The position numbers were made by a program, and so were the translations under genes. Positions 1 to 64,000 of a stretch of DNA of 64,000 bases are shown piece by piece. The DNA comes from a virus: the IMG/VR virus record IMGVR_UViG_2974791491_000001, positions 5,026 to 69,025 of that record. One strand, given 5' to 3'. Each line of letters opens with the position of its first letter. Positions within the stretch are counted from its first letter, which is position 1. Under the pieces are notes generated by a model. It was not told where the DNA came from and did not search any database. It was given only the letters and a program-made list of their open reading frames with translations.

Positions 1-1397
1 CCATTGCGCTCGCCCTCACTGCTGGGCTTGAGCTAGACGAATGGCAGCAACACGTCCTCGAATGCAGCTTGCGCTTCAAGGAGGACGGACTCTTCGCCGC
101 CCCCGATATGACGCTCATCGTGCCCCGCCAGAACGGTAAGGGGTCGATCATTGAAGCCCGCGAACTAGCCGGCCTGTTCCTGCTCAAGGAGAAGGTCATC
201 GTTCACTCGGCTCACGAGTTCAAGACTGCTGTCGAAGGCCACATGCGGCTGACGGCGCTTATCGAGAACTCGGACTTTCTGCGTAAAGAGGGAAACCCGA
301 AGTCGACCAACTCTGGTGCGGCCGGGACCGTGGTCAAGCTCCAATCTGACAAGTACAAGCTTCCTGACGGCTCTTACCCGCGTGTTGTGTTCGCTGCTCG
401 TTCTAAGGGCTCGATCCGTGGGTTCACGGTTGACGCGCTGATTATGGACGAGGCTTACGAGCTTCCCGACGCGGCGCTCGACGCTATGACGCCGACAATG
501 GCTGCTGCCGACAACCCTCAAATGTGGTTCATCTCGTCTACGGGCATGGACGACAGTGAGGTTCTGCGCCGTAAGCGGAACAACGGCATGGCTAAGCTCG
601 ACGACCTCGGCTATTTCGAGTGGAAGGCTGATGACGACTGTGACCCGGCTGACCGGGACCAGTGGTACCAGTCCAACCCTGCTCTGGGCATTCGCCTCAA
701 GGAACACAAGGTTGCGCAGGAGTTTCGCACGCTGTCCCCTGTTGGGTTCGCGCGTGAACGTCTGGGCTTGTGGGCATCGAACGACATTGATGCTCTGATC
801 CCGGCTTCGTTGTGGAAGACGCTCAGCTACCAGGACCACGAGCTTGAGTCTGATGAGCCGGGTGTTGGTGAGCCTATCGGCCAGATTTCGGTGGCGGTCG
901 ACGTTGCCCCGGAGGGTGACTCTGCTGCTATCTATGTGGCCGGCCAGGACAAGCATGGCTTGTTCTGTGTTGAGCGGGCTGACTTCCTCGACGGTATTGC
1001 TTGGGTGCCTGATGCGCTCAAGTCGATCCAGGAGAAGCATAGTCCGAAGTCAATTGCTATCGACGTGACTAGTCCTGCCGGGTCTCTTGTCCCTGCACTA
1101 AACGACCTGGGTGTCGAGTACCAGCCGTTGACTTTGAACGACATTACTTCTGCTTGCCAACAATTCCTCACTCTTGTTATCGAGTCTCGTCTCCGTCATC
1201 GCCGTGTGGATGATGACCCGGAGTTGACGTCTGCTGTCGCTATGGGCATTAAACGTCCGATCGGCCATAAGGGTTCTTGGGCGTGGGCGCGGAAGGACAT
1301 TGCCGCGAACATATCCCCGCTCGTTGCCGCCACTTACGCCTTGTACGCATACCAGGCTTTGGAGGCTAAGCCTAAGCGGGTCGGAAAGGTGTTTTAA
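1..1397 (+). CDS. terminase large subunit (5' end cut by window edge)
   Basis: Frame of ORF 69..1397 stays open back to nt 1 (..LELDEWQQHVLECSL..). Walker-B-like LIMDEAYE, P-loop-like VPRQNGKGS. Sits immediately upstream of portal with an ATGA overlap. Confidence 0.7.
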   Translation, partial: IALALTAGLELDEWQQHVLECSLRFKEDGLFAAPDMTLIVPRQNGKGSIIEARELAGLFLLKEKVIVHSAHEFKTAVEGHMRLTALIENSDFLRKEGNPKSTNSGAAGTVVKLQSDKYKLPDGSYPRVVFAARSKGSIRGFTVDALIMDEAYELPDAALDAMTPTMAAADNPQMWFISSTGMDDSEVLRRKRNNGMAKLDDLGYFEWKADDDCDPADRDQWYQSNPALGIRLKEHKVAQEFRTLSPVGFARERLGLWASNDIDALIPASLWKTLSYQDHELESDEPGVGEPIGQISVAVDVAPEGDSAAIYVAGQDKHGLFCVERADFLDGIAWVPDALKSIQEKHSPKSIAIDVTSPAGSLVPALNDLGVEYQPLTLNDITSACQQFLTLVIESRLRHRRVDDDPELTSAVAMGIKRPIGHKGSWAWARKDIAANISPLVAATYALYAYQALEAKPKRVGKVF

Positions 1398-2893
1398 TGA
1401 GCCAAGTTCTTTTCCAGGACTACCGCCAGCCTCAGCAGTTGTTGCTTCTGCAAGAGGGGCCTGGGGTCCTTGTCGATGCTCGTGCGATTCTGGATCGCGC
1501 TAAGAAGATGTGGGCTGATGCCGAGACTGAAACGGCGCGCCTTGATCGGATTGACCAGTGGTATAAGGGCACGCAAGATCCTTACCAGATCCGGGGCGCT
1601 GCTGTTGAGATTAGGGAACTGAATGAACTTGCTCGGACGCCTTGGCTTGGGCTCGTTGTCACAACGATTGCACAGGCTATGTTCGTTGATGGCTATCGCT
1701 CCCCCGTTACCGGCCGCGATGTTCCCGGCCCTTGGAACTTGTGGAATGCCAACGGGATGGCGAAGCGTCAAATCCCCATTCACCGCGCCGCCCTGGGATA
1801 CGGGTACTCGTACCTTCTAGCAGAGCCGGGTATCTCGCCTATCACTGGTGAGCCTTCTGCCCGCATGCTTGGCATGTCACCTAAGCGCATGTTCGCGGTG
1901 TACAACGATCCTGCTGTTGATGACTGGCCGGTCTATGCGTTGCGCATTGATCGCGGCATCGACGGTCGGACGAACCTTTACCTGTATGACCGGCTGTATA
2001 AGCATTCGATCCGTCGGGTTGACCGTGAGTGGCATGTGACCGCTTCGGTTCCTCATGGTGCGAGTGTGTGCCCGGTTGTCCGGTACACCAACAACTTGGA
2101 TTTGGATGGGCATACGCCGGGTGAGGTTGAGCCGTTCATCGTTACCGCTTCGCGTGTCGATAAGTCGACGTTCGACCGGTTGCTGACTCAGCACTACAAC
2201 TCTTGGAAGAAGTTCTGGATTGCTGGTCTCGCCGACATTACGTCGGATGAAGAGGCCCGTCAGAAGAAGATGCAGATTCGCCAGGACGGTGTGCTTATCG
2301 CACCTGACCCGGACACTAAGTTCGGCACTGTCGATGAGACTAGCCTGGACGGCTTTGTTAACGCTATCGGCGCGGACATTGAGCATCTAGCGGCTATCTC
2401 TCAGCTCCCTAGTCACTTGTTGACTGGCCGGCTTATCAACCTGACTTCTGATGCGTTGTCCGCTGCTCGCGCTCCGCTTACCCAGAAGGTGTTCGAGCGT
2501 CAGGTTTCGTTTGGGCAGTCTCATGCTCAGGCGTTGCGGTTGGCGTCCTCGATCCAGGGTGACGAAACGGGCGCTTCCGACGTGTTGGCGCGCGTGACGT
2601 GGCAGGACATGGAGATCCGTTCGCTGGCTCAGGCTGCTGACGCTTTGGGCAAGATGGCCGTGCAGTTGGGTATTCCGCGTGTCGCTTTGTGGCGGATGAT
2701 TCCGGGTGTCACTCAGGACGATATCGACGAGTGGACCGAGCATCTGTTGGACGAGGATGCGGTGTCTGTGTATCTGCGTGGCTTGAATGCTACGGGCCAG
2801 TCTGATGGGCCGGGTGATCCGGCTAAGGACAGTCCGGAGGCTGATAGGGGCACTGCTGATCCGGAGAAGGATTCCGCGTCGGGTGATGCCTGA
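1397..2893 (+). CDS. portal protein
   Basis: 498 aa ORF directly after terminase (stop/start overlap). Size and position typical; acidic C-terminus. Confidence 0.65.
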   Translation: MSQVLFQDYRQPQQLLLLQEGPGVLVDARAILDRAKKMWADAETETARLDRIDQWYKGTQDPYQIRGAAVEIRELNELARTPWLGLVVTTIAQAMFVDGYRSPVTGRDVPGPWNLWNANGMAKRQIPIHRAALGYGYSYLLAEPGISPITGEPSARMLGMSPKRMFAVYNDPAVDDWPVYALRIDRGIDGRTNLYLYDRLYKHSIRRVDREWHVTASVPHGASVCPVVRYTNNLDLDGHTPGEVEPFIVTASRVDKSTFDRLLTQHYNSWKKFWIAGLADITSDEEARQKKMQIRQDGVLIAPDPDTKFGTVDETSLDGFVNAIGADIEHLAAISQLPSHLLTGRLINLTSDALSAARAPLTQKVFERQVSFGQSHAQALRLASSIQGDETGASDVLARVTWQDMEIRSLAQAADALGKMAVQLGIPRVALWRMIPGVTQDDIDEWTEHLLDEDAVSVYLRGLNATGQSDGPGDPAKDSPEADRGTADPEKDSASGDA

Positions 2894-3903
2894 TGGCCGA
2901 CGATCGTTCGTTGTGGGAGTTGCTGGCTGATTGGTTGATCGGCCGGCACTCTCGGAAGCAGGACGAGATTGCGGACACGGTTCGGAATGGTGTGATCCGC
3001 CAGTTCCGGACGCTCGACTTCAACGACCTGGACCGTACACAGATCCCGTGGGTTGAAGCGACTATGCCGTCTGTTCGGTGGGGCTATGAGCGCTCTCAGC
3101 AGGCGACGTCTTCGTTCTTGTCTGACTATCGGAAACTTCGGCTACAGGAGGATGGGGTTGATGAGCCTGAGCTTGATCCGTTCATCACTGCCCGTCAGGC
3201 TGACCGTCAAGGGGCGGTTAGTCGGTCTGTAGCCGCCCCGTTCAATGAGGGCAAGGCTGCGGCTCAGTTGCTCTCTACGGGGCCGGCTCGGGTCAAGCGG
3301 GCTATGCCCTCCCCCGAGTCCGACGCTATGGCTAAGGGCCTTAAGGGTGCTATCGGTTCGGCTATCCAGGTTGCGATGGATGGTGGCCGGGATCTGGTTG
3401 ACGCTGAGTCTCGCCGCGATGAGCGGGTGGTGGCTTGGCAGCGGATCACTGATGCTAACCCTTGCTATTTCTGTGCGTTGCTGGCCGCTAATGGGCCGGT
3501 TGAGAAGCGCACCATTTACCGCAACAACAAGGCTTGGAATGTGAATCGGCGCAATCTGTTGCCGTTCGCACCTAATGCTGCTTTTGAGGCGACTGGCGAA
3601 CCGGACAATATCGCTAAGGCCCATGACCATTGCCGGTGCACCTTGATTCCGGTCTATGGGGACAACTTCCACGTGTCCGAGGTAGCTAAAGAGGCTGCTG
3701 CTTTGTGGAAAGAGTCTTCTAAGGGGAAGCGTGTTTCTCCTAAGGAGGCTTTGAACAACTATCGGCGTGCTTATGACGCGCTGCGTAGGTCTAGTCCGTT
3801 GGGCAGTGAGCCCGTGGACGTGGACGTTGTCCGCACCGCACTTTCGGAGAGCGGGAATGCGGATCTTCGGGCTTGGGGCAATCGCCTTAAGCCTGCTTCT
3901 TGA
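2893..3903 (+). CDS. MuF-like head morphogenesis / minor capsid protein
   Basis: Position after portal (ATGA overlap), 336 aa, Cys/His cluster CYFC..HDHCRC. Domain family not verifiable here. Confidence 0.45.
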   Translation: MADDRSLWELLADWLIGRHSRKQDEIADTVRNGVIRQFRTLDFNDLDRTQIPWVEATMPSVRWGYERSQQATSSFLSDYRKLRLQEDGVDEPELDPFITARQADRQGAVSRSVAAPFNEGKAAAQLLSTGPARVKRAMPSPESDAMAKGLKGAIGSAIQVAMDGGRDLVDAESRRDERVVAWQRITDANPCYFCALLAANGPVEKRTIYRNNKAWNVNRRNLLPFAPNAAFEATGEPDNIAKAHDHCRCTLIPVYGDNFHVSEVAKEAAALWKESSKGKRVSPKEALNNYRRAYDALRRSSPLGSEPVDVDVVRTALSESGNADLRAWGNRLKPAS

Positions 3904-4598
3904 CCCTTTGTGGTCTTTCCGGCGCTCAGGTTGGGCGTCGCATGCTGACGAGCTACGGAGCTTTGATGACTAATCCTGTTACTCCTGTTGTGCCTGCTGA
4001 GATTGCCCCCGAGGGGTCTGCTGCTGCACCTGCACCGACTACGACTGTTACGCCTGCCGATCTTGCTGCTCAGGCGAACGCTGGCGGCGCTGCTGTTGTC
4101 GAGACCCCGGCCGCTGTGACCGAGTTTAAGGCGATTACCTCTCAAGAGGAATTTGATCGCCGTATTGGGCAGCGTATCGGACAGATTGAGGCGAAGTATC
4201 CGAATTACGACGAGCTTAAGGCTAAGGCCGAGAAGTACGACGATTCGGAGCGGGCCAAGTTGGGTGAGATTGAGCAGAAGGATCTCACTATTGGCGAGTT
4301 GCAGCAGAAGATTGCCGAGTTTGAGACTCGTGAACAGGAACGCCAGTTCAATGATCTTCGTACCGGTGTGGCCCGAGCTAAGGGTCTGCCGGAAGCTTTG
4401 GCAGCGCGTTTGACCGGCACCACGAAGGAAGAGCTTGAGGCTGACGCTGATTCGCTCTTGTCGTTGGTTCCTGCGCAGCCGGTAGCGGTTGCTACACAAA
4501 CCCCCGAGCCGGTTGGCGGCGGGGCTCCCCCGGTAGCGGGGACTAACGAATCTAAGGATGACGGGCTTGTTGAGCGCTTGATGCGCGAGGGCTTCTGA
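3900..4598 (+). CDS. scaffolding protein
   Basis: Ala/Glu/Gln-rich coiled-coil-like 232 aa protein immediately upstream of the major capsid gene. Confidence 0.5.
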   Translation: MTLCGLSGAQVGRRMLTSYGALMTNPVTPVVPAEIAPEGSAAAPAPTTTVTPADLAAQANAGGAAVVETPAAVTEFKAITSQEEFDRRIGQRIGQIEAKYPNYDELKAKAEKYDDSERAKLGEIEQKDLTIGELQQKIAEFETREQERQFNDLRTGVARAKGLPEALAARLTGTTKEELEADADSLLSLVPAQPVAVATQTPEPVGGGAPPVAGTNESKDDGLVERLMREGF

Positions 4599-4633
4599 TT
4601 CTTCCCTGTTTGTTTTCATAGATTGGATTCCCC

Positions 4634-5593
4634 ATGACTTTTAACGCAGTCAAGGTTGAGAAGCTTGCCAGTTACGGCTTGGAGCTGTTGCAGCGCCAGA
4701 TCGTTCTCCCGTCGCGGATTACCATTAAGAGTGGTGCCGAGTTCCAGGGTGCGCTTGGCGATGCCATCACTATCAAGATCGGTGCCCGCACCAAGGCTCG
4801 TCGGGCCAAGATCCGTCCCGCTACCGAAGCGGAACGTCAGATCCAGTTCTCGGATCTGAGTGAGCAGAAGACTCACGTCACTCTGACCGACCGTATCTAC
4901 TCGGCTGTTGGCCTTGAGGATGAAAAGGCGAAGTTGGACGTCGAGGACGTCTTCTCGCAGGTTGTTGCCCCTCAGGTCCGCGCTATTGCGGTCGACTACG
5001 AGAACCTGTTGGCGGAAGAGATTGCGGGTGCCCCGTACAAGCACGTTGTGCCTGTCGACCCGGATCACCCCTACGAGGCTTTCGTTGAGGCTAACCGTCT
5101 CTTGGGTCTGTCGTTCGTTCCGGACGAGAACCGCACCCTGTTGGTTGGTGCGAACTTCGAGGCTGCTCTTCGGAAGAGCCCGCAGTTCATTGCCGCGACC
5201 AGCGCTGGTGACGCTATCGCTTCGAGCCTGTTGGCGCGTGCGACCCTCGGCACCATCAACGGCTACACCGTTGTTAAGAGCTACGCTCTGCCGGCCAATG
5301 AGGCTTACATCATCCACAAGAGTGCGTTCAGCTCTGCGTGGTTGGCTCCTGTCGTCCCTGACGGCGCTAGCTGGGGTAAGTCGATTGGCTTGGGTGGCGA
5401 GACCGGCATTTCGCTGACCTGGTTGAAGGATTACGACTTCATGGTTGGCCGCGACCGTTCGCTCCTGCACTTCTACACCGGCGTCAACACCACGATTGAC
5501 GAGCCGGACGTGAATGCGGACAACGAGATTGTTGCTGCTGGTGGCTTCCTGCGTGCGGTGAAGCTGGTTCTGCCGGGTGACACGAGCGCCTGA
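4634..5593 (+). CDS. major capsid protein
   Basis: 319 aa ORF after scaffold, strong RBS context, typical size and position for an HK97-like capsid subunit. Confidence 0.65.
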   Translation: MTFNAVKVEKLASYGLELLQRQIVLPSRITIKSGAEFQGALGDAITIKIGARTKARRAKIRPATEAERQIQFSDLSEQKTHVTLTDRIYSAVGLEDEKAKLDVEDVFSQVVAPQVRAIAVDYENLLAEEIAGAPYKHVVPVDPDHPYEAFVEANRLLGLSFVPDENRTLLVGANFEAALRKSPQFIAATSAGDAIASSLLARATLGTINGYTVVKSYALPANEAYIIHKSAFSSAWLAPVVPDGASWGKSIGLGGETGISLTWLKDYDFMVGRDRSLLHFYTGVNTTIDEPDVNADNEIVAAGGFLRAVKLVLPGDTSA

Positions 5594-5615
5594 TCCTAAG
5601 CGACCTTAGGGGGTC

Positions 5616-6086
5616 TTGATGGGGGCTTTGGCTTCTGTTGATCGACTCTCGGCTCGTTTGGGTGTCACTTTAGCTCCCGGTAATCCTGACTATGTGCGGG
5701 CGGAAGAGGCATTGTGGTCCTCTTCCGTCCGCGCTAGGGGTATTGCGGAGCGCGAGTGGGAAGATCCGGCGACGGTCCCTGATGAGGTGCTTGACGTTGT
5801 GTTGTCGGCTGCTTTCAGGATCTTCAAAAACCCGGATCGGTTCCTCACTAACCAGGCCGGGACTTTCCAGGCAACGTTGGCGCAGTCAGATTTCGCTACT
5901 GGCGACATTTTCCTGCCTGCTGAGGTTGCGATTCTTGAGAAGCATCGGCCACAGGCTGCTTTGCGGGTGTTAAGCATCTACCGGGATGATCCCCGAGAGA
6001 AGCTGTGGCATTCGGAGCAGTTTGTTGCGGACGGCGGCGCTGGCGAACCGATGCTCGTGTACCGGCCCGACGAGGTTGGGTACTGA
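5616..6086 (+). CDS. head-to-tail connector / adaptor protein
   Basis: Position between capsid and tail genes; 156 aa. Confidence 0.4.
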   Translation: MMGALASVDRLSARLGVTLAPGNPDYVRAEEALWSSSVRARGIAEREWEDPATVPDEVLDVVLSAAFRIFKNPDRFLTNQAGTFQATLAQSDFATGDIFLPAEVAILEKHRPQAALRVLSIYRDDPREKLWHSEQFVADGGAGEPMLVYRPDEVGY

Positions 6087-6427
6087 TGCTTCTTTTCAAT
6101 ATCGCTGATGCGGAAACGATAACGATTCTGCGTAAGGGTGTCCGTGATTGGACGGGCGACCCGATTGATGAGAACTCGAAGGATTTCGATTTCTCGCACA
6201 AGATTTCTGGTGTTCTGGTCGATTACCAGACCACTACCTCGAATAAGTGGCTTACGGACGATTACACGGTGCGTGGTGTGCTGCATATGCCGGTGGGTTC
6301 GGACGTGTTGCCGACCGATCAGGTTGAGCTTGCGGATGGTACGCGGGTGGTTGTGGACGGTAAGCCGTTTAAGTCTGCTTTGGGCTTTGCGCGTGGCGTG
6401 TCTGTGAGGTTCAGGGGGGTGAACTGA
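6086..6427 (+). CDS. head-tail joining protein (start re-placed at ATG 6086)
   Basis: In-frame ATG overlapping the upstream stop (TGATG); the track start at 6005 would overlap the upstream gene by 80 nt. Confidence 0.35.
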   Translation: MLLFNIADAETITILRKGVRDWTGDPIDENSKDFDFSHKISGVLVDYQTTTSNKWLTDDYTVRGVLHMPVGSDVLPTDQVELADGTRVVVDGKPFKSALGFARGVSVRFRGVN

Positions 6428-6792
6428 TGGAGGTACGCCTTTATCCCGACCCTAATCCTGGGTTGGCTAAGTTCCTTCTTTCTGCCTCGTTGAATAAGGC
6501 TTTGGCTGGGGTTGCTGTTGAGGCTGCGGCCTTGTACATGGCTTTGGCCCCTAAGCGTTCGGGCCGGCTGGCGTCTTCGGCGACTCCGCGTGTGGTGTTG
6601 TCCGGTAAGCCGGAAGGCCCTGACCGTTGGGTTGCCTCTGTTCAGGTTAGAGCCCCGTATTCGGTGTGGAACGAGATGGGCGCTGGCCCCCGTAAGCATC
6701 CGAAGTCGACGGGCAAGGACCCCTGGTATGGCCCGTTTGAGGGCTCTTTCACCTTCAAGAAGGTGCTTGAGGGGATGAAGGGGAACGGTTAG
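6427..6792 (+). CDS. head-tail joining / tail terminator-like protein
   Basis: Synteny; ATGA overlap with previous gene. Confidence 0.3.
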   Translation: MEVRLYPDPNPGLAKFLLSASLNKALAGVAVEAAALYMALAPKRSGRLASSATPRVVLSGKPEGPDRWVASVQVRAPYSVWNEMGAGPRKHPKSTGKDPWYGPFEGSFTFKKVLEGMKGNG

Positions 6793-7280
6793 TGGCTATC
6801 GAGTTTCCGGACTGGTACAAGGGTGGTTTTCCTGACGCTGAGGCGGCAGTTAAGGCGATCCTTGATCCGTTCCTTAACCAGCTTAGCCCGATTCCGAGTG
6901 TGTGTGCTTGGCTGCCGGATGACTATGACAAGTATTTGCCTGTCGTGGCTATTCAGCGTGTCGGCGGAAAGATTTCGGATGACGGTTTGACCGACAACCC
7001 GCTGGTGTGGGTGTGGGTCATTTCTGAGCGGCGTCACGATTCGTGGCGGCTCATTGAATACATACGTCAGGTGATGAGGACGTATTGCAGGGGCGATCGG
7101 GTCGTCAATTCGGCCGGCGACGTGTTCCTGATTGAAAGCGTAAGCGAGGTCCAAGGGCCTGAGCTGACGCAAACCAACGTGCCAGACGAGCGTGTCATTC
7201 CCGTGGCGTTCGCACTTGAGACGAAGAAGTTTGCTTCGACTCCTGATTATGCACGCATTCGCGGGGAACTTTTTGATTGA
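6792..7280 (+). CDS. tail-completion-like protein
   Basis: Synteny only. Confidence 0.3.
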   Translation: MAIEFPDWYKGGFPDAEAAVKAILDPFLNQLSPIPSVCAWLPDDYDKYLPVVAIQRVGGKISDDGLTDNPLVWVWVISERRHDSWRLIEYIRQVMRTYCRGDRVVNSAGDVFLIESVSEVQGPELTQTNVPDERVIPVAFALETKKFASTPDYARIRGELFD

Positions 7281-7951
7281 GAGGGCCTGTTATGGCTGAT
7301 GGCATTAAGTCTTTGAAGGATAAGAATGACGGCTTGGTCGTCATGGCTCGTGATGCGGCTGTCATTGCGACTCCTTACGGTTTGGGAACTATCCCGACCA
7401 AGTTGACCGGTCCTGGTGGCAATCTGATTTCGCTGCCGTCCAACTGGGACACCTTTGGTGAGTTGGACCAGAAGACCGGTATCAAGATCACTCCGGACGT
7501 TAAGACTGCGGACGTCGAGGGTTATGGCTCGATGGGTCCGCGACGGACTGTCAAGACCGGCGAGTCGGTGACTCTGAACTTCGCTGCTCAGGAGTCGAAG
7601 AACCTGGTTCTGTCGGCGTTCTGGGATCTGGACCTGTCGGACACTGTTGCGGATAGCAATGGTGAGTGGCAGGCGAAGAAGAGCTACGCCTCGGATATGA
7701 AGCTGTGGAGCCTCATCCTGTTGGGTGCGGACCAGAACGAGTACGGAGATGTTTACCCGTACTGGATCTTCCCGAAGGTCATGGTTACCAAGACTGACGC
7801 TGTGTCCTTGGGCACTGACGCTGCTCTGGTTTACCCGTTCACCTTCCAGGCGTTCGAGGATGAGAACTTTGGCGGGTTCATGGCTATTGGTGCGGCTGGT
7901 CCGGGCCAGGCTGGCGTGAACGCTAAGGCCGGGTTCGCTGCGGGTTCCTGA
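7277..7951 (+). CDS. major tail protein
   Basis: 224 aa ORF just upstream of the chaperone pair and tape measure. Followed by a strong intrinsic terminator, consistent with a highly expressed structural gene. Confidence 0.6.
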   Translation: MRGPVMADGIKSLKDKNDGLVVMARDAAVIATPYGLGTIPTKLTGPGGNLISLPSNWDTFGELDQKTGIKITPDVKTADVEGYGSMGPRRTVKTGESVTLNFAAQESKNLVLSAFWDLDLSDTVADSNGEWQAKKSYASDMKLWSLILLGADQNEYGDVYPYWIFPKVMVTKTDAVSLGTDAALVYPFTFQAFEDENFGGFMAIGAAGPGQAGVNAKAGFAAGS

Positions 7952-7971
7952 TCTAAGCATTAACTAAGACT

Positions 7972-8027
7972 GCGGTCACTCGGAAGGGATTTCTTACCAC
8001 TTCTCTTCCGGGTGGCCGCTGTTTTTG
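7972..8027 (+). terminator. rho-independent terminator after major tail gene
   Basis: 15-bp stem GCGGTCACTCGGAAG / CTTCCGGGTGGCCGC (two G-U pairs), 18-nt loop, then TGTTTTTGTCTTCTC. Confidence 0.55.
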
Positions 8028-8061
8028 TCTTCTCTACACACTTTTCGGAGGTTTCCTACCC

Positions 8062-8352
8062 ATGTCCGCCCCCAATGAGTTCCTGTTTCATGAACTTAAG
8101 CAGGAAATTGGCATCCCCAAAGACATTCCCTTGACTGAGGACATTCTCCTGCGGTTCCCGACCCGCACTCAGATGCGTGAGTATGCGCTTGCGTCGACCG
8201 CTCAGGAGAAGAACCGTGCGATCTTCGGTGAACACTATGACGCGATCCAGGAGTTGTTCGATAAAGAACCTCCCCAGTTGTATTTGGCGTTTGTGAACCG
8301 GATTGAGACGCTGTGGTTCGGCAAGGGGGCTAACGAGGTTCCGGGAAAATAG
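8062..8352 (+). CDS. tail assembly chaperone (short product)
   Basis: 96 aa ORF between major tail gene and tape measure; ends ..GGGAAAATAG with a slippery heptamer. Confidence 0.6.
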   Translation: MSAPNEFLFHELKQEIGIPKDIPLTEDILLRFPTRTQMREYALASTAQEKNRAIFGEHYDAIQELFDKEPPQLYLAFVNRIETLWFGKGANEVPGK

Positions 8353-8819
8353 CTGGCCTGCTGGACATGATTGACCGCTACTGGCCTGAGTTGGAGTGGG
8401 ATTTTCAGACCCAGCTTGGTTTGCGGGCTATGGACTGGATTGCAGGCGAGAAGGATTGGCGTGAGTTTTACCGTCTTAAGTCCCGGTTTGGGATGGGGAC
8501 GGCGTATTTCAATGCGGTGGCTAATGATCCTGAGGTTGCCGCACAGTTGGCCGAAGAGATGGCCGCTAAGGGGCGTTCCGCTAATACTGCCCCGTCGTCT
8601 GAGGGCTGGTTCCCGTGGAAGGACGACGTTGCGGATCTTAAGGACCATTTGACAGCCATTAGGGGCGCGATTACTGGGGCTAAGGCCCATGAGTTGTCGT
8701 TTGTTGTGCGTCCTGAGTTTGAGTTTGACCGTATTCGACGGCGTAAGGCCGTTAAGAAGCTTCGTGCTGCACAGTCCATTCTGTTGCCGCACAAGAACAT
8801 CCAACTTTTGAACGATTGA
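8062..8819 (+). CDS. tail assembly chaperone, -1 frameshift fusion product (slip at 8343-8349)
   Basis: G GGA AAA heptamer (8343-8349) in the zero frame 1 nt before the TAG. The -1 frame is open from 8334 and runs to 8819 (ORF 8367..8819 lies in that frame). Confidence 0.5.
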
Positions 8820-9258
8820 GGTTTCCTGAAATGACCACCGTTGTTGTCGACGCTGCTACTGGTATCGCTAAGCCTGCCACCCTCATTGATGAGCTGTTGG
8901 CTGAGAAGCCCCAGCTTTTCCGTAAGGTCATCCAGTTCACTGACGATATCGCTATCCCGATTCCTACTCAGGAGCAGGCTAAGGCGATTCAGAAGGCTGA
9001 GAGCCCCGAGCAGATGGTTCGGCTGATGTTTGGTGACCAGTTCGATGCTGTTGAGAAGTACTGCGAGGGCCTGCCGGTTGGTGCCGGTGTTGTGGCTCTC
9101 GCAAAGCTGGTTGAAGCGATTAAGGATTCGCTCCCGGATATTGACCATGTGTTTGCCGAGTACGGCATTGATCGCAGTGAAGTTGAAGCGCAGTACAACG
9201 CGAAGTTGAACAAGGCTGAGTGACCCCGACTTGGGTCCAAGCGAGGGGGTAACCTGTT

Positions 9259-12200
9259 ATGGCTGAGAAGTTTTCGATCGGTGATGCGGTCCTTAACATT
9301 GTCCCCTCGCTTGATGAGTTCAAGGAGCGGCTTGATAGCCAGCTTAAGGCGTACCGGGAGTATTTCGATGTAGTTATCCGCCCGGATATGGACCAGTTTT
9401 TCACTAAGCTGGAATCCGACGTTAAGGCTGCTGCGGCTGCTGCTGGCGGGGACGTCAAGGTTACGGCTGATACGTCTCAGGCTCAGGCCGAGATTGCTGC
9501 TACGAAGGCTGCTGTTGAGCAGGCTGGCGGCGAGGTCAAGATCGAGGCTGATGCTTCTCAGGCACTTGCGGAGGCTGCTGCTACTAAGGCGGCGATTGAG
9601 TCGACGTCTGCGGAGATGGACGTCCGGATTGACACGGCCGAGTTGCGCGAGGCTTTGTCGATGGCCCGTGAAGAGGCCGATATCCGCCGCGATATTGCGA
9701 TGGCCCGTGAGATGGCTAACGCGGCTGCGGAAGAGGATGAGCGCAAGGCTGCCGCCAAGATGGAGCAGAACCTTCGCCGGGAGCTTAGCTCTCGTCAGTT
9801 GATCGTTCAGGCGTTGCGTGCCGCTAATGACGTCGAGGGTATGTCGTCTCAGGAGCGCGAGTCGGCTATGCGTCGGATTCGGGCTGCTGAGCAGGAGATT
9901 GCTCGGGATAAGGCTCGTGCTCGTGTCGATACGAACATGTCGAACGAGGATCTGCTTAACGCTTTGCGGTCTGAGTCTGTGTTGCGGTCGGAGATTGCTC
10001 GGGCTCGTGCTTCTGGTGATGAGGCTGGGCTGACTGCTGCTCGTGAAGAGCTGGGTATCCGCCAGGAGTTGGAGCGTGCTGAGCGTGCTCGGGCTCGTGC
10101 TGCGGCACCTAAGGAGAAGGAAGCTCGGGACGCGCTTACTGCTGAGCAGAAGTTGCAGGCTGAGCGTTCGGCTGCGGCCGGCAAGTGGGCTGAGGATCGC
10201 CGTAAGGAACGTGAGCGTCGTGAGGCTGCCGAGGCTAAGGAGGCGTCCAAGAAGGTCGACCTGTCGGCTGCTGAGGCTGCGATTGTGGCGTTGCAGGCCG
10301 AGATTGATGCCCTGTCGGGCGATATCGAGGTTGGCGCGGACACTGATGAAGCTCGCATGCGGATCGCTGTCCTTGAGGAACGTATCCGGTTGCTGCGTTC
10401 GGATCTTCGGATCGGTGCGGACACGGTCGAGGCTCGTGCTCGGGTAGCGATTCTGGCGGCTCAGATCCGCGCTATGAAGGCGGATATCCGGGTTGGTGCG
10501 GACACTCGTGACGCTGCTGAGGAAGTGGACGATTTCGAGGCCCGCTTCCGCGTGGTGCAGTCGTTCCAGGGTGTGAATCTGTTCTCGCTGGGCAACATCA
10601 CTTCGGCGATTGTCGGTATCGGAACGATTATCGGCTTGCTGGGTGGTGTGGTGGCTGCGGCCGGCGCGGCGGCTACGTCGTTGGGTGCGATGGGCGGCGC
10701 TGTCGCTATCGGCTCTAGTGGCGTTTTCGGGGCGTTCAATGAGCTTCGGGCACAGAACCAGCCGGGGGCTCAAAACTCTGGGCAGCAGGCCGTACAGGCG
10801 ATGCGGGAGCAGCGTGAGGCTGTCCAGCGTGTCGCTGACGCTCAGCAGAACTTGCGTAATGCGTCTTCGGACTTGGCGTCGGATCAGGACCGGTTGCGTG
10901 ATGCGACCAAGGATGCGACTCGTGAGATTCGGGATCAGCGTCTTGAGCTTGAGGATGCCCGTCTGGCGCAGGAGGGTTCGGCTATCGCCGTTGCCCGCGC
11001 TAAGGAGAACTACACCGAGGTTAAGCGTCGGTTTGATCGTGGTGAGGCTTCGGCCCTGGACTTGCAGGAGGCGGACCTTCGGGTTCGCAGTTCGCAGTCC
11101 CGGTTGCGGTCGTCGCAGAACAACCTTTCGGATACCCGTGAGGAAACCCGGACGGTTGTGCGGAACGGTGTGGCCAACAACCCCAACGTGGTCGCTGCTC
11201 GTGCTGGTGTCGCTGACGGTATCGACCGGGTGGCTAAGGCTCGTCGAGAGCTGAATGATGCGCGCACCGATGCTTCGGCTGCGGTTGCGGGCGCTGGTGT
11301 GGATCGCTTCACGCAAGCTATGGCTCGGTTGTCGCCTAACGCTCAGGACTTTGTGACTAAGGTCCGATCTTTGGGTGGTGCGTGGACTGATCTTCGGATG
11401 GCTACGCAGGATGCTTTGTTCGCTGGTTTCGGTGACACGTTCACTGACGTGGCGTCTAAGCAGATGCCTGAGTTGCAGCGCGGCATGGTGCAGTTGGCTG
11501 GGGTTGCTAATACGGTGTTGTCGGATTCGCTTCGGCGGGTGTCGGCCACGTTTAGCGAGTTCACTGCTAATGGTACGTCTGCGGCGTTCTTTGATGCGGT
11601 TGCTGCTTCGTTCTCGGGGTTCGCCCCGTTTGTGGAGTCGCTTGTCCGTGTGCTTACTGAGCTGACCATCGGTATGGGTCCCCAGTTGGGTGTGTTCTTC
11701 GAGGATCTGGGCCAGTTCCTAGAGAATCAGGCCCCAATGTGGACTCGCATGGGTTCGCAGGTGCTCGGCGTTATGTCGCTTCTGTTGCCGGTGTTCGATC
11801 AGATGTTCCAGGCTCTTGAGCCTGTGTTTTCTGAGGGCTTCGAGCAGATTGTGCGTATCTTCTCGGCTTTGGCTGATGCGTTGTCGGAGAATCAGGGTCC
11901 GCTTACCGAGTTCACGTCCGCGTTGGGCTCGATGATCGTTAATCTGATTAAGGCCGGCAGTGAGCTTATGCCGCTGTTCTTGGGTGTACTTGAGTTCTTT
12001 ATGGACGCCATTTCGGGTATCAACCCGGAAGTGTTGGCGGTCATCTTGGGTTCGGTTATCGCTTTGCGATCGGTGGCTGGCGCGTTTATCGCCGTGGGTA
12101 ACACTGCGGGTCGATTGATTGCTGCTGGCGACTCTTTGGCGCAGGCGTTCGCGTTCTTGCGGCTACTGCCGGGACGTATCGCTGCTAGCTCTATTGGTAT

Positions 12201-15200
12201 GCGTGTGGCTGCGGCTGCTTCGCTCCTTTGGGGTAAGGCGATGCTGCTGGTTAACGGCATCATGAATGCTTCTCCGGCCATGAAGATTGCTATGGCGGTT
12301 ACGGCTTTGGCTGCGGCTGCTGTGTACGCCTACCAGAACTTTGAGCCTTTCCGTAAGGTCGTCGATTCTGTGTGGCAGGCGTTGCAACGATTCTGGGACG
12401 TGCTGAACGGCTCCGGTGGGGGCCAGGCGGCTATGGCTCTTGGCGCGTTGCCGCTGCTGTTCATGCGGACTCGGCTTGGGGCGATGGCTGCTGCTGGCGC
12501 TACCCGCGTGTGGGGTGCGGCGCAGTTGTTCCTTAACGCGGCTATGCGGGCTAACCCGATCGGCCTTATCGTTACGGCTTTGGTCGCTCTTGTGGCCGGC
12601 CTTGTCTACGCCTACAAAAACTCGGAGACATTCCGGAATTTCGTGAATGGCTTGTGGGAGGGGCTTAAGAATGTAGCTGGCTGGATAGCCGATGTGGCGG
12701 TTGGTGCTTGGAATCTGCTGTCGGATGCCTTTAGTAAGGGTATCGAGTTCGTTAAGAAGTACTGGGACATTTTGATTCTGGGGCTTGGCCCTATCGGCTG
12801 GGTTATCTCGGCTGTCGTGAATCTGGTGAAGAACTTCGACAAGATCAAGTCCGGGCTGGGTGTGCTTAAGCAGATCTGGGATAAGACCTGGAATTGGATC
12901 AGCGGTAGTTTCGAGAATGTTGCTGGTGGTATCGGTAAGTGGTTCTCGAATCTGACTCGTGGTTTCGATGGGCTTAAGGAGAATGCGCAGACTGTCGCTA
13001 ACGCGATTAAGCGCGCTTTCTCTGGGATCAAGGACGTGATGTTGACGCCGATCCGAGCTATCGGCCGGGTGTTGCAGCGTATTCCGACGAAGTTCTTGGG
13101 TGTGACGATCACTGGTGCGGCTACGTTGCACCGCTGGGGTGAGACTCTGGCTCGTTTGAATGTTGGTGGTTCTGCTGCTGGCGCGGGGCGGAAGCCTAAC
13201 GGGATGCTTTACGGTCCCGGTACGGGCACGTCTGACGACATTCTGGGTGTGGACGGTTCGGGTATGCCTACGGCGTTGGTTTCGACCGACGAGGCTGTGG
13301 TTAATGCGCGTGGCGTTCAGAAGTATTGGCCGGTCATTGATGCCATCAACAAGGACACCCTCGGGAACCTGTTCGGCATTAAGCGGCTTGCTACCGGTGG
13401 TGCGGTCATTGACGGCGCGTCGGACGGCCGGTCGTCCAAGGAGATTCTTGGACCTACTCGCTGGGATCAGGAGTGGCAGGAGTTCTTCCGGGCGCGTGGT
13501 GCCGATACTCCCGATAAGGCGTTCAAGTACATGGGCGATAACGCCTACATCGGTACGTTGTACCGCAGTGGGTGGTTGCCTCCGGACGGCTCGAATGGCG
13601 AGGAGGACCGTCGTCTCGGGCAGGTTGACTCGAACAACTTCGATCAGCGTGCAGCTAACGAGCGTCAGAAGCTTGCGGAGATTCAGGACGAGATCCTTAC
13701 GGATCAGAAGTCCAAGGAGTCGCGGAAGCTGTTCGACGAGGCTTGGACTAAGTGGTTCAACGATCATGGTGGCAATAGCCAGCGTGACGGCTACCTGAAC
13801 CGTAACCCTGAGGTTGCGGAGCGGTGGCGGTCGGGCCAGTTCCCTCCGGGGGATGAGCGGACGCAGGAGTCGGTCACCGATGACCTCAAGTCTGGTGGTG
13901 ACGGTAGCGACGGATACTCGGGTGACACCGATTATGGCGGCGATACCGACTTCGGTGGTGACAGTGGCGGCTACGGCGGTCCTGACAACATCGACACCAC
14001 GGGTGCGGGCGGTGACCCGGAAGCTGTTGAGCTAACTCAGCAGGAGCAGTCGCTCTTGATGGGGCAGGAAATCAACACGTCTCTGTGGCGCGCGGTTAAG
14101 GCCGAGTTCCCGGATGCGGTGCTGACTTCGGCTAAGGGCGCTCACGACGATGACGGTGGATACCATCCGGCCGGCAAGGCGATTGACATTGGCGGGCCTA
14201 GTGACCTGTTGTTGCGAATCAACCATTGGTTGTTCGAGACATTCGGTAACAAGCTTGCGGAGTTGATCTATGCCCCGGCTCCCCCGGCGAAGCTCATGTA
14301 CAACAAGGGCGGCCAGCTCATTGAGGATCAGCAGCAGCTTGCTACGCAAGTCTATGCGGGTGACCTTGCTGGGCACACCAACCATGTGCATGTGTCGGCG
14401 GATCAGGCTGTGCAGGTTCCGGATGCGAACACCGACTATGACGGCGGTACGGGCGGCTACGGCGGCGATGACGGCGGTAGCGGTGATGGCGGCTACGGCG
14501 GTGATCCGCTCTACGACAACGGCGAGGGCTTCGAGCAGGACGACGGGCCCAAGGCTTCCACGGCGATTGCTGACGCTATGCGTGGCGATTACTTCGACCC
14601 TAAGCGTTACTACGACAACGTAACTCTTGAGCTTGGCGACACGCTCTGGGATGCGGTGACTGGTGCGCTGAGTTTGGACACAACCTATTACGACGCTTAC
14701 GGCCAGGCCGTGGACGAGACGGAGCGGTTGCGTTTGAAGAAGCTGGAAGAGCAGGGCGGTAAGACTCCGAACGTTGGCGGCGGCGATCCGAACAGTCCCG
14801 AAACCCAACGTCTGCTTAGCAATGGCGGCGGACAGGGCGATGTGGGCGGCAAGATCAAGGAAGAGGAGCTAACTCACACCTACACCCCTGGTGGTGGTGT
14901 TGAGCAGTGGCGTCCTCTGTTCTCCCAGATCTTGGAGTTCGGCGGCTTCTCTATGTCCTTGCTCGATCCGGGCTTGGCGCAGATGAAGACGGAATCGGGC
15001 GGTAATCCTAAGGCTATCAATAACTCCGACTCGAATGCGGCTAAGGGCACTCCTTCTAAGGGTTTGATGCAAGTCATCCAGCCTACGTTTGATGCCCATA
15101 AGTCGCCTCAGTTGAAGGACGATATCTACGATCCGGCCGCGAACATCTATGCGGGTACCAACTATGCGGTTAAGCGCTATCCGAACCTTGAGCAGGTCTG

Positions 15201-15756
15201 GGGCAATGGTCACGGCTATGCCACGGGCGGCAAGGTGAGGGGTAAGGGCGGTCGTCGCACTGACGATATTCCTGCTTGGCTTTCGGACGAAGAGTTCGTG
15301 GTCAATGCGGATTCGGCTATTGCGGCTGGCCCGTTGCTTGACTGGATTAACGAATCGCCTGAGATGGCCGGCCGGCTGGCAGAGATGCTTGCTGGTGGTG
15401 CTGGGGCTATTCCGGGTATCGGTCCTGCTATCGCTGCGAGTGCTCCGTTGCTTGGCGACTTTGTCGAGCAGGGTGTCGGCGGCTTGGCTGTCGGCGCGGA
15501 AACGCTGGTCGAGGGCGGTGCGCAGTTCTTGTCGATCGCTGAGCGTGACCGGGTTCAGGCTATTAAGACGTTGGGTGGGGCCTCTGGTTCTGCTCCGTTG
15601 TCTGGTGGTCGGACTCAGGCTCCCGCTCAGGTGGTCAATCAGGGTGCGCAGTACGGCGATGTGCATACGCAGTCGCTCCGCGAGTTCCAGCAGTTCATTG
15701 AGAAGGAGAATGCCCATGCGGCGTTCTCCCACATGGCGGGCCATACGGTTCGCTGA
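9259..15756 (+). CDS. tape measure protein with embedded peptidoglycan hydrolase domains
   Basis: 2165 aa; coiled-coil N-terminus, hydrophobic central segments, Gly/Asp-rich GGYGG linkers, Zn-peptidase-like H-x6-D / HxH motifs, SLT-like ESGGNP..GLMQV motif. Confidence 0.9.
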   Translation: MAEKFSIGDAVLNIVPSLDEFKERLDSQLKAYREYFDVVIRPDMDQFFTKLESDVKAAAAAAGGDVKVTADTSQAQAEIAATKAAVEQAGGEVKIEADASQALAEAAATKAAIESTSAEMDVRIDTAELREALSMAREEADIRRDIAMAREMANAAAEEDERKAAAKMEQNLRRELSSRQLIVQALRAANDVEGMSSQERESAMRRIRAAEQEIARDKARARVDTNMSNEDLLNALRSESVLRSEIARARASGDEAGLTAAREELGIRQELERAERARARAAAPKEKEARDALTAEQKLQAERSAAAGKWAEDRRKERERREAAEAKEASKKVDLSAAEAAIVALQAEIDALSGDIEVGADTDEARMRIAVLEERIRLLRSDLRIGADTVEARARVAILAAQIRAMKADIRVGADTRDAAEEVDDFEARFRVVQSFQGVNLFSLGNITSAIVGIGTIIGLLGGVVAAAGAAATSLGAMGGAVAIGSSGVFGAFNELRAQNQPGAQNSGQQAVQAMREQREAVQRVADAQQNLRNASSDLASDQDRLRDATKDATREIRDQRLELEDARLAQEGSAIAVARAKENYTEVKRRFDRGEASALDLQEADLRVRSSQSRLRSSQNNLSDTREETRTVVRNGVANNPNVVAARAGVADGIDRVAKARRELNDARTDASAAVAGAGVDRFTQAMARLSPNAQDFVTKVRSLGGAWTDLRMATQDALFAGFGDTFTDVASKQMPELQRGMVQLAGVANTVLSDSLRRVSATFSEFTANGTSAAFFDAVAASFSGFAPFVESLVRVLTELTIGMGPQLGVFFEDLGQFLENQAPMWTRMGSQVLGVMSLLLPVFDQMFQALEPVFSEGFEQIVRIFSALADALSENQGPLTEFTSALGSMIVNLIKAGSELMPLFLGVLEFFMDAISGINPEVLAVILGSVIALRSVAGAFIAVGNTAGRLIAAGDSLAQAFAFLRLLPGRIAASSIGMRVAAAASLLWGKAMLLVNGIMNASPAMKIAMAVTALAAAAVYAYQNFEPFRKVVDSVWQALQRFWDVLNGSGGGQAAMALGALPLLFMRTRLGAMAAAGATRVWGAAQLFLNAAMRANPIGLIVTALVALVAGLVYAYKNSETFRNFVNGLWEGLKNVAGWIADVAVGAWNLLSDAFSKGIEFVKKYWDILILGLGPIGWVISAVVNLVKNFDKIKSGLGVLKQIWDKTWNWISGSFENVAGGIGKWFSNLTRGFDGLKENAQTVANAIKRAFSGIKDVMLTPIRAIGRVLQRIPTKFLGVTITGAATLHRWGETLARLNVGGSAAGAGRKPNGMLYGPGTGTSDDILGVDGSGMPTALVSTDEAVVNARGVQKYWPVIDAINKDTLGNLFGIKRLATGGAVIDGASDGRSSKEILGPTRWDQEWQEFFRARGADTPDKAFKYMGDNAYIGTLYRSGWLPPDGSNGEEDRRLGQVDSNNFDQRAANERQKLAEIQDEILTDQKSKESRKLFDEAWTKWFNDHGGNSQRDGYLNRNPEVAERWRSGQFPPGDERTQESVTDDLKSGGDGSDGYSGDTDYGGDTDFGGDSGGYGGPDNIDTTGAGGDPEAVELTQQEQSLLMGQEINTSLWRAVKAEFPDAVLTSAKGAHDDDGGYHPAGKAIDIGGPSDLLLRINHWLFETFGNKLAELIYAPAPPAKLMYNKGGQLIEDQQQLATQVYAGDLAGHTNHVHVSADQAVQVPDANTDYDGGTGGYGGDDGGSGDGGYGGDPLYDNGEGFEQDDGPKASTAIADAMRGDYFDPKRYYDNVTLELGDTLWDAVTGALSLDTTYYDAYGQAVDETERLRLKKLEEQGGKTPNVGGGDPNSPETQRLLSNGGGQGDVGGKIKEEELTHTYTPGGGVEQWRPLFSQILEFGGFSMSLLDPGLAQMKTESGGNPKAINNSDSNAAKGTPSKGLMQVIQPTFDAHKSPQLKDDIYDPAANIYAGTNYAVKRYPNLEQVWGNGHGYATGGKVRGKGGRRTDDIPAWLSDEEFVVNADSAIAAGPLLDWINESPEMAGRLAEMLAGGAGAIPGIGPAIAASAPLLGDFVEQGVGGLAVGAETLVEGGAQFLSIAERDRVQAIKTLGGASGSAPLSGGRTQAPAQVVNQGAQYGDVHTQSLREFQQFIEKENAHAAFSHMAGHTVR

Positions 15757-15769
15757 TTTCTTTCAAGGT

Positions 15770-15820
15770 CCACAAGAGCATGCGCGTTTTTGCCTCTGCT
15801 CTTGTGGCCTTTCAATTCTT
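15770..15820 (+). terminator. possible terminator after tape measure gene
   Basis: Stem CCACAAGAGCA / TGCTCTTGTGG with 16-nt loop, followed by moderately T-rich tract. Confidence 0.3.
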
Positions 15821-15846
15821 CTAACTCTTTGTTTGGGGGTTAAGGC

Positions 15847-16758
15847 ATGCCTCAGTCCGATTTGTCTATCGAATGGCGGGCACCTGACGGTTCGGTTTGG
15901 CACGTTTCTGGTGAGGGCGCTGAGGAGGAGGGGGTTCTCCTTCTGCCTAAGCCCACTAAGCTTTATGACGCTCCGACGGTCACGTATTGGGCGCAGTCTG
16001 CGCAGAAGCACGTCTATCAGGGTTTCCGCATTGAGCGGCGTGAGCCTGTTATCGGTTTTCAGATCTGGGCGGGGCCTTACGGTACTGCGCGGGACTGGCG
16101 CGATATCGACTCCGAGTTTTCGCTTGCGTGGGAGTTTGAGCGTGAGGGCCAGTTGGTGTTCATCACCGATGATGGCGAGCGTTCGCTTGGCCTTCGGAAG
16201 CTGACTGAGCCGACGTGCTACGAGGGTGCTATTGAGCAGGGCAAGGACCCGTTCATGTATGCCGACGCCACGGTGGTTATGAACACTGCTGGCGAGGAGC
16301 CGTTGTGGGTTGGTGAGACGGTTGAAATTCCGTTTACCTGCCCGACCAGTTCTGGGTCAACGACTTTCGAGATTGAGAACGACGGCAATGTGGATATGTG
16401 GCCGCGTTGGACGGCGTCGTGCTCTCGGGCTGGTGGCCGTTTCATGCTGCCGGACTGGTCGTTCGGTTCGGATGAGTATGGGCGTGCTGTAGCGGATCAG
16501 AACCGTACGTGGCCGACTCCGGTGTTGCTGCTGAACGAGCACATCGACGTCAATTCGGACCCGGACGAGGAGCTGTTGCTGTCGTCGCTGGGGACGAACA
16601 CGTGGAATCGCACCGAGGGCAACGGGCTCATGTATCCGATCCCGCCGCACACACCTAAGACTCAGGTCCCGGTGACGTGGACGGGTGTCGAGCCTGGCGA
16701 CTCGATCATGTTGACGTACACGCGCATGTACACGCGGCCGTGGGGGGTCACTCGATGA
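15847..16758 (+). CDS. minor tail protein (distal-tail-like position)
   Basis: First ORF after tape measure, 303 aa. Confidence 0.45.
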   Translation: MPQSDLSIEWRAPDGSVWHVSGEGAEEEGVLLLPKPTKLYDAPTVTYWAQSAQKHVYQGFRIERREPVIGFQIWAGPYGTARDWRDIDSEFSLAWEFEREGQLVFITDDGERSLGLRKLTEPTCYEGAIEQGKDPFMYADATVVMNTAGEEPLWVGETVEIPFTCPTSSGSTTFEIENDGNVDMWPRWTASCSRAGGRFMLPDWSFGSDEYGRAVADQNRTWPTPVLLLNEHIDVNSDPDEELLLSSLGTNTWNRTEGNGLMYPIPPHTPKTQVPVTWTGVEPGDSIMLTYTRMYTRPWGVTR

Positions 16759-18506
16759 CCGCCCCCCTTGAACCGCTGGTGGATCTGCGCGAGGTCAAGG
16801 CGCAGTGTGATGCGACCCGGCAGGCCCATCGGGCGATGGCTAACCGCGCTCCGTGGGTTCGGTTGTGGGCTAACCCGCCTGATGACCAGTTGAGTCGCGG
16901 CCTAATTTTGCGTGGCGTGGTGAATGACTCGATTTCGGGTTCGTTCCCGTTCACGATTAAGGACCCGGCGACTGGGACGTTGAAGCTGCGACTGGACCAC
17001 TATCTGGCTAAGTGGCTTATCTCGATCCCGGACGATCCGGAAGCTAAGAAGAATGTGGTCATCTCGGTTGACTATATGGGGCGTGGCAAGAACTGCAAGC
17101 TCCGTTGGTCTGGGATGCTGCATCACTGGACGGTTAAGAAGGACGGCTTTGGGGTCTACTACCTTGAGGCTACGTTCATTGATGACCGACAGTTCCTTAG
17201 GTTCTTGCTTGGTCCTCCTAACCCCGCGTTGCCAATTCCGGTCTTCCAATTTCCTCGTGTGCTCCCAGTTTTTGCACCAGCGAAATGGGGCATCTCTTTC
17301 CTAATTCTTATCAACTTGATTCGTGTTCAATCGAACTGGTTGCAGCTACCGGATGACCCATTCAATTGGGGTTCGTGGGCTTCTGGTTTCGATCCACGGA
17401 CGTGGCAGGCGCACATTAAGGCTGACAGCCTGTTGGCTGATTCGTCGTTGTGGGCGTTGCTTGCTACGCGCATGAACACGATGGAAGAGGTTATCTCCGA
17501 CACGTTGGACGACGCGAAGCTTGTTATGACGTATCGGCGGGTCTTCTCGGTTGATGGTGAGACGCCGGCCGATGTTGGCATGGGCCATCTGTCGTCTATG
17601 CGTAATGGTGCGCTCGTATTCGAGGTTGTCGATAAGTCGGGTTACTACAACCCTGCGGGCACTTGGTACACGGGCGAGATGTTTAAGGGCTTGGCCCGCT
17701 CGGCTGTCCAGTTCTTGGAAGGGTTCGTTGAGTCGATCCTGACTCCGGTCACGGACGATCAGGGCATTTGGCCTGACGAGTACTACCAGCAGGGCTATTG
17801 GGGACAGGCACCTAACCGACCTTGGATTGTGCTAAGGGATTCTAAGTGGTCTCAGATAGAGACAGGTTCGCTCACTTGGAATCCCGCTGGACCGGTTTCA
17901 GTCATCGTTGGTGGCAGTAACCCGTATGCGGACCAGTTGGCCTCGCTGGCTATTAAGGCTGTGGGCAACATTCTGGGTTATTTCGCTTTGGCCGGCTTCT
18001 CGTCTGCTGGCGATATTGCTGAGTCGATCATTATGCCGTTCCTACAGGGAACGATCTTGGCTTGGCAGCAGTGGAAGAACACTTCCCGCGCTAAGAATCT
18101 GGGCTGGGTGCATCTGTGGGAGACGTATCAGCAGGGCGGCGATAATGCTTGGTCTTTGGCTGCTGCGGCGGCATTGAAGGCCGGGTTTGAGGCGACCGAG
18201 TCTAAGACGTCGCACGAGTTCACTATGGGTGTTGGCCCGATCTATCCGGGGCTGCACTTTATGCCTGGTGATCGTATCGGTTCGACGGCTGAGGACATTA
18301 TCAAGAACAAGGTGTTTGTGGACGATGTCCAGGTAATCACTTTGTCTTGGGATTTCTCCTCGTCGTCTAACGGCGGTCCTATGTGGAATATCCAGGTGAC
18401 TGTTGGCACGAATGAGGCTGGCATGTCTATTTCTGAGCGTCAGGCTCGTCTTGTGTCTAAGGCATTGGCGACGATCCGTGATATTGGCGTTCGCATGGTT
18501 ACGTAA
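16755..18506 (+). CDS. minor tail protein (tail-tip-like position); start moved to ATG 16755
   Basis: In-frame ATG overlapping the upstream stop (ATGA); 583 aa. Confidence 0.45.
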   Translation: MTAPLEPLVDLREVKAQCDATRQAHRAMANRAPWVRLWANPPDDQLSRGLILRGVVNDSISGSFPFTIKDPATGTLKLRLDHYLAKWLISIPDDPEAKKNVVISVDYMGRGKNCKLRWSGMLHHWTVKKDGFGVYYLEATFIDDRQFLRFLLGPPNPALPIPVFQFPRVLPVFAPAKWGISFLILINLIRVQSNWLQLPDDPFNWGSWASGFDPRTWQAHIKADSLLADSSLWALLATRMNTMEEVISDTLDDAKLVMTYRRVFSVDGETPADVGMGHLSSMRNGALVFEVVDKSGYYNPAGTWYTGEMFKGLARSAVQFLEGFVESILTPVTDDQGIWPDEYYQQGYWGQAPNRPWIVLRDSKWSQIETGSLTWNPAGPVSVIVGGSNPYADQLASLAIKAVGNILGYFALAGFSSAGDIAESIIMPFLQGTILAWQQWKNTSRAKNLGWVHLWETYQQGGDNAWSLAAAAALKAGFEATESKTSHEFTMGVGPIYPGLHFMPGDRIGSTAEDIIKNKVFVDDVQVITLSWDFSSSSNGGPMWNIQVTVGTNEAGMSISERQARLVSKALATIRDIGVRMVT

Positions 18507-18518
18507 TTGCTTTGAAAG

Positions 18519-18992
18519 GTGATTGTTTTGAGTGAGCAGGCCCGACGTTTTGAGTCCGAAGTGACCGATTGGGACGACCCTACTCAGCATCTAGCTCCGT
18601 TTCTTTATGAGTGGCCGGCCTTCGGGAAGATGCAGGCTATGCCTGCCCCGACGGCTTTGGTGCCTTATCAGGCTGAGCTTCTGTACAAGATGGGCGTTCG
18701 TTTCCATCCGGAATTGGCTGAGGTTGTGAAGGTCTCGGATGCGGATGGTGTTTCCCAATGGGTTTCTAAGGCTGAGGCCGAGGAGATGGCTAACGCTAGT
18801 TCGGCTTTGGGGTCGGATGAGGCGTTGGGCCTGCTTGCCAAGATTTCGCCTGAGCGTGCGGCCGAGATTGAGGCGATGAGTGATTCCGAGCGTGAGGCGC
18901 GGGTTGAGGCTATGACTCCGGATTTGGCCGAGTCTCTTAATGAGTTGGCGCGACTTCGTAAGGCGTTGGAGGCTGCTAATGCTAGTTCCTAG
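18519..18992 (+). CDS. hypothetical / minor tail protein
   Basis: 157 aa acidic, Ala-rich ORF within the tail gene block. Confidence 0.3.
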   Translation: MIVLSEQARRFESEVTDWDDPTQHLAPFLYEWPAFGKMQAMPAPTALVPYQAELLYKMGVRFHPELAEVVKVSDADGVSQWVSKAEAEEMANASSALGSDEALGLLAKISPERAAEIEAMSDSEREARVEAMTPDLAESLNELARLRKALEAANASS

Positions 18993-20631
18993 TGGTTCTG
19001 TGAATTTCCCGTCTGGCGCTTTCCCTGTTGGTGCTGGCGGTGCGGCTCGTGCCCCGTTTGAGGGGCGTACTGAGTCTGCGGTTAAGGGGCTGCTTAAGAC
19101 GGATCACAAGCCTGAGATTGATGAGGCGTTCTCGGGTTTCAATTCGGGCCTTGTGGGTGTGTTGCAGCGCGTCCTTATGGGGACGGGGACGGGGCCGCTG
19201 ACGGCCGGCTTGGCGTGGTTGCGGGATCTGATGAAGAACCGCTGGGACCAGGTTGATGAGACTCAAGAGTCTGTGGTGTCGGTGGGCACTCAGGTGCACT
19301 ACGTGCAGGAAGTTATCGCCTTGCAGTCCGGTATGGGCGTGTGGGAGACGGGGCCGGATCGCACTGGCACACCGAGCTTCCCGTTCGGTCTGCTAAATCT
19401 CACGGTGCCGTCTATCTCGGTGTCGGTGAGCGGTGGCTCACACAGCCACAATGTCACTGGCAGCACGGGCAATGCGACCGCTGGCGGGGATAGCCACAAT
19501 CACAGCGCGGGGTCGCTGAGCGCGAGTAGCACTAACTCGACGCACTCGCATACCGCGACGGTGGACGTCAACTCGTCTGTCCCCACGGTGAATGTGACCA
19601 GCTCGTATGCTCCCTGGGCTAACGTCATCTTCAAGTCGGCCGCTGAGCGCAAGGTCATCACCTTCCTCGCTTACCGCACCGGCACTGTGTCTAGCTTCAA
19701 TATCGACGTCTACAAGCTTGAGGCTGACGGTTCGTCGAGCATTGTCTATTCGTCTCCGGATCTGTCGGGCAACCTGACGGGCGCTATCGGCTGGCAGCAG
19801 CACCTTATGTCGGGGTCGATTCTCGCTGACCTTGGTGACGCTTACGATGTGCAGTTCCGCATGACGGGTTCGGGCTCTGTTTCGCTGGCCGGGATTAACT
19901 TCCCTAATCCCACTCCCCTGCCTGGCTTCCGGCCTTATGCGTCGGGATCTGCGCGCAATGCTTCCACCACTCCTGCACCCGCCACAATTCCTACGGCTAC
20001 GCGGGACACCATGTATGTCGGTCCTACGCCGTTCGTGTCTATCGGCATTGATGTGGGGCAGACGACGATTCCGCGGTTCGTTTTCGACGACTTCAACCGT
20101 GCAGCGCTTGGCAATGTGTGGATTCCTTACGGGTCTATCGGGATCAGTAGCAATCGTGTCACTCACACGGGTAGCGCTCTCGTTAACAACTCGTCTGCTG
20201 CTATGCGGTCTCAACCGATGGCTACAGATGCAATCGAGGTGGCTGCGGATCTGTTCGTTGATACGCATGCTGCGGGTATCGGATTGTGCTGCGGGCAGGG
20301 AATGACCGGTGGCGCTTGGCTTGTGGTCGAGGACAACGACAGCGAGTACCGGGGCATCCGGATCATGACCGGCAATTACGACAACCGTGTGGCTCGCGCT
20401 TCGCTTCCTGGGACTCCGGTTTCGGGCCGATACACGTTGCGCTACACGCCTTCCGATAACACCTATCGGGCTTATGCGGGGGCGTCGACTACCGAGCCGA
20501 TCCTGTCGTGGGTGGATAGCGGGAACGTTGTTCAGCACGGCATTGGTCGTCGCTGGGTCGGAATGGTCACTCGTCGCGCGTTCACGTTCGCTTCGGGCCG
20601 TATTGACAACTTCACTGCCGCTGACGTGTGA
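18979..20631 (+). CDS. minor tail protein with His/Ser-rich repeat segment
   Basis: Start placed at ATG 18979 (GGAGG 9 nt upstream). Contains HSHNVTGSTGNATAGGDSHNHSAGSLSASSTNSTHSHTA. Confidence 0.45.
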   Translation: MLVPSGSVNFPSGAFPVGAGGAARAPFEGRTESAVKGLLKTDHKPEIDEAFSGFNSGLVGVLQRVLMGTGTGPLTAGLAWLRDLMKNRWDQVDETQESVVSVGTQVHYVQEVIALQSGMGVWETGPDRTGTPSFPFGLLNLTVPSISVSVSGGSHSHNVTGSTGNATAGGDSHNHSAGSLSASSTNSTHSHTATVDVNSSVPTVNVTSSYAPWANVIFKSAAERKVITFLAYRTGTVSSFNIDVYKLEADGSSSIVYSSPDLSGNLTGAIGWQQHLMSGSILADLGDAYDVQFRMTGSGSVSLAGINFPNPTPLPGFRPYASGSARNASTTPAPATIPTATRDTMYVGPTPFVSIGIDVGQTTIPRFVFDDFNRAALGNVWIPYGSIGISSNRVTHTGSALVNNSSAAMRSQPMATDAIEVAADLFVDTHAAGIGLCCGQGMTGGAWLVVEDNDSEYRGIRIMTGNYDNRVARASLPGTPVSGRYTLRYTPSDNTYRAYAGASTTEPILSWVDSGNVVQHGIGRRWVGMVTRRAFTFASGRIDNFTAADV

Positions 20632-20660
20632 GCGGTTTCTAAGCGTTAGGAGGTAGCTGT

Positions 20661-20969
20661 ATGGCGAACCTTGGTTATGACCCGCTTAAGGGCAAGCTGA
20701 TTCTTAGCAATGGTGCTGATTGGGTGTGCACATTGCAGACCGGCGAAGTGTGGCCGGCCGGTACCGAGGTGTGGGTGCAGGTTGGGGACCTAGATCCCTG
20801 GAATGCATCCGTCACCGAAGCGACTGGCACTGCGGCGTTCCGCGTGGAGTCGACGATCACCGACACGGTCGAGGACAAGACCCCGTACACCATCTACTTG
20901 CGTTTCCCTGGCTCTCCTTCCACTGAGTATGCGTGGTTCGAGGACCAGGTTCGGCGCACCCGGAAGTGA
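20661..20969 (+). CDS. hypothetical protein in tail block
   Basis: 102 aa ORF with GGAGG upstream. Confidence 0.3.
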   Translation: MANLGYDPLKGKLILSNGADWVCTLQTGEVWPAGTEVWVQVGDLDPWNASVTEATGTAAFRVESTITDTVEDKTPYTIYLRFPGSPSTEYAWFEDQVRRTRK

Positions 20970-20977
20970 GGATCTAG

Positions 20978-22420
20978 ATGACTTTCCTTTCGGGGACTGT
21001 GAATGTGACGTCTCCTGGCGCTCCACCTAAGAACGTTCGGGGTCCTGGTGGCGGTTCGGTGAAGGTTTCGCCTGCCGCCCCAGGCCCTCAGGGGCCTCCG
21101 GGTGACAAGGGTGACCCCGGCCCGCCTGGTGGTGTTCCGGTGCAGTCGGGCAACAACCGGCTGTATGCGAATGACGGCTCTGGCAATCCGACTACGATCC
21201 CGTTCTCGTCTGCGGCTACGGCTCAGACGGCGGTGTATCGGACGACTGGGGGTGTGACGAACTTCGGTGAGCCGTCGGCCCCTTCGCATGCGGCGACTAA
21301 GAACTATGTGGACGTCAGCTTGGCGTCCAAGGTGGATACGTCTGATGCGCGGCTGTCTGATGCGCGGCCGTTGAGGATGATTGACGTCTCTACGAGCGTG
21401 GCTACGGGCACTGCGGCCAAGACGGTGACTGGGACCGCCCCGGTTGCGGGCGACATGGTGATGCTGCGGCTGCCTAACGGCAACACGGTGGCTAATCCGA
21501 CTGTGTCGTTCAATGGTGCTGCGGCTATTCCGATCCGTCCGGGCAATCAGACGAGTCCGGTGTCTACGTCGGTGGCGATCACTGCTGGCGGTTTGATGCT
21601 GCTCTACTACGACGGCACGGCGTTGCAGCTCATTAGCTCGACGACCCCTCCGACTGAGATTCCAGATGCGGAGATTGTGGCTGGTACGGCTACGGCTTCC
21701 CGGTATATCACTGGCCGGCGTACGGCCACGATTATCAACCAGGCCCGCTCGGGTGTTGAGCTGCAATCCAATAAGGGTGCAGCTAATGGTTATGCGTCGC
21801 TGGATGCTGGTGGCAAGGTTCCGATTTCTCAGCTTCCGTCTTCGTTGATGGAGTATCTGGGTGTGTGGAATGCGTCCACTAACAGTCCGACGCTGGCTAA
21901 CGGTACGGGCAATGTGGGTGACGTTTATCGGGTTACGAGTGGCGGTACGCGCAATCTTGGTGCGGGCAATATCACGTTTGATGTGGGTGACTATGTCATC
22001 TACAACGGCACGGTGTGGGAGAAGTCTGATACCACGGATGCTGTCGCTAGCGTGGCCGGTAAGACTGGTGTCGTCACACTGAATAAGAACGATGTTGGCC
22101 TGTCCAATGTCGATAACACTTCGGACCTAGCTAAGCCTGTTAGTACTGCCACCCAGACCGCTTTGAACGGCAAGGTGAATGTCCTGCCGACTCCCTGGCA
22201 GCTTTATGCAACCGACGCGGCCGGCCTGACGGGCATGCAGTATTCGGCTAACGACTGGGCGGCATGGACGATTGTGCAGCGCGGCGATGGCGGCGTGGTC
22301 AAGACTGGCACTCCGGTAGCCGACAACGACTCGGCCACTAAGGCTTATGTTGATAGCAAAATCGTGTTCGGACCTCTGCCTGCTACTGGGCAGACTGGCG
22401 TCTTGTATGTGGTGCCCTGA
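20978..22420 (+). CDS. minor tail protein with collagen-like Gly-X-Y segment (tail fibre-like)
   Basis: GPQGPPGDKGDPGPPGG near N-terminus; 480 aa. Confidence 0.55.
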   Translation: MTFLSGTVNVTSPGAPPKNVRGPGGGSVKVSPAAPGPQGPPGDKGDPGPPGGVPVQSGNNRLYANDGSGNPTTIPFSSAATAQTAVYRTTGGVTNFGEPSAPSHAATKNYVDVSLASKVDTSDARLSDARPLRMIDVSTSVATGTAAKTVTGTAPVAGDMVMLRLPNGNTVANPTVSFNGAAAIPIRPGNQTSPVSTSVAITAGGLMLLYYDGTALQLISSTTPPTEIPDAEIVAGTATASRYITGRRTATIINQARSGVELQSNKGAANGYASLDAGGKVPISQLPSSLMEYLGVWNASTNSPTLANGTGNVGDVYRVTSGGTRNLGAGNITFDVGDYVIYNGTVWEKSDTTDAVASVAGKTGVVTLNKNDVGLSNVDNTSDLAKPVSTATQTALNGKVNVLPTPWQLYATDAAGLTGMQYSANDWAAWTIVQRGDGGVVKTGTPVADNDSATKAYVDSKIVFGPLPATGQTGVLYVVP

Positions 22421-23130
22421 TGAAGACTTGGAATGGGTCCGCATTCACAGATCCGGCGTTTCGTTGGTGGAATGGTTCTGCGTATGTTGAGCCGGCCGCT
22501 ATCTACGAATGGGATGGTGCGACGTTCGTTCGTCGATTCCCGGCTTACCAGGAGTCGATTCACCAATTCACTTCTACCGGCTCGTCGAGCCTGCCGATCC
22601 CGTCGTGGGCTCGGTACGCCGATGTGGCTGTGATCGGTGGCGGCGGTGGCGGCGGTGGTCGTGGGTCGTTCACTACGAACATCGGCAAGGGCGGCAACGC
22701 TTCCGTGTGGAATGCGTCCACGTTCGATCTGCTCGGTAACACTGCCACGTCTGTGTTGGTGACTGTCGGCTCCGGTGGAGCTGCGGGGCCTAACGGTAGC
22801 CCTTACAACGGTTCTGCGGGTGGTACGTCGTCTGTGGCGCTCAACAACAACCCGACCAACCTGTTCTCGTCTGCTGGCGGTGCTGGCGGGCAGGGGCAGA
22901 CTGGTGCGCCGGTCACGCCTGGTGGCTCGTCTGCGGGCATTACGACCCCGTTTGGCATCACGTTGCCTGGCGGTACGGGCGGTGCTGGCGGTACGGGTTC
23001 GATCGCTCCGACCGACGGCGAGGCTCCGGGAGCTGGCGGTGGTGGTGCTGGTGGCGGTGCTGTGAATCCGTCTCGTGCTGGTGGTGTCGGCGGTGTCGGC
23101 CGCGTGTATGTCCGCTTCCGGACTGGCTAA
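22420..23130 (+). CDS. glycine-rich minor tail protein
   Basis: GGGGGGGGRGS and many GGAGG/GGTG tracts; ATGA overlap with previous gene. Confidence 0.5.
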   Translation: MKTWNGSAFTDPAFRWWNGSAYVEPAAIYEWDGATFVRRFPAYQESIHQFTSTGSSSLPIPSWARYADVAVIGGGGGGGGRGSFTTNIGKGGNASVWNASTFDLLGNTATSVLVTVGSGGAAGPNGSPYNGSAGGTSSVALNNNPTNLFSSAGGAGGQGQTGAPVTPGGSSAGITTPFGITLPGGTGGAGGTGSIAPTDGEAPGAGGGGAGGGAVNPSRAGGVGGVGRVYVRFRTG

Positions 23131-23174
23131 GTATTTCTTTTCCCCTTCGGGGGTTATTCCTTAAGGGGTTTTTC

Positions 23175-23894
23175 ATGCGCAAAAAGACTCTCCCTTACAC
23201 TGCTTCGATCATCATGCAGGACACCTATTACTGGTGTGGTCCTGCCACGGTCCAGAATATCGCCTCGTCTCGCAAGTTTATTGCCGAACCGGCGTTGGCT
23301 AAGGAGATGGGGACGACCACGAATGGTACGAACCATATTGGGTTGCTCGCTAAGGCCCTGAATAAGCATTTGGGTGTCTTGTTTGCCACGGTGCTTATTG
23401 GTGGTGCTGATGCCACGGTTAAGCAGCGGGACAAGTTGTGGGCGGATCTCAAGGCGTCTGTTGATGGCGGTTATGGCGTTGCTATGAACTGGGTTGCTCC
23501 TCCGAATGGATACCCTAAGGGTGTTCTGGGGTCGCGTAATCCGTCTTATGGTGGCGGCACTGTCTATCACTATGTGGCGGCTATGGGGTATGCCGAGGAG
23601 AACGGTAAGCGTTATGTGCTGATCGTGGATTCGGGGTTCTCGCCGTACAGCTATTGGGTGACGCTCGAACAGTGCGCGACGCTGATCGCGGGCAAGGGCT
23701 ACGCCTATGCGGTGGTGCCTGCTCGTGACGAGCTTGAGGCTAAGCCGGTTACCGATTTCGTTAAGGCGTTCTTGGGGCCGTTGGCTTCGGACGTCAAGGA
23801 CATTCGGGGCCAGTTGGTTACTGCTTGGAAGCAGCTCGGGGGCCGCACGGTCGTGGACGGGCTGGCTGATACGCGGAGGTTGCTCGGTGGTTGA
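23175..23894 (+). CDS. endolysin component: cysteine-peptidase-like domain plus C-terminal repeat module
   Basis: YYWCGPATVQ papain/C39-like Cys motif; C-terminal module DFVKAFLGPLASDVKDIRGQL..DGLADTR repeated in the next gene. Confidence 0.5.
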   Translation: MRKKTLPYTASIIMQDTYYWCGPATVQNIASSRKFIAEPALAKEMGTTTNGTNHIGLLAKALNKHLGVLFATVLIGGADATVKQRDKLWADLKASVDGGYGVAMNWVAPPNGYPKGVLGSRNPSYGGGTVYHYVAAMGYAEENGKRYVLIVDSGFSPYSYWVTLEQCATLIAGKGYAYAVVPARDELEAKPVTDFVKAFLGPLASDVKDIRGQLVTAWKQLGGRTVVDGLADTRRLLGG

Positions 23895-24702
23895 GTCTTC
23901 GATCACCCGGACGCAGATATCGCCGAACAAGCACTACGGGGGCCGGGACGTCGACTGGGTTGTGATCCACACCCAGGAGGGCAATGGGCGGGCGCGGGAT
24001 ATTATCCCGTTCCTGTGCAACCCGGCGTCCGAGGTCTCCTATAACGCGGTTGTTGACGATGTGGAGTCGGTGCTTGTTGTGCCGTGGGACGCCAATCCGT
24101 GGGCGGCGATGAACGCCAACACGAGGGGCGACCACCTGTTGTCGGCCGGCTCTTTCGCTAAGTGGTCTAAGGCTAAGTGGCTTGAGATTGATGCGCGGGA
24201 CGGCAAGAACGAGAACGCGCAGATGGATCGGCTGGCGTTGTTGACGGCGTGGCGGTGCAAGGTTCGGGGTATTCCCCCGGTGTATGTGGGCGGCAAGGGC
24301 CGTCCTTCTAAGCCCGGTATTTGCGGGCATGTCGACTTTGGGGCTTGGGGCGGTGGTCATACCGATCCTGGGCCGAACTTTCCCTGGATCGAGTTTATCT
24401 CCCGTGTTCAGGGCTTCTACTACGGTGAGGATTTTGATATGGCCGCTAAGGATGAGGTTATCGACTTCATTAAGGGCTTCGTTGGGCCGATCGTGTCCGA
24501 CGTTAAGGACATTCGTCAGCAGCTCACGGGTGGCCGTGACTATGGCGAGTATCCGGGCTGGAAGCAGCTCGGGCAGAACGCTAAGGGCGAGAACTTCACG
24601 ATTGTTGATTCGTTGGCGGATACCCGTCAGCGGGTGATCGGTTTGGTGGATCTTGTTAAGGGTTTGGAGGCGCGGGTCTCCAAGTTGGAAGGTGGTAAGT
24701 GA
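23887..24702 (+). CDS. endolysin component: N-acetylmuramoyl-L-alanine amidase (PGRP/amidase_2-like) plus the same C-terminal module
   Basis: GTG 23887 with GGAGG 7 nt upstream. VIHTQEGNG..GICGHVDFGAWGGGHTDPGPNFPW amidase_2-like motifs. C-terminal DFIKGFVGPIVSDVKDIRQQL..DSLADTR. Confidence 0.55.
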   Translation: MVESSITRTQISPNKHYGGRDVDWVVIHTQEGNGRARDIIPFLCNPASEVSYNAVVDDVESVLVVPWDANPWAAMNANTRGDHLLSAGSFAKWSKAKWLEIDARDGKNENAQMDRLALLTAWRCKVRGIPPVYVGGKGRPSKPGICGHVDFGAWGGGHTDPGPNFPWIEFISRVQGFYYGEDFDMAAKDEVIDFIKGFVGPIVSDVKDIRQQLTGGRDYGEYPGWKQLGQNAKGENFTIVDSLADTRQRVIGLVDLVKGLEARVSKLEGGK

Positions 24703-24932
24703 TGGCTACTCAGGTTGAGCATCCTCGTCGGGCTGTTGTTCGGACGGTGTTTCAGGTTGTGATTGCCTTGGCGGCTGCGCTGCCCCTCATTGTTGTGGCG
24801 TCGGGTGTTCCGGCGACTGCTGCTGGTGTGGGTGTGGCGTTGGCTGTTGCGGCTGGTGTTACTCGGGTGATGGCGCTGCCCGTGGTCAATGATCTGATTG
24901 ACCAGTATGTGCCTTGGTTGCGCACTGAGTGA
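24699..24932 (+). CDS. holin
   Basis: 77 aa, two predicted transmembrane segments, directly after the endolysin genes with ATGA overlap. Confidence 0.5.
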   Translation: MMATQVEHPRRAVVRTVFQVVIALAAALPLIVVASGVPATAAGVGVALAVAAGVTRVMALPVVNDLIDQYVPWLRTE

Positions 24933-25303
24933 TTGAGCAAGTTGATCTGACGAGTGGTGGATGGTCCTCGATCATTCTGGTTGTGGGGTTTTTCTTCGCG
25001 GCTTTGGCTTCGGGGTTCATCCACTACTTGTACAAGAAGACGTCTCGTCTTCAAGCTGACTACGAGTCCTTGCGCCTGGACATGGAGAAGCTTAAGGAAG
25101 AGTCGCGGAAGCAGGAAGAGCGGCACCGGCAGGACCGGGAGAGCGACTACCGCATGATTAACCGGTTGCAGAACTTCATTGTGGACTTGCAGGTGTATGC
25201 GGCCCGCTTGCGGGGCATGCTGGCTGAGAAGGGCCAGGCGTCTCCTGCGCCTCCCGTGTTGGATGATGTTGACCTTGACCCTAAGGAACTGGTTACCCCT
25301 TAA
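24929..25303 (+). CDS. lysis-associated membrane/coiled-coil protein
   Basis: N-terminal transmembrane segment then charged coiled-coil region; GTGA overlap with holin. Confidence 0.35.
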   Translation: MIEQVDLTSGGWSSIILVVGFFFAALASGFIHYLYKKTSRLQADYESLRLDMEKLKEESRKQEERHRQDRESDYRMINRLQNFIVDLQVYAARLRGMLAEKGQASPAPPVLDDVDLDPKELVTP

Positions 25304-25310
25304 CGCAGAA

Positions 25311-25354
25311 CACCCCCTAGATGGCCCTGAGTGGCTTTCTAGGGGGTGTTTTTG
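25311..25354. terminator. bidirectional intrinsic terminator between late operon and leftward cassette
   Basis: CACCCCCTAG / CTAGGGGGTG 10-bp perfect stem, 18-nt loop, then TTTTTG; sits between convergent genes. Confidence 0.6.
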
Positions 25355-25458
25355 TCGTCTGCGGGACTCTGTGAGAGGGCGTCCCCAAGGGCGGCGAAAC
25401 GGGAGCTAACCGGATGCGGTGCCGCGCCTTGGAGACTGTTGCCTAGCCTAGCAGACGA

Positions 25459-25827
25459 CTAGCTTGCGTTGGCTGCCTCGTTGGCTTCGTATGCCTCCAT
25501 GATGTGCTTGGGGATACGGCCCTTCTCCGACACGGTGTAGCCGTTGTTGTTGGCCCATTCGCGGATCGCGGTGAGGTTGTGGCCGCTGGTGTCCGAGGCC
25601 GGCTTCGCGGGCTTGCTACCCCCGACCTTGGGTGCGCGGCCGACCTTGGTGGCCTTGTTGATCCACTTGTCCATGTCCTTGTAGAACCGGTCCTGGTTGG
25701 CGGCTCGGAGGTCGAGCTGGTAGGCGGTGCCGTTGACGACGAAGGGGACGGGCGACCATTCCTCGTCGGGGTTGATGAGCTTGCCATCGTAGTCGTCGGT
25801 GATTTCGAGTACTTCCTTGCGGGACAT
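25459..25827 (-). CDS. lsr2: Lsr2-like nucleoid-associated protein
   Basis: Lsr2-like dimerisation N-terminus plus C-terminal ..LTAIREWANNNGYTVSEKGRIPKHIMEAYE (RGR/AT-hook-like DNA-binding motif). Confidence 0.65.
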   Translation of the reverse strand: MSRKEVLEITDDYDGKLINPDEEWSPVPFVVNGTAYQLDLRAANQDRFYKDMDKWINKATKVGRAPKVGGSKPAKPASDTSGHNLTAIREWANNNGYTVSEKGRIPKHIMEAYEANEAANAS

Positions 25828-25836
25828 AGTCCTACC

Positions 25837-26127
25837 TCATTTCTTCATCTGTGCGGCTGCTTGGAACCATGAGTCTCTACGTTGGCGTTCGAGGCTAGCG
25901 TAGGTGAGGGCTTCGGCCTCTGTTCCACCCGCGTCTCGGATCTTCTGAACATCTGCTTGGTGCTGTGCTTCGGTGCCAGCGGCGACGAGCTTGAAGAATC
26001 CGATGAGGATGGTTACGGCGATCGTGAGGAATCCGAGGCCGGCCAGTGCGTTGACGTCTGCGACTACGCCGATGATGGCGGACGCGACTCCCAGGACGAA
26101 TGCGATAAGGGTCTTCATGCTCGGCAC
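25837..26127 (-). CDS. small membrane protein
   Basis: 96 aa with two hydrophobic helices; part of the leftward cassette. Confidence 0.35.
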   Translation of the reverse strand: MPSMKTLIAFVLGVASAIIGVVADVNALAGLGFLTIAVTILIGFFKLVAAGTEAQHQADVQKIRDAGGTEAEALTYASLERQRRDSWFQAAAQMKK

Positions 26128-26139
26128 CTTAACACCTGG

Positions 26140-26529
26140 TTAGGGCTTAAGGCCGAGGGTTTCCCTCAGCTCCGTCACGGCCACGTGATAGCCGTACCGT
26201 TCACCTTCGTTGTCCACGACCTCCGGGTAGGGCATGTCGAGGAACTTCTTGACCTGGTCGAGGGTGGTTTGCTGACCGGTCTTGAGCAGGTGAAAGTGGA
26301 TGCCGACGAGGAATCCGTCCACGAACATCGCGGCCATTCGTGACCCGGTTTCCGAGGTCAACGGGTCTCTGTCGCCGGTGATTCGTGCGACTCGTTCGCT
26401 GGCGGTCTGGATCAGGGCCGGCATGTCGACGTGTTCGCTGATCGCTTCGACGAGTTCTGGGTTACTGCCCGGTGGTGGGCTGTTGGTGCACTGCTTTAGC
26501 CACCACACGTCTGCGCTTTGGTCGCTCAT
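26140..26529 (-). CDS. hypothetical protein (leftward cassette)
   Basis: 129 aa ORF with good codon bias. Confidence 0.35.
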   Translation of the reverse strand: MSDQSADVWWLKQCTNSPPPGSNPELVEAISEHVDMPALIQTASERVARITGDRDPLTSETGSRMAAMFVDGFLVGIHFHLLKTGQQTTLDQVKKFLDMPYPEVVDNEGERYGYHVAVTELRETLGLKP

Positions 26530-26652
26530 GGTGTTGCTCCCGTTTGGTTGGTGTTGGGGGGAAGTCCCGTCACCAACAATACACAGGGAACGTATCGAGC
26601 GCTACTCGATAAAGAAATTTCTTTTGAAGACTTTTAAGCGGGGGCTTAGCGC

Positions 26653-27381
26653 TTAGCTGTTGTCTTCGGTTTCGGTAAGCCACTCCGGGGGTACGGTCTC
26701 CGGGATGATGAGGGGCTTTGCGAACTTGCGGTACGAGATATGAGCGGCCATGTAGGTGCACACGCTGATGACGACGGCTGCGGTGACGTTGAGGGCGTGC
26801 AGTTTCAGGCTGTCGCTGATGCAGGGGAAGATGGCGGCGACGAGGTGCAGGAGGGAGCCGACGGCCCAGGAGAAGCCGGTGATCCGGTAGTAGTGGGCGG
26901 CTTTCCGGTTGACGCTTCCGGGTGGGGTGATGCACACAATTTGGCCGGCCGCTTGGCAGATGATTGCGGCGTAGTAGGTGACGACCACGGTTAGTGCGAG
27001 TTGGTTGAGTACGTCGAGGTTGTTGGCGTAGGCAATCCATGAGATGGCGACTGCGATTTGTGCTGATCGTTCGGTGCGGATGCGTTCGGTGCGGGATAGT
27101 GCGCCGATGGCGGCGAGCATGTGGATGGACAGGGTGGCGGTGCCGACTACGACGAGCGTTGCGCCGATCTGGTAGTTGAGCTGGTGCCCGCCGAGCAATC
27201 GGTCGAGTGCAGTTACGGGTGGTGAGAAGAGGAGCCACGCCAAGGTTGTGGCGATGAGAGACAGGGTGAGCCAGCAGCAGTGGTTGGACTTGAGCCATCG
27301 TCTGCGCTGGATGAGTGCGGCTGCGCCTGCGGCGACGGGGAGTGCGGTAAGACCCGCGACGGCAAGGGACGTCAATGTCAC
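26653..27381 (-). CDS. polytopic integral membrane protein
   Basis: 242 aa, 6-7 hydrophobic helices; the overlapping minus-frame ORF 26570..27298 is Arg/His/Pro-rich noise. Confidence 0.45.
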   Translation of the reverse strand: MTLTSLAVAGLTALPVAAGAAALIQRRRWLKSNHCCWLTLSLIATTLAWLLFSPPVTALDRLLGGHQLNYQIGATLVVVGTATLSIHMLAAIGALSRTERIRTERSAQIAVAISWIAYANNLDVLNQLALTVVVTYYAAIICQAAGQIVCITPPGSVNRKAAHYYRITGFSWAVGSLLHLVAAIFPCISDSLKLHALNVTAAVVISVCTYMAAHISYRKFAKPLIIPETVPPEWLTETEDNS

Positions 27382-27539
27382 GGCGGTGTTCTCTTCTTTA
27401 GAAGCTGCGAGGGGAGGTGGTGATGCAAAAACACCCAGACCGGTGGTTTCCAGCCTGGGTGTCCGAGGGGAGGAATTGCGGTGTGGCGGTGAGGTTATCG
27501 CGCCTGGTGGGCGTGATGTTACAGCGGTGTTACGGAAGC

Positions 27540-27950
27540 TTAGAGCTGGTAGCCGTGTTCTACGGCGGCGTCAGTTCTCTTCCGTGTCGCGGTGGTCCCC
27601 CTCCCCGTCGTGCTGTGGGGAGAAAAATCCTCGTCCTCGCTGTCGAGCAGGTCGACGGCTTCGCGGAGCGCGGATTTCTTCCCGTAGCCCATCTCCACTA
27701 ATGCCTCGAACGGGTTGAGCCCGAAGTGGTTCATGGCCCGCATGACTTGGTCGGCGCTGATGGTGCCGTTGTCGCGGTGGACGGTGTACTGGGATCGGCC
27801 GAGGCCGACGGCTTCGGCTGCCTCTCCGACGGTGACCCTTCGGTCGAGCTTGTAGTGCGCGTATGCCTCGACGCTCATCCTTCGTTTTTTCCTCATGAAA
27901 CCGAGCTTACTGCACGGTAAGCCGCACAACAAGTCCGGATTTTCGGACAA
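27540..27950 (-). CDS. HTH DNA-binding protein, candidate immunity repressor (true start probably ATG 27878 or 27896)
   Basis: ..VTVGEAAEAVGLGRSQYTVHRDNG.. HTH. Track start is TTG; the internal ATG 27878 has GAGGAA upstream and would leave the operator palindrome intergenic. Confidence 0.5.
   Translation of the reverse strand: MSENPDLLCGLPCSKLGFMRKKRRMSVEAYAHYKLDRRVTVGEAAEAVGLGRSQYTVHRDNGTISADQVMRAMNHFGLNPFEALVEMGYGKKSALREAVDLLDSEDEDFSPHSTTGRGTTATRKRTDAAVEHGYQL
27933..27948. promoter_or_regulatory. operator-like palindrome GTCCGGATTTTCGGAC
   Basis: GTCCG-N6-CGGAC inverted repeat between divergent HTH genes. Confidence 0.4.
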
Positions 27951-28035
27951 TTTTGGGTCATGTTGTGTGGCTCACAAAACGGCCCGTGACCTGCGGTTTA
28001 CCTTCTCGTAACCCATCCGGCCGGCAGGACCAGCT

Positions 28036-28051
28036 GTCCGAAATTCCGGAC
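28036..28051. promoter_or_regulatory. operator-like palindrome GTCCGAAATTCCGGAC (half-site repeat GCCGGACAG at 28065-28074)
   Basis: Second copy of GTCCG-N6-CGGAC; a third half-site overlaps the start of the Cro-like gene. Confidence 0.4.
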
Positions 28052-28062
28052 AGGTTGCTTGT

Positions 28063-28374
28063 GTGGCCGGACAGCCGACCGTAGTGTCCTCTCTCGTGAC
28101 CAGCACCACGGCGGCCAGGACGGCCGGACGGAAAGCCCAAACACTCCCCAAATACGAGATGGCTCTCGATCACAACCAAATCAGCAACCTCATGCAGGTG
28201 GCGCAAATCCCGAGCCTCAAGATGCTCGCTCAGACCGCTGGTATCCCCCGGTCTGTCCTCTCGGAATACGTCCACGGGAAACCCGGCGTATCCGCAAAGA
28301 CGGTCGGCGCTCTGGCCGGCGCTTTGCACACATATCCGGATCGAATAGCGCGCTGGTTGCACGCTACCAACTGA
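28063..28374 (+). CDS. Cro-like HTH DNA-binding protein
   Basis: ..LAQTAGIPRSVLSEYVHGKPGVSAKTVGAL.. HTH; divergent from the repressor-like gene. Confidence 0.45.
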   Translation: MAGQPTVVSSLVTSTTAARTAGRKAQTLPKYEMALDHNQISNLMQVAQIPSLKMLAQTAGIPRSVLSEYVHGKPGVSAKTVGALAGALHTYPDRIARWLHATN

Positions 28375-29098
28375 TCCCGACAACTTCATTCGCCTGAGTA
28401 GCCCACGCCAGGGGTGCGAGTCCCTTGGCAGGCACGACGGAGATGCGCCTCTAGCGCCTCCCTCATTCTTTCATTCCCTTTGAATCTGCGGTCTCCGTAG
28501 GTCTATTTGGCCTGCGCCCGTACCGGTTCGTGTTCCTTTCAGAACTTCATATGCCCGATGACGCTCCTGCCTAACGGTTTAAGAGTGCAGCCCCGTTGAC
28601 TTGTCCGGGGAGGCACCTAAAGGGGTGGGTGTCGGGAAGTGGCAGAGCCACACAACACAAAGTCTTCACCTGCTGTTTGAGACATGCCGCAAACACATAC
28701 ACAACACACTCCTGCTTCCCCGTTGGGGTGTGGTGATCTGGCGACCAACGTCCTCAGCGTCAGAGCATTAGGTCAACCCACCATACGAGTATGGGACGGC
28801 ACAGCTAGGGCTAAAGCTGTGGGGTTAGGCCGTAAACAGTCCAGGTGAGGGCCGAAGTGAAACGCAACGATACATGCGGTGGTAGTCCGATGTTTCCCTT
28901 ATGAAACGGGGATAGTCCATGTCTGCCGAGGTAGTTCCAACATTCATTTCAATTTGGGGCCGGTGAGCCTCCTTGGCCGCGTTGCAGGTTTCTACGGTTC
29001 GATCCGACTTCGGCCTGCTGGTTCCCCCTCTCCCGAAACGGGTTAGGGGTCGAACCATCCATGTAAGACCAGCTAGCACACCCTTTAGGAGACAAACA

Positions 29099-29632
29099 AT
29101 GACTGCAACCTTGACCACCCTCATTGCCCAGCTCAACGAGGAAGTTCCGCTCAACGATGAGCCGATCACCGAAGCTGAGGCCATCTCGGACGGCTTCCCC
29201 GAAACTGGCGATAAGGCCAAGCCGTTCCTGCCCGGTAGAAACGTCAGTGACGAAACGTTCATCGCTGCTTTGCGTGGAGCTGTCGCCGCCAAGCCGAACT
29301 TCGTCTACCAGCCGACCCCCGTTCTCGACCCGCAGGGGAATCCCACTACCGGGGCGCTGACCGGCGAACCGATGACCCAGTGCACCTACCTGAAAAAGGA
29401 CGGCCTGACCGGCGATTGCGGTGTGGGTGTCGCACTGCTCGCTTCCGGCGTCAACCCGGAGTGGTTGAAGCACCGCGAGGGTGCGGGGGCTTACGCACTT
29501 ATGCGGGAGCTGGGTTACTCGCACCCCACCATCCAGTTCGGCGATTCCTTCCAGAGCGACCAGGACCACGGCGTCTCGTGGGCTCAGGCCCTTGCTGACG
29601 CGGAGCACAAGCTCAGCTACGCCACCTCCTAA
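29099..29632 (+). CDS. hypothetical protein (start moved to ATG 29099 with GGAG RBS)
   Basis: Internal Met with RBS; the longer ORF from 28973 would lie inside the non-coding region. Confidence 0.4.
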   Translation: MTATLTTLIAQLNEEVPLNDEPITEAEAISDGFPETGDKAKPFLPGRNVSDETFIAALRGAVAAKPNFVYQPTPVLDPQGNPTTGALTGEPMTQCTYLKKDGLTGDCGVGVALLASGVNPEWLKHREGAGAYALMRELGYSHPTIQFGDSFQSDQDHGVSWAQALADAEHKLSYATS

Positions 29633-29673
29633 CCCCCTCTCCGACAACACACTTCTCGAAAGGCATAACCCGC

Positions 29674-30255
29674 ATGACCATCTCGTTTGAAGACGCCCTG
29701 AAAGTTGCCGCCGACTACCTCGACCAGTGGCGGGACAGCGACTCGGAGGCGTTCACCCCGGAGTGGATGAAGGCCGAAGCTAAGCGCCTGCTCAAGGAAG
29801 CTAAGGAGCGTGAGGTTCTGGACGCCATCTCCGAAATCCCGTTCGCGTCGGTCGGTCTGGCCGCTCAGGGTTGGGCTGCCATTCGTCAGCACAACCCGAA
29901 CCACGACGGTGTCGAGGAGTTCCTGGACCTTCCTCCCCGCAAGCGGTTGGAGTACTACCGGTTCGCCCATGCGGTGATCGAGGGTTACCGGATCGTGGGT
30001 GAGGAGTACGCCCAGGCGTTGAATGAGCGTTACAGCATTTCGGCTCTGCCGATGGAGGCTCGTGTGTTCTCGCGCGGCGAGCACATTCCGGCAGACGTGG
30101 CCGAGGTCACCAGTGCGGACGGCCACCGGTATGTGCGGACCCCTGCGGGCCTTTGGCTCTCGGATGTGCTGCGAGAGCACAAGGATGATCCGGCTTACGG
30201 CTTCCCCGCCGAGATGTTCTGGCGGTCTGAGTTCCCGCTGACCGAGGTCATCTGA
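29674..30255 (+). CDS. hypothetical protein
   Basis: 193 aa ORF, good GC3 bias. Confidence 0.4.
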   Translation: MTISFEDALKVAADYLDQWRDSDSEAFTPEWMKAEAKRLLKEAKEREVLDAISEIPFASVGLAAQGWAAIRQHNPNHDGVEEFLDLPPRKRLEYYRFAHAVIEGYRIVGEEYAQALNERYSISALPMEARVFSRGEHIPADVAEVTSADGHRYVRTPAGLWLSDVLREHKDDPAYGFPAEMFWRSEFPLTEVI

Positions 30256-30471
30256 TGCACGGGCGGCGTACACCACCGTTCGGTCACTACTACTTCGTTC
30301 CCCTAACCCGTAAGCGCCACCGGATCTACGTGTGGCGACAAGGCCGTAGGGCCGGAATCTCCTGGGAGCCAATGTGATGAGCGATGCAATCCGTGACGTG
30401 ATCGGCTGCGTGTGCGCCGTCCTGCTCTCCACACTCTTTTTCTACGTGCTGCTAACAGGAGGTTACTAACC

Positions 30472-30741
30472 ATGTCGGCACCCAAAGAGCACCCCCTTGT
30501 CGAGCTGGTCGGTTCCTGCCTGGCGGACCCGACCGAGGGCAATGTCCTCATCGCCAAGTTCCTCGAAACCCACGAGGTCATGCCCAAGGCCGAGTTGAAC
30601 AGCATGCTTGTTGCGGTCGCTAACCGTAACGCTGCTTACGAGTCCGAGAACCGAGTGCTGCGGGAGATGACGAACCTGCCAGACCTCGACGCCATCGACC
30701 ACCTCAACGACATGTACTACGCCACGGAGGACGATCTGTGA
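30472..30741 (+). CDS. hypothetical protein (start at ATG 30472, GGAGG upstream)
   Basis: RBS-supported internal start. Confidence 0.35.
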   Translation: MSAPKEHPLVELVGSCLADPTEGNVLIAKFLETHEVMPKAELNSMLVAVANRNAAYESENRVLREMTNLPDLDAIDHLNDMYYATEDDL

Positions 30742-31031
30742 GCGCTGTCGGCAAAGTGGCCGGCCGCGTGTATCGGATCACTAACCGTGTCATTGACCGG
30801 ATGCTTGACGAGCTGATCGACCCGGAGGACGTTAAGGCTGCGCTTGCGGCTGACCCCCAGTTCATTTCGGGTGATCGCTTCATGTTCCACGGGCCGACGA
30901 TTACGGCTGTGGGCGTGGATTCTGGTGAGGGTTTCAAGGTGATCGCTTTGTGCCGCACCATGTCGGAGCTGGTCAATTGGGGGTTCAATCCATTTGAGAG
31001 TTCGGAGACACAATGCCTGCAAGCCGCGTAG
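30738..31031 (+). CDS. hypothetical protein
   Basis: Overlapping start/stop with neighbours. Confidence 0.35.
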   Translation: MSAVGKVAGRVYRITNRVIDRMLDELIDPEDVKAALAADPQFISGDRFMFHGPTITAVGVDSGEGFKVIALCRTMSELVNWGFNPFESSETQCLQAA

Positions 31032-31363
31032 AGGACAAGGCCGATTGGGAGGACCGTAATTGGAACTTCCTGGTCGCGGAGAACGCGGAGCTTAAGGACG
31101 AGAATCGCCGTCTGCGTGAGCAGTTGGATGATCCGATCTATTCAATCTTCGAGGTTGCCAAGGTCTTGGAGGACGGCGGCTACCACAATCCTCACGAGAA
31201 CACGTGGGACACCATCGAGTTCTGGGCGCTGCTGCATCCGGATTGGTGGGACAGCAGTTTGATGAACGAGGAGGGCCGTCGTCATGCCCGCTTGACTCGT
31301 AACGGGATCATGTTCACCGAGTTGGGTATTGAGGCCGCTAAGGCTCAATACCTGGACGAGTAG
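31013..31363 (+). CDS. hypothetical protein
   Basis: 116 aa ORF. Confidence 0.35.
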   Translation: MPASRVEDKADWEDRNWNFLVAENAELKDENRRLREQLDDPIYSIFEVAKVLEDGGYHNPHENTWDTIEFWALLHPDWWDSSLMNEEGRRHARLTRNGIMFTELGIEAAKAQYLDE

Positions 31364-31572
31364 TGGGCTGGTGGTTTAGACGTCCTAAGCCTGACGAGCT
31401 TGGACGTTGCGCCCACGTCACATGCACGCCTTGGCAGTTGCTAGAGCAAGTGAGTCTCTACAACAGCTCTTACCAAAAGTCTGGCCGGCCTATCGGCTAC
31501 ATGTTCATCCAGAAACGAAGCTGCCTTATGTGTGGCTTCACGGAACTATCTGAGAAGGAAGTACTTTTCTAA
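31363..31572 (+). CDS. hypothetical Cys-containing small protein
   Basis: 69 aa, CAHVTCTPW..CLMCGF. Confidence 0.3.
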   Translation: MGWWFRRPKPDELGRCAHVTCTPWQLLEQVSLYNSSYQKSGRPIGYMFIQKRSCLMCGFTELSEKEVLF

Positions 31573-32450
31573 TGGGTCTGCTCATTGCAGCAATCGTCCT
31601 GTCACTGGTGGTCGCACTGCCGGTGTCGCTCATGCTCCTCGTCAAGAGCCGCTATGACGGTGTCGAGGTCGGTAAGCCTGTCCGCTACGGCGGCGCTCTA
31701 CTGGTCTGGCTGATCGCGCTCTCCCCTGTCATCTTCGGTTCGGTCACCACCGTCTCCACCAAGAACATCGGTGTCGTGACCGCCTTCAATCGTCCGACCG
31801 GCGAGAACCTGTCCAACGGCCTGCACTTCAAGGCCCCGTGGGAGAAGGTCCACGAGATGGACGGCGCTATCCAGATCCAGACCAAGGACGGCGAGCATTC
31901 CACCCAGGTCCGGTTGGGCAACAACTCGATGGCGAACGTCGACTACACGGTGCAGTGGCGAATCAAGCCGGATGCCGCGTCGGCGCTCTACCTGGATTAC
32001 CGCTCGTTCGACTCGGTTAAGGAAAACCTGGTCACCAAGCAGTTCAACAACTCGCTGTCCGACGTGATGAGCCAGTACAACCCGCTGGCCGCACTGGAAG
32101 AGCAGCAGGCCGACACCAACGAGGCTCTGGCTAAGCGTGTTCTGGATCTGATGCGTGAACGTGTCGGCAACCGTATCGAGGTCATGTCGGTGATGCTGCC
32201 GGTCATCCATTTCGACCCGGACACCCAGGGCAAGATCAACCAGTTCAATGCGGAGCTGGCGAACACCAAGGTTGCGTTGCAGAAGCAGGCCACCGCTTCG
32301 GCTGAGGCTAAGGCGAACGAGAACCTTAAGTCGTCGGTTACCGACCCCAACGTTCTGGTCTCGAAGTGCCTGGATATCGCGGCGCAGAACAAGACGTCTC
32401 CTGCTGGTTGCTGGCCGGGTAGCAGCACTCACATCACTGGCGTCAAGTAG
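31572..32450 (+). CDS. SPFH/band-7 (stomatin-prohibitin-like) membrane protein
   Basis: N-terminal TM helix, second TM, then ..GVVTAFNRPTGENLSNGLHFKAPWEKVHEMDGAIQIQTKDGEH.. typical SPFH core; coiled-coil C-terminus. Confidence 0.5.
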   Translation: MGLLIAAIVLSLVVALPVSLMLLVKSRYDGVEVGKPVRYGGALLVWLIALSPVIFGSVTTVSTKNIGVVTAFNRPTGENLSNGLHFKAPWEKVHEMDGAIQIQTKDGEHSTQVRLGNNSMANVDYTVQWRIKPDAASALYLDYRSFDSVKENLVTKQFNNSLSDVMSQYNPLAALEEQQADTNEALAKRVLDLMRERVGNRIEVMSVMLPVIHFDPDTQGKINQFNAELANTKVALQKQATASAEAKANENLKSSVTDPNVLVSKCLDIAAQNKTSPAGCWPGSSTHITGVK

Positions 32451-32471
32451 CGCCGGAAGGGATCAAATCAA

Positions 32472-32942
32472 ATGAGCTTGCTGTATGCGCAGAAAGATGT
32501 TGCCCAGTTCATGCGGACTGCGGGGCAGGTGGTTCGGGAGTCTCCGACAGTCCCGGAGTGGTCGGAGGGCCAGCGTGGGCCGGTACGGCTGATCGCTAAG
32601 CAGCTTCGGTACGTGTCGGATCAAGCTGAGGCTGCGGCCGAGGTTATGCCGACTGAACAGTCGTTGCGGGTTCGGCTTCTGGTTGAGGAGTTGGCCGAGC
32701 TGGTCGAGGCGATCGTTACTGACGACCTCGTTGGTATCGCGGATGGCACCACGGATCTGTCGGTGGTGAACATCGGCACCATGTGCACGTTCGGTCTCCC
32801 GGCTGGCCCTTTGTGGGATGAGGTTCACGCCTCGAATATGTCCAAGTTTGTGGACGGTAAGGCTCTTAAGGATTCGTCGGGCAAGGTGATTAAGGGTCCG
32901 GGTTATTTCAAGGCGGATTGCGCGGCGGTGATGCACTCGTGA
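32472..32942 (+). CDS. MazG-like nucleotide pyrophosphohydrolase
   Basis: ..RVRLLVEELAELVEAIVTDDLVGIADGTTDL.. all-alpha EExxE MazG-like motif; 156 aa. Confidence 0.45.
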   Translation: MSLLYAQKDVAQFMRTAGQVVRESPTVPEWSEGQRGPVRLIAKQLRYVSDQAEAAAEVMPTEQSLRVRLLVEELAELVEAIVTDDLVGIADGTTDLSVVNIGTMCTFGLPAGPLWDEVHASNMSKFVDGKALKDSSGKVIKGPGYFKADCAAVMHS

Positions 32943-33193
32943 AGTTCATACAGATCAAGGACCGGGTTTTCAGGCCGAAGGACGACAACGGGCGTCGGAC
33001 GATCTGCTACGTCAAATGGTCGGACAAGGGCGAGTTTACCCTTGTTGGCTTCCGGACTCAGCAGGCTCGCCCAGGGCGGGTTTCTGAACCTGACGGCACC
33101 GAGGCGAACATGACGGAGTTTCCGTTGGATCGCCGCGAGGTCCGCAAGCTCATTAAGGCGCTCAAGCGCTCACTCAAGGAGAACGAGGAATGA
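32918..33193 (+). CDS. hypothetical protein
   Basis: 91 aa basic protein. Confidence 0.3.
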   Translation: MRGGDALVKFIQIKDRVFRPKDDNGRRTICYVKWSDKGEFTLVGFRTQQARPGRVSEPDGTEANMTEFPLDRREVRKLIKALKRSLKENEE

Positions 33194-33645
33194 AGCGTCT
33201 CGTAGCGGCCGTACTGGTTGCGGCAGTGGCCGGCCTGGGTGTCACCGGCTGCAACAGTTCCGCCCCTGCCGAGCAGGACGTGAGCGCTGTCTGTATCGAC
33301 CAGCACACCAACATGCGCCTGGACGATGACGAGTGTGAGGACGATGACGGGGTGTCGGGCTGGTGGTATTTCGCCGCTGGCGCTGCGATCCCGGCTGTCG
33401 GTCATCACGTTGCGAAGTCGTCGGGTTCGTACAAGAAGCCGCCGCGCGCTCATGTCCGCAAGCAGCCTCGGATGGGTGTGGCTAAGCCGAGCCTGGTGAA
33501 GCCGTCCAAGCCGTCGGCGTCCAAGCCTCGTACGTCGGTGTCCAAGCCGACTCAGACGACCCGGAAGCGATCGTGGCTGGGGTCGAGCAGTTCCGGGTCC
33601 AAGTCCAAGTCTTCGTCACGGTCGGGAGGTTCCCGTGGGCGTTGA
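33190..33645 (+). CDS. secreted lipoprotein with Lys/Ser/Pro-rich tail
   Basis: Signal peptide plus lipobox ..GLGVTGCNSS; C-terminal KPSKPSASKPR..SKSKSSSRSGG low-complexity region. Confidence 0.45.
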   Translation: MKRLVAAVLVAAVAGLGVTGCNSSAPAEQDVSAVCIDQHTNMRLDDDECEDDDGVSGWWYFAAGAAIPAVGHHVAKSSGSYKKPPRAHVRKQPRMGVAKPSLVKPSKPSASKPRTSVSKPTQTTRKRSWLGSSSSGSKSKSSSRSGGSRGR

Positions 33646-33955
33646 AGTCAAAATGCCAGATCCACCGAGGGGCCACTTTTGGAAGGTCGAGAGGTCTGAC
33701 CTTTCGAGTACCTGGTTCTCGGTGTCGTTGCGCAAGCGTGGCTGGTTTTTCAGTAGCTACGTCAACTCGCAAATCTCGGAAGCGTCTGCCGATCCTGAGC
33801 GCAACGCACGGCGGATCGCTAGTACGGCCGACCAGATTCTCCGCGAGTTCCGCGAGGAGCAATCCCGCGCCGACAGGTTCGACGTAAACGGGCTGACGGG
33901 CGCAACCGTTGGCCGAGGAATCAAGCAGTCAGGGGGTTTCACCTCTGACCAGTAG
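33635..33955 (+). CDS. hypothetical protein
   Basis: 106 aa. Confidence 0.3.
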   Translation: MGVEVKMPDPPRGHFWKVERSDLSSTWFSVSLRKRGWFFSSYVNSQISEASADPERNARRIASTADQILREFREEQSRADRFDVNGLTGATVGRGIKQSGGFTSDQ

Positions 33956-34016
33956 CCAGGGAGGTCCCTAACTGACCGATTACGCGATCAAACGTAACTA
34001 CTACGACCAGCCGTGG

Positions 34017-34952
34017 GTGATGCCGCCAGGCCCCAACGGTGAACCACAAACCCTCACGGGTGAGTGGCGGGAAGGCCGCAAGGGGCCAAAGAAGGCCAAG
34101 TGGTGGTATTCGCCGGACGCTACGGCCTACTCCCGAATGTCGTCCATTGCCAAGGCTTTGGACACCAAGGAGAACTTGGTTGATTGGGCGGCATGCCAGG
34201 CGGCTGTCGGGGTGATGCTTGATCCGGCCGCACGGTCGGAGGTTGTCACCCTCATCAACGAATACGACGCCGATCCGTGGAACAACGGTGACGATGAGTC
34301 GCCGAAGAACGGTAAGGCCCGGTTGAAGGAAGCGGTTGAGCAGGCTCGTGCTACGGCCGGCTCCCATGTCGCTTCCGCTAAGGGCACCGAGTTCCACAAG
34401 CTTGGTGAGCTGCACAATCAGGGCAAGTCGCCGCGCATTGTGCAGGATCATTTGAAGCCTCTCTTTGAACACTACAAGGAGGCTGTTGCTCCGTTGGAGT
34501 TCATCCAGCAGGAGTTGTTCGTCGCTAACGATGAGTTGCAGAAGGCCGGATCTGTTGACTACATGATCCGTATGCCTAAGGGACTTGTGGTTAAGGTGCC
34601 GTGGGTTAAGGGTCCGATTGATTTGTCTGATCGGGTCCTGATTGGTGACCTTAAGACCGGTAAGTGGGATGCGATGTATCCCATGTCTGTGACTACACAG
34701 ATTGCTGGTTATGCGACGGCCAAGAAGTATGACCAGGAGACGGGTGTGCGTGAGGATTTGCACCCGGATTTGTATGACGGTTTGGGCTTGTTGGTGCATT
34801 TCCCGATTGGCCGGCCGGATGCTCGGGTCAAGTTCTATTTGCTGGATACGCGACTTGGTTTGCGTGCAGCGAAGGTTGCTCAGGATATTGAGGAACTGCG
34901 TAAAGAGTTCAAACGAACTGGCGCTAAGCCTAAGGAAGTGGTGTTTAAGTGA
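34017..34952 (+). CDS. RecB-family (PD-(D/E)xK, Cas4-like) exonuclease; start uncertain
   Basis: ..VLIGDLKTGKWD.. D-x-K-T-G nuclease motif III-like, upstream acidic motifs. A CTG at ~33969 with GGGAGG RBS is an alternative start. Confidence 0.5.
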   Translation: MMPPGPNGEPQTLTGEWREGRKGPKKAKWWYSPDATAYSRMSSIAKALDTKENLVDWAACQAAVGVMLDPAARSEVVTLINEYDADPWNNGDDESPKNGKARLKEAVEQARATAGSHVASAKGTEFHKLGELHNQGKSPRIVQDHLKPLFEHYKEAVAPLEFIQQELFVANDELQKAGSVDYMIRMPKGLVVKVPWVKGPIDLSDRVLIGDLKTGKWDAMYPMSVTTQIAGYATAKKYDQETGVREDLHPDLYDGLGLLVHFPIGRPDARVKFYLLDTRLGLRAAKVAQDIEELRKEFKRTGAKPKEVVFK

Positions 34953-35485
34953 GTGTCGTCAAGTTTTATCAGGAAGATAGCGGCCGGATTGTCGGCCAGG
35001 TCGGCGACTTCGTCGAGTCGGCAGAGTTCGATCCCGAGCTGGGTTTCCGTTCGTTCGAGGACGACCACGATGGGGTTCCGGAGGATGCGCGTCTCCTGAT
35101 CGCTCTCCCGGAGACTCGTGAGGCCGGCGTCAACTGGGAGGGCCTGGATCGGGTGACCACCGACGGTCATCCGTGGGTGCTAGAAGACAGCGACACCATC
35201 GAGAGCCTGACTCGGGACGCGGACTACCAGGCTAAGAAGCTGGCGGCGCACCTGCACTTCCGGGATCTGCTCATCGCCCGTGAAGCGGAGGCTGCGAAGG
35301 CCAAGGCCGAGGCTGAGGCCGAGAAGGCGGCTGCCGAGGAAGCCCGACTGGAAGAGCTGGCCGACGTCTACGTCGCGGCCCGCGAGCGCGTTGCCAAGGC
35401 GAAGGGTTTCAGTTTCTACGCCGGAGACCGCGCCAACATGAAGGCCGGTATTGCGGCCATTATCGAAGCAGTGGAGGCTAAGTGA
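34949..35485 (+). CDS. hypothetical protein with Ala/Glu coiled-coil
   Basis: 178 aa. Confidence 0.35.
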   Translation: MSVVKFYQEDSGRIVGQVGDFVESAEFDPELGFRSFEDDHDGVPEDARLLIALPETREAGVNWEGLDRVTTDGHPWVLEDSDTIESLTRDADYQAKKLAAHLHFRDLLIAREAEAAKAKAEAEAEKAAAEEARLEELADVYVAARERVAKAKGFSFYAGDRANMKAGIAAIIEAVEAK

Positions 35486-36150
35486 CAGATGTTCAATCAC
35501 GGCTGAGGGCCGTGCAGGGTGCTCTCAAGGCACCTAAGGGGCAGTACAACTCGTTCGCCAAGTATCACTATCGGTCGGCGGAAGACATTCTTGAAGCCGC
35601 AAAGCCTCTGTGTGTCGAGCATGGCCTTGTGTTGACGGTGTCGGATGAGGTTCGCCTGCTGGCCGATGATGGCGCTGCCCGCTTCTATGTGGTGGCGACC
35701 GCGAAGGTGACTGCCGATGATGGCAGCTTCATCCAGGCTACTGGCTTTGCTCGTGAGGGTGACGACAAGAAGGGCATGGACCCGGCGCAGTTGACCGGTG
35801 CCACGTCTTCGTATGCCCGCAAGTACGCGCTCAACGGCCTGTTCGCTATCGACGACTCCAAGGATGCCGATACTGACGAGCACGCCACCCAGACCGGGCA
35901 GGAGCCCAAGGGCGGTAAGTCCTCGGGCGGGGCGAAGCGGCCGGCCGCGAACAAGTCGACGGCGGCTAAGCCTGACGCGAAGCTGACCGGCTTGAGGGCT
36001 AAGGCCAAGAAGGCGCTCTCCGAAAACGAGGTGCCGGTCGATGAGTTTCGCAAGCATCTTGCAACTCTTTCGCCGCTTTGGGCTGGTGTAGACGAAGTTG
36101 ATGATCCGGCCGCGCTGGAAGGGATCATTGAGTGGGCCAACCAGAAGTAG
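35482..36150 (+). CDS. ERF-family single-strand annealing protein
   Basis: ..QYNSFAKYHYRSAEDILEAAKPLCVEHGL.. resembles the ERF N-terminal core; low-complexity basic C-terminus. Confidence 0.5.
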   Translation: MTDVQSRLRAVQGALKAPKGQYNSFAKYHYRSAEDILEAAKPLCVEHGLVLTVSDEVRLLADDGAARFYVVATAKVTADDGSFIQATGFAREGDDKKGMDPAQLTGATSSYARKYALNGLFAIDDSKDADTDEHATQTGQEPKGGKSSGGAKRPAANKSTAAKPDAKLTGLRAKAKKALSENEVPVDEFRKHLATLSPLWAGVDEVDDPAALEGIIEWANQK

Positions 36151-36152
36151 GC

Positions 36153-36464
36153 ATGTCGTTGCTGCCTGCCCGTGATTGGATTCGCCACGATATGCCTTCC
36201 CTTCCGGAGGGTTATACGTGGCGGATTGACTACATACGGGAGAAGCGTGAGGCGCTGATTCGGTTGACGACTCGCATTGGGGCTGGCTCGGCTATCGGGG
36301 TGTCCCTTGGTGAGGGTCGGGTGCCTGTTGGTGCGAACACTCCGAACTTGGTTGCGGCTGCTTGCGTCGAGGTTGGTAGGGAGATTTTGGCTGCGGTGTC
36401 GCCGCTGGAATTGAGCCTGCCGACCTTGCACGGGTACTCCCCCGGCTTGGGTATGGCTACGTGA
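36153..36464 (+). CDS. hypothetical protein
   Basis: ORF; start chosen after upstream stop. Confidence 0.3.
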   Translation: MSLLPARDWIRHDMPSLPEGYTWRIDYIREKREALIRLTTRIGAGSAIGVSLGEGRVPVGANTPNLVAAACVEVGREILAAVSPLELSLPTLHGYSPGLGMAT

Positions 36465-36844
36465 GTTTGGATGCGTCCGAATGGGCGCAACTGGCGCGGC
36501 GCTTGTGGGTTCTGTCTAAGGAACTTCATGCTGAGCCTTTGGTGTTTGAGCGTTACCCGTATGCGGTTTTTCGTGATCGGAAGAAAAAGTATGACCGTGT
36601 GCGGGCTAAGGCTTTGCTTAGGGCTCCTGTCCGTGACCCTAATGATGAGTCGCGGAAGATGAATGCTGATGATCGTGACGCTTGGGTTGAGTCTCAGCCT
36701 GAGGTTATGGCGGCGTTCGAGGAGTACATGGTGGCTGAGGTCGCTTACGAGTATTTCAAAGAGACGGTGTGGAATCGGAAGTTGGAGACTGAGATTCTTC
36801 GGACACTGTCTGCGGATAAGAGAGCGGAGATGAATGTCACGTGA
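36461..36844 (+). CDS. hypothetical protein
   Basis: 127 aa. Confidence 0.3.
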   Translation: MSLDASEWAQLARRLWVLSKELHAEPLVFERYPYAVFRDRKKKYDRVRAKALLRAPVRDPNDESRKMNADDRDAWVESQPEVMAAFEEYMVAEVAYEYFKETVWNRKLETEILRTLSADKRAEMNVT

Positions 36845-37236
36845 GTGACCTTGCATTGAGCCTGTTGAGTGAAAGCTTGATCGGCAGGCGAGTTACGTCG
36901 GCAACCAATAGCAACCTGACGTTGGATGACGGCACGGTGATCGAGCTGTTCGAGTCCGCGTCGGATTGTTGCGCGCATGCTTCGGGCACGTGGGCTTTGG
37001 CTGACGCTGCGGATCTGGATGCTGCGATCACTGGCGTGGTTCTCACGTCGGAGGAGCAGGGCGATTACGACCCGTATACGACGGGTGAGCTTCGGATCAT
37101 GCACAACCAGAATCCGATTGCGCTCGGTGACCTGTATGCGAGTGCCGGTAATGGCGGCTACTACTACTCGGTGCTGTCGGTGAAGGTGCATCTGCCGAAC
37201 GGCGGATCGGTGCAGACGGAGTTGATTTCGTCATGA
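36841..37236 (+). CDS. hypothetical protein
   Basis: 131 aa. Confidence 0.3.
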   Translation: MSDLALSLLSESLIGRRVTSATNSNLTLDDGTVIELFESASDCCAHASGTWALADAADLDAAITGVVLTSEEQGDYDPYTTGELRIMHNQNPIALGDLYASAGNGGYYYSVLSVKVHLPNGGSVQTELISS

Positions 37237-37523
37237 GCTACCAAGAGGACATGCTGGCATGGGCCGTCCATAAGGCTGAGCAGGCCGGCCAGTGGCCTGA
37301 GGATGCGGAAGGGATCACTGCTGAGACCGAGCAGGAGACACGCAGTGATGGCTACTGCGACACCTGCTACTACGAATACGAAGTAACGGTCGTCCGGATC
37401 AACTACCGGATCGGTAAGGGCCGCGTTCGATCCCTCACGGTCGACTTGGGCTCCATGTCGACCTCGGACGTCATCCAGGACGTGCTTGAGTTCTGCGACG
37501 AACTGCGGGCCGCTGGCAAGTGA
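37233..37523 (+). CDS. hypothetical Cys-containing protein
   Basis: 96 aa, CDTCYYEYE. Confidence 0.3.
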   Translation: MSYQEDMLAWAVHKAEQAGQWPEDAEGITAETEQETRSDGYCDTCYYEYEVTVVRINYRIGKGRVRSLTVDLGSMSTSDVIQDVLEFCDELRAAGK

Positions 37524-37876
37524 TCGACAAGCTGCTCACTGATATCCACTTTCAGGCGTGCGGCATGGCTGGTGTAGAGACCCCCTTCGGGTCTCGGGAA
37601 GTGAGTCTCGCCCACGTGGTTAAGGCCCTCGTGCCGAAGATAGCCACGGGGCGAGACTCCATCCCCTTCCTCGGTTCCCCCGACTGGGCCGAGACGAACG
37701 ACATGCGGTCTGTTTACGTGGCCGCGCTCTCCTGGGCCTTGCTGGTCATGTTCGTGCAAGACGGCCAACTGGACGCCGAACGGATCGCAAGGTTCTACGC
37801 CTCCCAGGGCTGGGACATAACAGAGCTGCCGCTACGCCTACGTTTCGCCGCTGAGGCGATGGAAGGAACGATCTAG
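37520..37876 (+). CDS. hypothetical protein
   Basis: 118 aa. Confidence 0.3.
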   Translation: MIDKLLTDIHFQACGMAGVETPFGSREVSLAHVVKALVPKIATGRDSIPFLGSPDWAETNDMRSVYVAALSWALLVMFVQDGQLDAERIARFYASQGWDITELPLRLRFAAEAMEGTI

Positions 37877-37877
37877 C

Positions 37878-38189
37878 GTGCATTGGATGCTGCGGGCTAA
37901 ATGTCGCGGCATGGACCCATCCAAGTTCGAGGTCGAGAATCTACCTCCCGGCCGAGAAGACATTGAAGCGGCCCGACTGTGTGCGGGCTGCACGGTAGTT
38001 CCCGAATGCGCGGAGGATGCGCTCCGCTCACACAACGTGTCTCGGGCGCTACGGGCCGTGGCCGGCCAACCCGACCCTGAGCCTGGTGACGATATGGTCC
38101 CGACTCTTGGTGTGGTTCGCGCCGGCCTGGTCATCGGTATGCCGGAAGGATATGAGTTTGACTTACTTTCGGCCGAGGCCGGAACTTGA
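37878..38189 (+). CDS. whiB: WhiB-family transcription factor (paralog 1)
   Basis: Four Cys in WhiB spacing: KCRGMDPSKF..CAGCTVVPEC.. Confidence 0.6.
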   Translation: MHWMLRAKCRGMDPSKFEVENLPPGREDIEAARLCAGCTVVPECAEDALRSHNVSRALRAVAGQPDPEPGDDMVPTLGVVRAGLVIGMPEGYEFDLLSAEAGT

Positions 38190-38430
38190 TTGGCAGCTAG
38201 GCGCTAAGTGCCGCGACGATGACCCTAAGAAGTGGGAAGTCGAAAACCTTAACCCACTCTTAGATCGGCGGATTGCTGCCGAGTCGTTGTGCAATGGCTG
38301 TTTTGTGCGCGAGGAATGCCACGCTGATGCGTTGCAAACTTTCGACGACTCCACGTATCTGGGGTTTGAGTACGAGTTCGATTCGGAGTACACCACTGCT
38401 GGTGTGGTTCGGGCTGGAAGGATCTTCTAA
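38152..38430 (+). CDS. whiB: WhiB-family transcription factor (paralog 2)
   Basis: ATG 38152 with GGAAGG RBS; KCRDDDPKKW..CNGCFVREEC.. four-Cys WhiB pattern. Confidence 0.5.
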   Translation: MSLTYFRPRPELDWQLGAKCRDDDPKKWEVENLNPLLDRRIAAESLCNGCFVREECHADALQTFDDSTYLGFEYEFDSEYTTAGVVRAGRIF

Positions 38431-39236
38431 TGCCTGCCGTGCGTTCCACGAAAACAACCAAGATCCCAAAGAAGGTTCTGAACGCGCAGTACAAGGCGCG
38501 CAAGGATCGTGGGATCGACTCGGTGATGGTGCCAGCAGAACCGGTACGTGAGCATCTTTCCCGTTTGCGTGGGGCCGGTATGTCCTTTAACGCTATCGCG
38601 GAGCAGGCTGGTGTTTCGGATGCTGCGCTGCGGATGATCGCTAAGGGCACTCGGGAGCATGTCCACCCTCGTACCGCGCACTTCGTTATGCAGGTCTCCT
38701 ACATTCCGTCTCGGACCAGGGGGACGCGGCGGATGCCGGTAGCTGGCACTCGTCGCCGGATCGGTGCGCTGATGCGTGCGGGCCATCGCATGCAAGACAT
38801 TGGCGAAGCGATGGGGACGACGCTGCACACGGTGCGGGAAATCTTCCGTTCCGAGGGAACTAAGGAATCAGTGACCGTCGACACTTACCGTGCTGCGTGC
38901 AAAGCGTATGCGCAGTTGTCGATGGTGAAGGGGCCGAGTTCGGTTACGGCTAGTCGCGCGGAGAGGGCGGGTTGGCCGACGGTGTGGGATTGGGAGACCG
39001 CCCATATTGATGATCCGGACTCGTGGCCGGCCGAATTGCCTAAGGCTGATGCCCCCGCGAAGGTGGCACGCCGTCAGGGAATCACTTTGCTGGGCATAGG
39101 GATGACTCATGCCGAGGTCGCGGCGAAGCTTGGCGTGTCCGAACGATCAGTGAATCGCTGGTCAATCCAAATGAAGGAGGCGGATGACGCAATCCCCGAA
39201 CAACTTAGTGTCCAATCACACCGACTTGTGGCGTGA
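38430..39236 (+). CDS. DNA-binding protein with three HTH-like repeats
   Basis: FNAIAEQAGVSDAALRMIA / MQDIGEAMGTTLHTVREIF / THAEVAAKLGVSERSVNRW motifs. Confidence 0.45.
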   Translation: MPAVRSTKTTKIPKKVLNAQYKARKDRGIDSVMVPAEPVREHLSRLRGAGMSFNAIAEQAGVSDAALRMIAKGTREHVHPRTAHFVMQVSYIPSRTRGTRRMPVAGTRRRIGALMRAGHRMQDIGEAMGTTLHTVREIFRSEGTKESVTVDTYRAACKAYAQLSMVKGPSSVTASRAERAGWPTVWDWETAHIDDPDSWPAELPKADAPAKVARRQGITLLGIGMTHAEVAAKLGVSERSVNRWSIQMKEADDAIPEQLSVQSHRLVA

Positions 39237-39496
39237 GTGGTGGGGCTGGGCGCTTGATGAAGAACGAGAGGCTGGAAGTTATGAAGAGAACCGCTAAGTG
39301 GACTGTTGGCGTGGTAGCGGGTTTCCTGCTCCTGCTGGCCCTGGCGGGATGCTCGATGGGCCAGACCGAGCATGAAGGCCCGGAGGACTACAACACCAAG
39401 GTTGTGGAACTGCGAGATGGCCGAGAGCTGACCTGCATTGTGTTCGGCTTGGGGCAGGAGCAGATGATGAGCTGCGACTGGGAGAACGCCAAGTGA
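39233..39496 (+). CDS. small lipoprotein
   Basis: Signal peptide plus lipobox LALAGCSMG; 87 aa. Confidence 0.4.
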   Translation: MSGGAGRLMKNERLEVMKRTAKWTVGVVAGFLLLLALAGCSMGQTEHEGPEDYNTKVVELRDGRELTCIVFGLGQEQMMSCDWENAK

Positions 39497-39562
39497 CCTA
39501 CCTGCTGGCACTCCTATTCCTAGCAGGCATCCTTATCTGCGCTTTCCCGCCGTCACGGTTCA

Positions 39563-39877
39563 TTGTGGCCGTCACCCGCTGGAAGCTCGACGCGCAAGCC
39601 GGGATCGAACGCCTCGTGCGGCCCCGGCCGTTCCTGTGGAGGTTCTGGAATCCCACCGTCACGGCGTAAATGCACGGTCTGTAAGAAGCCGGTTCTGGTA
39701 GACCAGGGCACCCGGCACCTGTCGTGTTCCGAAGTGTGCGACGTCTGCTTTCATCCGATCCCGTCTACGGACGTGGATGCGTTGAGTTACCGGCATTCGT
39801 GGTGCACACCTAAGACCGCTAAGGGCCGGGGTGCTGCGGCTAAGCAGATTGAGCAGTTAGAAGAAGGTTTGATCTAG
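39563..39877 (+). CDS. Cys-rich zinc-ribbon-like protein (start uncertain)
   Basis: CTVCKK..CSEVCDVCFHP..; overlaps an alternative small membrane ORF (39493-39669). Confidence 0.25.
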   Translation: MWPSPAGSSTRKPGSNASCGPGRSCGGSGIPPSRRKCTVCKKPVLVDQGTRHLSCSEVCDVCFHPIPSTDVDALSYRHSWCTPKTAKGRGAAAKQIEQLEEGLI

Positions 39878-40278
39878 TGGCCCAATCGTGGAAACACGCC
39901 GAAACATCGGCACGCCACTTCGGTGGCAAGCCCGACGACTACATAGCGATCCACGAATGGATCGACCAGTTCAAATCGGTAGTCGGAGACGTCACACACC
40001 GCGCCTACCTGCACAACTCGAAAGGCCCGTGGATGGCCCAAGAGGTGTTCGGCCGGACCATCACCAACGCCGAGGGCAAGCAGATCCTTGTCCGCGACAT
40101 TGCGGAGAACCACATCACGGAGGACATGGGCTGGATACCTTCGCCGGCCGATTGGTCCTCGTGCATGACGTGCAAGGTCTGGATGGGCGGTAAGCGCAAC
40201 AAGTTCATTGGTCGGGAGGATCTGCTTGAGTCGGCTCTCCCGCACCCTAATAAGTCACGTAAGGAAACGGATGACTAA
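39877..40278 (+). CDS. hypothetical protein
   Basis: 133 aa. Confidence 0.35.
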   Translation: MAQSWKHAETSARHFGGKPDDYIAIHEWIDQFKSVVGDVTHRAYLHNSKGPWMAQEVFGRTITNAEGKQILVRDIAENHITEDMGWIPSPADWSSCMTCKVWMGGKRNKFIGREDLLESALPHPNKSRKETDD

Positions 40279-40840
40279 CACGCTTGAGGGCCGCGAGATT
40301 CGCGGCGACATTTCGCATTACGGCTCCCAGGGCCTTCCTGAGCAGAAGCCGATCAACGAGCTGCTGATTGCACTCGACACGCTGCTGGCCTTCCCGGAGG
40401 TCGAGGCTGTCCGCTGGGAGCAGTACACCCCGTACTTCAACGACGGTGACGCCTGCGAGTTCGGTGTCCGTGAAGCCTCGCTCAAGTTCGCCGACGGCCT
40501 TGTCGACCTCAACGACCCGCACATCTACAGCCGCGACGGGTTCGTTGAGGACAGCATGTGGCCTCCGAACTACTGGGACACCCACGCGGACAAGAAGTAC
40601 AACTGGCGCACCCGCGAGTACGACCCGCTGCCCGAGGGCAAGGCCGAGTCCAACTACCGGGACATGGGTCTCTACGTCGACGGTGTCGAGCGCAAGGACA
40701 TCCAGGAAGCGCTAGACGCTTTCAGCTCCGCACTCGAGGGCGGCGCTCACGAGCTGGCCCTTAAGAAGCATTTCGGCGATCCCGCTCAGGTCACCGCAAC
40801 CGCTACTGGGTTCGACGTCGAGTTCTACGACCACGACTGA
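40271..40840 (+). CDS. hypothetical protein (start ATG 40271, AAGGAA RBS)
   Basis: Internal Met overlapping upstream stop (ATGACTAA). Confidence 0.4.
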   Translation: MTNTLEGREIRGDISHYGSQGLPEQKPINELLIALDTLLAFPEVEAVRWEQYTPYFNDGDACEFGVREASLKFADGLVDLNDPHIYSRDGFVEDSMWPPNYWDTHADKKYNWRTREYDPLPEGKAESNYRDMGLYVDGVERKDIQEALDAFSSALEGGAHELALKKHFGDPAQVTATATGFDVEFYDHD

Positions 40841-40841
40841 G

Positions 40842-41156
40842 AAACGGTGCCGCGCAATCCTCGCTAACCGCTCAGACGGGATCTGCGAACGATGCTGCGC
40901 CGCACCCGCCCAATCAGTCCACCACCGCCGTAAACGCGGCCAAGGCGGACCCTGGACCCCCACCAACTGTGTCCACATCTGCGGAGACGGCACACGCGGA
41001 TGCCACGGCTGGATCGAGGGCCACCCCAACGCCGCACGGGAGGAAGGCTTCCACGTGCGGTCCTACGAAAACGAAGCCGAGGTACCAGTACTCATCTGGG
41101 GCAACCTCGTCTACCTAGACGACGAAGGAGGCACAACACGTGTCGACGAACGGTAA
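40842..41156 (+). CDS. HNH endonuclease domain ORF lacking a canonical start codon
   Basis: ..GICERCCAAPAQSVHHRRKRGQGG..NCVHICGDGTRGCHGWIEGHP.. frame open from 40716 with no ATG/GTG/TTG before the motif. Confidence 0.45.
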   Translation, partial: KRCRAILANRSDGICERCCAAPAQSVHHRRKRGQGGPWTPTNCVHICGDGTRGCHGWIEGHPNAAREEGFHVRSYENEAEVPVLIWGNLVYLDDEGGTTRVDER

Positions 41157-41337
41157 AACCCACCTGACCACCCCGGCATTCTCGGTGTACGGCGAAGAGG
41201 CATCGGTCCTCGTCCGACCGTCCACTAAGCATGACGGCGGCATCATGCTCAACCAAGCATCGTCGTGGGTTCACCTGGACCCCGGCATGGTCGACGCAGT
41301 TCAGGATGCGATCGACCAGCTCACCGGCCGTGAGTGA
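41140..41337 (+). CDS. hypothetical small protein
   Basis: 65 aa. Confidence 0.25.
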   Translation: MSTNGKTHLTTPAFSVYGEEASVLVRPSTKHDGGIMLNQASSWVHLDPGMVDAVQDAIDQLTGRE

Positions 41338-41538
41338 ATGCCCTGGGAAACAATCCCTGGGCTAACCGGCACAGCTAACGCTCTCTACAGCGAAAACCAG
41401 TCACTCCTTGAGTGGATGGAGGAGAACGTCGACATAGCCTCCGATGAAGAGATACAGCAAGTCATCGACATGCTTATCCGTGTAGGCAAGAAGATCGACG
41501 CACTCGACAATTCGGGGCTAAGGCTTTCCCTGAAATGA
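41338..41538 (+). CDS. hypothetical small acidic protein
   Basis: 66 aa. Confidence 0.25.
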   Translation: MPWETIPGLTGTANALYSENQSLLEWMEENVDIASDEEIQQVIDMLIRVGKKIDALDNSGLRLSLK

Positions 41539-41758
41539 CGGTCCCCCTTGATAGCTTTTTCACATCGGCTCTTCGGGGGCCGGGGTCGTCTAGCAAACGA
41601 TGCGGAGCCGTCAGACGGGGATCTCTTGTCGTGCCTCACATAGCCCCGACGTATCAGGCTTGATGTTGTGGCGCACGACGAACTTACTCAGCGATGGCGA
41701 TAGCGCGGCTCCGCAGGGGAAGCCCCTGGTTGGGGGACTGTAGGGGGCACCTTCCCCT

Positions 41759-43108
41759 GTGGTGAGCGTTGGAGCTGTCCGGAAAGGAATCTGCCGATTG
41801 GTTGACGTTCTCAAGAAGGCGATCGACTCTACGAATCGTCACACTGATGAACAGATACTCGTGGCGGCTCTGACAAACTTCTCCCTGAGGGACGAGGTTA
41901 AGGAGCTGGTACCACAGCTCGATGCGTCAGAGTTTTACAACGCCAACTACGGGAAAATATGGGATGCGGCGAACAGTCTCATTGATGAGTCGCGCATTCT
42001 GTCCGTCGAGAACCTGCTTAGCAAGCTTAAGGCTGACGCTCCGAAACAGATCCTCGACGACCTAGCCGGTACTCCGGTGCGGCTGATCGAGGTCACGCGG
42101 GGCATCGAGATTGTCCGGAACGAGGCGATGAAACGTCGCCTGTTCGAGGCGATGAGGGAATCCGCACAGACAGCCGCGACCGCTGACAGTGTCGGTGAGG
42201 CCCTGGACGCCTTCCACACCAACCTGCAACGAATCAATGGCGAAGAGGTAGCTGCCACGTCGGCTGACCTCGGTGAGGCCATTGACGAGTTCTGGCAGGA
42301 CTTGGACCTCCCGGACGATGAGAAAGAGCCGCCGTTCCCGACTCCCTGGCTTGAGCTGGATGAGCGGATGAATGGTGGGCTTAGGCGTGGCCGTCTCTAC
42401 ATTTGGGGTGGCCGGCCTGGTGAGGGTAAGAGTCTGGCTTGCTGCAACATTTGCGGCTTAGCCGCTGAACGTGGACTTAAAACCATCTATTTCACTGCGG
42501 AGATGTCTAAGGGTGAGGTTACGGCGCGGATCTTGTGCGCTGGGGCTCAGGCTGATTACGGGCAGATCACTCGCGGGAACGTGGATGCTGCGAACCGTGC
42601 GATCCTGTCGAACTATTCCGATGAAATCAAGGGCGCTGACCTTGAGATTGTGGACAAGCCGTCTATTTCGATCCGGGATATTCGGGCTATGTCTGCGGCT
42701 AAGCATCGGTCGACTGGCTTGGACATTGTGTTTGTGGACTACTTGCAGATGATCCAGCCTGACGATAAGTCGATTCCTCGTGAGCAGCAGGTGGCGGGTA
42801 TCTCGTCATCGCTCAAGGTGTTGGCTCGTCAGTTGAATGTGGCTGTGGTGTGCGCGGTGCAGTTGAACCGTCCTCCTCAGCAGCAGGGTAGGGATCAGAT
42901 GGGTGGTTCTAAGCCTCGTCCGGGTTTGGAGTCTATTCGTGAGTCTGACCGTATCGGCCAGGATGCTGATGCTGTGATCCTCAATCACTGTCCGAATGGG
43001 AACACTCAGGCGGGGGTTGAGATGGAGTTTTGTATGCCGAAGTGCCGTACTGGTCAACCCGGTGTGGTTAAGCGGATCTGGCGGGCGGATCAAGCCCGCA
43101 TCCAATGA
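41759..43108 (+). CDS. dnaB: DnaB-like replicative helicase
   Basis: Walker A GGRPGEGKS, ..FTAEMSKGEV.., ..VDYLQMI.. RecA-fold helicase motifs; N-terminal DnaB-like region. Confidence 0.7.
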   Translation: MVSVGAVRKGICRLVDVLKKAIDSTNRHTDEQILVAALTNFSLRDEVKELVPQLDASEFYNANYGKIWDAANSLIDESRILSVENLLSKLKADAPKQILDDLAGTPVRLIEVTRGIEIVRNEAMKRRLFEAMRESAQTAATADSVGEALDAFHTNLQRINGEEVAATSADLGEAIDEFWQDLDLPDDEKEPPFPTPWLELDERMNGGLRRGRLYIWGGRPGEGKSLACCNICGLAAERGLKTIYFTAEMSKGEVTARILCAGAQADYGQITRGNVDAANRAILSNYSDEIKGADLEIVDKPSISIRDIRAMSAAKHRSTGLDIVFVDYLQMIQPDDKSIPREQQVAGISSSLKVLARQLNVAVVCAVQLNRPPQQQGRDQMGGSKPRPGLESIRESDRIGQDADAVILNHCPNGNTQAGVEMEFCMPKCRTGQPGVVKRIWRADQARIQ

Positions 43109-43318
43109 TCTGTCAGACGTGCGGTGCGGAGCTTTTGTGGTCTCCGTTCGGCCCTATCACTGAGTGGGGTTACGTCTGTCGGGATGACTACAACCCCACG
43201 TATGTGGGTCTGGATAACGAGGGCCTACACGTGGTAGCCCCGTTCACCTTTTAGTCCGTCTACGGGCTTCTCAGGCCGCGCAATCGCGGTTCTGTTTTCT
43301 AACCAAGGAGTTACATAT

Positions 43319-43681
43319 ATGGCAATGCCGACTATTTCTGGCAGCAATGCAACTGTCTTCGGCGGCAAGGATCAGGAACTTAAGTACGACGTCGGCCAGT
43401 ACGGTGCCTACGTCCTGTTCAACCTGGGCATGCAGAAGGCCAAGAAGGACCAGTACGGCGAGTGGGAGACGACCGCTAAGACCACCATTAAGGCTGCTGC
43501 CTACGGTGAGCTTGCCGAGTTCATTAAGGACAACATTCAGCATCTCGACAAGGTCGACTTCACGGCCGAGATGACGGGTATTGACCTGTGGGAGGGCAAG
43601 GACGGCACTCAGGCCAATATCCAGGTGAAGATCCTGACCATTGGTGCCCCGTTCCGTAAGAAGGAAGATTCGGGTTACTGA
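43319..43681 (+). CDS. hypothetical protein
   Basis: 120 aa, strong RBS GGAG upstream. Confidence 0.35.
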   Translation: MAMPTISGSNATVFGGKDQELKYDVGQYGAYVLFNLGMQKAKKDQYGEWETTAKTTIKAAAYGELAEFIKDNIQHLDKVDFTAEMTGIDLWEGKDGTQANIQVKILTIGAPFRKKEDSGY

Positions 43682-43929
43682 TGAGTCACCCGGTACTTGA
43701 GTCTCTGGACTTCGAGGCTCGCTGTGAGTGCGAGTGGGTTCGTCCGGGTGAGACTAAGTCTCGTCGCTGTCACTACGGTTCGCCGGATCACCTGGTGACG
43801 TTGGTGACTATCGAGAAGACGGTGGCCCGCCGCGCGGTGTGTGGGGGCTGCTTGGAGCGTTTGGAGTTCGCGGGAAGGCTGGTGGGGACGTGGAGTTCGT
43901 CATCGTCGTCAGCGCTGTCATCAGCCTGA
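43681..43929 (+). CDS. hypothetical zinc-ribbon-like protein
   Basis: CECEWV..RRCHY..CGGC. Confidence 0.3.
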   Translation: MSHPVLESLDFEARCECEWVRPGETKSRRCHYGSPDHLVTLVTIEKTVARRAVCGGCLERLEFAGRLVGTWSSSSSSALSSA

Positions 43930-44131
43930 TTGTTGTGCGCCGTATGGCGCTTCGCCGCCACGGACTCTGAGGAGTGGGAGGGGGTAGCCGACTACTACCG
44001 CGTGTTTCTGCGTGAGCGTGGCCGGCCCCCTTCCGTCTCCGAAATATGGGAACACCGCACTTCCCTTAAGTGTGTGCGGGAACAAACCCTTTTGGAAGGA
44101 ACACTCTTTGAGTGAATTTGACCCTGTAGCG

Positions 44132-44884
44132 ATGCCTAAGCATTACAACGGGTTTTCGTCAGGTGCTCAGCCGATTGATATTGCGCGGGACCTGACGTTC
44201 TGCGGCGGCAATATCGTCAAGTATGCGGCCCGGTCGACACGGCTCGATAACGAGCACAACAAGGGTGACCGCGTGGAAGATCTGCGCAAGGTCATCCAGT
44301 ACGCGGAGTTCGAGATTGCACGCCTTGAGGGTGAGCAGTCCCGACCTAAGCATGTGGACTACGTCCGGCAGATCCTCGACAATCTTCAACCGGGTGAGGT
44401 AGTCGTCCTAGACGACGAAGACGTGGCCGGCCCGGACGACGTTGAAGGGCATGAGGACCATGTCCACGTCGCTCCCGGCGAGTACTTCCGCGTCCTCCGC
44501 AACAACTTCGACGACAACTGGCTTGCCTACCACCCCGCCAAGGTTGGCACCGTGGTTAAGTCTGTCGTCACCGCAAATGGGGCTCACCGTTTCGAGTACT
44601 GCGGAAGCGAGCCTGAACGGACCATCTGGGTTGCCCCGGAGCACTTGGAGCCTTACACCCCGCGAGTCGGTGACAAGATCCGCATTACCCCAGTTGCGGA
44701 CGACTACCACAGCGTGAAGCGCGGCGCGATCGGTGAAATCGTGAAGGACGCAGACGAAGACGGCGACTACCTCGGATCGTTTGCTGCCACGGACTACGTC
44801 GATTACGACATATACGGGTTCACGGCCGAACCGTTCACCCAGTACCTCCGACCCGAAGACTTCGAGCCGGTGCTTGCCCCTTGA
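44132..44884 (+). CDS. DUF3310-like phage protein
   Basis: MPKHYNGFSSGAQPIDIARDLTFCGGNIVKYAAR motif common to a phage DUF family; start moved to internal ATG. Confidence 0.4.
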   Translation: MPKHYNGFSSGAQPIDIARDLTFCGGNIVKYAARSTRLDNEHNKGDRVEDLRKVIQYAEFEIARLEGEQSRPKHVDYVRQILDNLQPGEVVVLDDEDVAGPDDVEGHEDHVHVAPGEYFRVLRNNFDDNWLAYHPAKVGTVVKSVVTANGAHRFEYCGSEPERTIWVAPEHLEPYTPRVGDKIRITPVADDYHSVKRGAIGEIVKDADEDGDYLGSFAATDYVDYDIYGFTAEPFTQYLRPEDFEPVLAP

Positions 44885-45279
44885 CCCTGACCGTGTTCGT
44901 GCCCGGAGAACCAGCACCACAGGGCAGTAAGAAACACGTCGGCCGGGGAATCATGGTCGAAGCGTCAAAGAAGCTGGCCCCGTGGCGGAAACAAGTCGCT
45001 TCCGTCGTGGGGTCGGCCTACACAGGCGAACTAGTGGAAGGCCCCGTATCGGGCAGCCTCACATTCGTCATGCCGAGACCTAAGTACTTGGCTAAGAAAG
45101 CTACTCCCCTGCATATCAAGCGTCCGGACGTGGACAAGTTGACCCGCGCTGTGCTGGACGGGATCACCGGCGTCTACCTCAAGGACGACTCTCAGGCGTA
45201 CAAGCTGCTCGTTGAGAAGCGGACTGCCGAGCTTGATGAAGAACCGGGGGTGCACATAACTCTTAAGGAAACCATCTAA
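44881..45279 (+). CDS. rusA: RusA-like Holliday junction resolvase
   Basis: ..PAPQGSKKH..MPRPKYL..KRPDVDKLTRAVLDGITG.. RusA catalytic Asp-cluster pattern. Confidence 0.55.
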   Translation: MTLTVFVPGEPAPQGSKKHVGRGIMVEASKKLAPWRKQVASVVGSAYTGELVEGPVSGSLTFVMPRPKYLAKKATPLHIKRPDVDKLTRAVLDGITGVYLKDDSQAYKLLVEKRTAELDEEPGVHITLKETI

Positions 45280-45969
45280 GTGAAGTACTACGGCGGACAA
45301 GATCCGTACCCCGTGGCCGAGGATCTTCCGGACAAGTTGGACTACGAGCATCTTCGCGTGTTGTGGCATGCCCGAGAACAGCAGCGCAATGCGGTTGTGG
45401 CGTGGATGCAGACAGCGACCGCGCTCCCCGACGAAGTGCACATGGATGAGGACGTAGCCGAGAAGCTGCGCCGCGCCGCGACACGGGAGAAGCTACGGCC
45501 CGACGCGGCCGACCTGGCAGACCAGATCCCCGATGTTGTCGGCTGGCTCCGAGCCCGCATGACGATGCGCAGTCAAAGCGTGGACGACGAGGCCGGCTCA
45601 AGCTCTTCTAAGCCTGGCTCTAAGCCCCCGTTTCGGTTGGCGTACATGAGCGCTGCCGATCGTGAGGTTGCGGCCCTGGCGTACTGGTGCGCCCATTACG
45701 GCATCTATCCGAGCACGCCGATGTGGCGTGTTGATGGGCAGGTTGCCGGGGTGTTCCCGGATCACATGGGCTGCATTAACGAGATGGCTACGGCTTTGAC
45801 TGCTGCGATCAGGTCGGGGCCTTTGGCTGAGGGGATCTACACCGATCCCGAGTTCGGGTTGTGGGCTGTGCGGTCGTCGCATTATGCGGTGTGGCCTGAG
45901 CTGGCAACCATTTTCGAGCCGGAGCTTGTGGCTAAGGCCCTTCCGGAGACTCAGGAGTCATTGTTTTGA
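45280..45969 (+). CDS. hypothetical protein
   Basis: 229 aa. Confidence 0.35.
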   Translation: MKYYGGQDPYPVAEDLPDKLDYEHLRVLWHAREQQRNAVVAWMQTATALPDEVHMDEDVAEKLRRAATREKLRPDAADLADQIPDVVGWLRARMTMRSQSVDDEAGSSSSKPGSKPPFRLAYMSAADREVAALAYWCAHYGIYPSTPMWRVDGQVAGVFPDHMGCINEMATALTAAIRSGPLAEGIYTDPEFGLWAVRSSHYAVWPELATIFEPELVAKALPETQESLF

Positions 45970-46313
45970 AACTGCGTGTCGAGTATGAAATTCCGGAGGA
46001 TCAGCACGAGCGGGTGCGGTTGCAGGCGAAGCTTTCGGAGCTGGATTCGTTGCTGTCGTGGGTGGAGCCGTGGAAGCGGACTATCAGCCTGATTGACGAC
46101 AGCCCACTACCGGCTTGCGCGACCGAGATGAAGCGTAGGCACCCGGAGCCGATTTGCGGTAGCTGTCGTGAGCCGATCCAGGCAACCGAATGGTGGGGTT
46201 ACCACCAACGCTTGCACTCGTACGTGCACCTGAACGCCCCCTGCTGGCACAACCTGTACGGGGAGGACGTCAGCGGCCACACCATGATGCTCGGTTCGGG
46301 GGTGCCCGCGTGA
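45966..46313 (+). CDS. hypothetical Cys-rich protein
   Basis: 115 aa, CGSCREP..CWHN. Confidence 0.3.
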   Translation: MKLRVEYEIPEDQHERVRLQAKLSELDSLLSWVEPWKRTISLIDDSPLPACATEMKRRHPEPICGSCREPIQATEWWGYHQRLHSYVHLNAPCWHNLYGEDVSGHTMMLGSGVPA

Positions 46314-47242
46314 CATTCCTAGTTGCTATGCGGGGCCTTCCCGGATCAGGCAAGACCACCCGTGCCCGCGAGATAGCTAAGGAGACCGGGGCTGTCGTTG
46401 TCGGCCGCGACTTCGAGCGGTTCCAGATGTTTGGGGAGTGGTGGACCGGCAAGAACGAGCATGAAAATGCCGTGACAGTTGCGCTCAACGCTAAGGTCCG
46501 GGCGCTGCTTAAGGACGATCAATCCGTGGTCGTCGATAACACCCACGTTCAGCTTCGCCTCCTCAAAGCCTGGGCCAAGATTGCGTCCGAATGTGGAGCC
46601 ACCTTCCACGTCGAGGACGTCAAGACGCCAGTCGAAACCTGCTTGTACCGGGACATGCAGCGGCAAGCCAACGGCGAGCGCTGGGTTGGTGAAGACGTCA
46701 TCAACCGGATGGCTAAGCAGATCAATTGGGGGCAGATTAAGCCGGTCCCGCCGATCATTGTTGAGCCTCTGCGCTACCAGGAAACCCCCTGGGACGCCGA
46801 TGCCGCGATCATTGTCGACATCGACGGCACCCTCGCTCACATGCGGGAGGTCAACGGCACGGTTCGTAGCCCGTACGACTACAGCCGTGTTCACGAGGAC
46901 GCGGCCGATCCGACCATCGTCAGCATTGTCTACGACTACAAGAACGCGCTGAACGGCACAGTAATCGTCTGCTCTGGCCGGGACGACGACTGCCGAGACG
47001 TTACCGAACAGTGGTTGAAGAGCCACAGTATCCCGTTCGACATGCTGCTGATGCGACCAGAGGATGCGCGGGACGCGAACGGCAACAAACTCCCGGACTG
47101 GATCGTTAAGTACAACCTGTTCAACGAGCACATTCGCGGCCAGTACGCGATCGACTATGTGCTCGATGACCGCAACCAGGTTGTGAACATGTGGCGAGCG
47201 CTCGGGCTTAAGTGCCTGCAAGTTCAGCCGGGAGACTTCTGA
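46310..47242 (+). CDS. pnkp: polynucleotide kinase-phosphatase (P-loop kinase + HAD phosphatase)
   Basis: GTG 46310 (GTGA overlap). Walker A GLPGSGKTT; C-terminal IIVDIDGTLAH (DxDGT HAD motif). Confidence 0.6.
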   Translation: MTFLVAMRGLPGSGKTTRAREIAKETGAVVVGRDFERFQMFGEWWTGKNEHENAVTVALNAKVRALLKDDQSVVVDNTHVQLRLLKAWAKIASECGATFHVEDVKTPVETCLYRDMQRQANGERWVGEDVINRMAKQINWGQIKPVPPIIVEPLRYQETPWDADAAIIVDIDGTLAHMREVNGTVRSPYDYSRVHEDAADPTIVSIVYDYKNALNGTVIVCSGRDDDCRDVTEQWLKSHSIPFDMLLMRPEDARDANGNKLPDWIVKYNLFNEHIRGQYAIDYVLDDRNQVVNMWRALGLKCLQVQPGDF

Positions 47243-47514
47243 TGGCCGAACCGAATGTCATCGAACTCAAGTCCGAAAGCGGAAAGGTCATCACCTTCCT
47301 GCACCCTTTCGAGCCGGGTGAAGCCGAAATGGTTTTGTCCGAGCTGAAAACACTTCGGGGCGGGTTTGACCAGATGATTGACGACCTCGAAAAGCGGGTC
47401 GAGAAGCTGCGCGTGGAAGGGCTCATGGAGCCGAGCGTTGTTGTCTCACTCGATGAATACCGGGCACGTAAGGCCGCTAAGGCGAGTGCTCTTGAACCTA
47501 AGGATATTGGTTGA
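47242..47514 (+). CDS. hypothetical protein
   Basis: ATGA-coupled to pnkp; 90 aa. Confidence 0.35.
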   Translation: MAEPNVIELKSESGKVITFLHPFEPGEAEMVLSELKTLRGGFDQMIDDLEKRVEKLRVEGLMEPSVVVSLDEYRARKAAKASALEPKDIG

Positions 47515-48818
47515 TTCTCGACGCACCTAAGAACAATAACTATGCCGTGACCGTTGTGCGTGTCCCGGCTACCTACGATCTGGATGGCTTGGACAACCTG
47601 GTGGGTGTCAAGGTGTTCAATTCGCAGATCCTCACTCAGCGTGACGGGGTGGAGCCGGGTGAGCTTCGCCTGTACTTCCCGGCCGAGGTCCAGATTTCGC
47701 CCGAGTACGCCGAGTACAACAGCCTGTACAGCGGTGGCGCTGGCCGCAATCGTGACCCGGAAGCCAAGGGCTACCTGGCTAAGAACCGCCGCGTGCGGGC
47801 AATCAAGCTGCGCGGTCACCGTTCGGATGCGCTGCTGATGCCGCTCGACTCGCTCAAGTGCTTCACTGGCCGCTACGACTACCTGCAAGAGGGCGACACG
47901 TTCGACGTGATCGAGGGTCACGAGGTTGTCCGCAAGTACGAGCTTCCCCGCAATGAGCCCAAGGCCGGCGCAACCAAGCTCGCTAAGGTCCTTAAGCGGG
48001 TGGACAAGGCCCTGTTCCCTGAGCATCTGTCGACCGACAACTTCTTCCGCAACTCGCACCTGATCGACGAGAAGCGTGAGGTGGTCATCACCCAGAAGTT
48101 GCACGGCACGAGCATCCGTGTCGGCCGTGTTCCGGTTCGCCGCGAGAAGGGCCGCTGGGAACGTTTCCTCAACAGCCTGGGCGCGGCTAGCCCGGACTTT
48201 GCTCACGAGCCGGTGTTCGGCTCCCGCAAGGTCATCAAGGAGGCCGACAACAGTCGCCAGAACCACTACTACGGTTCGGACATTTGGACCCGGAAGGGCG
48301 CGGAGATTGTCGCGGACATTCCGGACGGCTTCATTGTCTACGGCGAACTGATCGGTTGGACCGAGGACGGTTCGCCGTTGCAGAAGGGCTACACCTACGA
48401 CGTGCCTAAGGGGCAGTCGGAGTTGTACGTGTACCGGGTTGCGCGGATCGACGTCAACCGGACGCTCACGGATCTGCCTTGGGATGGCGTTAAGCAGTTC
48501 TGCAAGGAACGCGGCTGGAAGTATGTTCCGGAGATTTACCGGATTATCCCCGAGGATGAGGTCGACTACGTAGGCGTTGACCTGGATCACCACGTCACGA
48601 CGCTGATGGACGTGCGTTACGCCGACGAGTTCAGGAACCTTCAAGGGGTTACAGACAAGATGGTCCCCCTTTCGGACGCTAAGACTGTCGATGAAGGTGT
48701 GTGCATCCGTCAGGACGCAATTACCCCGGTCATTCTCAAGGCTAAGTCCCCTAAGTTCTTGCAGCACGAGACCAAGCAGCTCGATAAGGGCGAAGTCGAC
48801 TTGGAGAGCGCAGCCTAG
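47511..48818 (+). CDS. ATP-dependent RNA ligase-like nucleotidyltransferase (Rnl5/DraRnl-like)
   Basis: Candidate motif I ITQKLHGTS (Lys ~197 after ~190 aa N-domain), ..IVYGELIGW.., motif V-like VILKAKSPKF. Confidence 0.45.
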   Translation: MILDAPKNNNYAVTVVRVPATYDLDGLDNLVGVKVFNSQILTQRDGVEPGELRLYFPAEVQISPEYAEYNSLYSGGAGRNRDPEAKGYLAKNRRVRAIKLRGHRSDALLMPLDSLKCFTGRYDYLQEGDTFDVIEGHEVVRKYELPRNEPKAGATKLAKVLKRVDKALFPEHLSTDNFFRNSHLIDEKREVVITQKLHGTSIRVGRVPVRREKGRWERFLNSLGAASPDFAHEPVFGSRKVIKEADNSRQNHYYGSDIWTRKGAEIVADIPDGFIVYGELIGWTEDGSPLQKGYTYDVPKGQSELYVYRVARIDVNRTLTDLPWDGVKQFCKERGWKYVPEIYRIIPEDEVDYVGVDLDHHVTTLMDVRYADEFRNLQGVTDKMVPLSDAKTVDEGVCIRQDAITPVILKAKSPKFLQHETKQLDKGEVDLESAA

Positions 48819-49009
48819 TGCAGAACGGGCAAACGCAGTGTTACGTGGCATTCCCCGGCCACCAATTTGACGTGGAATCCTTGCGCTTCGCATACGACCA
48901 CCTGATTGGCATGGGAGTTCCGCGCACCCGAAAACTGACCATCGAATCCGTCCCCAAAGTGGGAGACGAGAAGTGCGATGGGATCGCATTTGTGGAGGTA
49001 GTTCCGTGA
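48818..49009 (+). CDS. hypothetical small protein
   Basis: 63 aa, GTG start overlapping TAG. Confidence 0.25.
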   Translation: MQNGQTQCYVAFPGHQFDVESLRFAYDHLIGMGVPRTRKLTIESVPKVGDEKCDGIAFVEVVP

Positions 49010-49848
49010 CCGTTCACCTGTGGGCGCAAAGCCTCGACGACAAAGAGCTACACCCCGTTCACCCATTCCAGTTCCCTGGCGGCGAATGGCACATCACCCT
49101 CGGTGAACCGTTCGACCAGAGCCGCGACTACCAGTGGATCGCCAACGTTCAAGGTGCTAGTGCCGAAGACCTCGTGGTGGCAACCCTGCTAGCGGACATT
49201 GCGATGGACCGTGGTGAGGACTCGACACTGCTCATCCCCTACCTGCCTGCTGCACGGGCAGACCGGGGTGTCCCCCTTGGGCTTAGCGTGTACGGCGGCA
49301 TCATCAACGCCGCATGCTTCACCGAGGTAGTCACGCTCGATGCGCACAACCCTAAGGCTGCGGTGCGGGAAGTGAGTGGGCTCGTCAACCTGTCTCCCAC
49401 GCCTTTGGTGACCGCGACCATCCAGTATCACGACACGTTCACCGGGGTTATCGCCCCGGACGCGGGTGCTCGTCAACGCGCCGCCGACGTGGCTACCTCA
49501 CTCGGTGTGCCCCTGGTGGTGGCCGACAAGGAGCGGGACTTCGCCACCGGCCAGATCATGGGCCTGACGGTCCCGGACCTCGACCGGCTGGGTAACTACC
49601 TGGTGGTCGATGACATTTGTGACGGCGGCGGCACCTTCATGGCTCTCGCTAGTGCCACGAACCTGCCGCAAGACCGGCTGTCCCTGTGGGTCACGCACGG
49701 CATCTTCTCGGGTAACGCGGCCAACCTGCTCAAGCACTACTACAAGGCCGTCTACACCACCGACTCTCACCCCGGTTCGGGGCAGCTCGGCATGTGGACG
49801 GTCAAAACCCCCACGTGGGCATACATGTACAGAAAGGTCCAAGCATGA
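49006..49848 (+). CDS. ribose-phosphate pyrophosphokinase (PRPP synthetase)-like protein
   Basis: GTG 49006 with GGAGG 8 nt upstream; PRTase/PRPP-binding loop NYLVVDDICDGGGTF. Confidence 0.55.
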   Translation: MTVHLWAQSLDDKELHPVHPFQFPGGEWHITLGEPFDQSRDYQWIANVQGASAEDLVVATLLADIAMDRGEDSTLLIPYLPAARADRGVPLGLSVYGGIINAACFTEVVTLDAHNPKAAVREVSGLVNLSPTPLVTATIQYHDTFTGVIAPDAGARQRAADVATSLGVPLVVADKERDFATGQIMGLTVPDLDRLGNYLVVDDICDGGGTFMALASATNLPQDRLSLWVTHGIFSGNAANLLKHYYKAVYTTDSHPGSGQLGMWTVKTPTWAYMYRKVQA

Positions 49849-51326
49849 CCAAGTTCGCACCCGTAGCAGCGCTCTTCCAGACCGACGCCTACAAGCTCGG
49901 GCACGTTCAGCAGTACCAGTTGGCCGGCGAGGTCACTAAGGTCTACTCGAATTACACCAACCGTAAGAGCCGGCTGCCCGGTGTCGACAAGGTTGTGCAC
50001 TTCGGATTGCAGGCGTTCATCCAGAAGAACCTTGTGGAGGCTTTCGAGCCGTTCTTCGCGGCCGACGAAGACCTGGTGTGCAACCTGTACGAGGAGCGGG
50101 TTGAGCAGATCCTTGGCCCGAACACCATCGGGTCGGATCACATTCGGGCATTGCACCGTAAGGGCTATCTGCCGCTGCGGTTCTGCGGCCTGCCGGAAGG
50201 CACTGAGGTTCCGATCAAGGTTCCGTCGTTCACGGTCGAGAACACCGAGGATGAGTTCTTCTGGCTGACCAACTACATCGAGACGGCGCTTAGCGCTGGT
50301 GTATGGCAGGCATCCACGTCCGCCACGATTGCCCGCCAGTACCGGAAGATCCTCGACGAGGCCGCGCTTAACACTGGCGCTTACCCGTTGGCTGTCGACT
50401 TCCAGTGCCACGACTTCTCTTACCGGGGAATGAGTTCCAATGAATCTGCCCAAGCCTCGGGTGCGGCGCACCTCCTATCGTTTAGTGGGACGGACTCTCT
50501 GGTCGCTCTCGATTGGATTGACCGCTACTACGGAGGTTCGGATTACGTTGCGGCGTCAGTCCCGGCGACAGAGCACTCCGTCATGTGCACCGGCATTGAA
50601 GCCGTCGGAGAGCTTGAGCTCTTTTCGCGCCTACTTGACCTCTACCCGTCGGGAATTGTCTCCGTCGTTTCGGACACCTTCGACCTATGGACGGTCCTGA
50701 CCGAGTTTCTGCCTGCACTTAAGGACAAGATCCTGGCGCGTGACGGCAAGCTGGTGATCCGTCCGGACTCGGGCGACCCGGAGACCATCATCTGCGGAGA
50801 CCCGGATGCCGAGGCAGGGTCCGCCGCCTGGTTTGGTGTCGTCCGGCTGCTTCGGATGGCTTTTGGTTGCACCTGGAATGAGGCCGGCTACCGCGAGTTG
50901 AACTCGCATGTGGGGGTCATCTACGGCGACTCCATCACCCTCGAACGCGCTAAGAGCATCACGGCGCGACTCGAATCTATGGGTTACGCATCCACCAACG
51001 TTGTGTTTGGTGTCGGCTCATACACCTACCAGCACAACACCCGCGACACGTTCGGCTCCGCGATGAAGGCCACATGGGCTGAGGTCGACGGTGACGGCGT
51101 CAACCTGCTTAAGGACCCGATCACTGATGACGGCACTAAGAAGTCGGCTACGGGGCGTCTGGCGGTCGTCAACAGCGAGTACGGCGGAGACCTCAAGCTC
51201 ATCGAACGAGCAACCCCCGAAGCCGAGCAGTGGAGCCTCCTCAAGCCCATCTGGGAAAACGGACAGTTCGTACAGCGAGTTACCTTCGCCGATGTACGGC
51301 GCACCCTGGCTAACGCGGGGGCTTGA
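49845..51326 (+). CDS. nicotinamide phosphoribosyltransferase (NAMPT/NadV)-like protein
   Basis: N-terminal ..FQTDAYKLGHVQQYQ.. and central ..CHDFSYRGMSS.. (DFGxRG-like) motifs; ATGA overlap with the upstream gene. Confidence 0.6.
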   Translation: MTKFAPVAALFQTDAYKLGHVQQYQLAGEVTKVYSNYTNRKSRLPGVDKVVHFGLQAFIQKNLVEAFEPFFAADEDLVCNLYEERVEQILGPNTIGSDHIRALHRKGYLPLRFCGLPEGTEVPIKVPSFTVENTEDEFFWLTNYIETALSAGVWQASTSATIARQYRKILDEAALNTGAYPLAVDFQCHDFSYRGMSSNESAQASGAAHLLSFSGTDSLVALDWIDRYYGGSDYVAASVPATEHSVMCTGIEAVGELELFSRLLDLYPSGIVSVVSDTFDLWTVLTEFLPALKDKILARDGKLVIRPDSGDPETIICGDPDAEAGSAAWFGVVRLLRMAFGCTWNEAGYRELNSHVGVIYGDSITLERAKSITARLESMGYASTNVVFGVGSYTYQHNTRDTFGSAMKATWAEVDGDGVNLLKDPITDDGTKKSATGRLAVVNSEYGGDLKLIERATPEAEQWSLLKPIWENGQFVQRVTFADVRRTLANAGA

Positions 51327-51327
51327 G

Positions 51328-51636
51328 TTGGCTGACGGTAGCTGGTGGGCCTTGGAGAATCCGGGCCAATACTCCATCGGGGCAATCAAGCACCACCACA
51401 TACCTGGCGAAACGATGTATCACTGGGGTTCGGACGCTATTGACTACCTTAGGGTTCCGAAATCCCTGACGCTCATCGAGCTAACCAACGACCGGACAAC
51501 GACCGCGCTCACCGCCCACACCGACCCGGAAACTAACGAGAGTGTCGTCCTGGCGTACGGCAAAGGGAAGCTTAAAGAGCTAAGCGTCTACCTCGAACAG
51601 AAGCCGGACGCTTTCTCGTGGCGGAAGATTCACTAA
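51328..51636 (+). CDS. hypothetical protein
   Basis: TTG 51328 or ATG 51415; good GC3. Confidence 0.3.
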   Translation: MADGSWWALENPGQYSIGAIKHHHIPGETMYHWGSDAIDYLRVPKSLTLIELTNDRTTTALTAHTDPETNESVVLAYGKGKLKELSVYLEQKPDAFSWRKIH

Positions 51637-51682
51637 GGGAGGTCACCTGAACAACAAGCAGCTCGCGCAAGACAACCTCGTC

Positions 51683-52426
51683 ATGCTCGGCGTTGCCGGT
51701 TCCCAGCTCTACGGGACACAGCTCGACAACGGCGACAACGACCAAATGGGGGTGGCAATCGAGCCCCCAAGCCACGTCATCGGGCTAAGCCAATTCGAGC
51801 AATGGCAGTACCACAGTGCAGGCAACGGCGTCAGGTCCGGAAGCGAAGACCTCGACGTCACCGTGTACTCGCTACGGAAGTGGACCCGGCTAGCGGAACA
51901 GGGCAACCCCACCGTTCTGCTGCTCGGGTTCACCCCCGATGAACTTATCCTCAAGGACTCGTTCTGGGGTATGCAGCTCCGCGCCAGCATGGACATGTTT
52001 ATCTCCCAGCAGGCCGGCTCAAGGTTCCTCGGCTACCTCGACTCCCAGCGGAAGCAGATGCTCGGGCTTACCGGCCGCAAGCACTCCAACCGCCCGGAGT
52101 TGGTTGAGCAGTACGGCTACGACACCAAGTTTGCCTACCACGCCGTAAGGCTCGGCATGCAGGGTGTGGAGTACCTGACCACCGGCCACATGGAACTGCC
52201 CATGAAGCAGGAGTACCGCGACTACCTCATTGACATTCGGCAGGGCCGGGAGTCGAAAGAGGACGTGGTGACGGTTATCAACCTGTACATCGACTTGCTG
52301 CGCAAGCTTAAGCATTCGCCGGATCTGCCGCCTCGGGCTAACCGGGTGGAGATTGATGCGTGGCTTGAGGTCATGTACGAAACGTTCTGGTCGTCGCAGG
52401 GGCGGACGCTCCCCCATGTGGCTTGA
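51683..52426 (+). CDS. minimal nucleotidyltransferase (pol-beta superfamily)
   Basis: ..LGVAGSQLYGTQLDNGDNDQMGV.. GS-x9-DxD signature near N-terminus. Confidence 0.45.
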   Translation: MLGVAGSQLYGTQLDNGDNDQMGVAIEPPSHVIGLSQFEQWQYHSAGNGVRSGSEDLDVTVYSLRKWTRLAEQGNPTVLLLGFTPDELILKDSFWGMQLRASMDMFISQQAGSRFLGYLDSQRKQMLGLTGRKHSNRPELVEQYGYDTKFAYHAVRLGMQGVEYLTTGHMELPMKQEYRDYLIDIRQGRESKEDVVTVINLYIDLLRKLKHSPDLPPRANRVEIDAWLEVMYETFWSSQGRTLPHVA

Positions 52427-52670
52427 CGAGGATTCTGCGGTCAAGTACGTGGGCAGGTCCCGTAGGACTCTGCGCTGGTGGTACCAGATGGGTTTGGTGC
52501 AGCGACGGAAGCACAAAGGGTACTGGCAGTACGAATCCGAAACCCTAGCTGCCGCCAAGGCTAGGCAGGAACACAACTCTGCTACACAGAGGATCGTTCC
52601 GGGCCTTGGTGGTGAGCGGGGCCGGCGTGGTTTCAGGCAACGAGCCCACGGCATGGACCCCTTGTTTTGA
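52416..52670 (+). CDS. small HTH (MerR/excisionase-like) protein
   Basis: ..SAVKYVGRSRRTLRWWYQMGLV.. winged-helix-like. Confidence 0.35.
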   Translation: MWLDEDSAVKYVGRSRRTLRWWYQMGLVQRRKHKGYWQYESETLAAAKARQEHNSATQRIVPGLGGERGRRGFRQRAHGMDPLF

Positions 52671-52739
52671 GGATGGGGGGCGCTGCCAAGTGGTGAGTAA
52701 TCTTTATGGTGTGAATGGTTGATGAACCGTTTGCATCTT

Positions 52740-52811
52740 TCCCGTATAGCTTAATTGGCAGAGCGTCCGGTTGTTACCCGGATGGTCCAGGTTCGATTCC
52801 TGGTGCGGGAG
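52740..52811 (+). tRNA. tRNA-Asn (GTT)
   Basis: Hand-folded cloverleaf: acceptor TCCCGTA/TGCGGGA, anticodon arm TCCGG-TTGTTAC-CCGGA, T-arm CCAGG-TTCGATT-CCTGG. Confidence 0.7.
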
Positions 52812-52927
52812 CTTAGAGTAGATTGTTTCGGCTCCGTTTCGTAGAACACTCAGACGTCAATCCAAACGGGCAGCACTCGAAATCACTTACCCATGTGGGT
52901 GTCACTGGTTCATCGTTCGGGTGATCT

Positions 52928-52998
52928 GGGGCGATAGTTCAGTGGTAGAACGGCGGTCTCCAAAGCCGCTCGCCGGGGTTCGATTCCTCGTCGCCTCG
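52928..52998 (+). tRNA. tRNA-Trp (CCA)
   Basis: Acceptor GGGGCGA/TCGCCTC, D-arm GTTC-AGTGGTA-GAAC, anticodon loop CTCCAAA, T-loop TTCGATT. Confidence 0.7.
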
Positions 52999-53030
52999 CC
53001 GCGCTTGGCTGTGCGCGTAAACAGCTATCT

Positions 53031-53103
53031 GCCTTAGAAACCGAATTGGCTAGGTGCCTGACTTCCAATCAGGATTTTGCGGGTTCAAGTCCCGTCTAAG
53101 GCT
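53031..53103 (+). tRNA. tRNA-Gly (TCC)
   Basis: Perfect acceptor GCCTTAG/CTAAGGC, anticodon arm CCTGA-CTTCCAA-TCAGG, T-arm GCGGG-TTCAAGT-CCCGT; short D-stem. Confidence 0.6.
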
Positions 53104-53196
53104 CAATGGGACGCCAGAGATAAACGCTGGTGCGGTAGAAGCTGACCCGATTCAGAAACCCGCCGATTCCCGATCACCGATGGCTGCCGGTATATG

Positions 53197-53272
53197 CAGT
53201 TTCTAACTCTCCGTAGCTCAGTTGGTCTTAGAGCAGGGCACTCTTAATGCCCGGGTCGCAGGTTCGAGTCCT
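53197..53272 (+). tRNA. tRNA-Lys (CTT)
   Basis: Acceptor CTCTCCG/CGGGGAG, D-arm GCTC-AGTTGGTCTTA-GAGC, anticodon arm GGGCA-CTCTTAA-TGCCC, T-loop TTCGAGT. Confidence 0.7.
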
Positions 53273-53345
53273 GCCGGGGAGACGTAGTGGGAGACGGGGG
53301 TTCGATTCCCTCCATGCGCGCTGTAGCTTAATGGTAGAGCACCCA
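53273..53345 (+). ncRNA. tRNA-like fragments (3'-half-like T-arm/acceptor piece followed by 5'-half-like acceptor/D-arm piece)
   Basis: GGGAGACGGGGGTTCGATTCCCTCCA then GCGCTGTAGCTTAATGGTAGAGCA; no complete cloverleaf can be folded. Confidence 0.3.
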
Positions 53346-53528
53346 CGCTTTGCAAATATGTTCCGGATGGCCCGCTCAAGGGATACGGCGCATAGAGCTA
53401 AGAGGTTGTAAGCCCGCAAAGCCCAACCCTTAGTCTCCGCAGGTTCGCCACCGAACTACCTGCGTTATCAAAACCCACGTGAATTGAGGCCGAAGGGCTG
53501 GTGGGCCTTAGTTGGAAGGGTGGACCCA

Positions 53529-53611
53529 AGGGCTTATGGCGGAATTGGCAGACGCGCCGGATTCAAAATCCGGTACTCATTGAGTGTGTGGGTTCGAGTC
53601 CCACTAAGCCC
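53529..53611 (+). tRNA. tRNA-Leu (CAA), long variable arm
   Basis: Acceptor GGGCTTA/TAAGCCC, anticodon arm CCGGA-TTCAAAA-TCCGG, 14-nt variable arm, T-arm GTGGG-TTCGAGT-CCCAC. Confidence 0.65.
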
Positions 53612-53613
53612 AC

Positions 53614-53826
53614 ATGGAAAACACTGACATTCACAATCGGTTCGCCTTCCACCCGGCCACCACGGCTGAAAAGAAGGGCGCTCACGGCAGTATCCGCGAG
53701 ACCATGCTGTCGACCGCGCTCTACGTGAACGCTAACGTTCCGGACGGCCGCGAAAAGTCACTGGCTATCACTGCTCTCGAAGAGGCGATGTTCTGGGCTA
53801 ACGCGGCCATCGCACGAGTGGTCTAG
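53614..53826 (+). CDS. hypothetical small protein
   Basis: 70 aa, starts 3 nt after tRNA-Leu. Confidence 0.3.
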   Translation: MENTDIHNRFAFHPATTAEKKGAHGSIRETMLSTALYVNANVPDGREKSLAITALEEAMFWANAAIARVV

Positions 53827-54065
53827 TGGCAATCGTTCTGGGGGTCGGCGATGTCGACAAGATCACCGATCCCGGACACCTGGAAGCGCTCAGACGCCTC
53901 GAAATGATCGCCGCCTACACGCTTGCGGTTGACGATCCGGACTACGAGGCGCGTGACGTGAACGCTATGGCACTTAGCGGTGCGTGGGCGACTCCCGCGT
54001 ACCAACCATCCGAAATTGGCTCCAAGGCTGGAAAGAAGCTGCGGGCCATGTATTCCAAGAAGTAG
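53826..54065 (+). CDS. hypothetical small protein
   Basis: GTG start overlapping TAGTG. Confidence 0.3.
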   Translation: MAIVLGVGDVDKITDPGHLEALRRLEMIAAYTLAVDDPDYEARDVNAMALSGAWATPAYQPSEIGSKAGKKLRAMYSKK

Positions 54066-54074
54066 GAGAATCCT

Positions 54075-54467
54075 TTGGGTTTCCGTGATCTGTTTACTCC
54101 CCGCACCAAGCGTCAGAAGAAGGCTAAGGGCAAGGGTGAGCAGTTGGGCCGCGCGATCGGCGAACTGAGCGTGAGCGCTCAGGACTTCACCGTATCTCGG
54201 CTTGACACCATCACTCCCCGTACCTACGGCAAGAGCCCGGTCTCTTCGGTTCCGGCTGTCAAGACTCGTCCTGCGATCCAGCCTCGGCCGGCCGCTAAGC
54301 CTCGTAGCTACGACCGACCCAGTTACTCGGGCTATGACGACAGCTCTGCTGCGATCAGTGCTGCTACTGCTGTTGCGGTGTCGTCCAGCTACTCGTCGCC
54401 TTCGTACAGCTCGTGCGATTCCAGCTCGTCTAGCTCGTTCTCGTCCGATGCGGGCTGCTCGTTCTGA
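54075..54467 (+). CDS. hypothetical protein with Ser-rich C-terminus
   Basis: TTG start with GGAG RBS; basic N-terminus, SSYSSPSYSSCDSSSSSSFSS tail. Confidence 0.35.
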   Translation: MGFRDLFTPRTKRQKKAKGKGEQLGRAIGELSVSAQDFTVSRLDTITPRTYGKSPVSSVPAVKTRPAIQPRPAAKPRSYDRPSYSGYDDSSAAISAATAVAVSSSYSSPSYSSCDSSSSSSFSSDAGCSF

Positions 54468-54640
54468 TGTTTGAAGCCATCATCGCGGCTTTCTTCATCA
54501 CCCTACTCGTGGGGTTGTTCGTGGGCTTCGTCTACTGGATGCTCAATCCGCCGTCCTGGGTTGGCGGTGGCGGAACCTATAAGGGCGGGTTCGATCTGAG
54601 TTCGCCGCAAGGTGTTGCCCTACTGGTGGCCGCAACGTGA
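54467..54640 (+). CDS. small membrane protein (below ORF-track threshold)
   Basis: ATGA overlap; MFEAIIAAFFITLLVGLFVGFVYWML.. single TM; a second 33-aa TM peptide may follow (54637-54738). Confidence 0.3.
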   Translation: MFEAIIAAFFITLLVGLFVGFVYWMLNPPSWVGGGGTYKGGFDLSSPQGVALLVAAT

Positions 54641-54781
54641 TAACGACCATCCTCGGCGGGATCGGCGCTATCGCGCTTCTGTATGTGCTCGGTTACATAC
54701 TCATCGGGGCTTGGTGCCTTTGGAGCCTAGGTCGATGATCTATTGGGTTTGGTCACGTTCCCTCATCTAAACGTGACGCTA

Positions 54782-54863
54782 CTAGGTGATGCTCCAATGG
54801 CGGGGCAGCGGGCTGTAACCCCGTGGCGTTATACGCAGGCAGGTTCGATCCCTGTCACCTAGA
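54782..54863 (+). tRNA. tRNA-Tyr (GTA), long variable arm
   Basis: Perfect acceptor CTAGGTG/CACCTAG, anticodon arm GCGGG-CTGTAAC-CCCGT, variable arm, T-arm GCAGG-TTCGATC-CCTGT. Confidence 0.6.
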
Positions 54864-55101
54864 CAATTCACCTTCTTCTACGGGAGACCAACCTAACTCT
54901 GCTCCGTCAGGGGGAAGGTGACCTACCACGCGCCACGGACTGTCACACGCTGATGGTCCGTGGCGCTCTTTTTGTCTAAGAGAGGCTAAGCCATTCAAGG
55001 CGAACAGCTTGTAGACGGGCGCTGTGTGCGTTCGGAGCTTCTACCCGAACAGTGCTGGTGCAAACACCACCGAAACCTTGAGGAAGTGCAGGTAACAATC
55101 C

Positions 55102-55434
55102 TTGACTGAGCCGAACGATTACACCGAGCATTACGGCTATACCCTCGTCGCTGAGGTTGAAGCGTACGAATGCTATAGCTGGGACAATGCGGGGGTCTTC
55201 TACGATCCCGACCACAATGCTTACCGTGTGGCTGCTGATGGCGGTTGTTCGTGTAACTACCCGTGGGATCGGAAGGACACCATTTCTGAGTGCCCGCCTG
55301 TTGGTTTGGCTGAGGCTATTCAGCAGTTCCGTAAGGCCGCTAAGGACCTGTTCCATCCGGCTAGTTACGAAACAATCGAGGAAGAGCTTCGGGGCCTACG
55401 TGCACACGCCAAGAAGGTTGGTGCCCGCCCGTGA
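55102..55434 (+). CDS. hypothetical protein
   Basis: 110 aa. Confidence 0.3.
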   Translation: MTEPNDYTEHYGYTLVAEVEAYECYSWDNAGVFYDPDHNAYRVAADGGCSCNYPWDRKDTISECPPVGLAEAIQQFRKAAKDLFHPASYETIEEELRGLRAHAKKVGARP

Positions 55435-55649
55435 CCCATCTCGAAACTAAGGCCACCTACAACGATCCCGATGGCGAGTTCGAGGATGACCTCCGCTTGG
55501 AGCTGCTTAACAAGTATCTCCTGCAAGGATACGACTCTACCCAACTCTACTTCGAGGATTTCACCGGCCATTTCATCAATGGCGTGTTTACGCGGACTGA
55601 TAACCCGGAGTCTGGGTTCACGGTCATTAAGGTGTCGCTGATCCCATGA
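55431..55649 (+). CDS. hypothetical protein
   Basis: 72 aa, GTGA overlap. Confidence 0.3.
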   Translation: MTHLETKATYNDPDGEFEDDLRLELLNKYLLQGYDSTQLYFEDFTGHFINGVFTRTDNPESGFTVIKVSLIP

Positions 55650-56362
55650 AGCCTGTAACACCTAAGGTCCAGCTCGTCGGTCTCACTGAGGCGTTCATTC
55701 CTGACATCATGGAACCGGACGACCGCGAGGTTTCGCACTTCCATCCTCAGCACTTGATGGAGTTTGCCGGCCGAAACTGCTACCAGTCATTCCACAAGCC
55801 CAACGAGGCAACCCAGTCCAATCGGGACTACATCACCAACATTCTCAAGCAGAAACACTACTCCGTGCTTGAGCATGCTTCGGCGTCGTTCTATCTGACT
55901 GGTGTGTCTCGGAACTTCACGCACGAGCTGGTGCGTCACCGGCACATGTCGTTCTCGGAGCTGTCGGGCCGCTACGTCGACCCGGTCATCGCGGAGCTGG
56001 GGTATGTGGTTCCGCCTAACGGCGAGAACGCCGACGGGCTGAGCGAAGTATTCGACAAGGCGAGCTTCGAGTACTCCCACGAGATTGTGGAGCAGGGCAT
56101 CAAGCGCGTACGGGGCAAGAAGGCTCGGGAAGCTGCCCGCGCTGTGCTCCCCGGTTCCCTGGAAACCCGCATCGTTGTAACCGCCAACGTTCGCTCCTGG
56201 ATGGAGTTTGTGTCTAAGCGTGACCATCCGGCCGCTGACGCCGAGATGCAGCGGGTTGCCGCAACGATCTTTGAACAGCTCAGGTTGTACTTCCCGGCTG
56301 TGTTTGAGCAGCGCGAGTTGTGGGACGACCAGTGGTCGCAGGAGGCCCCCAAGAATGTCTAA
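55646..56362 (+). CDS. thyX: FAD-dependent thymidylate synthase ThyX
   Basis: ThyX signature ..LVRHRHMSFSELSGRYV.. (RHRxxSxxxxSxR). Confidence 0.7.
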   Translation: MKPVTPKVQLVGLTEAFIPDIMEPDDREVSHFHPQHLMEFAGRNCYQSFHKPNEATQSNRDYITNILKQKHYSVLEHASASFYLTGVSRNFTHELVRHRHMSFSELSGRYVDPVIAELGYVVPPNGENADGLSEVFDKASFEYSHEIVEQGIKRVRGKKAREAARAVLPGSLETRIVVTANVRSWMEFVSKRDHPAADAEMQRVAATIFEQLRLYFPAVFEQRELWDDQWSQEAPKNV

Positions 56363-56558
56363 CAACATTGCGGCTAAGAAAACCGTTACCGAGGAAGTTC
56401 GGATCGACACGAACAATTTCCTGCTGACTCTGGATGAGGTTGAGGCGTTCGTCAACGAGGCTAAGTCTCGGGACTTTCCCGGCGATAGCACAGTCCACAT
56501 GAGCTGTTTCGGCGGGCAGTATATGTCCGTCCAGCGCGGGAGGGTTTCATCCTTTTGA
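56355..56558 (+). CDS. hypothetical small protein
   Basis: Internal ATG overlapping thyX stop. Confidence 0.3.
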   Translation: MSNNIAAKKTVTEEVRIDTNNFLLTLDEVEAFVNEAKSRDFPGDSTVHMSCFGGQYMSVQRGRVSSF

Positions 56559-56714
56559 GTCAAGCGGACCTAAAGAAGATCGCCGCCCGGTTGGCTGAAC
56601 AGCAGCTAGAAGCCACCGAGTTTTGTTGGGTCTACGAGGATGAAGAATGCGAAGACCTCGACTACGAAGACCAGGTGGCAATCTTCCACATGATTATGGC
56701 GGCGCGGGTGCAAA

Positions 56715-57979
<1,265 letters not shown>

Positions 57980-57990
57980 CTAGGAGTCAT

Positions 57991-58227
57991 ATGGGTAATA
58001 CAACGTTGCTGTCTCAGCCGGGTTGCGGGTCATGCGTGTTCGTCAAGCGGGCATTCAGTGAGAAGAACGTCCCGCTTGAGGTCGTGAACATTCGGGTTGA
58101 TGCTGATGCGTTCGGATGGATGCAGGAGCGTGAGCTTAAGAGCACCCCGGTTCTCATTTACGAGGACGGCACGTTCACGCAGAACACTGAGGAGATGTAC
58201 CAGTACGCGGAAGCCAATAAGCAGTGA
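57991..58227 (+). CDS. nrdH: NrdH-like glutaredoxin
   Basis: 78 aa thioredoxin fold with CGSC redox motif, adjacent to nrdF. Confidence 0.5.
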   Translation: MGNTTLLSQPGCGSCVFVKRAFSEKNVPLEVVNIRVDADAFGWMQERELKSTPVLIYEDGTFTQNTEEMYQYAEANKQ

Positions 58228-58427
58228 CCGCGTGCGTTGTCGGCCAAAAGCTCGATAACGACGACAAGGCCGCACTCCCCGAACTGTTGAAGCGCTACAA
58301 GCGCAATTTCCTACACGCCACCCTCGTGCGGGCTAACGGCGGTGTCCAGCCCTTCGGGCTTACCGCTTTCAAGGACCATCTGAACGAAAGGTGCGTGTGC
58401 TATGGGCGTATTGGCAGCGCTGCTTAG
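58224..58427 (+). CDS. hypothetical small protein
   Basis: 67 aa, GTGA overlap. Confidence 0.25.
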   Translation: MTACVVGQKLDNDDKAALPELLKRYKRNFLHATLVRANGGVQPFGLTAFKDHLNERCVCYGRIGSAA

Positions 58428-59544
58428 TCAACCGACTGCACCTGAGCCGGCCCCGGCTCGGGAAACAATCACGGTCGACCAATCGGGCAACTACTCGAAG
58501 TCATTTTATACGGACCCGCATGATGACTTTTACATGCCCGCTAATCGTAAGGAGCTGCACAATGTTCTCGACGTACCTGACGGCTATGCGATTACGGGTG
58601 ACGTCACTTATCGCAATCGTGAGCTTGTCAACGGCGGCAGTGTTACCGCTTTCACCTACAAGTTCCGAGAAGTACCCAAGCCCCTCGACATTGACGACCT
58701 GGCCGAGCGGGTAGCTAAGGCTCCCCCTGCTAACCCCATCCACGGGGCCGGCCCACACTGGTTCGTCTTCCAGGCCGGCGACTTGCAGCTAGGCAAGATC
58801 GCCCGCGACGGCTCTACCGAGCAGATCGTGGAAACCTACATGCAGTCCGTTCGGGCTGCTGTGGTCGAGTACGAAAGCCTGTCCGACGAGTTCGGCGTTT
58901 CCGGCGTCCAGTTGTCCTTCCCTGGCGATTGCATGGAAGGTGTGGTGTCTCAGGGTGGCCGCAACATTTGGCTCACTCAGGAGACGATTACGGAGCAAAC
59001 GCGGATCTTCCGGCGTCTGCTGCTGTGGACGGTCGACCAGTTCGCTCCGATCGCTAACCACGTGTACGTCGATGTGGTCAACGGCAACCACGATGAGGCT
59101 AACCGTCAGGTGAACACGAAGCCTGGCGATGGTTGGGCTACCGAGTGCGCTATCGCCTTGTCGGATGCGATGGAACTTAACCCGGAGGCTTACGGGCACG
59201 TTGAGGTTCGGGTGCCTGATTCGTGGTGCGGTCACATGACTGTGCCGGTTGGGGATTCTCTGGTCACGGTGGCTCACGGTCACCAGTGGCGGCGCGGTAA
59301 AGGCATGGGGTGGTGGGCTGAGCAAGCCCTTAACTTGCAGTCCCCGACTACTTCGGGTGTTTTGCAGCACGGACATATTCACACCTACGAAATCGAGACT
59401 ACGCGGGACCGCACTCGTATTTCGTCGCCCACATTCGATACCGGCTCCGATTGGTTTAGGGAGATTCACGGTGGCGATTCTAAGCTGGGCGGTTTGGTGT
59501 ACCTGTTGCGGTCCAATGAGATATCGAGAGTGAGTTTGGTATGA
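58402..59544 (+). CDS. calcineurin-like metallophosphoesterase
   Basis: ..FPGDCMEG.., ..VVNGNHDEA.., ..VAHGHQW.. metallophosphatase motifs (GD / GNHD/E / GH). Confidence 0.5.
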   Translation: MGVLAALLSQPTAPEPAPARETITVDQSGNYSKSFYTDPHDDFYMPANRKELHNVLDVPDGYAITGDVTYRNRELVNGGSVTAFTYKFREVPKPLDIDDLAERVAKAPPANPIHGAGPHWFVFQAGDLQLGKIARDGSTEQIVETYMQSVRAAVVEYESLSDEFGVSGVQLSFPGDCMEGVVSQGGRNIWLTQETITEQTRIFRRLLLWTVDQFAPIANHVYVDVVNGNHDEANRQVNTKPGDGWATECAIALSDAMELNPEAYGHVEVRVPDSWCGHMTVPVGDSLVTVAHGHQWRRGKGMGWWAEQALNLQSPTTSGVLQHGHIHTYEIETTRDRTRISSPTFDTGSDWFREIHGGDSKLGGLVYLLRSNEISRVSLV

Positions 59545-59783
59545 GTAGGAACGTTCGTAAGCCTGTAGTTGCCGATGAGCCTCTTGCGGCTAAGATCCTC
59601 GCGGGGATTCTTGTCGGCCTGTTCGTTATCGCGCTATTTGTTGGTGCGTTTGCGCTTCAAGTGTGGCTTATCATGCTGATTGTTGGCGCTCTCGGCTATG
59701 CGGTCGGGTTCTTCAAGGTTGCGTTGATTATGCTGCTGGTCAATCTTGCTTTGTCGGCTCTGGGTACTGCGGGTCGCCGTTGA
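59541..59783 (+). CDS. small membrane protein
   Basis: 80 aa, two hydrophobic helices. Confidence 0.35.
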   Translation: MSRNVRKPVVADEPLAAKILAGILVGLFVIALFVGAFALQVWLIMLIVGALGYAVGFFKVALIMLLVNLALSALGTAGRR

Positions 59784-60046
59784 GGTATCGCAAGAAGCCT
59801 GTCGAGGTTGACGCGCAACAGTGGAATGGTCGCAACTATCTGACGGTCGACAATTTCACCGAGGGCCAGTTCCTTAAAGCCAACAATGACGACCCCGATA
59901 AGGGGCCGACCGCCCATGTCTACGACAGGCTGCACGCGAGTTGGGTTGGGGTTATGACCGGCGACTTCATTATCCGGGGAATCCAAGGCGAATACTACCC
60001 GTGTAACGCGGACGTCTTCGAGGAGACCTACGAGGTGGTTCCGTGA
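59780..60046 (+). CDS. hypothetical protein (TTG start overlapping upstream stop)
   Basis: Track ORF 59663 would overlap the membrane protein gene; in-frame TTGA junction. Confidence 0.3.
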   Translation: MRYRKKPVEVDAQQWNGRNYLTVDNFTEGQFLKANNDDPDKGPTAHVYDRLHASWVGVMTGDFIIRGIQGEYYPCNADVFEETYEVVP

Positions 60047-60306
60047 TCTGCACACTCAACGTTGTTGATGACTCCGAGCTAACGCCAGACGGTAACGGCA
60101 GGTACTCGACAGTTGTGCCCATCGACGGCAGGCTAGCCGCAGAACTGTTTGAGTTCCCGGACGCCCCCCTGATGGCTTTCGAGATGGTCGGAAACCTACG
60201 GCACGTGTACATGCTGGATACCTTCATGGTGTTCAAAGATGAGGCCCACGTCGCTCAGATGCGGGTAACGTTTAAGCGGTTCCTTAGCGGGGAGGTTTCC
60301 CCATGA
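60043..60306 (+). CDS. hypothetical protein
   Basis: 87 aa. Confidence 0.3.
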   Translation: MICTLNVVDDSELTPDGNGRYSTVVPIDGRLAAELFEFPDAPLMAFEMVGNLRHVYMLDTFMVFKDEAHVAQMRVTFKRFLSGEVSP

Positions 60307-61025
60307 GGATCATTCTGTGTCGCGGCATCGGCGAACCTGCCAGCTCCCCCATGCTGCGCACCGTCACCACCGAGATATTGAAGCTCGGTTATGTGCCCGA
60401 GGTTGTCAACCTGCCGTGGAAGGCCCAATACGGGCCGGTCCCCGATCCGCTGGGCGATGACTTCCACGATGCGCTGGCCCACGGTAAGGAGCTGCTGCGC
60501 CGGGAGCTGGACCTGGGGCCGGCTGTGGTCCTCGGCTACTCCGGGGGCGCTCAGCTAGCAGGCGACTTCGTCGTTGACATCGGCCACCACAACTTGCGCG
60601 CGCTTGGCCTGGTCGCAGATCCGGGACAACCTAAGGGCGCTACCGGCAACTACAACCGTTGGGGCATCACCGGGCCGCGTATCCCGTTCGGTACGCCTAC
60701 CGCGTGGATCGCAGACCCCAATGACGGCATCCCCTTGTGTCCCGCTAACTCCCCGCTTAGGACGTTGGCAGATCAGTCGGAGAAGTTCAGCCTGATTGAT
60801 CCTGTCGCTTGGGGGTTTGAACTGTGGCTCAAGCTTGTGCGCGGCGACTTCCAGAAGGTTGATGCCTTCAAGCAGTTCACCGAGGGTGAATGGTGGGAAA
60901 CTGCCGACTTGCTGCACGGCTACGTTTTCGGCCGGGACCACACGAGCTATGGCACCCGTATTGATCCGCGTACCGGGAACACGTATTCGCGGGATCTGGC
61001 TGAGTGGGTGGTGAAGTTCCTGTGA
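60303..61025 (+). CDS. cutinase-fold serine esterase (LysB-like)
   Basis: ..AVVLGYSGGAQLAGDF.. G-Y-S-x-G nucleophile elbow; size and Cys content like cutinase/LysB. Confidence 0.45.
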   Translation: MRIILCRGIGEPASSPMLRTVTTEILKLGYVPEVVNLPWKAQYGPVPDPLGDDFHDALAHGKELLRRELDLGPAVVLGYSGGAQLAGDFVVDIGHHNLRALGLVADPGQPKGATGNYNRWGITGPRIPFGTPTAWIADPNDGIPLCPANSPLRTLADQSEKFSLIDPVAWGFELWLKLVRGDFQKVDAFKQFTEGEWWETADLLHGYVFGRDHTSYGTRIDPRTGNTYSRDLAEWVVKFL

Positions 61026-61166
61026 CGTTCTCTATTCGCCTGTTTGGGCGGGAGCTGCTGTCGTTCTCGTTTAGCGAGCCCGAGGCTGCTAGCGAGGAGG
61101 TCTTGGACCTTAGCTCTGGCACCATGAACTTCGGGTTTGCTTCGCCTATCGAGTTTGAGGATAAGC

Positions 61167-61652
61167 GTGCCAAAACATTCTAAGCCGGTAGAAGTTGACG
61201 ATCGTGGGCTGCCTTATCTGGATCACACGACTATCGAGATATTTGGTGACCGGCAGTCCGGTAAGACAGAGGCTCTGTGCAGGTACGCATTCTTTGACCT
61301 GGTACTTGAGCGGCGGCGTGTGCTGTATGCCGGTTGGACTCACGCGATGGTGCAGGAACGTATTCGGGCTATCTGGGATTACATTCAGTTGTCACCTGAT
61401 GCGGGCGACTGGAAGATGTATAACAGCTCATCGCGGCGCGAAATTTGGAACACTAAGACTGACGCGGTCCTGTTCTTCACGTCCTACAATTCGCCAGGCC
61501 GGCCGATTTGCGTAGACACCTTCCTGATGGATGACGTCAACCTGCTCATCGAGAACAAGGGCCGACAGAAGTATGAGGACATGCTCATTTCTGCCCGCTT
61601 CACGTTGTTGAAGTCAGCTAATCCGAAGTTGGTGGTGACCTCATGCGGCTGA
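61167..61652 (+). CDS. small P-loop NTPase-like protein
   Basis: Walker A IFGDRQSGKTEAL and Walker B-like FLMDDV; GTG start with GAGG RBS. Confidence 0.35.
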   Translation: MPKHSKPVEVDDRGLPYLDHTTIEIFGDRQSGKTEALCRYAFFDLVLERRRVLYAGWTHAMVQERIRAIWDYIQLSPDAGDWKMYNSSSRREIWNTKTDAVLFFTSYNSPGRPICVDTFLMDDVNLLIENKGRQKYEDMLISARFTLLKSANPKLVVTSCG

Positions 61653-62257
61653 TTGTTGGTACTTACCGTAAACGCGCCTACATCGAGCGCGCGCTTAGCT
61701 CCATCGACAAGCATCTTAAGGGCATCACGGATATTGCTTTCGTCGATGACTCCGGGGATGCGGAGCATTCCGAATGGTTGCGTCAGTACGGGCATGTGGT
61801 CGAGACCGGTAAGCGGGGCTACAACGCGGCCATGAACGCCGTGTGTGAGACCGCTCAGGGCCAAGAGTTCATGTTCTGGGAAGAGGACTTCACCATGCTT
61901 GAGCCGGTGAACCTCACCCACATGTCCGAGATCCTGTTTCACCGCCCCTACTTGGCTCAGATCGCGCTACTTCGGGGGCCTTGGTTCGACGTCGAGCACG
62001 AGAACGGCGGGCTACTTGAGGCCCTAGTGGCTAACGGGCACAAGGTCGAGCTGGTCGATGGTGTGCATGAGCAGACCGCAACGTTTACCTGCAACCCGTC
62101 TGTGTGGCGCGGGAGCGTGTCGGCAGCGGGTTGGCCGGCTGGCCGCTGGTCGGAGGAAAGGAAACGCGATGAGCTGCTAAGGCAGGGTTATCGGTTCGGG
62201 TTTATGGAAGGGGTGAAGGTTGACCACGACGGAGAACGTACCGGCCACGACTACTGA
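61643..62257 (+). CDS. glycosyltransferase (GT-A fold, family 2-like)
   Basis: ..LIVGTYRKRAYIERALSSI..IAFVDDSGD.. GT2 N-terminal signature. Confidence 0.5.
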   Translation: MRLIVGTYRKRAYIERALSSIDKHLKGITDIAFVDDSGDAEHSEWLRQYGHVVETGKRGYNAAMNAVCETAQGQEFMFWEEDFTMLEPVNLTHMSEILFHRPYLAQIALLRGPWFDVEHENGGLLEALVANGHKVELVDGVHEQTATFTCNPSVWRGSVSAAGWPAGRWSEERKRDELLRQGYRFGFMEGVKVDHDGERTGHDY

Positions 62258-62549
62258 GCTTGCAGAGCTTAAGGCCGGCCTAGAGGACGGGCACGAGGTT
62301 TGGTCCGCTGGGGACGAGATTGAGCTTGAATCCGGGAACGTCTACAAGTGCGTTAGCCACAAGCAGGTCGATAGTCGCCGCTGGGTTAGCGTCCATTACG
62401 TCATCATGGAATCGCCTACAGGCCGTTTCTATCGCTATGTCGAGGAACAACCCCTGACCGAATACCAGGAAGCGAGCGGTATCGACGTAAGCACGCTTCG
62501 AGAGGTATTCGCTAAGGAGAAAACGATCAGGGTGTGGGTGGAGCGCTGA
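62220..62549 (+). CDS. hypothetical protein
   Basis: 109 aa; overlaps previous gene by 38 nt. Confidence 0.3.
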   Translation: MTTTENVPATTTELAELKAGLEDGHEVWSAGDEIELESGNVYKCVSHKQVDSRRWVSVHYVIMESPTGRFYRYVEEQPLTEYQEASGIDVSTLREVFAKEKTIRVWVER

Positions 62550-63178
62550 TGGAGGTTTGCATCCCTTGGCGGGCAACCCCCGAACGCAAACCGGCATTCG
62601 CGCGGGTAACCGACTTCTGGCTACACCACGACTTCGACCTAATAACCTGCGACAGTGACCGACGGTCCAAATCGTTCTCGATCACCCAAGCCCGAAACAA
62701 GGCTGTAAACGCCTCCAAGGGTGACGTGGTGGTACTTGCTGACGCGGACACCATTGTCGACATTGCGGCCGTCAGGGAGGCAATCAGCACGGTTAAACCG
62801 GGAGAAGTGATCTACCCGTTCGCTACTTACCGGCATATCCCCGGCGATACCGTCTCAGACAGCGACTTGCATGCTGCGCCGGTCGAGCAGGAATACCGCA
62901 ACAGCGTTGGCGGCATCATGGTCACCCTAAAGGACACCTACTGGGAGCTTGGGGGCATGGATGAACGATTCGAGCCTAGGTGGGGCTACGAGGATTCGGC
63001 ATTCAAGCTAGCCGCCGAAACGTTGGGCACTGTCCGACGCCTCCCCGGCACTATCTACTCGTTCAACCATCCGGCCGACCGTGACCTTAGCTACGACAAT
63101 CCAAACCGTCACCGGTTCGACCTGTACCGGGCATGCGCGGGTAAGCCGAATCTGATGCGAGAGTTGGTCAAGCGTTGA
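62534..63178 (+). CDS. glycosyltransferase (GT-A, DxD)
   Basis: ..DVVVLADADTIVD.. DxD motif, 214 aa. Confidence 0.45.
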   Translation: MGGALMEVCIPWRATPERKPAFARVTDFWLHHDFDLITCDSDRRSKSFSITQARNKAVNASKGDVVVLADADTIVDIAAVREAISTVKPGEVIYPFATYRHIPGDTVSDSDLHAAPVEQEYRNSVGGIMVTLKDTYWELGGMDERFEPRWGYEDSAFKLAAETLGTVRRLPGTIYSFNHPADRDLSYDNPNRHRFDLYRACAGKPNLMRELVKR

Positions 63179-63876
63179 CGCTAAGCATTTGCGTACTTGC
63201 GGTGCCAAGTAGGTTGCAGCAGGCTCAAGCCTTGAGCGATCAGCTTGAATCTCACCTACTGATTGATAGCACGTGCCAGGCGTCGACAGCGCATGCCTTA
63301 GCTTGGGAGTGCGCGGCAGAGTATATGGAGGCTGACGATTGGGTTGGCGTAGTTGAGGATGACGCGATACTTGCCGATGGGGCGACCAGGGTCGACATAG
63401 AGGCGATGCTTAACGCCTCCCCTACGGACATTGTGTCCGGCTACCTAGGTCGAGCTAGGCCGGCCGATGCCCAACCCCTCATCGACCAGGCCCTTAAGCA
63501 CGACCCGCATTACCTCGTTACTTACCGGCTACTTCACCACGTGGCAGTGTTCACGCGGGCTAAGCATGCTGCCGATATCGCCAGCTACCTGCGGAAGTAC
63601 TCCAAGTTCCCGTGCGACGAGGCGCTAGGGCTATGGGCTCAATCCGCGGGCCTACCGATCGCCTACAGCGTGCCGTCACAGTTCGACCACATGGACTCCG
63701 AGCCCGTGATCTTAGGCCGCACCGTAACCGGTAACCCCCAAGAGCCACGGATCGCATGGGTGTTTGGAGACCGGGACGACTGGGACCAGGAACGGACACA
63801 GTTGCTCGACCAGCCAACCGTGAACCGGTACGGAAAACGATTCCCTGCCGCGCGGCGTCCAGCACGGCCCGCATAA
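63175..63876 (+). CDS. glycosyltransferase-like protein (DxD)
   Basis: ..WVGVVEDDAILADG.. DxD-like motif, 233 aa. Confidence 0.4.
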   Translation: MTLSICVLAVPSRLQQAQALSDQLESHLLIDSTCQASTAHALAWECAAEYMEADDWVGVVEDDAILADGATRVDIEAMLNASPTDIVSGYLGRARPADAQPLIDQALKHDPHYLVTYRLLHHVAVFTRAKHAADIASYLRKYSKFPCDEALGLWAQSAGLPIAYSVPSQFDHMDSEPVILGRTVTGNPQEPRIAWVFGDRDDWDQERTQLLDQPTVNRYGKRFPAARRPARPA

Positions 63877-64000
63877 CAGCCAAGCTACGGGTAGCGAACA
63901 CGCCGGCCGGGGCATCCACGGGTGCCGGTTCGTACCAGTGAGCGAAATGCTCCCGCTCCGCGCGCTCCCAGTGCTCGGCTACGGCCAGCTCCTCGGCACG

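Follow-up and report, generated by a model that had tools for sequence, protein, structure and literature searches.

Six tRNA genes beside an RNA-repair neighbourhood in the Gordonia phage Kudefre: a real cluster, four of whose tRNAs match the phage's codon needs

Introduction

Why does a phage that encodes predicted RNA-repair and counter-defence proteins also carry six tRNA genes of its own, and would these tRNAs serve mainly as a supplement to translation or as a reserve for when the tRNAs of the host are attacked? The classical view of phage tRNA sets is that they compensate for codon usage, an example reportedly being the work of Bailly-Bechet and co-workers in 2007. The stretch of DNA analysed here (64,000 nucleotides, hereafter the window) comes from Kudefre, a Gordonia phage whose immunity repressor and tyrosine integrase (gp6) mark it as temperate. 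Seven related phages of two genera were compared, four of Octobienvirus and three of a sister genus (Trax, Neville and Rabbitrun). The cluster is real but largely ordinary, since four of its six tRNAs fit the phage's own codon needs.

Six genuine tRNA genes

Run over the whole window, ARAGORN called six tRNA genes and no others. All of them lie on the + strand, and their coordinates and anticodons are those that the preliminary description had given for Asn(GTT), Trp(CCA), Gly(TCC), Lys(CTT), Leu(CAA) and Tyr(GTA). All six are genuine and are already annotated in Kudefre's public record. The block comprises (tRNAs from ARAGORN; bit scores against Rfam RF00005; loop, anticodon loop):

52740..52812, +, tRNA-Asn(GUU): 66.4 bits; loop UUGUUAC, discriminator G73, U1-A72
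52928..53000, +, tRNA-Trp(CCA): 62.2 bits; loop CUCCAAA, discriminator G73
53031..53104, +, tRNA-Gly(UCC): 58.7 bits; loop CUUCCAA, acceptor stem GCCUUAG/CUAAGGC, U73
53207..53283, +, tRNA-Lys(CUU): 62.9 bits; loop CUCUUAA, C1-G72, A73; five relatives aligned
53530..53613, +, tRNA-Leu(CAA), type II: 61.4 bits; loop UUCAAAA, A73
54782..54864, +, tRNA-Tyr(GUA), type II, atypical: C1-G72, A8, loop CUGUAAC, A73
54930..54976, +, intrinsic terminator (terminator scan): 16-bp stem with 10 G-C pairs, then TCTTTTTGTC; closes the block

Five of the six genes score well above the RF00005 gathering score of 29 bits (58.7-66.4 bits, E 3e-12 to 4e-10), each over model positions 1-71. The type II label proposed for tRNA-Leu and tRNA-Tyr is right, since variable arms of 14 nt can be read in both sequences, and a reading of all six genes found the 3' CCA encoded in none. 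By the textbook rules for discriminators and identity elements, anticodon and discriminator fit the assigned identity throughout (G73 in Asn and Trp; U73, G1-C72 and C2-G71 in Gly; A73 in Lys, Leu and Tyr), with two exceptions: C3-G70 in tRNA-Gly, and C1-G72 in tRNA-Tyr, where G1-C72 is the bacterial norm.

The tRNA-Tyr gene falls below the RF00005 gathering score, and its best match in the clan is tRNA-Sec, at 33.3 bits against that family's 47. In an alignment of six Tyr genes from the phage subfamily, 13 of the 21 cloverleaf pairs are kept through two-sided changes, and the Sephiroth, Rabbitrun and Trax counterparts do pass RF00005 (35.5-42.3 bits). Judged from this alignment, the odd Tyr gene is a real tRNA, its cloverleaf being maintained by compensatory changes in the relatives.

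Conservation differs from gene to gene. The Gly, Lys and Leu tRNAs are kept in all seven related phages of both genera, and tRNA-Asn is identical in the four Octobienvirus phages, within which the Lys-Leu spacer (53347..53529) is 98-99.6% identical, a level that the other spacers share. The Trp slot is variable, holding tRNA-His in Syleon and a tRNA with an 8-nt loop in Sephiroth; such swaps, together with differing Lys and Tyr alleles, occur between phages that are 94-96% identical and share one host strain for growth. tRNA-His is found in Syleon, Trax and Neville, and tRNA-Gln-CUG in Trax, Neville and Rabbitrun.

Codon and amino-acid demand

The phage has a GC content of 58.5%, against about 66% in Gordonia (GC3 0.70 versus 0.865 in Gordonia loci), and its Lys-AAG, Leu-UUG, Asn and Tyr codons exceed those of Gordonia genes by 9-18 per thousand. 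Demand was expressed as phage minus host per 1000 codons for each of 44 decoders, an absolute excess that was picked as measure after the data had been seen. Against a small sample of 74 Gordonia chromosomal ORFs (single-locus orthologous neighbourhoods from 12 species, G. terrae 3612 not among them), the six decoders in greatest excess are Leu-CAA, Lys-CUU, Trp, Phe, Asn and Tyr; this list includes five of the phage's six tRNAs, all but Gly. Against a likewise small sample, 51 plasmid genes of G. bronchialis, Lys-CUU comes first, Asn third, Tyr fourth and Leu-CAA fifth, and in the combined sample Lys-CUU, Leu-CAA, Asn and Tyr hold ranks 1-4 of 44. When genes were bootstrapped, every one of 500 replicates kept three to four of the six tRNAs among the top six decoders; a mean-rank test on ratios gave only P = 0.03-0.12. 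tRNA-Trp depends on the sample, with rank 3 against the chromosomal genes and rank 25 against the plasmid genes.

The cluster resembles codon-compensating sets in that its tRNAs decode codons used much more by the phage than by its host, and in that the phage is lower in GC than the host. In particular, the two largest excesses (AAG and UUG, decoded by Lys-CUU and Leu-CAA) belong to the most conserved tRNAs of the group, both present in 7/7 phages, and TTG is the top Leu codon in the phage structural genes (34%; 28 per 1000 versus 6.8 per 1000 in Gordonia). Unlike such sets, the cluster includes a tRNA-Gly(UCC) that decodes the most avoided codon, and it lacks the decoders in greatest relative excess (Leu-UAG, Ile-CAU, Val-UAC and Gln-UUG, none of which the phage supplies). 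The His and Gln-CUG tRNAs of the relatives answer no excess demand in the codon usage of Kudefre, and in cluster C1 mycobacteriophages no link with codons was found (PMC10264068).

We put at about even the chance that the main job of the cluster, and the likeliest one, is to top up decoders that phage mRNAs need much more than host mRNAs do. The six co-oriented genes, devoid of encoded CCA and followed by a strong terminator, would form one tRNA operon; the phage, lower in GC, uses more Lys-AAG, Leu-UUG, Asn and Tyr codons and brings precisely the matching tRNAs. For this to work, the tRNAs would have to be transcribed, receive their CCA from the host enzyme and be aminoacylated by host synthetases, with their supply limiting the translation of phage mRNAs. 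Given the repair and counter-immunity neighbourhood, it is also plausible that they have a second function as a reserve when host tRNAs are attacked.

Neighbouring genes: RNA repair and counter-defence

The genes upstream of the cluster and inside it are:

46310..47242, +, gp88, Pnkp: N-terminal P-loop kinase and C-terminal HAD phosphatase; predicted end-healing enzyme
47511..48818, +, gp90, ATP-dependent RNA ligase: N-terminal OB-like domain; predicted sealing enzyme
49006..49848, +, gp92, PRPS-like: candidate Adps of NARP1 NAD+ reconstitution; adjoins the Namat-type gene
49845..51326, +, gp93, putative Namat-type nicotinamide ADP-ribose transferase (NARP1): matches PDB 9W5X/9W5W
51683..52426, +, gp95, RlaP-family Pol-beta nucleotidyltransferase: Pfam RlaP PF10127, 1.6e-27
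52416..52670, +, gp96, small DNA-binding-like protein: PHROG DNA binding protein, 7e-7; HTH annotation in relatives
53614..53826, +, gp102, Acb2/Tad1 family, 70 aa: candidate sponge for cyclic-nucleotide immune signals; starts 1 nt past tRNA-Leu
53826..54640, +, gp103-gp105, three small ORFs between tRNA-Leu and tRNA-Tyr: gp104 with a Ser-rich tail, gp105 hydrophobic

Judged by their domains (Pfam, with which PHROGs agree), Pnkp, RlaP and the RNA ligase would make up a complete set for healing, rebuilding and sealing RNA. The kinase-phosphatase matches Pfam HAD_PNKP (4.7e-46), AAA_33 (6.3e-23) and the PHROG polynucleotide kinase (5e-97), and carries the same annotation in the record; the ligase matches Pfam RNA_ligase PF09414 (4.8e-13), the PHROG RNA ligase (2e-107) and, weakly, the PHA02142 OB domain, and a search by sequence found no solved relative for it. 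Members of the RlaP family add one or two nucleotides to damaged RNA 3' ends, the "rebuild" step, and have been shown to restore over-damaged tRNA, i.e. tRNA that has lost nucleotides (PMC12776372); the role of phage RlaP was predicted in PMC7824862. Side by side within this set lie gp92 (PHROG ribose-phosphate pyrophosphokinase 1.6e-69; PDB PRPS matches down to 2.5e-12) and gp93, which matches the Namat structures 9W5X and 9W5W (PMC12774641) at 1.9e-138 but true Nampt only at about 1e-61. Such a pairing of PRPS-like and Namat-type genes is what a NARP1 pathway (bioRxiv 10.1101/2024.02.11.579819; PMC13586617) would be predicted to have. Inside the cluster, gp102 matches Pfam Acb2_Tad1_hairpin (7.6e-20) and, in the PDB, "Acb2 homolog 43" (2e-4) and Tad1 (0.012), and Pfam and PHROG searches gave no match for gp103-gp105.

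The cluster had been placed immediately after the RNA-repair genes, and this applies to RlaP, 314 nt upstream, but not to the others, as the Pnkp and ligase genes occupy the stretch 3.9-6.4 kb upstream, ending at 5.5 and 3.9 kb respectively, with the NAD module between. This arrangement resembles the T4 Pnkp and Rnl1 repair of PrrC-cleaved tRNA-Lys and the RlaP systems (PMC7824862, PMC12776372) in having Pnkp, ligase and RlaP on one strand within 6 kb; it differs in that the Kudefre ligase is not Rnl1-like by Pfam (PF09414 plus the N-terminal OB-like domain) and in that the NARP1 module splits the three repair genes.

Anticodon loops and the puzzle of tRNA-Gly(UCC)

The strongest alternative, which we consider possible yet rather unlikely as the main role, is that the phage tRNAs replace host tRNAs that have been cleaved or chemically blocked by toxins of the host or of prophages, escaping through differences at the recognition sites, while Pnkp, RlaP and ligase mend the cuts. 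The tRNAs are indeed embedded between the three-enzyme repair set, whose RlaP member belongs to a family able to restore shortened tRNA, and known anti-defence genes; the order RlaP-(YrlA-Ro)-tRNAs is conserved across the two phage genera, and the swapping of slots among close phages on one host strain is something that codon usage does not predict. For actinophages, van den Berg et al. (2023, PMC10264068) have already put the idea forward, and experimental cases exist in T5, whose tRNA-rich region evades retron-Eco7, which acts on tRNA-Tyr (PMC11555353). Kudefre shares with T5 the clustering of Tyr and Lys isotype tRNAs among small anti-defence genes (its Acb2/Tad1-like gene lying inside the cluster). 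It differs in its Lys isoacceptor (CUU, not UUU), in loops that are of host type where compared and in that Gordonia has no known cognate host nuclease.

The loops themselves argue against this alternative. A comparison with host tRNAs for nuclease-evading substitutions had been suggested, and this comparison, which covers Gly in Gordonia and Lys and Leu in M. smegmatis, found the 7-nt loops of all three isoacceptors identical to the host type. The Gly loop CUUCCAA is that of Gordonia tRNA-Gly(UCC), whose gene is identical in 8 species and lies in the tRNA-Gly/tRNA-Pro locus, the only one that a genome scan yielded; the Lys loop CUCUUAA is that of M. smegmatis tRNA-Lys(CUU); and the Leu loop UUCAAAA equals that of M. 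smegmatis tRNA-Leu(CAA), tentatively, as the copy compared lies at the edge of an attP core. There is thus no sign in these three of the substitutions that the counter-defence reading predicts, and loop identity is an outcome that the preliminary description had itself named as speaking against its proposal. Nor do Lys and Leu match the known anticodon-nuclease targets to which the isoacceptors had been likened, since PrrC and PARIS are said to act on Lys-UUU, and VapC-mt11 reportedly on Leu-CAG, whereas the phage has Lys-CUU and Leu-CAA; evasion of PARIS and PrrC by the tRNA-Lys of T5 has likewise been reported. Additionally, in the mosaic arm of a phage little weight can be given to which genes are neighbours, and demand is the simpler account of four of the six tRNAs. 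The earlier proposal that the cluster replaces or repairs cleaved host tRNAs thus survives in part: the tRNAs, the predicted repair set and the counter-defence flanks stand in its favour, the host-identical loops and the success of demand against it.

tRNA-Gly(UCC) is the gene that codon compensation fails to account for. It ranks 38-44 of 44 on every demand measure (GGA stands at 3.4-6.2 per 1000 in the phage versus 10.5-13.5 in Gordonia) and is nevertheless retained in 7/7 relatives, so that a role as spare tRNA is the best available reading for this gene. FaRel2, a tRNA-Gly-specific antiphage toxSAS, recognizes the acceptor-stem determinants G1-C72, C2-G71, G4-C69 and Pu5-Py68 (PMC11559606). 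Gordonia tRNA-Gly(UCC) has all four and the phage copy two (G1-C72 and C2-G71, which are also GlyRS identity pairs), the 4-69 and 5-68 determinants having been lost; however, drift alone would be expected to give divergent stems.

A tRNA-like element in the Lys-Leu spacer

The 246-nt spacer between tRNA-Lys and tRNA-Leu contains:

53287..53346, +, unannotated tRNA-like element, 60 nt: Rfam YrlA RF02553, 29.5 bits, E 0.0011
53347..53529, +, remainder of the spacer: several hairpins

The layout of the element, read from the sequence and also obtained as the minimum free energy fold of the isolated segment, is close to that of a tRNA opened at the anticodon loop: a closing stem GUGGG/CCCAC (53287-53291 paired with 53342-53346), a 4-nt variable loop, a T arm (53296-53312), U8-A9 and a D arm (53326-53340). 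The arms (GGGGG-UUCGAUU-CCCUC and GCUU-AAUGGUA-GAGC) have loop sequences of tRNA type, as YrlA RNAs do, and the pattern of T arm, 13 nt and D arm is unique in the window and absent from 100 shuffles. The element is present in the four Octobienvirus phages. In the place of the acceptor stem stands no more than a linker of 11 nt, CAUGCGCGCUG, that forms no hairpin, and most phage YrlA-like elements in IMG/VR have a mini-hairpin there. The rest of the spacer (53347..53529) contains no credible ORF and folds no better than shuffles (z -0.51).

The element was compared with YrlA as defined by Rfam RF02553 and Chen et al. 2014, for which a Ro60/TROVE gene would be expected within 4 kb on the same strand. 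The element lies below the gathering score (29.5 versus 69 bits), as do the Ro-linked copies of the sister genus (31.5-44.1 bits), of which those of Trax (44.1) and Rabbitrun (31.5) are closely followed by a Ro-like gene (Trax copy versus TROVE, 7e-16). tblastn found no Ro60/TROVE homologue anywhere in Kudefre (best E 1.7), and the GNCGAA(N)G motif of Rsr binding is absent from the 5' side of the element, where tRNA-Lys directly precedes it. A GCCGAAG occurs at 53489, 3' of the element; the motif is common, with 71 sites in the window.

A bolder reading, which we hold to be improbable, is that 46.3-55.0 kb is a tRNA-protection island in which both tRNA-Gly(UCC) evades acceptor-stem toxins and the 60-nt element is a counter-defence RNA. 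If so, tRNA-Gly(UCC) would escape acceptor-stem readers (FaRel2-type toxSAS or GNAT toxins) and not anticodon nucleases, and the element would derive from the phage YrlA and still function, independently of Ro, perhaps as a partner of the host Rsr or repair enzymes or as a decoy for proteins that recognise the tRNA elbow.

Passengers, lysogeny and comparison with C1 mycobacteriophages

Two further explanations have very little probability in our view. In the first, the tRNA genes would be passengers, neutral or decaying, that travel as short mobile or recombining cassettes, and the atypical Tyr gene and the tRNA-like element would be relics. This would suit the replacement of single slots, with identity dropping sharply where a tRNA begins or ends, the 8-nt-loop tRNA of Sephiroth, the degenerate Gln-like copy in the Trax spacer that aligns with the Rabbitrun tRNA-Gln, the endonuclease VII of homing type that has entered the Syleon block and the low Rfam score of Tyr, but hardly five tRNAs at 58-66 bits with intact identity elements, a Tyr cloverleaf maintained by compensation, the retention of Gly, Lys and Leu throughout both genera or a set that fits codon demand far better than chance. 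The other is tRNA-dependent lysogeny, in which the tyrosine integrase would place the prophage in a host tRNA gene that is then not restored, the loss being made good by a phage tRNA of matching isotype. This mechanism is established in Gordonia and Mycobacterium phages (PMC10865867) and agrees with the temperate nature of Kudefre, the confinement of tRNA-Asn to the four integrase-bearing Octobienvirus phages and an attP region in which arm-type repeats but no tRNA fragment could be recognised, in keeping with a short core; however, it accounts for at most one of the six tRNAs, the longest attP-tRNA matches (7-9 nt) are what shuffled tRNAs give, and Trax, Neville and Rabbitrun, without a match to the Kudefre integrase at E 1e-30, still have Gly, Lys and Leu.

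Cluster C1 mycobacteriophages (Bxz1, ET08, Rizal) combine large tRNA sets with Ro60 and YrlA (PMC4201824, PMC10264068), an association to which the RlaP-YrlA-Ro-tRNAs order of Trax, Neville and Rabbitrun corresponds. Kudefre differs from them, having only six tRNAs, lacking a Ro gene and carrying a tRNA-like element that is reduced and sits elsewhere. Several C1 tRNA-Tyr (eLife supplement) start with C and have the loop CUGUAAC, as does the tRNA-Tyr of Kudefre.

tRNA genes and their neighbourhood

Window bases 51500-55500 are identical (100%, full length) to Gordonia phage Kudefre (NC_060136; host Gordonia terrae 3612), and window coordinates are obtained by subtracting 5025 from those of the record, as checked across all 64,000 bases. 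The relatives considered are Sephiroth, Syleon and Octobien14 (Octobienvirus) and Trax, Neville and Rabbitrun (Nevillevirus). ARAGORN, run on the whole window, called six genes with the coordinates and anticodons of the preliminary description, in the order Asn(GUU), Trp(CCA), Gly(UCC), Lys(CUU), Leu(CAA) and Tyr(GUA). The observation is confirmed and the public record has it already, as genes 97-101 and 106 of the existing Kudefre GenBank entry; in itself, it is nothing out of the ordinary in an actinophage. The features around these genes, with the protein-coding genes upstream numbered in their order, are as follows.

Gene 1, plus strand: Pnkp, kinase and HAD phosphatase (4.7e-46)
Gene 2, plus strand: RNA ligase (PF09414; PHROG 2e-107)
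Gene 3, gp92 (49006-51326 together with gp93), plus strand: PRPS-like, annotated ribose-phosphate pyrophosphokinase
Gene 4, gp93, plus strand: Nampt-like, nearest solved relatives Namat 9W5X/9W5W (1.9e-138), annotated nicotinamide phosphoribosyltransferase
Gene 5, plus strand: small gene between gp93 and RlaP
Gene 6, gp95 (51683-52426), plus strand: RlaP nucleotidyltransferase (1.6e-27)
Gene 7, plus strand: small DNA-binding-like gene, followed by the tRNAs
53287-53346, plus strand: tRNA-like element of 60 nt, unannotated, in the 246-nt Lys-Leu spacer
53614-53826, plus strand: Acb2/Tad1-like ORF of 70 aa (hairpin domain 7.6e-20; matches a solved Acb2 homologue), annotated hypothetical protein
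54930-54976: strong intrinsic terminator 3' of tRNA-Tyr, a 16-bp stem with a T-run, from a terminator scan

Five of the tRNAs score 58.7-66.4 bits with the Rfam tRNA model (threshold 29). The tRNA-Tyr falls below this threshold, its top clan match being tRNA-Sec at 33.3 bits, which is also under the tRNA-Sec threshold; it has C1-G72, A8 and a long variable arm. Even so, in an alignment of six subfamily Tyr genes 13 of the 21 pairs of the cloverleaf consensus are maintained by two-sided changes. The C1-G72 pair is present in five of these six genes and in all five tRNA-Lys versions examined, the first pair of both tRNA-Lys (53207-53283) and tRNA-Tyr (54782-54864) being conserved across the subfamily. 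Such a first pair is of the archaeal/eukaryal type and hence “wrong” for a tRNA-Tyr of bacteria. An initial C is also found in several cluster C1 mycobacteriophage tRNA-Tyr genes (eLife supplement). All six phage tRNA genes lack an encoded CCA, which the Gordonia tRNA-Gly(UCC) gene (locus L054, 7190-7263) does have, and the phage tRNAs must consequently depend on a CCA-adding activity. The nucleotidyltransferase near the tRNAs, gp95, is assigned by Pfam to RlaP, and two other identities considered for it, CCA-adding enzyme and NMN adenylyltransferase, were rejected. A sigma-70 promoter scan returned no sites.

The cluster had been placed immediately after the RNA-repair genes. Repair genes are indeed nearby, but Pnkp and the ligase lie 3.9-6.4 kb away, and the adjoining repair gene is RlaP, which had gone unnamed. 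Damaged RNA 3' ends are extended by RlaP with one or two nucleotides, and the enzyme is required to regain aminoacylation of over-damaged tRNA (PMC12776372), and the phage enzyme is predicted to rebuild, prior to ligation, nucleotides lost to nucleases such as RloC (PMC7824862). A PDB sequence search returned no matches for the RNA ligase or RlaP. From their matches, gp92 and gp93 are predicted to be a NARP1 NAD+-reconstitution module, and the Acb2/Tad1-like ORF, which starts one base past tRNA-Leu and thus within the tRNA cluster, encodes a candidate sponge for cyclic-nucleotide immune signals. The gp104 product (54075-54467), without a family match, has a Ser/Tyr-rich low-complexity C-terminal tail (…SSYSSPSYSSCDSSSSSSFSSDAGCSF).

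Codon supply and demand

Why phages carry tRNAs, whether for codon supply or for evasion of tRNA-targeting immunity, is a long-standing puzzle, and this locus leaves both explanations standing. Kudefre has a GC content of 58.5% and a GC3 of 0.70, and Gordonia chromosomal ORFs (n=74, from 12 loci) have a GC3 of 0.865. With codons summed per decoding tRNA (44 decoders) and ranked by phage-minus-host usage, the top six in the chromosomal sample were, per 1000, Leu-CAA (+12.9), Lys-CUU (+12.1), Trp (+9.9), Phe (+9.5), Asn (+9.1) and Tyr (+8.3). Phage tRNAs thus account for five of the top six decoders in this 74-ORF sample (hypergeometric P about 3e-5), although the difference measure was picked after the data were seen and such small P values are merely indicative. 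The sample is also narrow, since its loci are orthologous neighbourhoods, and the ranking was therefore repeated with 51 genes from pGBRO01, a G. bronchialis plasmid, which puts Lys-CUU first, Asn third, Tyr fourth, Leu-CAA fifth, Trp 25th and Gly-UCC 40th. When the samples are pooled, ranks 1-4 go to Lys-CUU, Leu-CAA, Asn and Tyr, and bootstrapping over genes always places three or four of the six phage tRNAs in the top six. A ratio measure gave a weaker result, the mean-rank P being 0.03 in the structural genes and 0.07-0.12 in the other cases. Three features are robust: TTG is the top Leu codon of the phage structural genes (34%, versus 9% in Gordonia), Lys, Asn and Tyr are more frequent in phage proteins, and Gly-UCC goes in the opposite direction on every measure. 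An M. smegmatis codon table (eLife supplement), considered as a host proxy, was dropped in favour of Gordonia sequence, its amino-acid frequencies having seemed atypical.

Supply and demand has, in our judgement, about an even chance of being the main driver of this tRNA set. Replacement or repair of tRNAs cleaved by anticodon nucleases, a known hypothesis put forward in the preliminary description, is supported only in part: the genomic context is in its favour, the anticodon loops (see below) are not, and codon demand accounts more simply for four of the six tRNAs. As the main driver, defence evasion is the less probable reading, and we hold it to be less likely than not; the two are mutually compatible.

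Anticodon loops of phage and host

Some temperate actinophages carry the 3' portion of a host tRNA gene in attP (PMC10865867), and host tRNA sequences can therefore be read from these sites. The attP of Whitney (locus L051, 4572-4620, reverse strand) gives the 3' 49 nt of G. terrae tRNA-Gly(UCC), the core of which was obtained from the Whitney and Kuwabara attP, and a genome scan with the Whitney 49-mer retrieved the full gene in 13 Gordonia loci, identical across eight species; these loci hold tRNA-Gly and tRNA-Pro only. The Gly loop, CUUCCAA, is the same in host and phage, while only 22 of 74 positions are alike between the two tRNAs in an ungapped comparison. From M. smegmatis, the RonRayGun attP (locus L174, 7653-7701, reverse strand) gives tRNA-Lys(CUU) with the loop CUCUUAA, and the MiaZeal attP (locus L175, 2308-2351, reverse strand) gives tRNA-Leu(CAA) with the loop UUCAAAA, each equal to the phage loop; the Leu match is tentative, because positions 32-33 are at the edge of the reported attP core. 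The nuclease-evading substitutions expected in the loops were thus absent from all three compared (Gly against Gordonia; Lys and, tentatively, Leu against M. smegmatis). The comparison with host covered these three; the other phage loops are UUGUUAC (Asn), CUGUAAC (Tyr) and CUCCAAA (Trp). Position 38 of Tyr is C only in Kudefre, Syleon and Octobien14, and A in the remaining Tyr genes of the subfamily.

Periwinkle (cluster DN1) was also considered as a tRNA-Gly source and rejected: its attP (locus L049, about 10040-10092) has a tmRNA-like 3' end (…GGGGTTCGAGTCCCCTTAGCTCCACCA) and that of Whitney, also DN1, a tRNA-Gly(UCC) 3' end, which implies different attB sites among close relatives. Two Tsukamurella tyrosinosolvens “plasmids” in PLSDB (NZ_LR134452.1 and NZ_LR134455.1) match housekeeping genes beside the Gordonia tRNA-Gly locus (ribose-5-phosphate isomerase and the DsbA family) and look like chromosome fragments.

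Retention of tRNA-Gly(UCC) and exchange of tRNA slots

The tRNA-Gly(UCC) contradicts the codon explanation: it is nearly unchanged in all seven phages, and GGA is the codon most avoided by the phage. The His and Gln-CUG tRNAs of some relatives show no excess demand by Kudefre codon usage, and slots are swapped among phages which share a host strain and are 94-96% identical elsewhere, the second slot holding Trp, His or a tRNA with an 8-nt loop, depending on the phage, and Syleon and Sephiroth having different alleles of Lys and Tyr, respectively. All three observations are consistent with a selective force different from codon usage. With seven close relatives, one host strain and a full tRNA-repair set adjoining, the locus is a compact natural test case, in which the core (Gly, Lys and Leu) is fixed and the Trp, His, Tyr, Gln and Asn slots are swappable; the points worth an experiment are the paradoxical Gly-UCC, the exchange of slots and the orphan tRNA-like element described below.

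FaRel2, an antiphage toxSAS specific for tRNA-Gly, reads the acceptor stem through G1-C72, C2-G71, G4-C69 and Pu5-Py68 (PMC11559606). The Gordonia tRNA-Gly(UCC) stem (GCGGGUG/CACCCGC) has all four determinants. That of the phage (GCCUUAG/CUAAGGC, with U73 present) has only G1-C72 and C2-G71, which are GlyRS identity pairs too. As a lead, the phage tRNA-Gly might evade a FaRel2-type toxin, itself hypothetical in G. terrae, through its acceptor stem, although drift could yield the same pattern; this is a specific biochemical prediction that, if true, would move the focus for phage tRNA evasion from anticodon loops to acceptor stems. Alternatively, since an unmodified U34 allows one tRNA to read all four GGN codons (superwobbling), a tRNA-Gly(UCC) in this state would serve the phage GGY excess, which is large in the structural genes.

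Compared with the relatives' loci L002-L004 (L002 being Sephiroth and L003 Syleon), the tRNA slots of window 52740-54864 appear to behave as cassettes. Between Kudefre and Octobien14, the tRNA block, including all spacers, is about 99% identical and the flanking genes 71-92%, a gap that indicates a recently exchanged cassette.

A third reading, tRNA-dependent lysogeny, requires a tyrosine integrase with a short attP core in a host tRNA gene isotype-matched to a phage tRNA (PMC10865867). Kudefre has a tyrosine integrase and an attP without a tRNA fragment; the longest attP-tRNA matches (the common cores) are at chance level, and Nevillevirus phages retain Gly, Lys and Leu without a match to this integrase at E 1e-30. 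This reading could explain at most one tRNA, Asn being the sole candidate. Among the relatives compared, the Kudefre integrase is limited to four Octobienvirus phages; its attP, also tried as a source of host tRNA fragments, holds arm-type repeats only, with no tRNA piece and no Rfam matches.

Other differences among the relatives were observed in the block. Trp, Lys and Tyr are each swapped whole in single relatives (48-78% identity), the adjoining tRNAs and spacers being 98-100% identical. The Sephiroth slot-2 tRNA (L002, 2930-3004), at the Trp position of Kudefre, has an 8-nt anticodon loop, with “ccag” as the anticodon reading (RF00005, 34.7 bits); it may be a gene in decay or one that decodes four bases. 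In Syleon only, an endonuclease VII gene (L003, 4083-4466) is inserted between the Acb2-like gene and the following small ORF, which suggests homing-type mobility within the block. The 342-nt Trax Lys-Leu spacer (locus L005, 6317-6658), in which ARAGORN calls no tRNA, aligns with the Rabbitrun tRNA-Gln (locus L007, 6434-6504), keeps a T-arm-like hairpin and folds somewhat better than shuffles (z -2.1); by this alignment it is probably a decayed tRNA-Gln.

A tRNA-like element in the Lys-Leu spacer

In the Kudefre Lys-Leu spacer there is a match to YrlA, a Y RNA-like family, that falls below threshold (29.5 bits, E 0.0011). Within it, bases 53287-53346 read GUGGG - AGAC - T arm (GGGGG UUCGAUU CCCUC) - 11-nt linker - UA - D arm (GCUU AAUGGUA GAGC) - A - CCCAC, with perfectly complementary outer pentamers. 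Read in this way, the element is predicted to be the body of a tRNA, open at its anticodon loop and without an acceptor stem, a plan that the tRNA-like domain of YrlA also has (PMC4201824). The pattern of T arm, 13 nt and D arm occurs once in the window and in none of 100 shuffles. Chen et al. warned that junctions of two tandem tRNAs give false YrlA positives; by our count of tRNA positions, two acceptor strands would not fit into the linker that separates the arms, and a simple junction of this kind was rejected.

In the sister genus Nevillevirus, the gene of a Ro-like protein, which in Trax has a TROVE match (7e-16), separates RlaP from the tRNAs, with YrlA matches directly upstream of this gene in Trax (L005, 2838-2954; 44.1 bits) and Rabbitrun (L007, 2818-2981; 31.5 bits). 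The small ORFs that these matches overlap, Trax gene 93 among them, carry a hypothetical-protein annotation and are probably mis-calls. A search of the whole phage found no Ro gene in Kudefre. The element at 53287-53346 lacks the AS hairpin, the 5' GNCGAA(N)G motif and the Ro linkage of YrlA and stays under the Rfam threshold, and because of these four failures it is not filed as YrlA; it is either a YrlA relic or a reduced, Ro-independent derivative. Three other lines proved of little use: Kudefre and Octobien14 share about 99% identity in every spacer of the block, so that conservation within the genus was discarded as evidence of function; a GNCGAAG in the spacer was rejected as a Ro-binding site, the motif occurring 71 times in the window; and folding energies were uninformative, with z-scores from -0.5 to +1.4 not just for the spacer and the element but for the Trax YrlA next to Ro as well.

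A Band-7/SPFH protein (gp53, 31572-32450; 9e-19) is encoded 21 kb from the element. In 2016, Burroughs and Aravind reportedly connected RNA-repair systems with SPFH modules and with a tRNA-like RNA. An IMG/VR scan for the pattern of T arm, short linker and D arm returned 40 contigs, and in many of them a mini-hairpin separates the two arms, so that such modules are common in phages.

Follow-up and report, generated by a model that had tools for sequence, protein, structure and literature searches.

Three glycosyltransferase genes of Gordonia phage Kudefre form a putative virion-protein glycosylation cassette

The window analysed here, a stretch of 64,000 nucleotides, is 100% identical to the genome of Gordonia phage Kudefre (OK040786.1); window coordinates equal those of that record minus 5025. 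The interval 61167-63876 runs exactly from the start of Kudefre gene 122 to the stop of gene 126. Kudefre is a soil phage with Gordonia terrae as its host. It encodes an integrase and an immunity repressor and is temperate. The transferase genes lie well inside the rightward array of lytic genes, at a distance from the region for immunity and integration. The genes of the interval and its immediate surroundings, together with two structural genes discussed below, are listed in Table 1.

Table 1. Features of the Kudefre glycosyltransferase region and candidate acceptor proteins (window coordinates).
Product	Description	Position	Strand	Evidence
gp16	major capsid protein; possible second acceptor	4634..5593	+	variable short tail ...KLVLPGDTSA after conserved core
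gp21	major tail (tube) protein; predicted acceptor	7277..7951	+	C-terminal ...GFAAGS; Gly-Ser codons 7943-7948
gp120	lysin B-like serine esterase, 240 aa; cassette context only	60303..61025	+	GYSGG 78-82; phrog_102
gp121	53-aa hypothetical protein; filler in the gap between lysin B and P-loop genes	61022..61183	+	
gp122	mini P-loop protein, 161 aa, GTG start	61167..61652	+	Walker A GDRQSGKT 27-34, Walker B VDTFLMDD 116-123
gp123	glycosyltransferase 1, 204 aa, GT2-like GT-A	61643..62257	+	Pfam, PHROG
gp124	109 aa; variable slot between transferases 1 and 2	62220..62549	+	PHROGs of unknown function only
gp125	glycosyltransferase 2, 209 aa, GT2 / beta-4-galactosyltransferase-like	62549..63178	+	Pfam, PHROG, blastp
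gp126	glycosyltransferase 3, 233 aa, GT25-like GT-A	63175..63876	+	phrog_854, Che8/Corndog homology, AlphaFold2/Foldseek

Upstream in this array, at 3-6 kb, are genes for ThyX, ribonucleotide reductase, NrdH and MazG; a small gene followed by an HNH endonuclease gene lies downstream of genes 125 and 126. Overlaps of 1-38 bp join the genes across the lysin B, P-loop and transferase stretch, with one of 4 bp between genes 125 and 126, and the order lysin B, P-loop protein, transferases is kept in all 6 of the Deeyouvirinae examined. A preliminary description of this DNA presented the region as a right-end module with three consecutive GT-A genes. Three GT-A-type transferases are present, but the 109-residue gp124 separates the first from the second, and the module stands at the right end of the window only, as the genome runs 7.7 kb further. 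The second transferase had been started at a GTG codon at 62534; GenBank places the start at an ATG at 62549, which the alignment of homologs favours. No transmembrane segment was predicted in any of the cassette-region proteins, the maximum Kyte-Doolittle average over 19 residues being 1.26, below the transmembrane threshold.

The first transferase, gp123, scores 26.1 bits against Pfam Glycos_transf_2 (cut-off 23.3) and 5e-36 against phrog_3047. Its motifs VDDSGD (residues 34-39) and WEEDF (79-83) contain the DxD-type residues D35-D36 and E80-E81-D82, which are conserved in the cluster. The protein is 71-95% identical across Deeyouvirinae and has more than 100 homolog clusters, nearly all of 204-207 aa. 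By blastp it has no counterpart in Che8 or Corndog; homologs occur in cluster C1 phages, in a Nocardia prophage and in an eCIS locus of a Mycolicibacterium. We predict that gp123 extends a glycan.

The second transferase, gp125, scores 29.4 bits against Pfam Glyco_transf_7C, where the cut-off is 23, and 5e-49 against phrog_1721, and the GT-A assignment of both gp123 and gp125 follows from these above-cut-off Pfam families, as predicted from sequence. In blastp it is 28% identical to Che8 gp109 (1.6e-16) and 31% identical to Corndog gp37 (3.7e-20). Its DxD motif, D65-A-D67, corresponds in the alignment to E-S-D or E-A-D in the proteins of Che8, Corndog and Marvin, and gp125 shares with beta-4-galactosyltransferases and GT2 enzymes of the GT-A type the Glyco_transf_7C motif W-G-x-E-D, at residues 145-149.

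The third transferase, gp126, gave no match in searches of Pfam or of PDB sequences. It does match phrog_854 (1.6e-46), Che8 gp110 (35% identity, 2e-28 in blastp) and Corndog gp38 (32% identity, 1e-18), with which it shares the motifs EDDA, VS-YLG, H-V, AY-PS-DH-D and R-A-W. The DxD-type residues E61-D62-D63 are invariant in 18 homologs, as are H121, D148 and H172. An AlphaFold2 model (pLDDT 90.4) has a GT-A fold, a single Rossmann-like alpha/beta/alpha domain, and Foldseek matched it in the PDB to the GT-A enzymes Mimivirus R655, GnT-I, POMGnT1, the transferase domain of LH3, and KfiA. In BFVD the top match was gp87 of the cluster F1 phage Ardmore (TM 0.82, rmsd 2.0); next came other proteins of phages and uncharacterised proteins of viruses, and after them many giant-virus proteins of the GT25 family. 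Weak Pfam GT25 matches were found in 7 of the 18 homologs. Like the CAZy GT25 enzymes, which include LPS beta-1,4-galactosyltransferases and collagen galactosyltransferases, gp126 combines a GT-A fold with an acidic E/D-D-D site, but its sequence similarity to them is marginal and its predicted acceptor is a protein serine, whereas GT25 acceptors are lipid-linked or collagen hydroxylysine. One annotation source labels gp126-like proteins 'glucosyltransferase'. We predict that gp126 is the initiating, acceptor-specific enzyme.

Conservation is uneven along the region. The transferases gp123 and gp125 are 67-96% identical across two genera, and gp121, gp122 and gp124 are replaced or fall to about 35%, a pattern that we take as a sign of selection and count in favour of virion glycosylation. 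No homolog of gp124 was detectable at the same position in Octobien14, Neville or Rabbitrun, and in Octobien14 the transferases flanking that slot are 95% identical to those of Kudefre. The gene is also missing from the Nocardia prophage trio, and gp124 is probably not a functional part of the cassette. No family match was found for gp121. Octobien14 has a counterpart of 68% identity, and Neville and Rabbitrun have none.

A small protein with Walker A and Walker B motifs had been noted beside the transferases, and gp122 does carry both. Its inclusion in the module fares less well: none of the cassettes in Che8, Corndog, Marvin, cluster C1 and the Nocardia prophage includes the P-loop protein, which appears to belong to a terminase-ATPase-like family with HNH neighbours. 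In sequence gp122 resembles a stand-alone terminase-ATPase-like mini protein, its own profile scores being weak (16 bits against Pfam Terminase_6N, below the 22-bit cut-off, and E = 0.011 against phrog_3167). Orthologs from Neville, Octobien14 and Rabbitrun match terminase-like mini-protein profiles at 1e-5 to 1e-10, and orthologs and remote relatives match phrog_3167, phrog_6910, phrog_7579 and Terminase_6N. The AlphaFold model of gp122 has a pLDDT of 34. Relatives of gp122 adjoin HNH genes in Denise, Bipper and Neville, including in phages whose examined regions of 4-7 kb carry no annotated transferase; in Neville an HNH gene stands between the P-loop gene and the transferases. We conclude that gp122 is probably next to the cassette and not part of it.

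The G-Y-S-G-G esterase reported upstream was confirmed in gp120, where G78, S80 and G82 of the elbow G78-Y-S80-G-G82 are invariant in five homologs and weak alpha/beta-hydrolase matches centre on the elbow. The link to lysin B is made by the match to phrog_102 'endolysin' (8e-31) and by community annotation, the family being annotated as lysin B in 386 Gordonia phage records; judged from match coordinates, some of these genes appear directly after the tail genes, the usual site of the lysis cassette. In Kudefre, gp120 lies about 35 kb from the lysis cassette (lysin A and holin; 23175-25303), which holds no lysin B, so that gp120 is the only lysin B candidate of this phage. Displacement of lysin B into the right arm has been described for most Gordonia phages (Pope et al. 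2017, PMC5559632). The earlier proposal that the esterase serves a different purpose is at odds with these three observations, and gp120 is predicted to be a mycolyl-arabinogalactan esterase that acts in lysis, independently of the glycosyltransferase cassette. Its elbow lies near the same position as in D29 gp12 (Ser80, against Ser82 in D29), and beside mycobacteriophage LysB proteins (D29 gp12, Ms6 LysB) it is of similar size and lacks a signal peptide. Beyond the elbow, however, similarity to D29 LysB (gp12) is not significant, either pairwise (BLASTP E = 0.59) or by profile (hhalign, 1.4% probability); the elbow alone aligns, and the triad Asp and His do not. A search of gp120 against the PDB returned no matches.

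Candidate acceptors were sought among the structural proteins. In the mycobacteriophage system the glycan is reportedly attached at the C terminus, going by an abstract and secondary accounts. In Che8, Corndog and Marvin, GS or DS closes both the capsid and the tail subunit, six proteins in all, and the ending of the unrelated capsid proteins is always GS. In Kudefre a GS ending is rare, being found in 2 of the 125 annotated proteins that were tabulated. For one of them, gp21, the terminal Gly-Ser is invariant in 6 Deeyouvirinae and the two preceding residues vary. The tail proteins of Kudefre and Marvin are homologous and have a common ...GF..GS ending; in Mollymur, a relative without the transferases, the homologous tail protein ends in ...GFDAAP (the two endings recorded for this phage being AAP and VFA). 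These C-termini point to gp21 as the most likely acceptor. The weaker case is that of the capsid protein gp16, a possible second acceptor. Its tail is GDTSA in Kudefre and likewise in Syleon and Sephiroth, but AYSS in Octobien14 and DPS in both Neville and Rabbitrun; a serine is always within the last two residues.

We consider it probable, with some reserve, that genes 123, 125 and 126 constitute a virion-protein O-glycosylation cassette of the kind for which Che8 and Corndog provide experimental evidence. This is the best reading because gp125 and gp126 are homologous to the enzymes of those phages and stand in the same order, and because the trio or the pair occurs elsewhere among genes for particles. 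The trio of the Nocardia prophage directly precedes HNH, terminase, portal and capsid genes, and the pair gp123 and gp125 lies inside a Mycolicibacterium eCIS locus, which encodes a contractile injection system, a tail-like particle free of DNA with a sheath that ends in ...SSS. The observed basis comprises the predicted fold of gp126, the family assignments, the Che8 and Corndog homology, synteny and the acceptor-like C-termini. For target, order of action and donor sugar we infer the following scheme. During lytic growth three soluble cytoplasmic GT-A enzymes would act in turn: gp126, through its E-D-D metal and nucleotide-sugar site, would transfer a first hexose from a host UDP-sugar to the C-terminal serine of exposed structural subunits, most likely the terminal Gly-Ser of gp21 and possibly also the serine-containing tail of gp16, and gp125 and gp123 would then lengthen the glycan. 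The product is expected to be unmethylated, because no sugar methyltransferase is present. Several observations count against virion glycosylation: the cassette is in the non-structural arm, as it is in Che8; the capsid protein ends in ...TSA and not GS; the genes checked in cluster C1 phage Norm, which has the same trio, show no GS ending; and Kudefre lacks the gp108-type transferase/methyltransferase that completes the cassettes of Che8 and Corndog, with gp123, of another GT2-like family, in its place. Blunted antibody recognition, the benefit suggested in the preliminary description, would be a speculative one for a phage from soil whose host is no pathogen.

The acceptor could also be neither the major capsid nor the tail tube protein but, for instance, a minor tail or receptor-binding protein, a host protein or a small molecule, the Gly-Ser of gp21 then being an inherited trait; we regard this as a minor but real possibility. 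Homology of the Kudefre and Marvin tail proteins means that the shared ending could be ancestral, but Marvin too bears a glycosylation cassette, the unrelated capsids of Che8, Corndog and Marvin all have GS at the end, the terminal residues are fixed among variable neighbours, and the serine is lost in transferase-less Mollymur. Serine also ends gp14 (...LKPAS) and gp28 (...ANASS) in the Kudefre structural region, and cluster C1 phages have the same trio, with no GS ending among the 28 larger genes checked in the 55-100 kb structural region of Norm; a terminal Gly-Ser thus does not hold as a rule for all acceptors. It is quite unlikely that the P-loop protein works as a fourth component of the module, such as an ATPase that activates sugars or acts as a chaperone, and that the esterase has envelope lipids as its substrate in a process unrelated to lysis. 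The conserved gene order and the overlaps, which suggest co-translation, would fit such a module. Its P-loop gene, however, is absent from every other cassette examined, diverges far more than the transferases (33-40% identity within the cluster, against 67-96%), appears to be of a terminase-ATPase-like family found beside HNH genes without an annotated transferase nearby, and is cut off from the transferases by an HNH gene in Neville; gp120, for its part, is the sole lysin B candidate, of a type whose displacement is the norm.

Modification of Gordonia envelope glycoconjugates (arabinogalactan, lipoglycans or glycolipids) in the manner of serotype conversion, masking receptors for superinfection exclusion or against loss of progeny on debris, seems unlikely. 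The temperate character of Kudefre, the mycolyl-esterase gene two genes upstream and the remote resemblance of gp123, gp125 and gp126 to transferases of cell-wall and LPS type (weak NCBIfam matches to GT2, GT25 and dolichyl-phosphate hexose transferase) speak for it. Gtr-type conversion systems, however, depend on membrane proteins, and all three transferases are soluble; for a Gtr-type set of flippase, bactoprenol transferase and serotype-specific transferase, no transmembrane segment was found in the proteins analysed. The genes moreover belong to the lytic array, distant from the immunity and integration region, and elsewhere the pair is found among the structural genes of the eCIS and the trio immediately ahead of genes for packaging and head proteins. 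Glycosylation of phage DNA bases against restriction, as in the T-even phages, with precursors supplied by the nucleotide-metabolism genes 3-6 kb upstream, has been suggested in print for a phage of cluster F and would suit the name 'glucosyltransferase'; here we hold it to be very improbable. T4 DNA glucosyltransferases are GT-B enzymes, but the fold here is GT-A and GT25-like. No hydroxymethylase is annotated at positions 1-50,000 and 60,000-76,731 of the Kudefre record, no DNA-base kinase was recognised, and the P-loop protein appears terminase-like, not kinase-like. Particles of the eCIS, whose locus holds the gp123 and gp125 pair, contain no DNA. Against both envelope and DNA targets, the direct, named homologs are capsid glycosyltransferases according to PMC12363180.

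Putative virion-protein glycosylation places Kudefre alongside known systems. The virion glycosylation genes of the cluster F1 phage Che8 are 108-110 (Freeman et al. 2023, Cell Host Microbe, as cited in PMC11256854, PMC12363180 and PMC13445384); PMC12363180, a secondary source, describes Che8 gp110 and Corndog gp38 as two essential capsid glycosyltransferases and identifies glycosylated proteins in Che8, Corndog and Myrna. The likeness to mycobacteriophage capsid and tail glycosylation drawn in the preliminary description is borne out, in that gp125 and gp126 are homologous to Che8 gp109 and gp110 and to Corndog gp37 and gp38, adjacent and in the same order. In Che8 as in Kudefre the pair stands at the 3' end of a rightward non-structural array, and is followed by a small gene and an HNH endonuclease gene, and a C-terminal serine is seen on structural subunits, in Kudefre on the tail protein. 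The placement had been thought unusual, but cassettes in the non-structural arm are usual in the clusters that bear them (Che8, Marvin, cluster C1). Kudefre differs from Che8 in host genus, in a cassette that is not at the physical genome end, in its capsid ending (...TSA rather than GS), and in lacking a homolog of gp108, a fusion of GT2 and methyltransferase, in place of which it has the unrelated GT2-like gp123.

Corndog (cluster O, genes 35-38) and Marvin (cluster S, genes 79-83) each have a methyltransferase and three transferases. Marvin gp81 and gp83 are homologous to gp125 and gp126 and keep their order, and the GS or DS endings of the capsid and tail subunits in both phages are like that of the Kudefre tail protein. 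Kudefre, unlike these phages, lacks a methyltransferase as well as any homolog of Corndog gp36 or Marvin gp80: in tblastn of Che8 gp108, Corndog gp35 and gp36 and Marvin gp79 and gp80 against the whole Kudefre genome, the best E value was 0.017. The Corndog cassette, in a further difference, lies among head genes. We found no experimental data on the C1 and Nocardia type of cassette in the accessible literature. It is nevertheless the closest cassette type: all three transferases occur in the same order in cluster C1 (Bixzunavirus, for example Norm genes 240-245) at 40-44% identity and in the Nocardia prophage at 37-66%, although C1 phages are myoviruses and carry a fourth transferase and a PnuC-like gene within the cassette. 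The putative Kudefre cassette, already annotated, belongs to a known kind of system and is not something new.

From 60000 to 64000 the window matches, at 100% identity, Gordonia phage Kudefre (OK040786.1 / NC_060136.1), a 76,731-bp member of the Deeyouvirinae whose host is Gordonia terrae 3612; window coordinates are record coordinates minus 5025. The interval 61167-63876 corresponds to genes 122-126, which already bear the GenBank labels AAA-ATPase, glycosyltransferase, hypothetical protein, glycosyltransferase and glycosyltransferase, with gene 120 labelled lysin B. No paper naming Kudefre or its relatives was found in the literature. The preliminary description had put these genes at the right end, which is true of the window alone: the genome runs another 7.7 kb, through gene 127, an HNH endonuclease (gene 128) and then a leftward-transcribed block. 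It had also described three consecutive GT-A genes and a small Walker protein. These genes are real; they are not consecutive, however, because the 109-aa gp124 parts the first transferase (gp123) from the second (gp125), and the start of the latter is likelier at 62549 than at the proposed 62534. The genes all abut or overlap (overlaps of 4, 17, 10, 38, 1 and 4 bp). A scan of 55-64 kb detected no promoter and terminators not above chance, and no operon boundaries could be drawn. The terminase genes of mycobacteriophage Che8 and of a Nocardia prophage follow directly on the transferases and HNH gene, whereas in Kudefre the small terminase gene lies roughly 11 kb from the HNH gene, beyond an interval made up almost entirely of leftward genes. 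A tyrosine integrase and an AAA-ATPase are encoded within this interval, which also spans the physical ends of the genome.

That all three genes encode glycosyltransferases is borne out by several lines of evidence. gp123 matches Pfam Glycos_transf_2 with 26.1 bits (curated cut-off 23.3) and gp125 matches Glyco_transf_7C with 29.4 bits (cut-off 23); gp126, the third transferase, has no Pfam match. For all three proteins there are PHROG transferase matches (1e-36 to 1e-49) and acidic DxD-type motifs, that of gp126 (E61-D62-D63) being invariant in 18 homologs. An AlphaFold2 model of gp126, with 18 homologs in the alignment, has a pLDDT of 90.4, and Foldseek placed it beside the GT-A proteins GnT-I, POMGnT1, the LH3 transferase domain, KfiA and Mimivirus R655. 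The viral model closest to it is gp87 of mycobacteriophage Ardmore (TM 0.82, rmsd 2.0 A); next come proteins of other phages along with uncharacterised viral ones, and after these numerous giant-virus members of the GT25 family. The gp123 family is large and nearly constant in length. Nothing significant came from single-sequence searches of the PDB with gp123, gp125, gp126 and gp120 or from profile searches with the families of gp126 and gp120; NCBIfam gave sub-threshold matches only and PADLOC none. At the C-terminus gp126 is extended by a basic stretch of about 25 aa (...LLDQPTVNRYGKRF...). Most of the closer gp126 homologs, which stem chiefly from Gordonia phages and metagenomes, share this stretch; it is absent from Che8, Corndog and Marvin.

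Glycosylation of phage virions has been demonstrated only recently, in mycobacteriophages. Freeman et al. 2023 reportedly describe O-linked glycans that capsid and tail tube subunits bear at the C terminus, and are said to mention putative glycosyltransferases encoded by some Gordonia and Streptomyces phages. Homologs of gp125 and gp126 occur in the same adjacent order in Che8 (gp109/gp110; 28% and 35% identity) and Corndog (gp37/gp38; 31% and 32%), and the Che8 pair is followed, as in Kudefre, by a small gene and an HNH endonuclease. Marvin (cluster S) has a pair of this type together with a methyltransferase and another transferase. According to a structural pangenome study (PMC12363180), glycosylated proteins are identified in Che8, Corndog and Myrna, and Che8 gp110 and Corndog gp38 are named as the two essential capsid-glycosylation glycosyltransferases; other papers restate that the Che8 capsid and tail tube are glycosylated. 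gp123 has no counterpart in Che8 or Corndog, and Kudefre has no homolog of Che8 gp108, Corndog gp35-36 or Marvin gp79-80, the sugar methyltransferase included. The full Kudefre trio is found in the same order, at 40-44% identity, in cluster C1 myophages (Norm genes 242, 243 and 245), and contiguously in the Nocardia prophage, where HNH, terminase, portal and capsid genes follow directly. Since the trio recurs in these genomes and the additional Che8, Corndog and Marvin components are missing, the comparison indicates at least two flavours of the cassette, Kudefre having that of C1 and the Deeyouvirinae. Between their gp125-like and gp126-like genes, the C1 phages carry a fourth transferase gene and a gene for a PnuC-like nicotinamide riboside transporter.

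The order lysin B, P-loop protein, transferases 1-2-3 and HNH is kept in all Deeyouvirinae examined, with variable insertions between. Identity differs markedly from gene to gene (see table), a contrast which argues that transferases 1 and 2 are under strong purifying selection and that their neighbours are exchangeable. Between Kudefre and Octobien14 there is sharp local mosaicism, with lysin B and transferases 1 and 2 at 95-96% and the P-loop protein at 33%. The N-terminus of the latter is conserved (MxxHSKPV), its first 14 residues being the same in Syleon. Divergence is much faster in transferase 3 than in the other two (67% versus 95% in Octobien14). In Octobien14 an unrelated gene takes the place of gp124; this part of the gene array, from the P-loop gene to gp124, also has an additional 259-aa gene in Rabbitrun and an additional HNH gene in Neville.

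Features of the Kudefre cassette and of related loci. Locations without a prefix are window coordinates; L-numbers denote fetched regions. Identities are to the Kudefre protein, for Octobien14 / Neville / Rabbitrun.
Feature	Location	Strand	Identity	Remarks
P-loop protein (gp122)			33 / 40 / 35%	
Transferase 1 (gp123)			95 / 71 / 74%	
gp124	62220-62549			no homolog detectable at its position in Octobien14, Neville or Rabbitrun
Transferase 2 (gp125)			96 / 68 / 67%	
Transferase 3 (gp126)	63175-63876		67 / 38 / 40%	
Capsid protein tail	5573-5590			
Kudefre HNH gene	L001:9248-9580			beyond window
Kudefre, further part of the interval between HNH and small terminase genes	L002:142-4943			beyond window
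Denise P-loop/HNH neighbourhood	L027:3965-4692			3' end of rightward array
Bipper P-loop/HNH neighbourhood	L026:3992-6507			3' end of rightward array
Neville P-loop/HNH neighbourhood	L006:5001-5914			3' end of rightward array
Norm genes 240-245	L021:2499-5849			
Mollymur lysin B-like ORF	L019:27403-28098			NC_070948.1 record 77403-78098
Mycolicibacterium eCIS transferases	L029:7358-9238			homologs of gp123 and gp125 plus another GT2
Mycolicibacterium eCIS sheath	L029:3889-5547	minus		C-terminus ...AGQSSS

Two neighbours had been drawn into the module and do not appear to belong to it. The esterase gp120, with G-Y-S-G-G at residues 78-82, had been suggested to serve a different purpose from lysis. 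It is, though, the only lysin B candidate in Kudefre, since the lysis cassette has a pair of lysin A genes along with holin and membrane protein genes and contains no lysin B, and most Gordonia phages have lysin B displaced into the right arm (Pope et al. 2017, PMC5559632). Its family occurs in 386 Gordonia phage records, almost throughout annotated as lysin B; judged by hit coordinates, some of the genes apparently lie right after the tail genes, the usual site of the lysis cassette, and others far from it. The nucleophile elbow is conserved, Ser80 falling almost at the position of Ser82 in D29 LysB, and beyond the elbow the two proteins show no significant similarity. The simplest reading is that gp120 is the ordinary lysis esterase of the phage. 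A lysin B-like ORF 37% identical to gp120 was also located in phage Mollymur, within the last 17 kb of a RefSeq record whose last listed feature ends at 73,549 of 90,669 bp.

The P-loop protein, gp122, is encoded at window positions 61167-61652 and carries Walker A and B motifs of canonical form; its close homologs are confined to the Deeyouvirinae. A full HMMER scan of 1.84 billion representatives returned 33 relatives, mostly stand-alone proteins of 117-140 aa. The relatives scanned against profiles, like the Neville, Octobien14 and Rabbitrun orthologs, match phrog_3167 and phrog_6910 (function unassigned) as well as ATPase profiles of the terminase large subunit (phrog_7579, phrog_2, phrog_9 and Pfam Terminase_6N). 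A relative lies directly 5' of the terminal HNH endonuclease in Denise and five genes 5' of it in Bipper, with no annotated transferase in the 4-7 kb regions examined in these two phages, and the Neville P-loop gene is parted from the first transferase by an HNH gene. The P-loop gene is absent from every other glycosylation cassette examined. We conclude that gp122 is a neighbour and not a component of the cassette; conceivably, the role of its family is tied to DNA cutting or packaging by HNH and terminase. A role as a sugar or DNA-base kinase was rejected, all profile matches being to terminase ATPase domains. 

The C-termini of the virion subunits were compared as candidate acceptors. In Che8 (...NKTGS, ...YSDGS), Corndog (...PLVGS, ...IKGDS) and Marvin (...LPQGS, ...GFGGS), all three cassette-bearing mycobacteriophages, the last two residues of capsid and tail subunits are Gly-Ser or Asp-Ser. 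In Kudefre, gp21, the tail tube protein, ends in ...GFAAGS; its terminal Gly-Ser is invariant in 6 Deeyouvirinae although the two residues before it vary (AAGS, GNGS, AEGS), and among 125 annotated Kudefre proteins that were tabulated just 2 have GS at the end. Mollymur, which has a homologous tail protein and no transferase by annotation or tblastn, shows the termini ...GFDAAP and ...PRVFA. For the capsid protein (gp16) the case as an acceptor is weaker than for the tail protein: after a conserved core it ends in GDTSA in Kudefre, Syleon and Sephiroth, AYSS in Octobien14 and DPS in Neville and Rabbitrun. The identity classes of transferase 3 (82-89%, 67% and 38-40%) coincide with these three capsid-tail groups. 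This would be consistent with an initiating enzyme specific for its acceptor, yet it amounts to no more than a lead, as there are just three groups and they track phylogeny as well. A universal rule that a C-terminal Gly-Ser marks an acceptor was rejected on the evidence of the C1 phage Norm, which has the same trio; 28 larger genes of its structural region (55-100 kb) were checked, and not one ends in GS.

What the transferases modify can be judged in part from another context. On chromosomes of the Mycolicibacterium aubagnense type, homologs of gp123 (62%) and gp125 (58%) and another GT2 lie within a locus for an extracellular contractile injection system (eCIS), and a second such region has the same arrangement. 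The locus contains an AAA ATPase, Pvc16 (Pvc16_N), a T4 gp19-like tube protein, a sheath protein and eCIS_core, and adjoins dnaK-grpE-dnaJ. Particles of this kind contain no DNA. The presence of the homologs there argues against glycosylation of DNA, which was rejected as the main explanation, and for modification of particle structural proteins. A Gtr-type system, in which the envelope would be converted, was likewise set aside, since no membrane segment is predicted in the Kudefre proteins of the cassette region. A virion-protein glycosylation cassette is the best-supported prediction for the Kudefre transferases, and we regard it as probably correct; in its favour are synteny, the homology to named enzymes, the fold, selection, termini that resemble acceptors and the occurrence in particle-associated contexts. 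This part of the preliminary description is supported, through the homology of gp125 and gp126 to the Che8 and Corndog enzymes, without its P-loop and esterase components.

More tentatively, and with more doubt than confidence, gp123 and gp125, perhaps with gp126, might form a general particle-coat glycosylation system of the Mycobacteriales that reads a C-terminal serine tag. Its users would be Deeyouvirinae siphophages, C1 myophages, Nocardia and Rhodococcus prophages and the Mycolicibacterium eCIS, whose sheath ends in ...SSS. For Kudefre this would cast the invariant Gly-Ser at the end of the tail tube protein as acceptor, and gp126 as an acceptor-specific initiator co-evolving with the variable capsid tail. 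The Mycolicibacterium eCIS may itself be glycosylated; the papers searched contain no report of such a system in mycobacteria, and the transferases inside this locus are maybe a more original lead than the Kudefre cassette. Virion glycosylation alters antibody recognition and so matters for phage therapy. Antibodies are irrelevant in soil, which raises the question of what a glycan coat is used for there; rather than evading antibodies, it might keep particles from adhering to cell debris or protect them against host surface or defence factors.

The gain from this analysis is a sharper prediction: the terminal Gly-Ser of gp21 would probably serve as acceptor and gp126 as initiating enzyme, with the P-loop protein and lysin B as bystanders. 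The genes were already annotated and a system of this kind has been published, of which the Kudefre cassette is a variant flavour. If virion glycosylation were shown in Gordonia phages, it would extend to another host genus and to a cassette related to, but distinct from, that of the mycobacteriophages, with no methyltransferase and a different third transferase.
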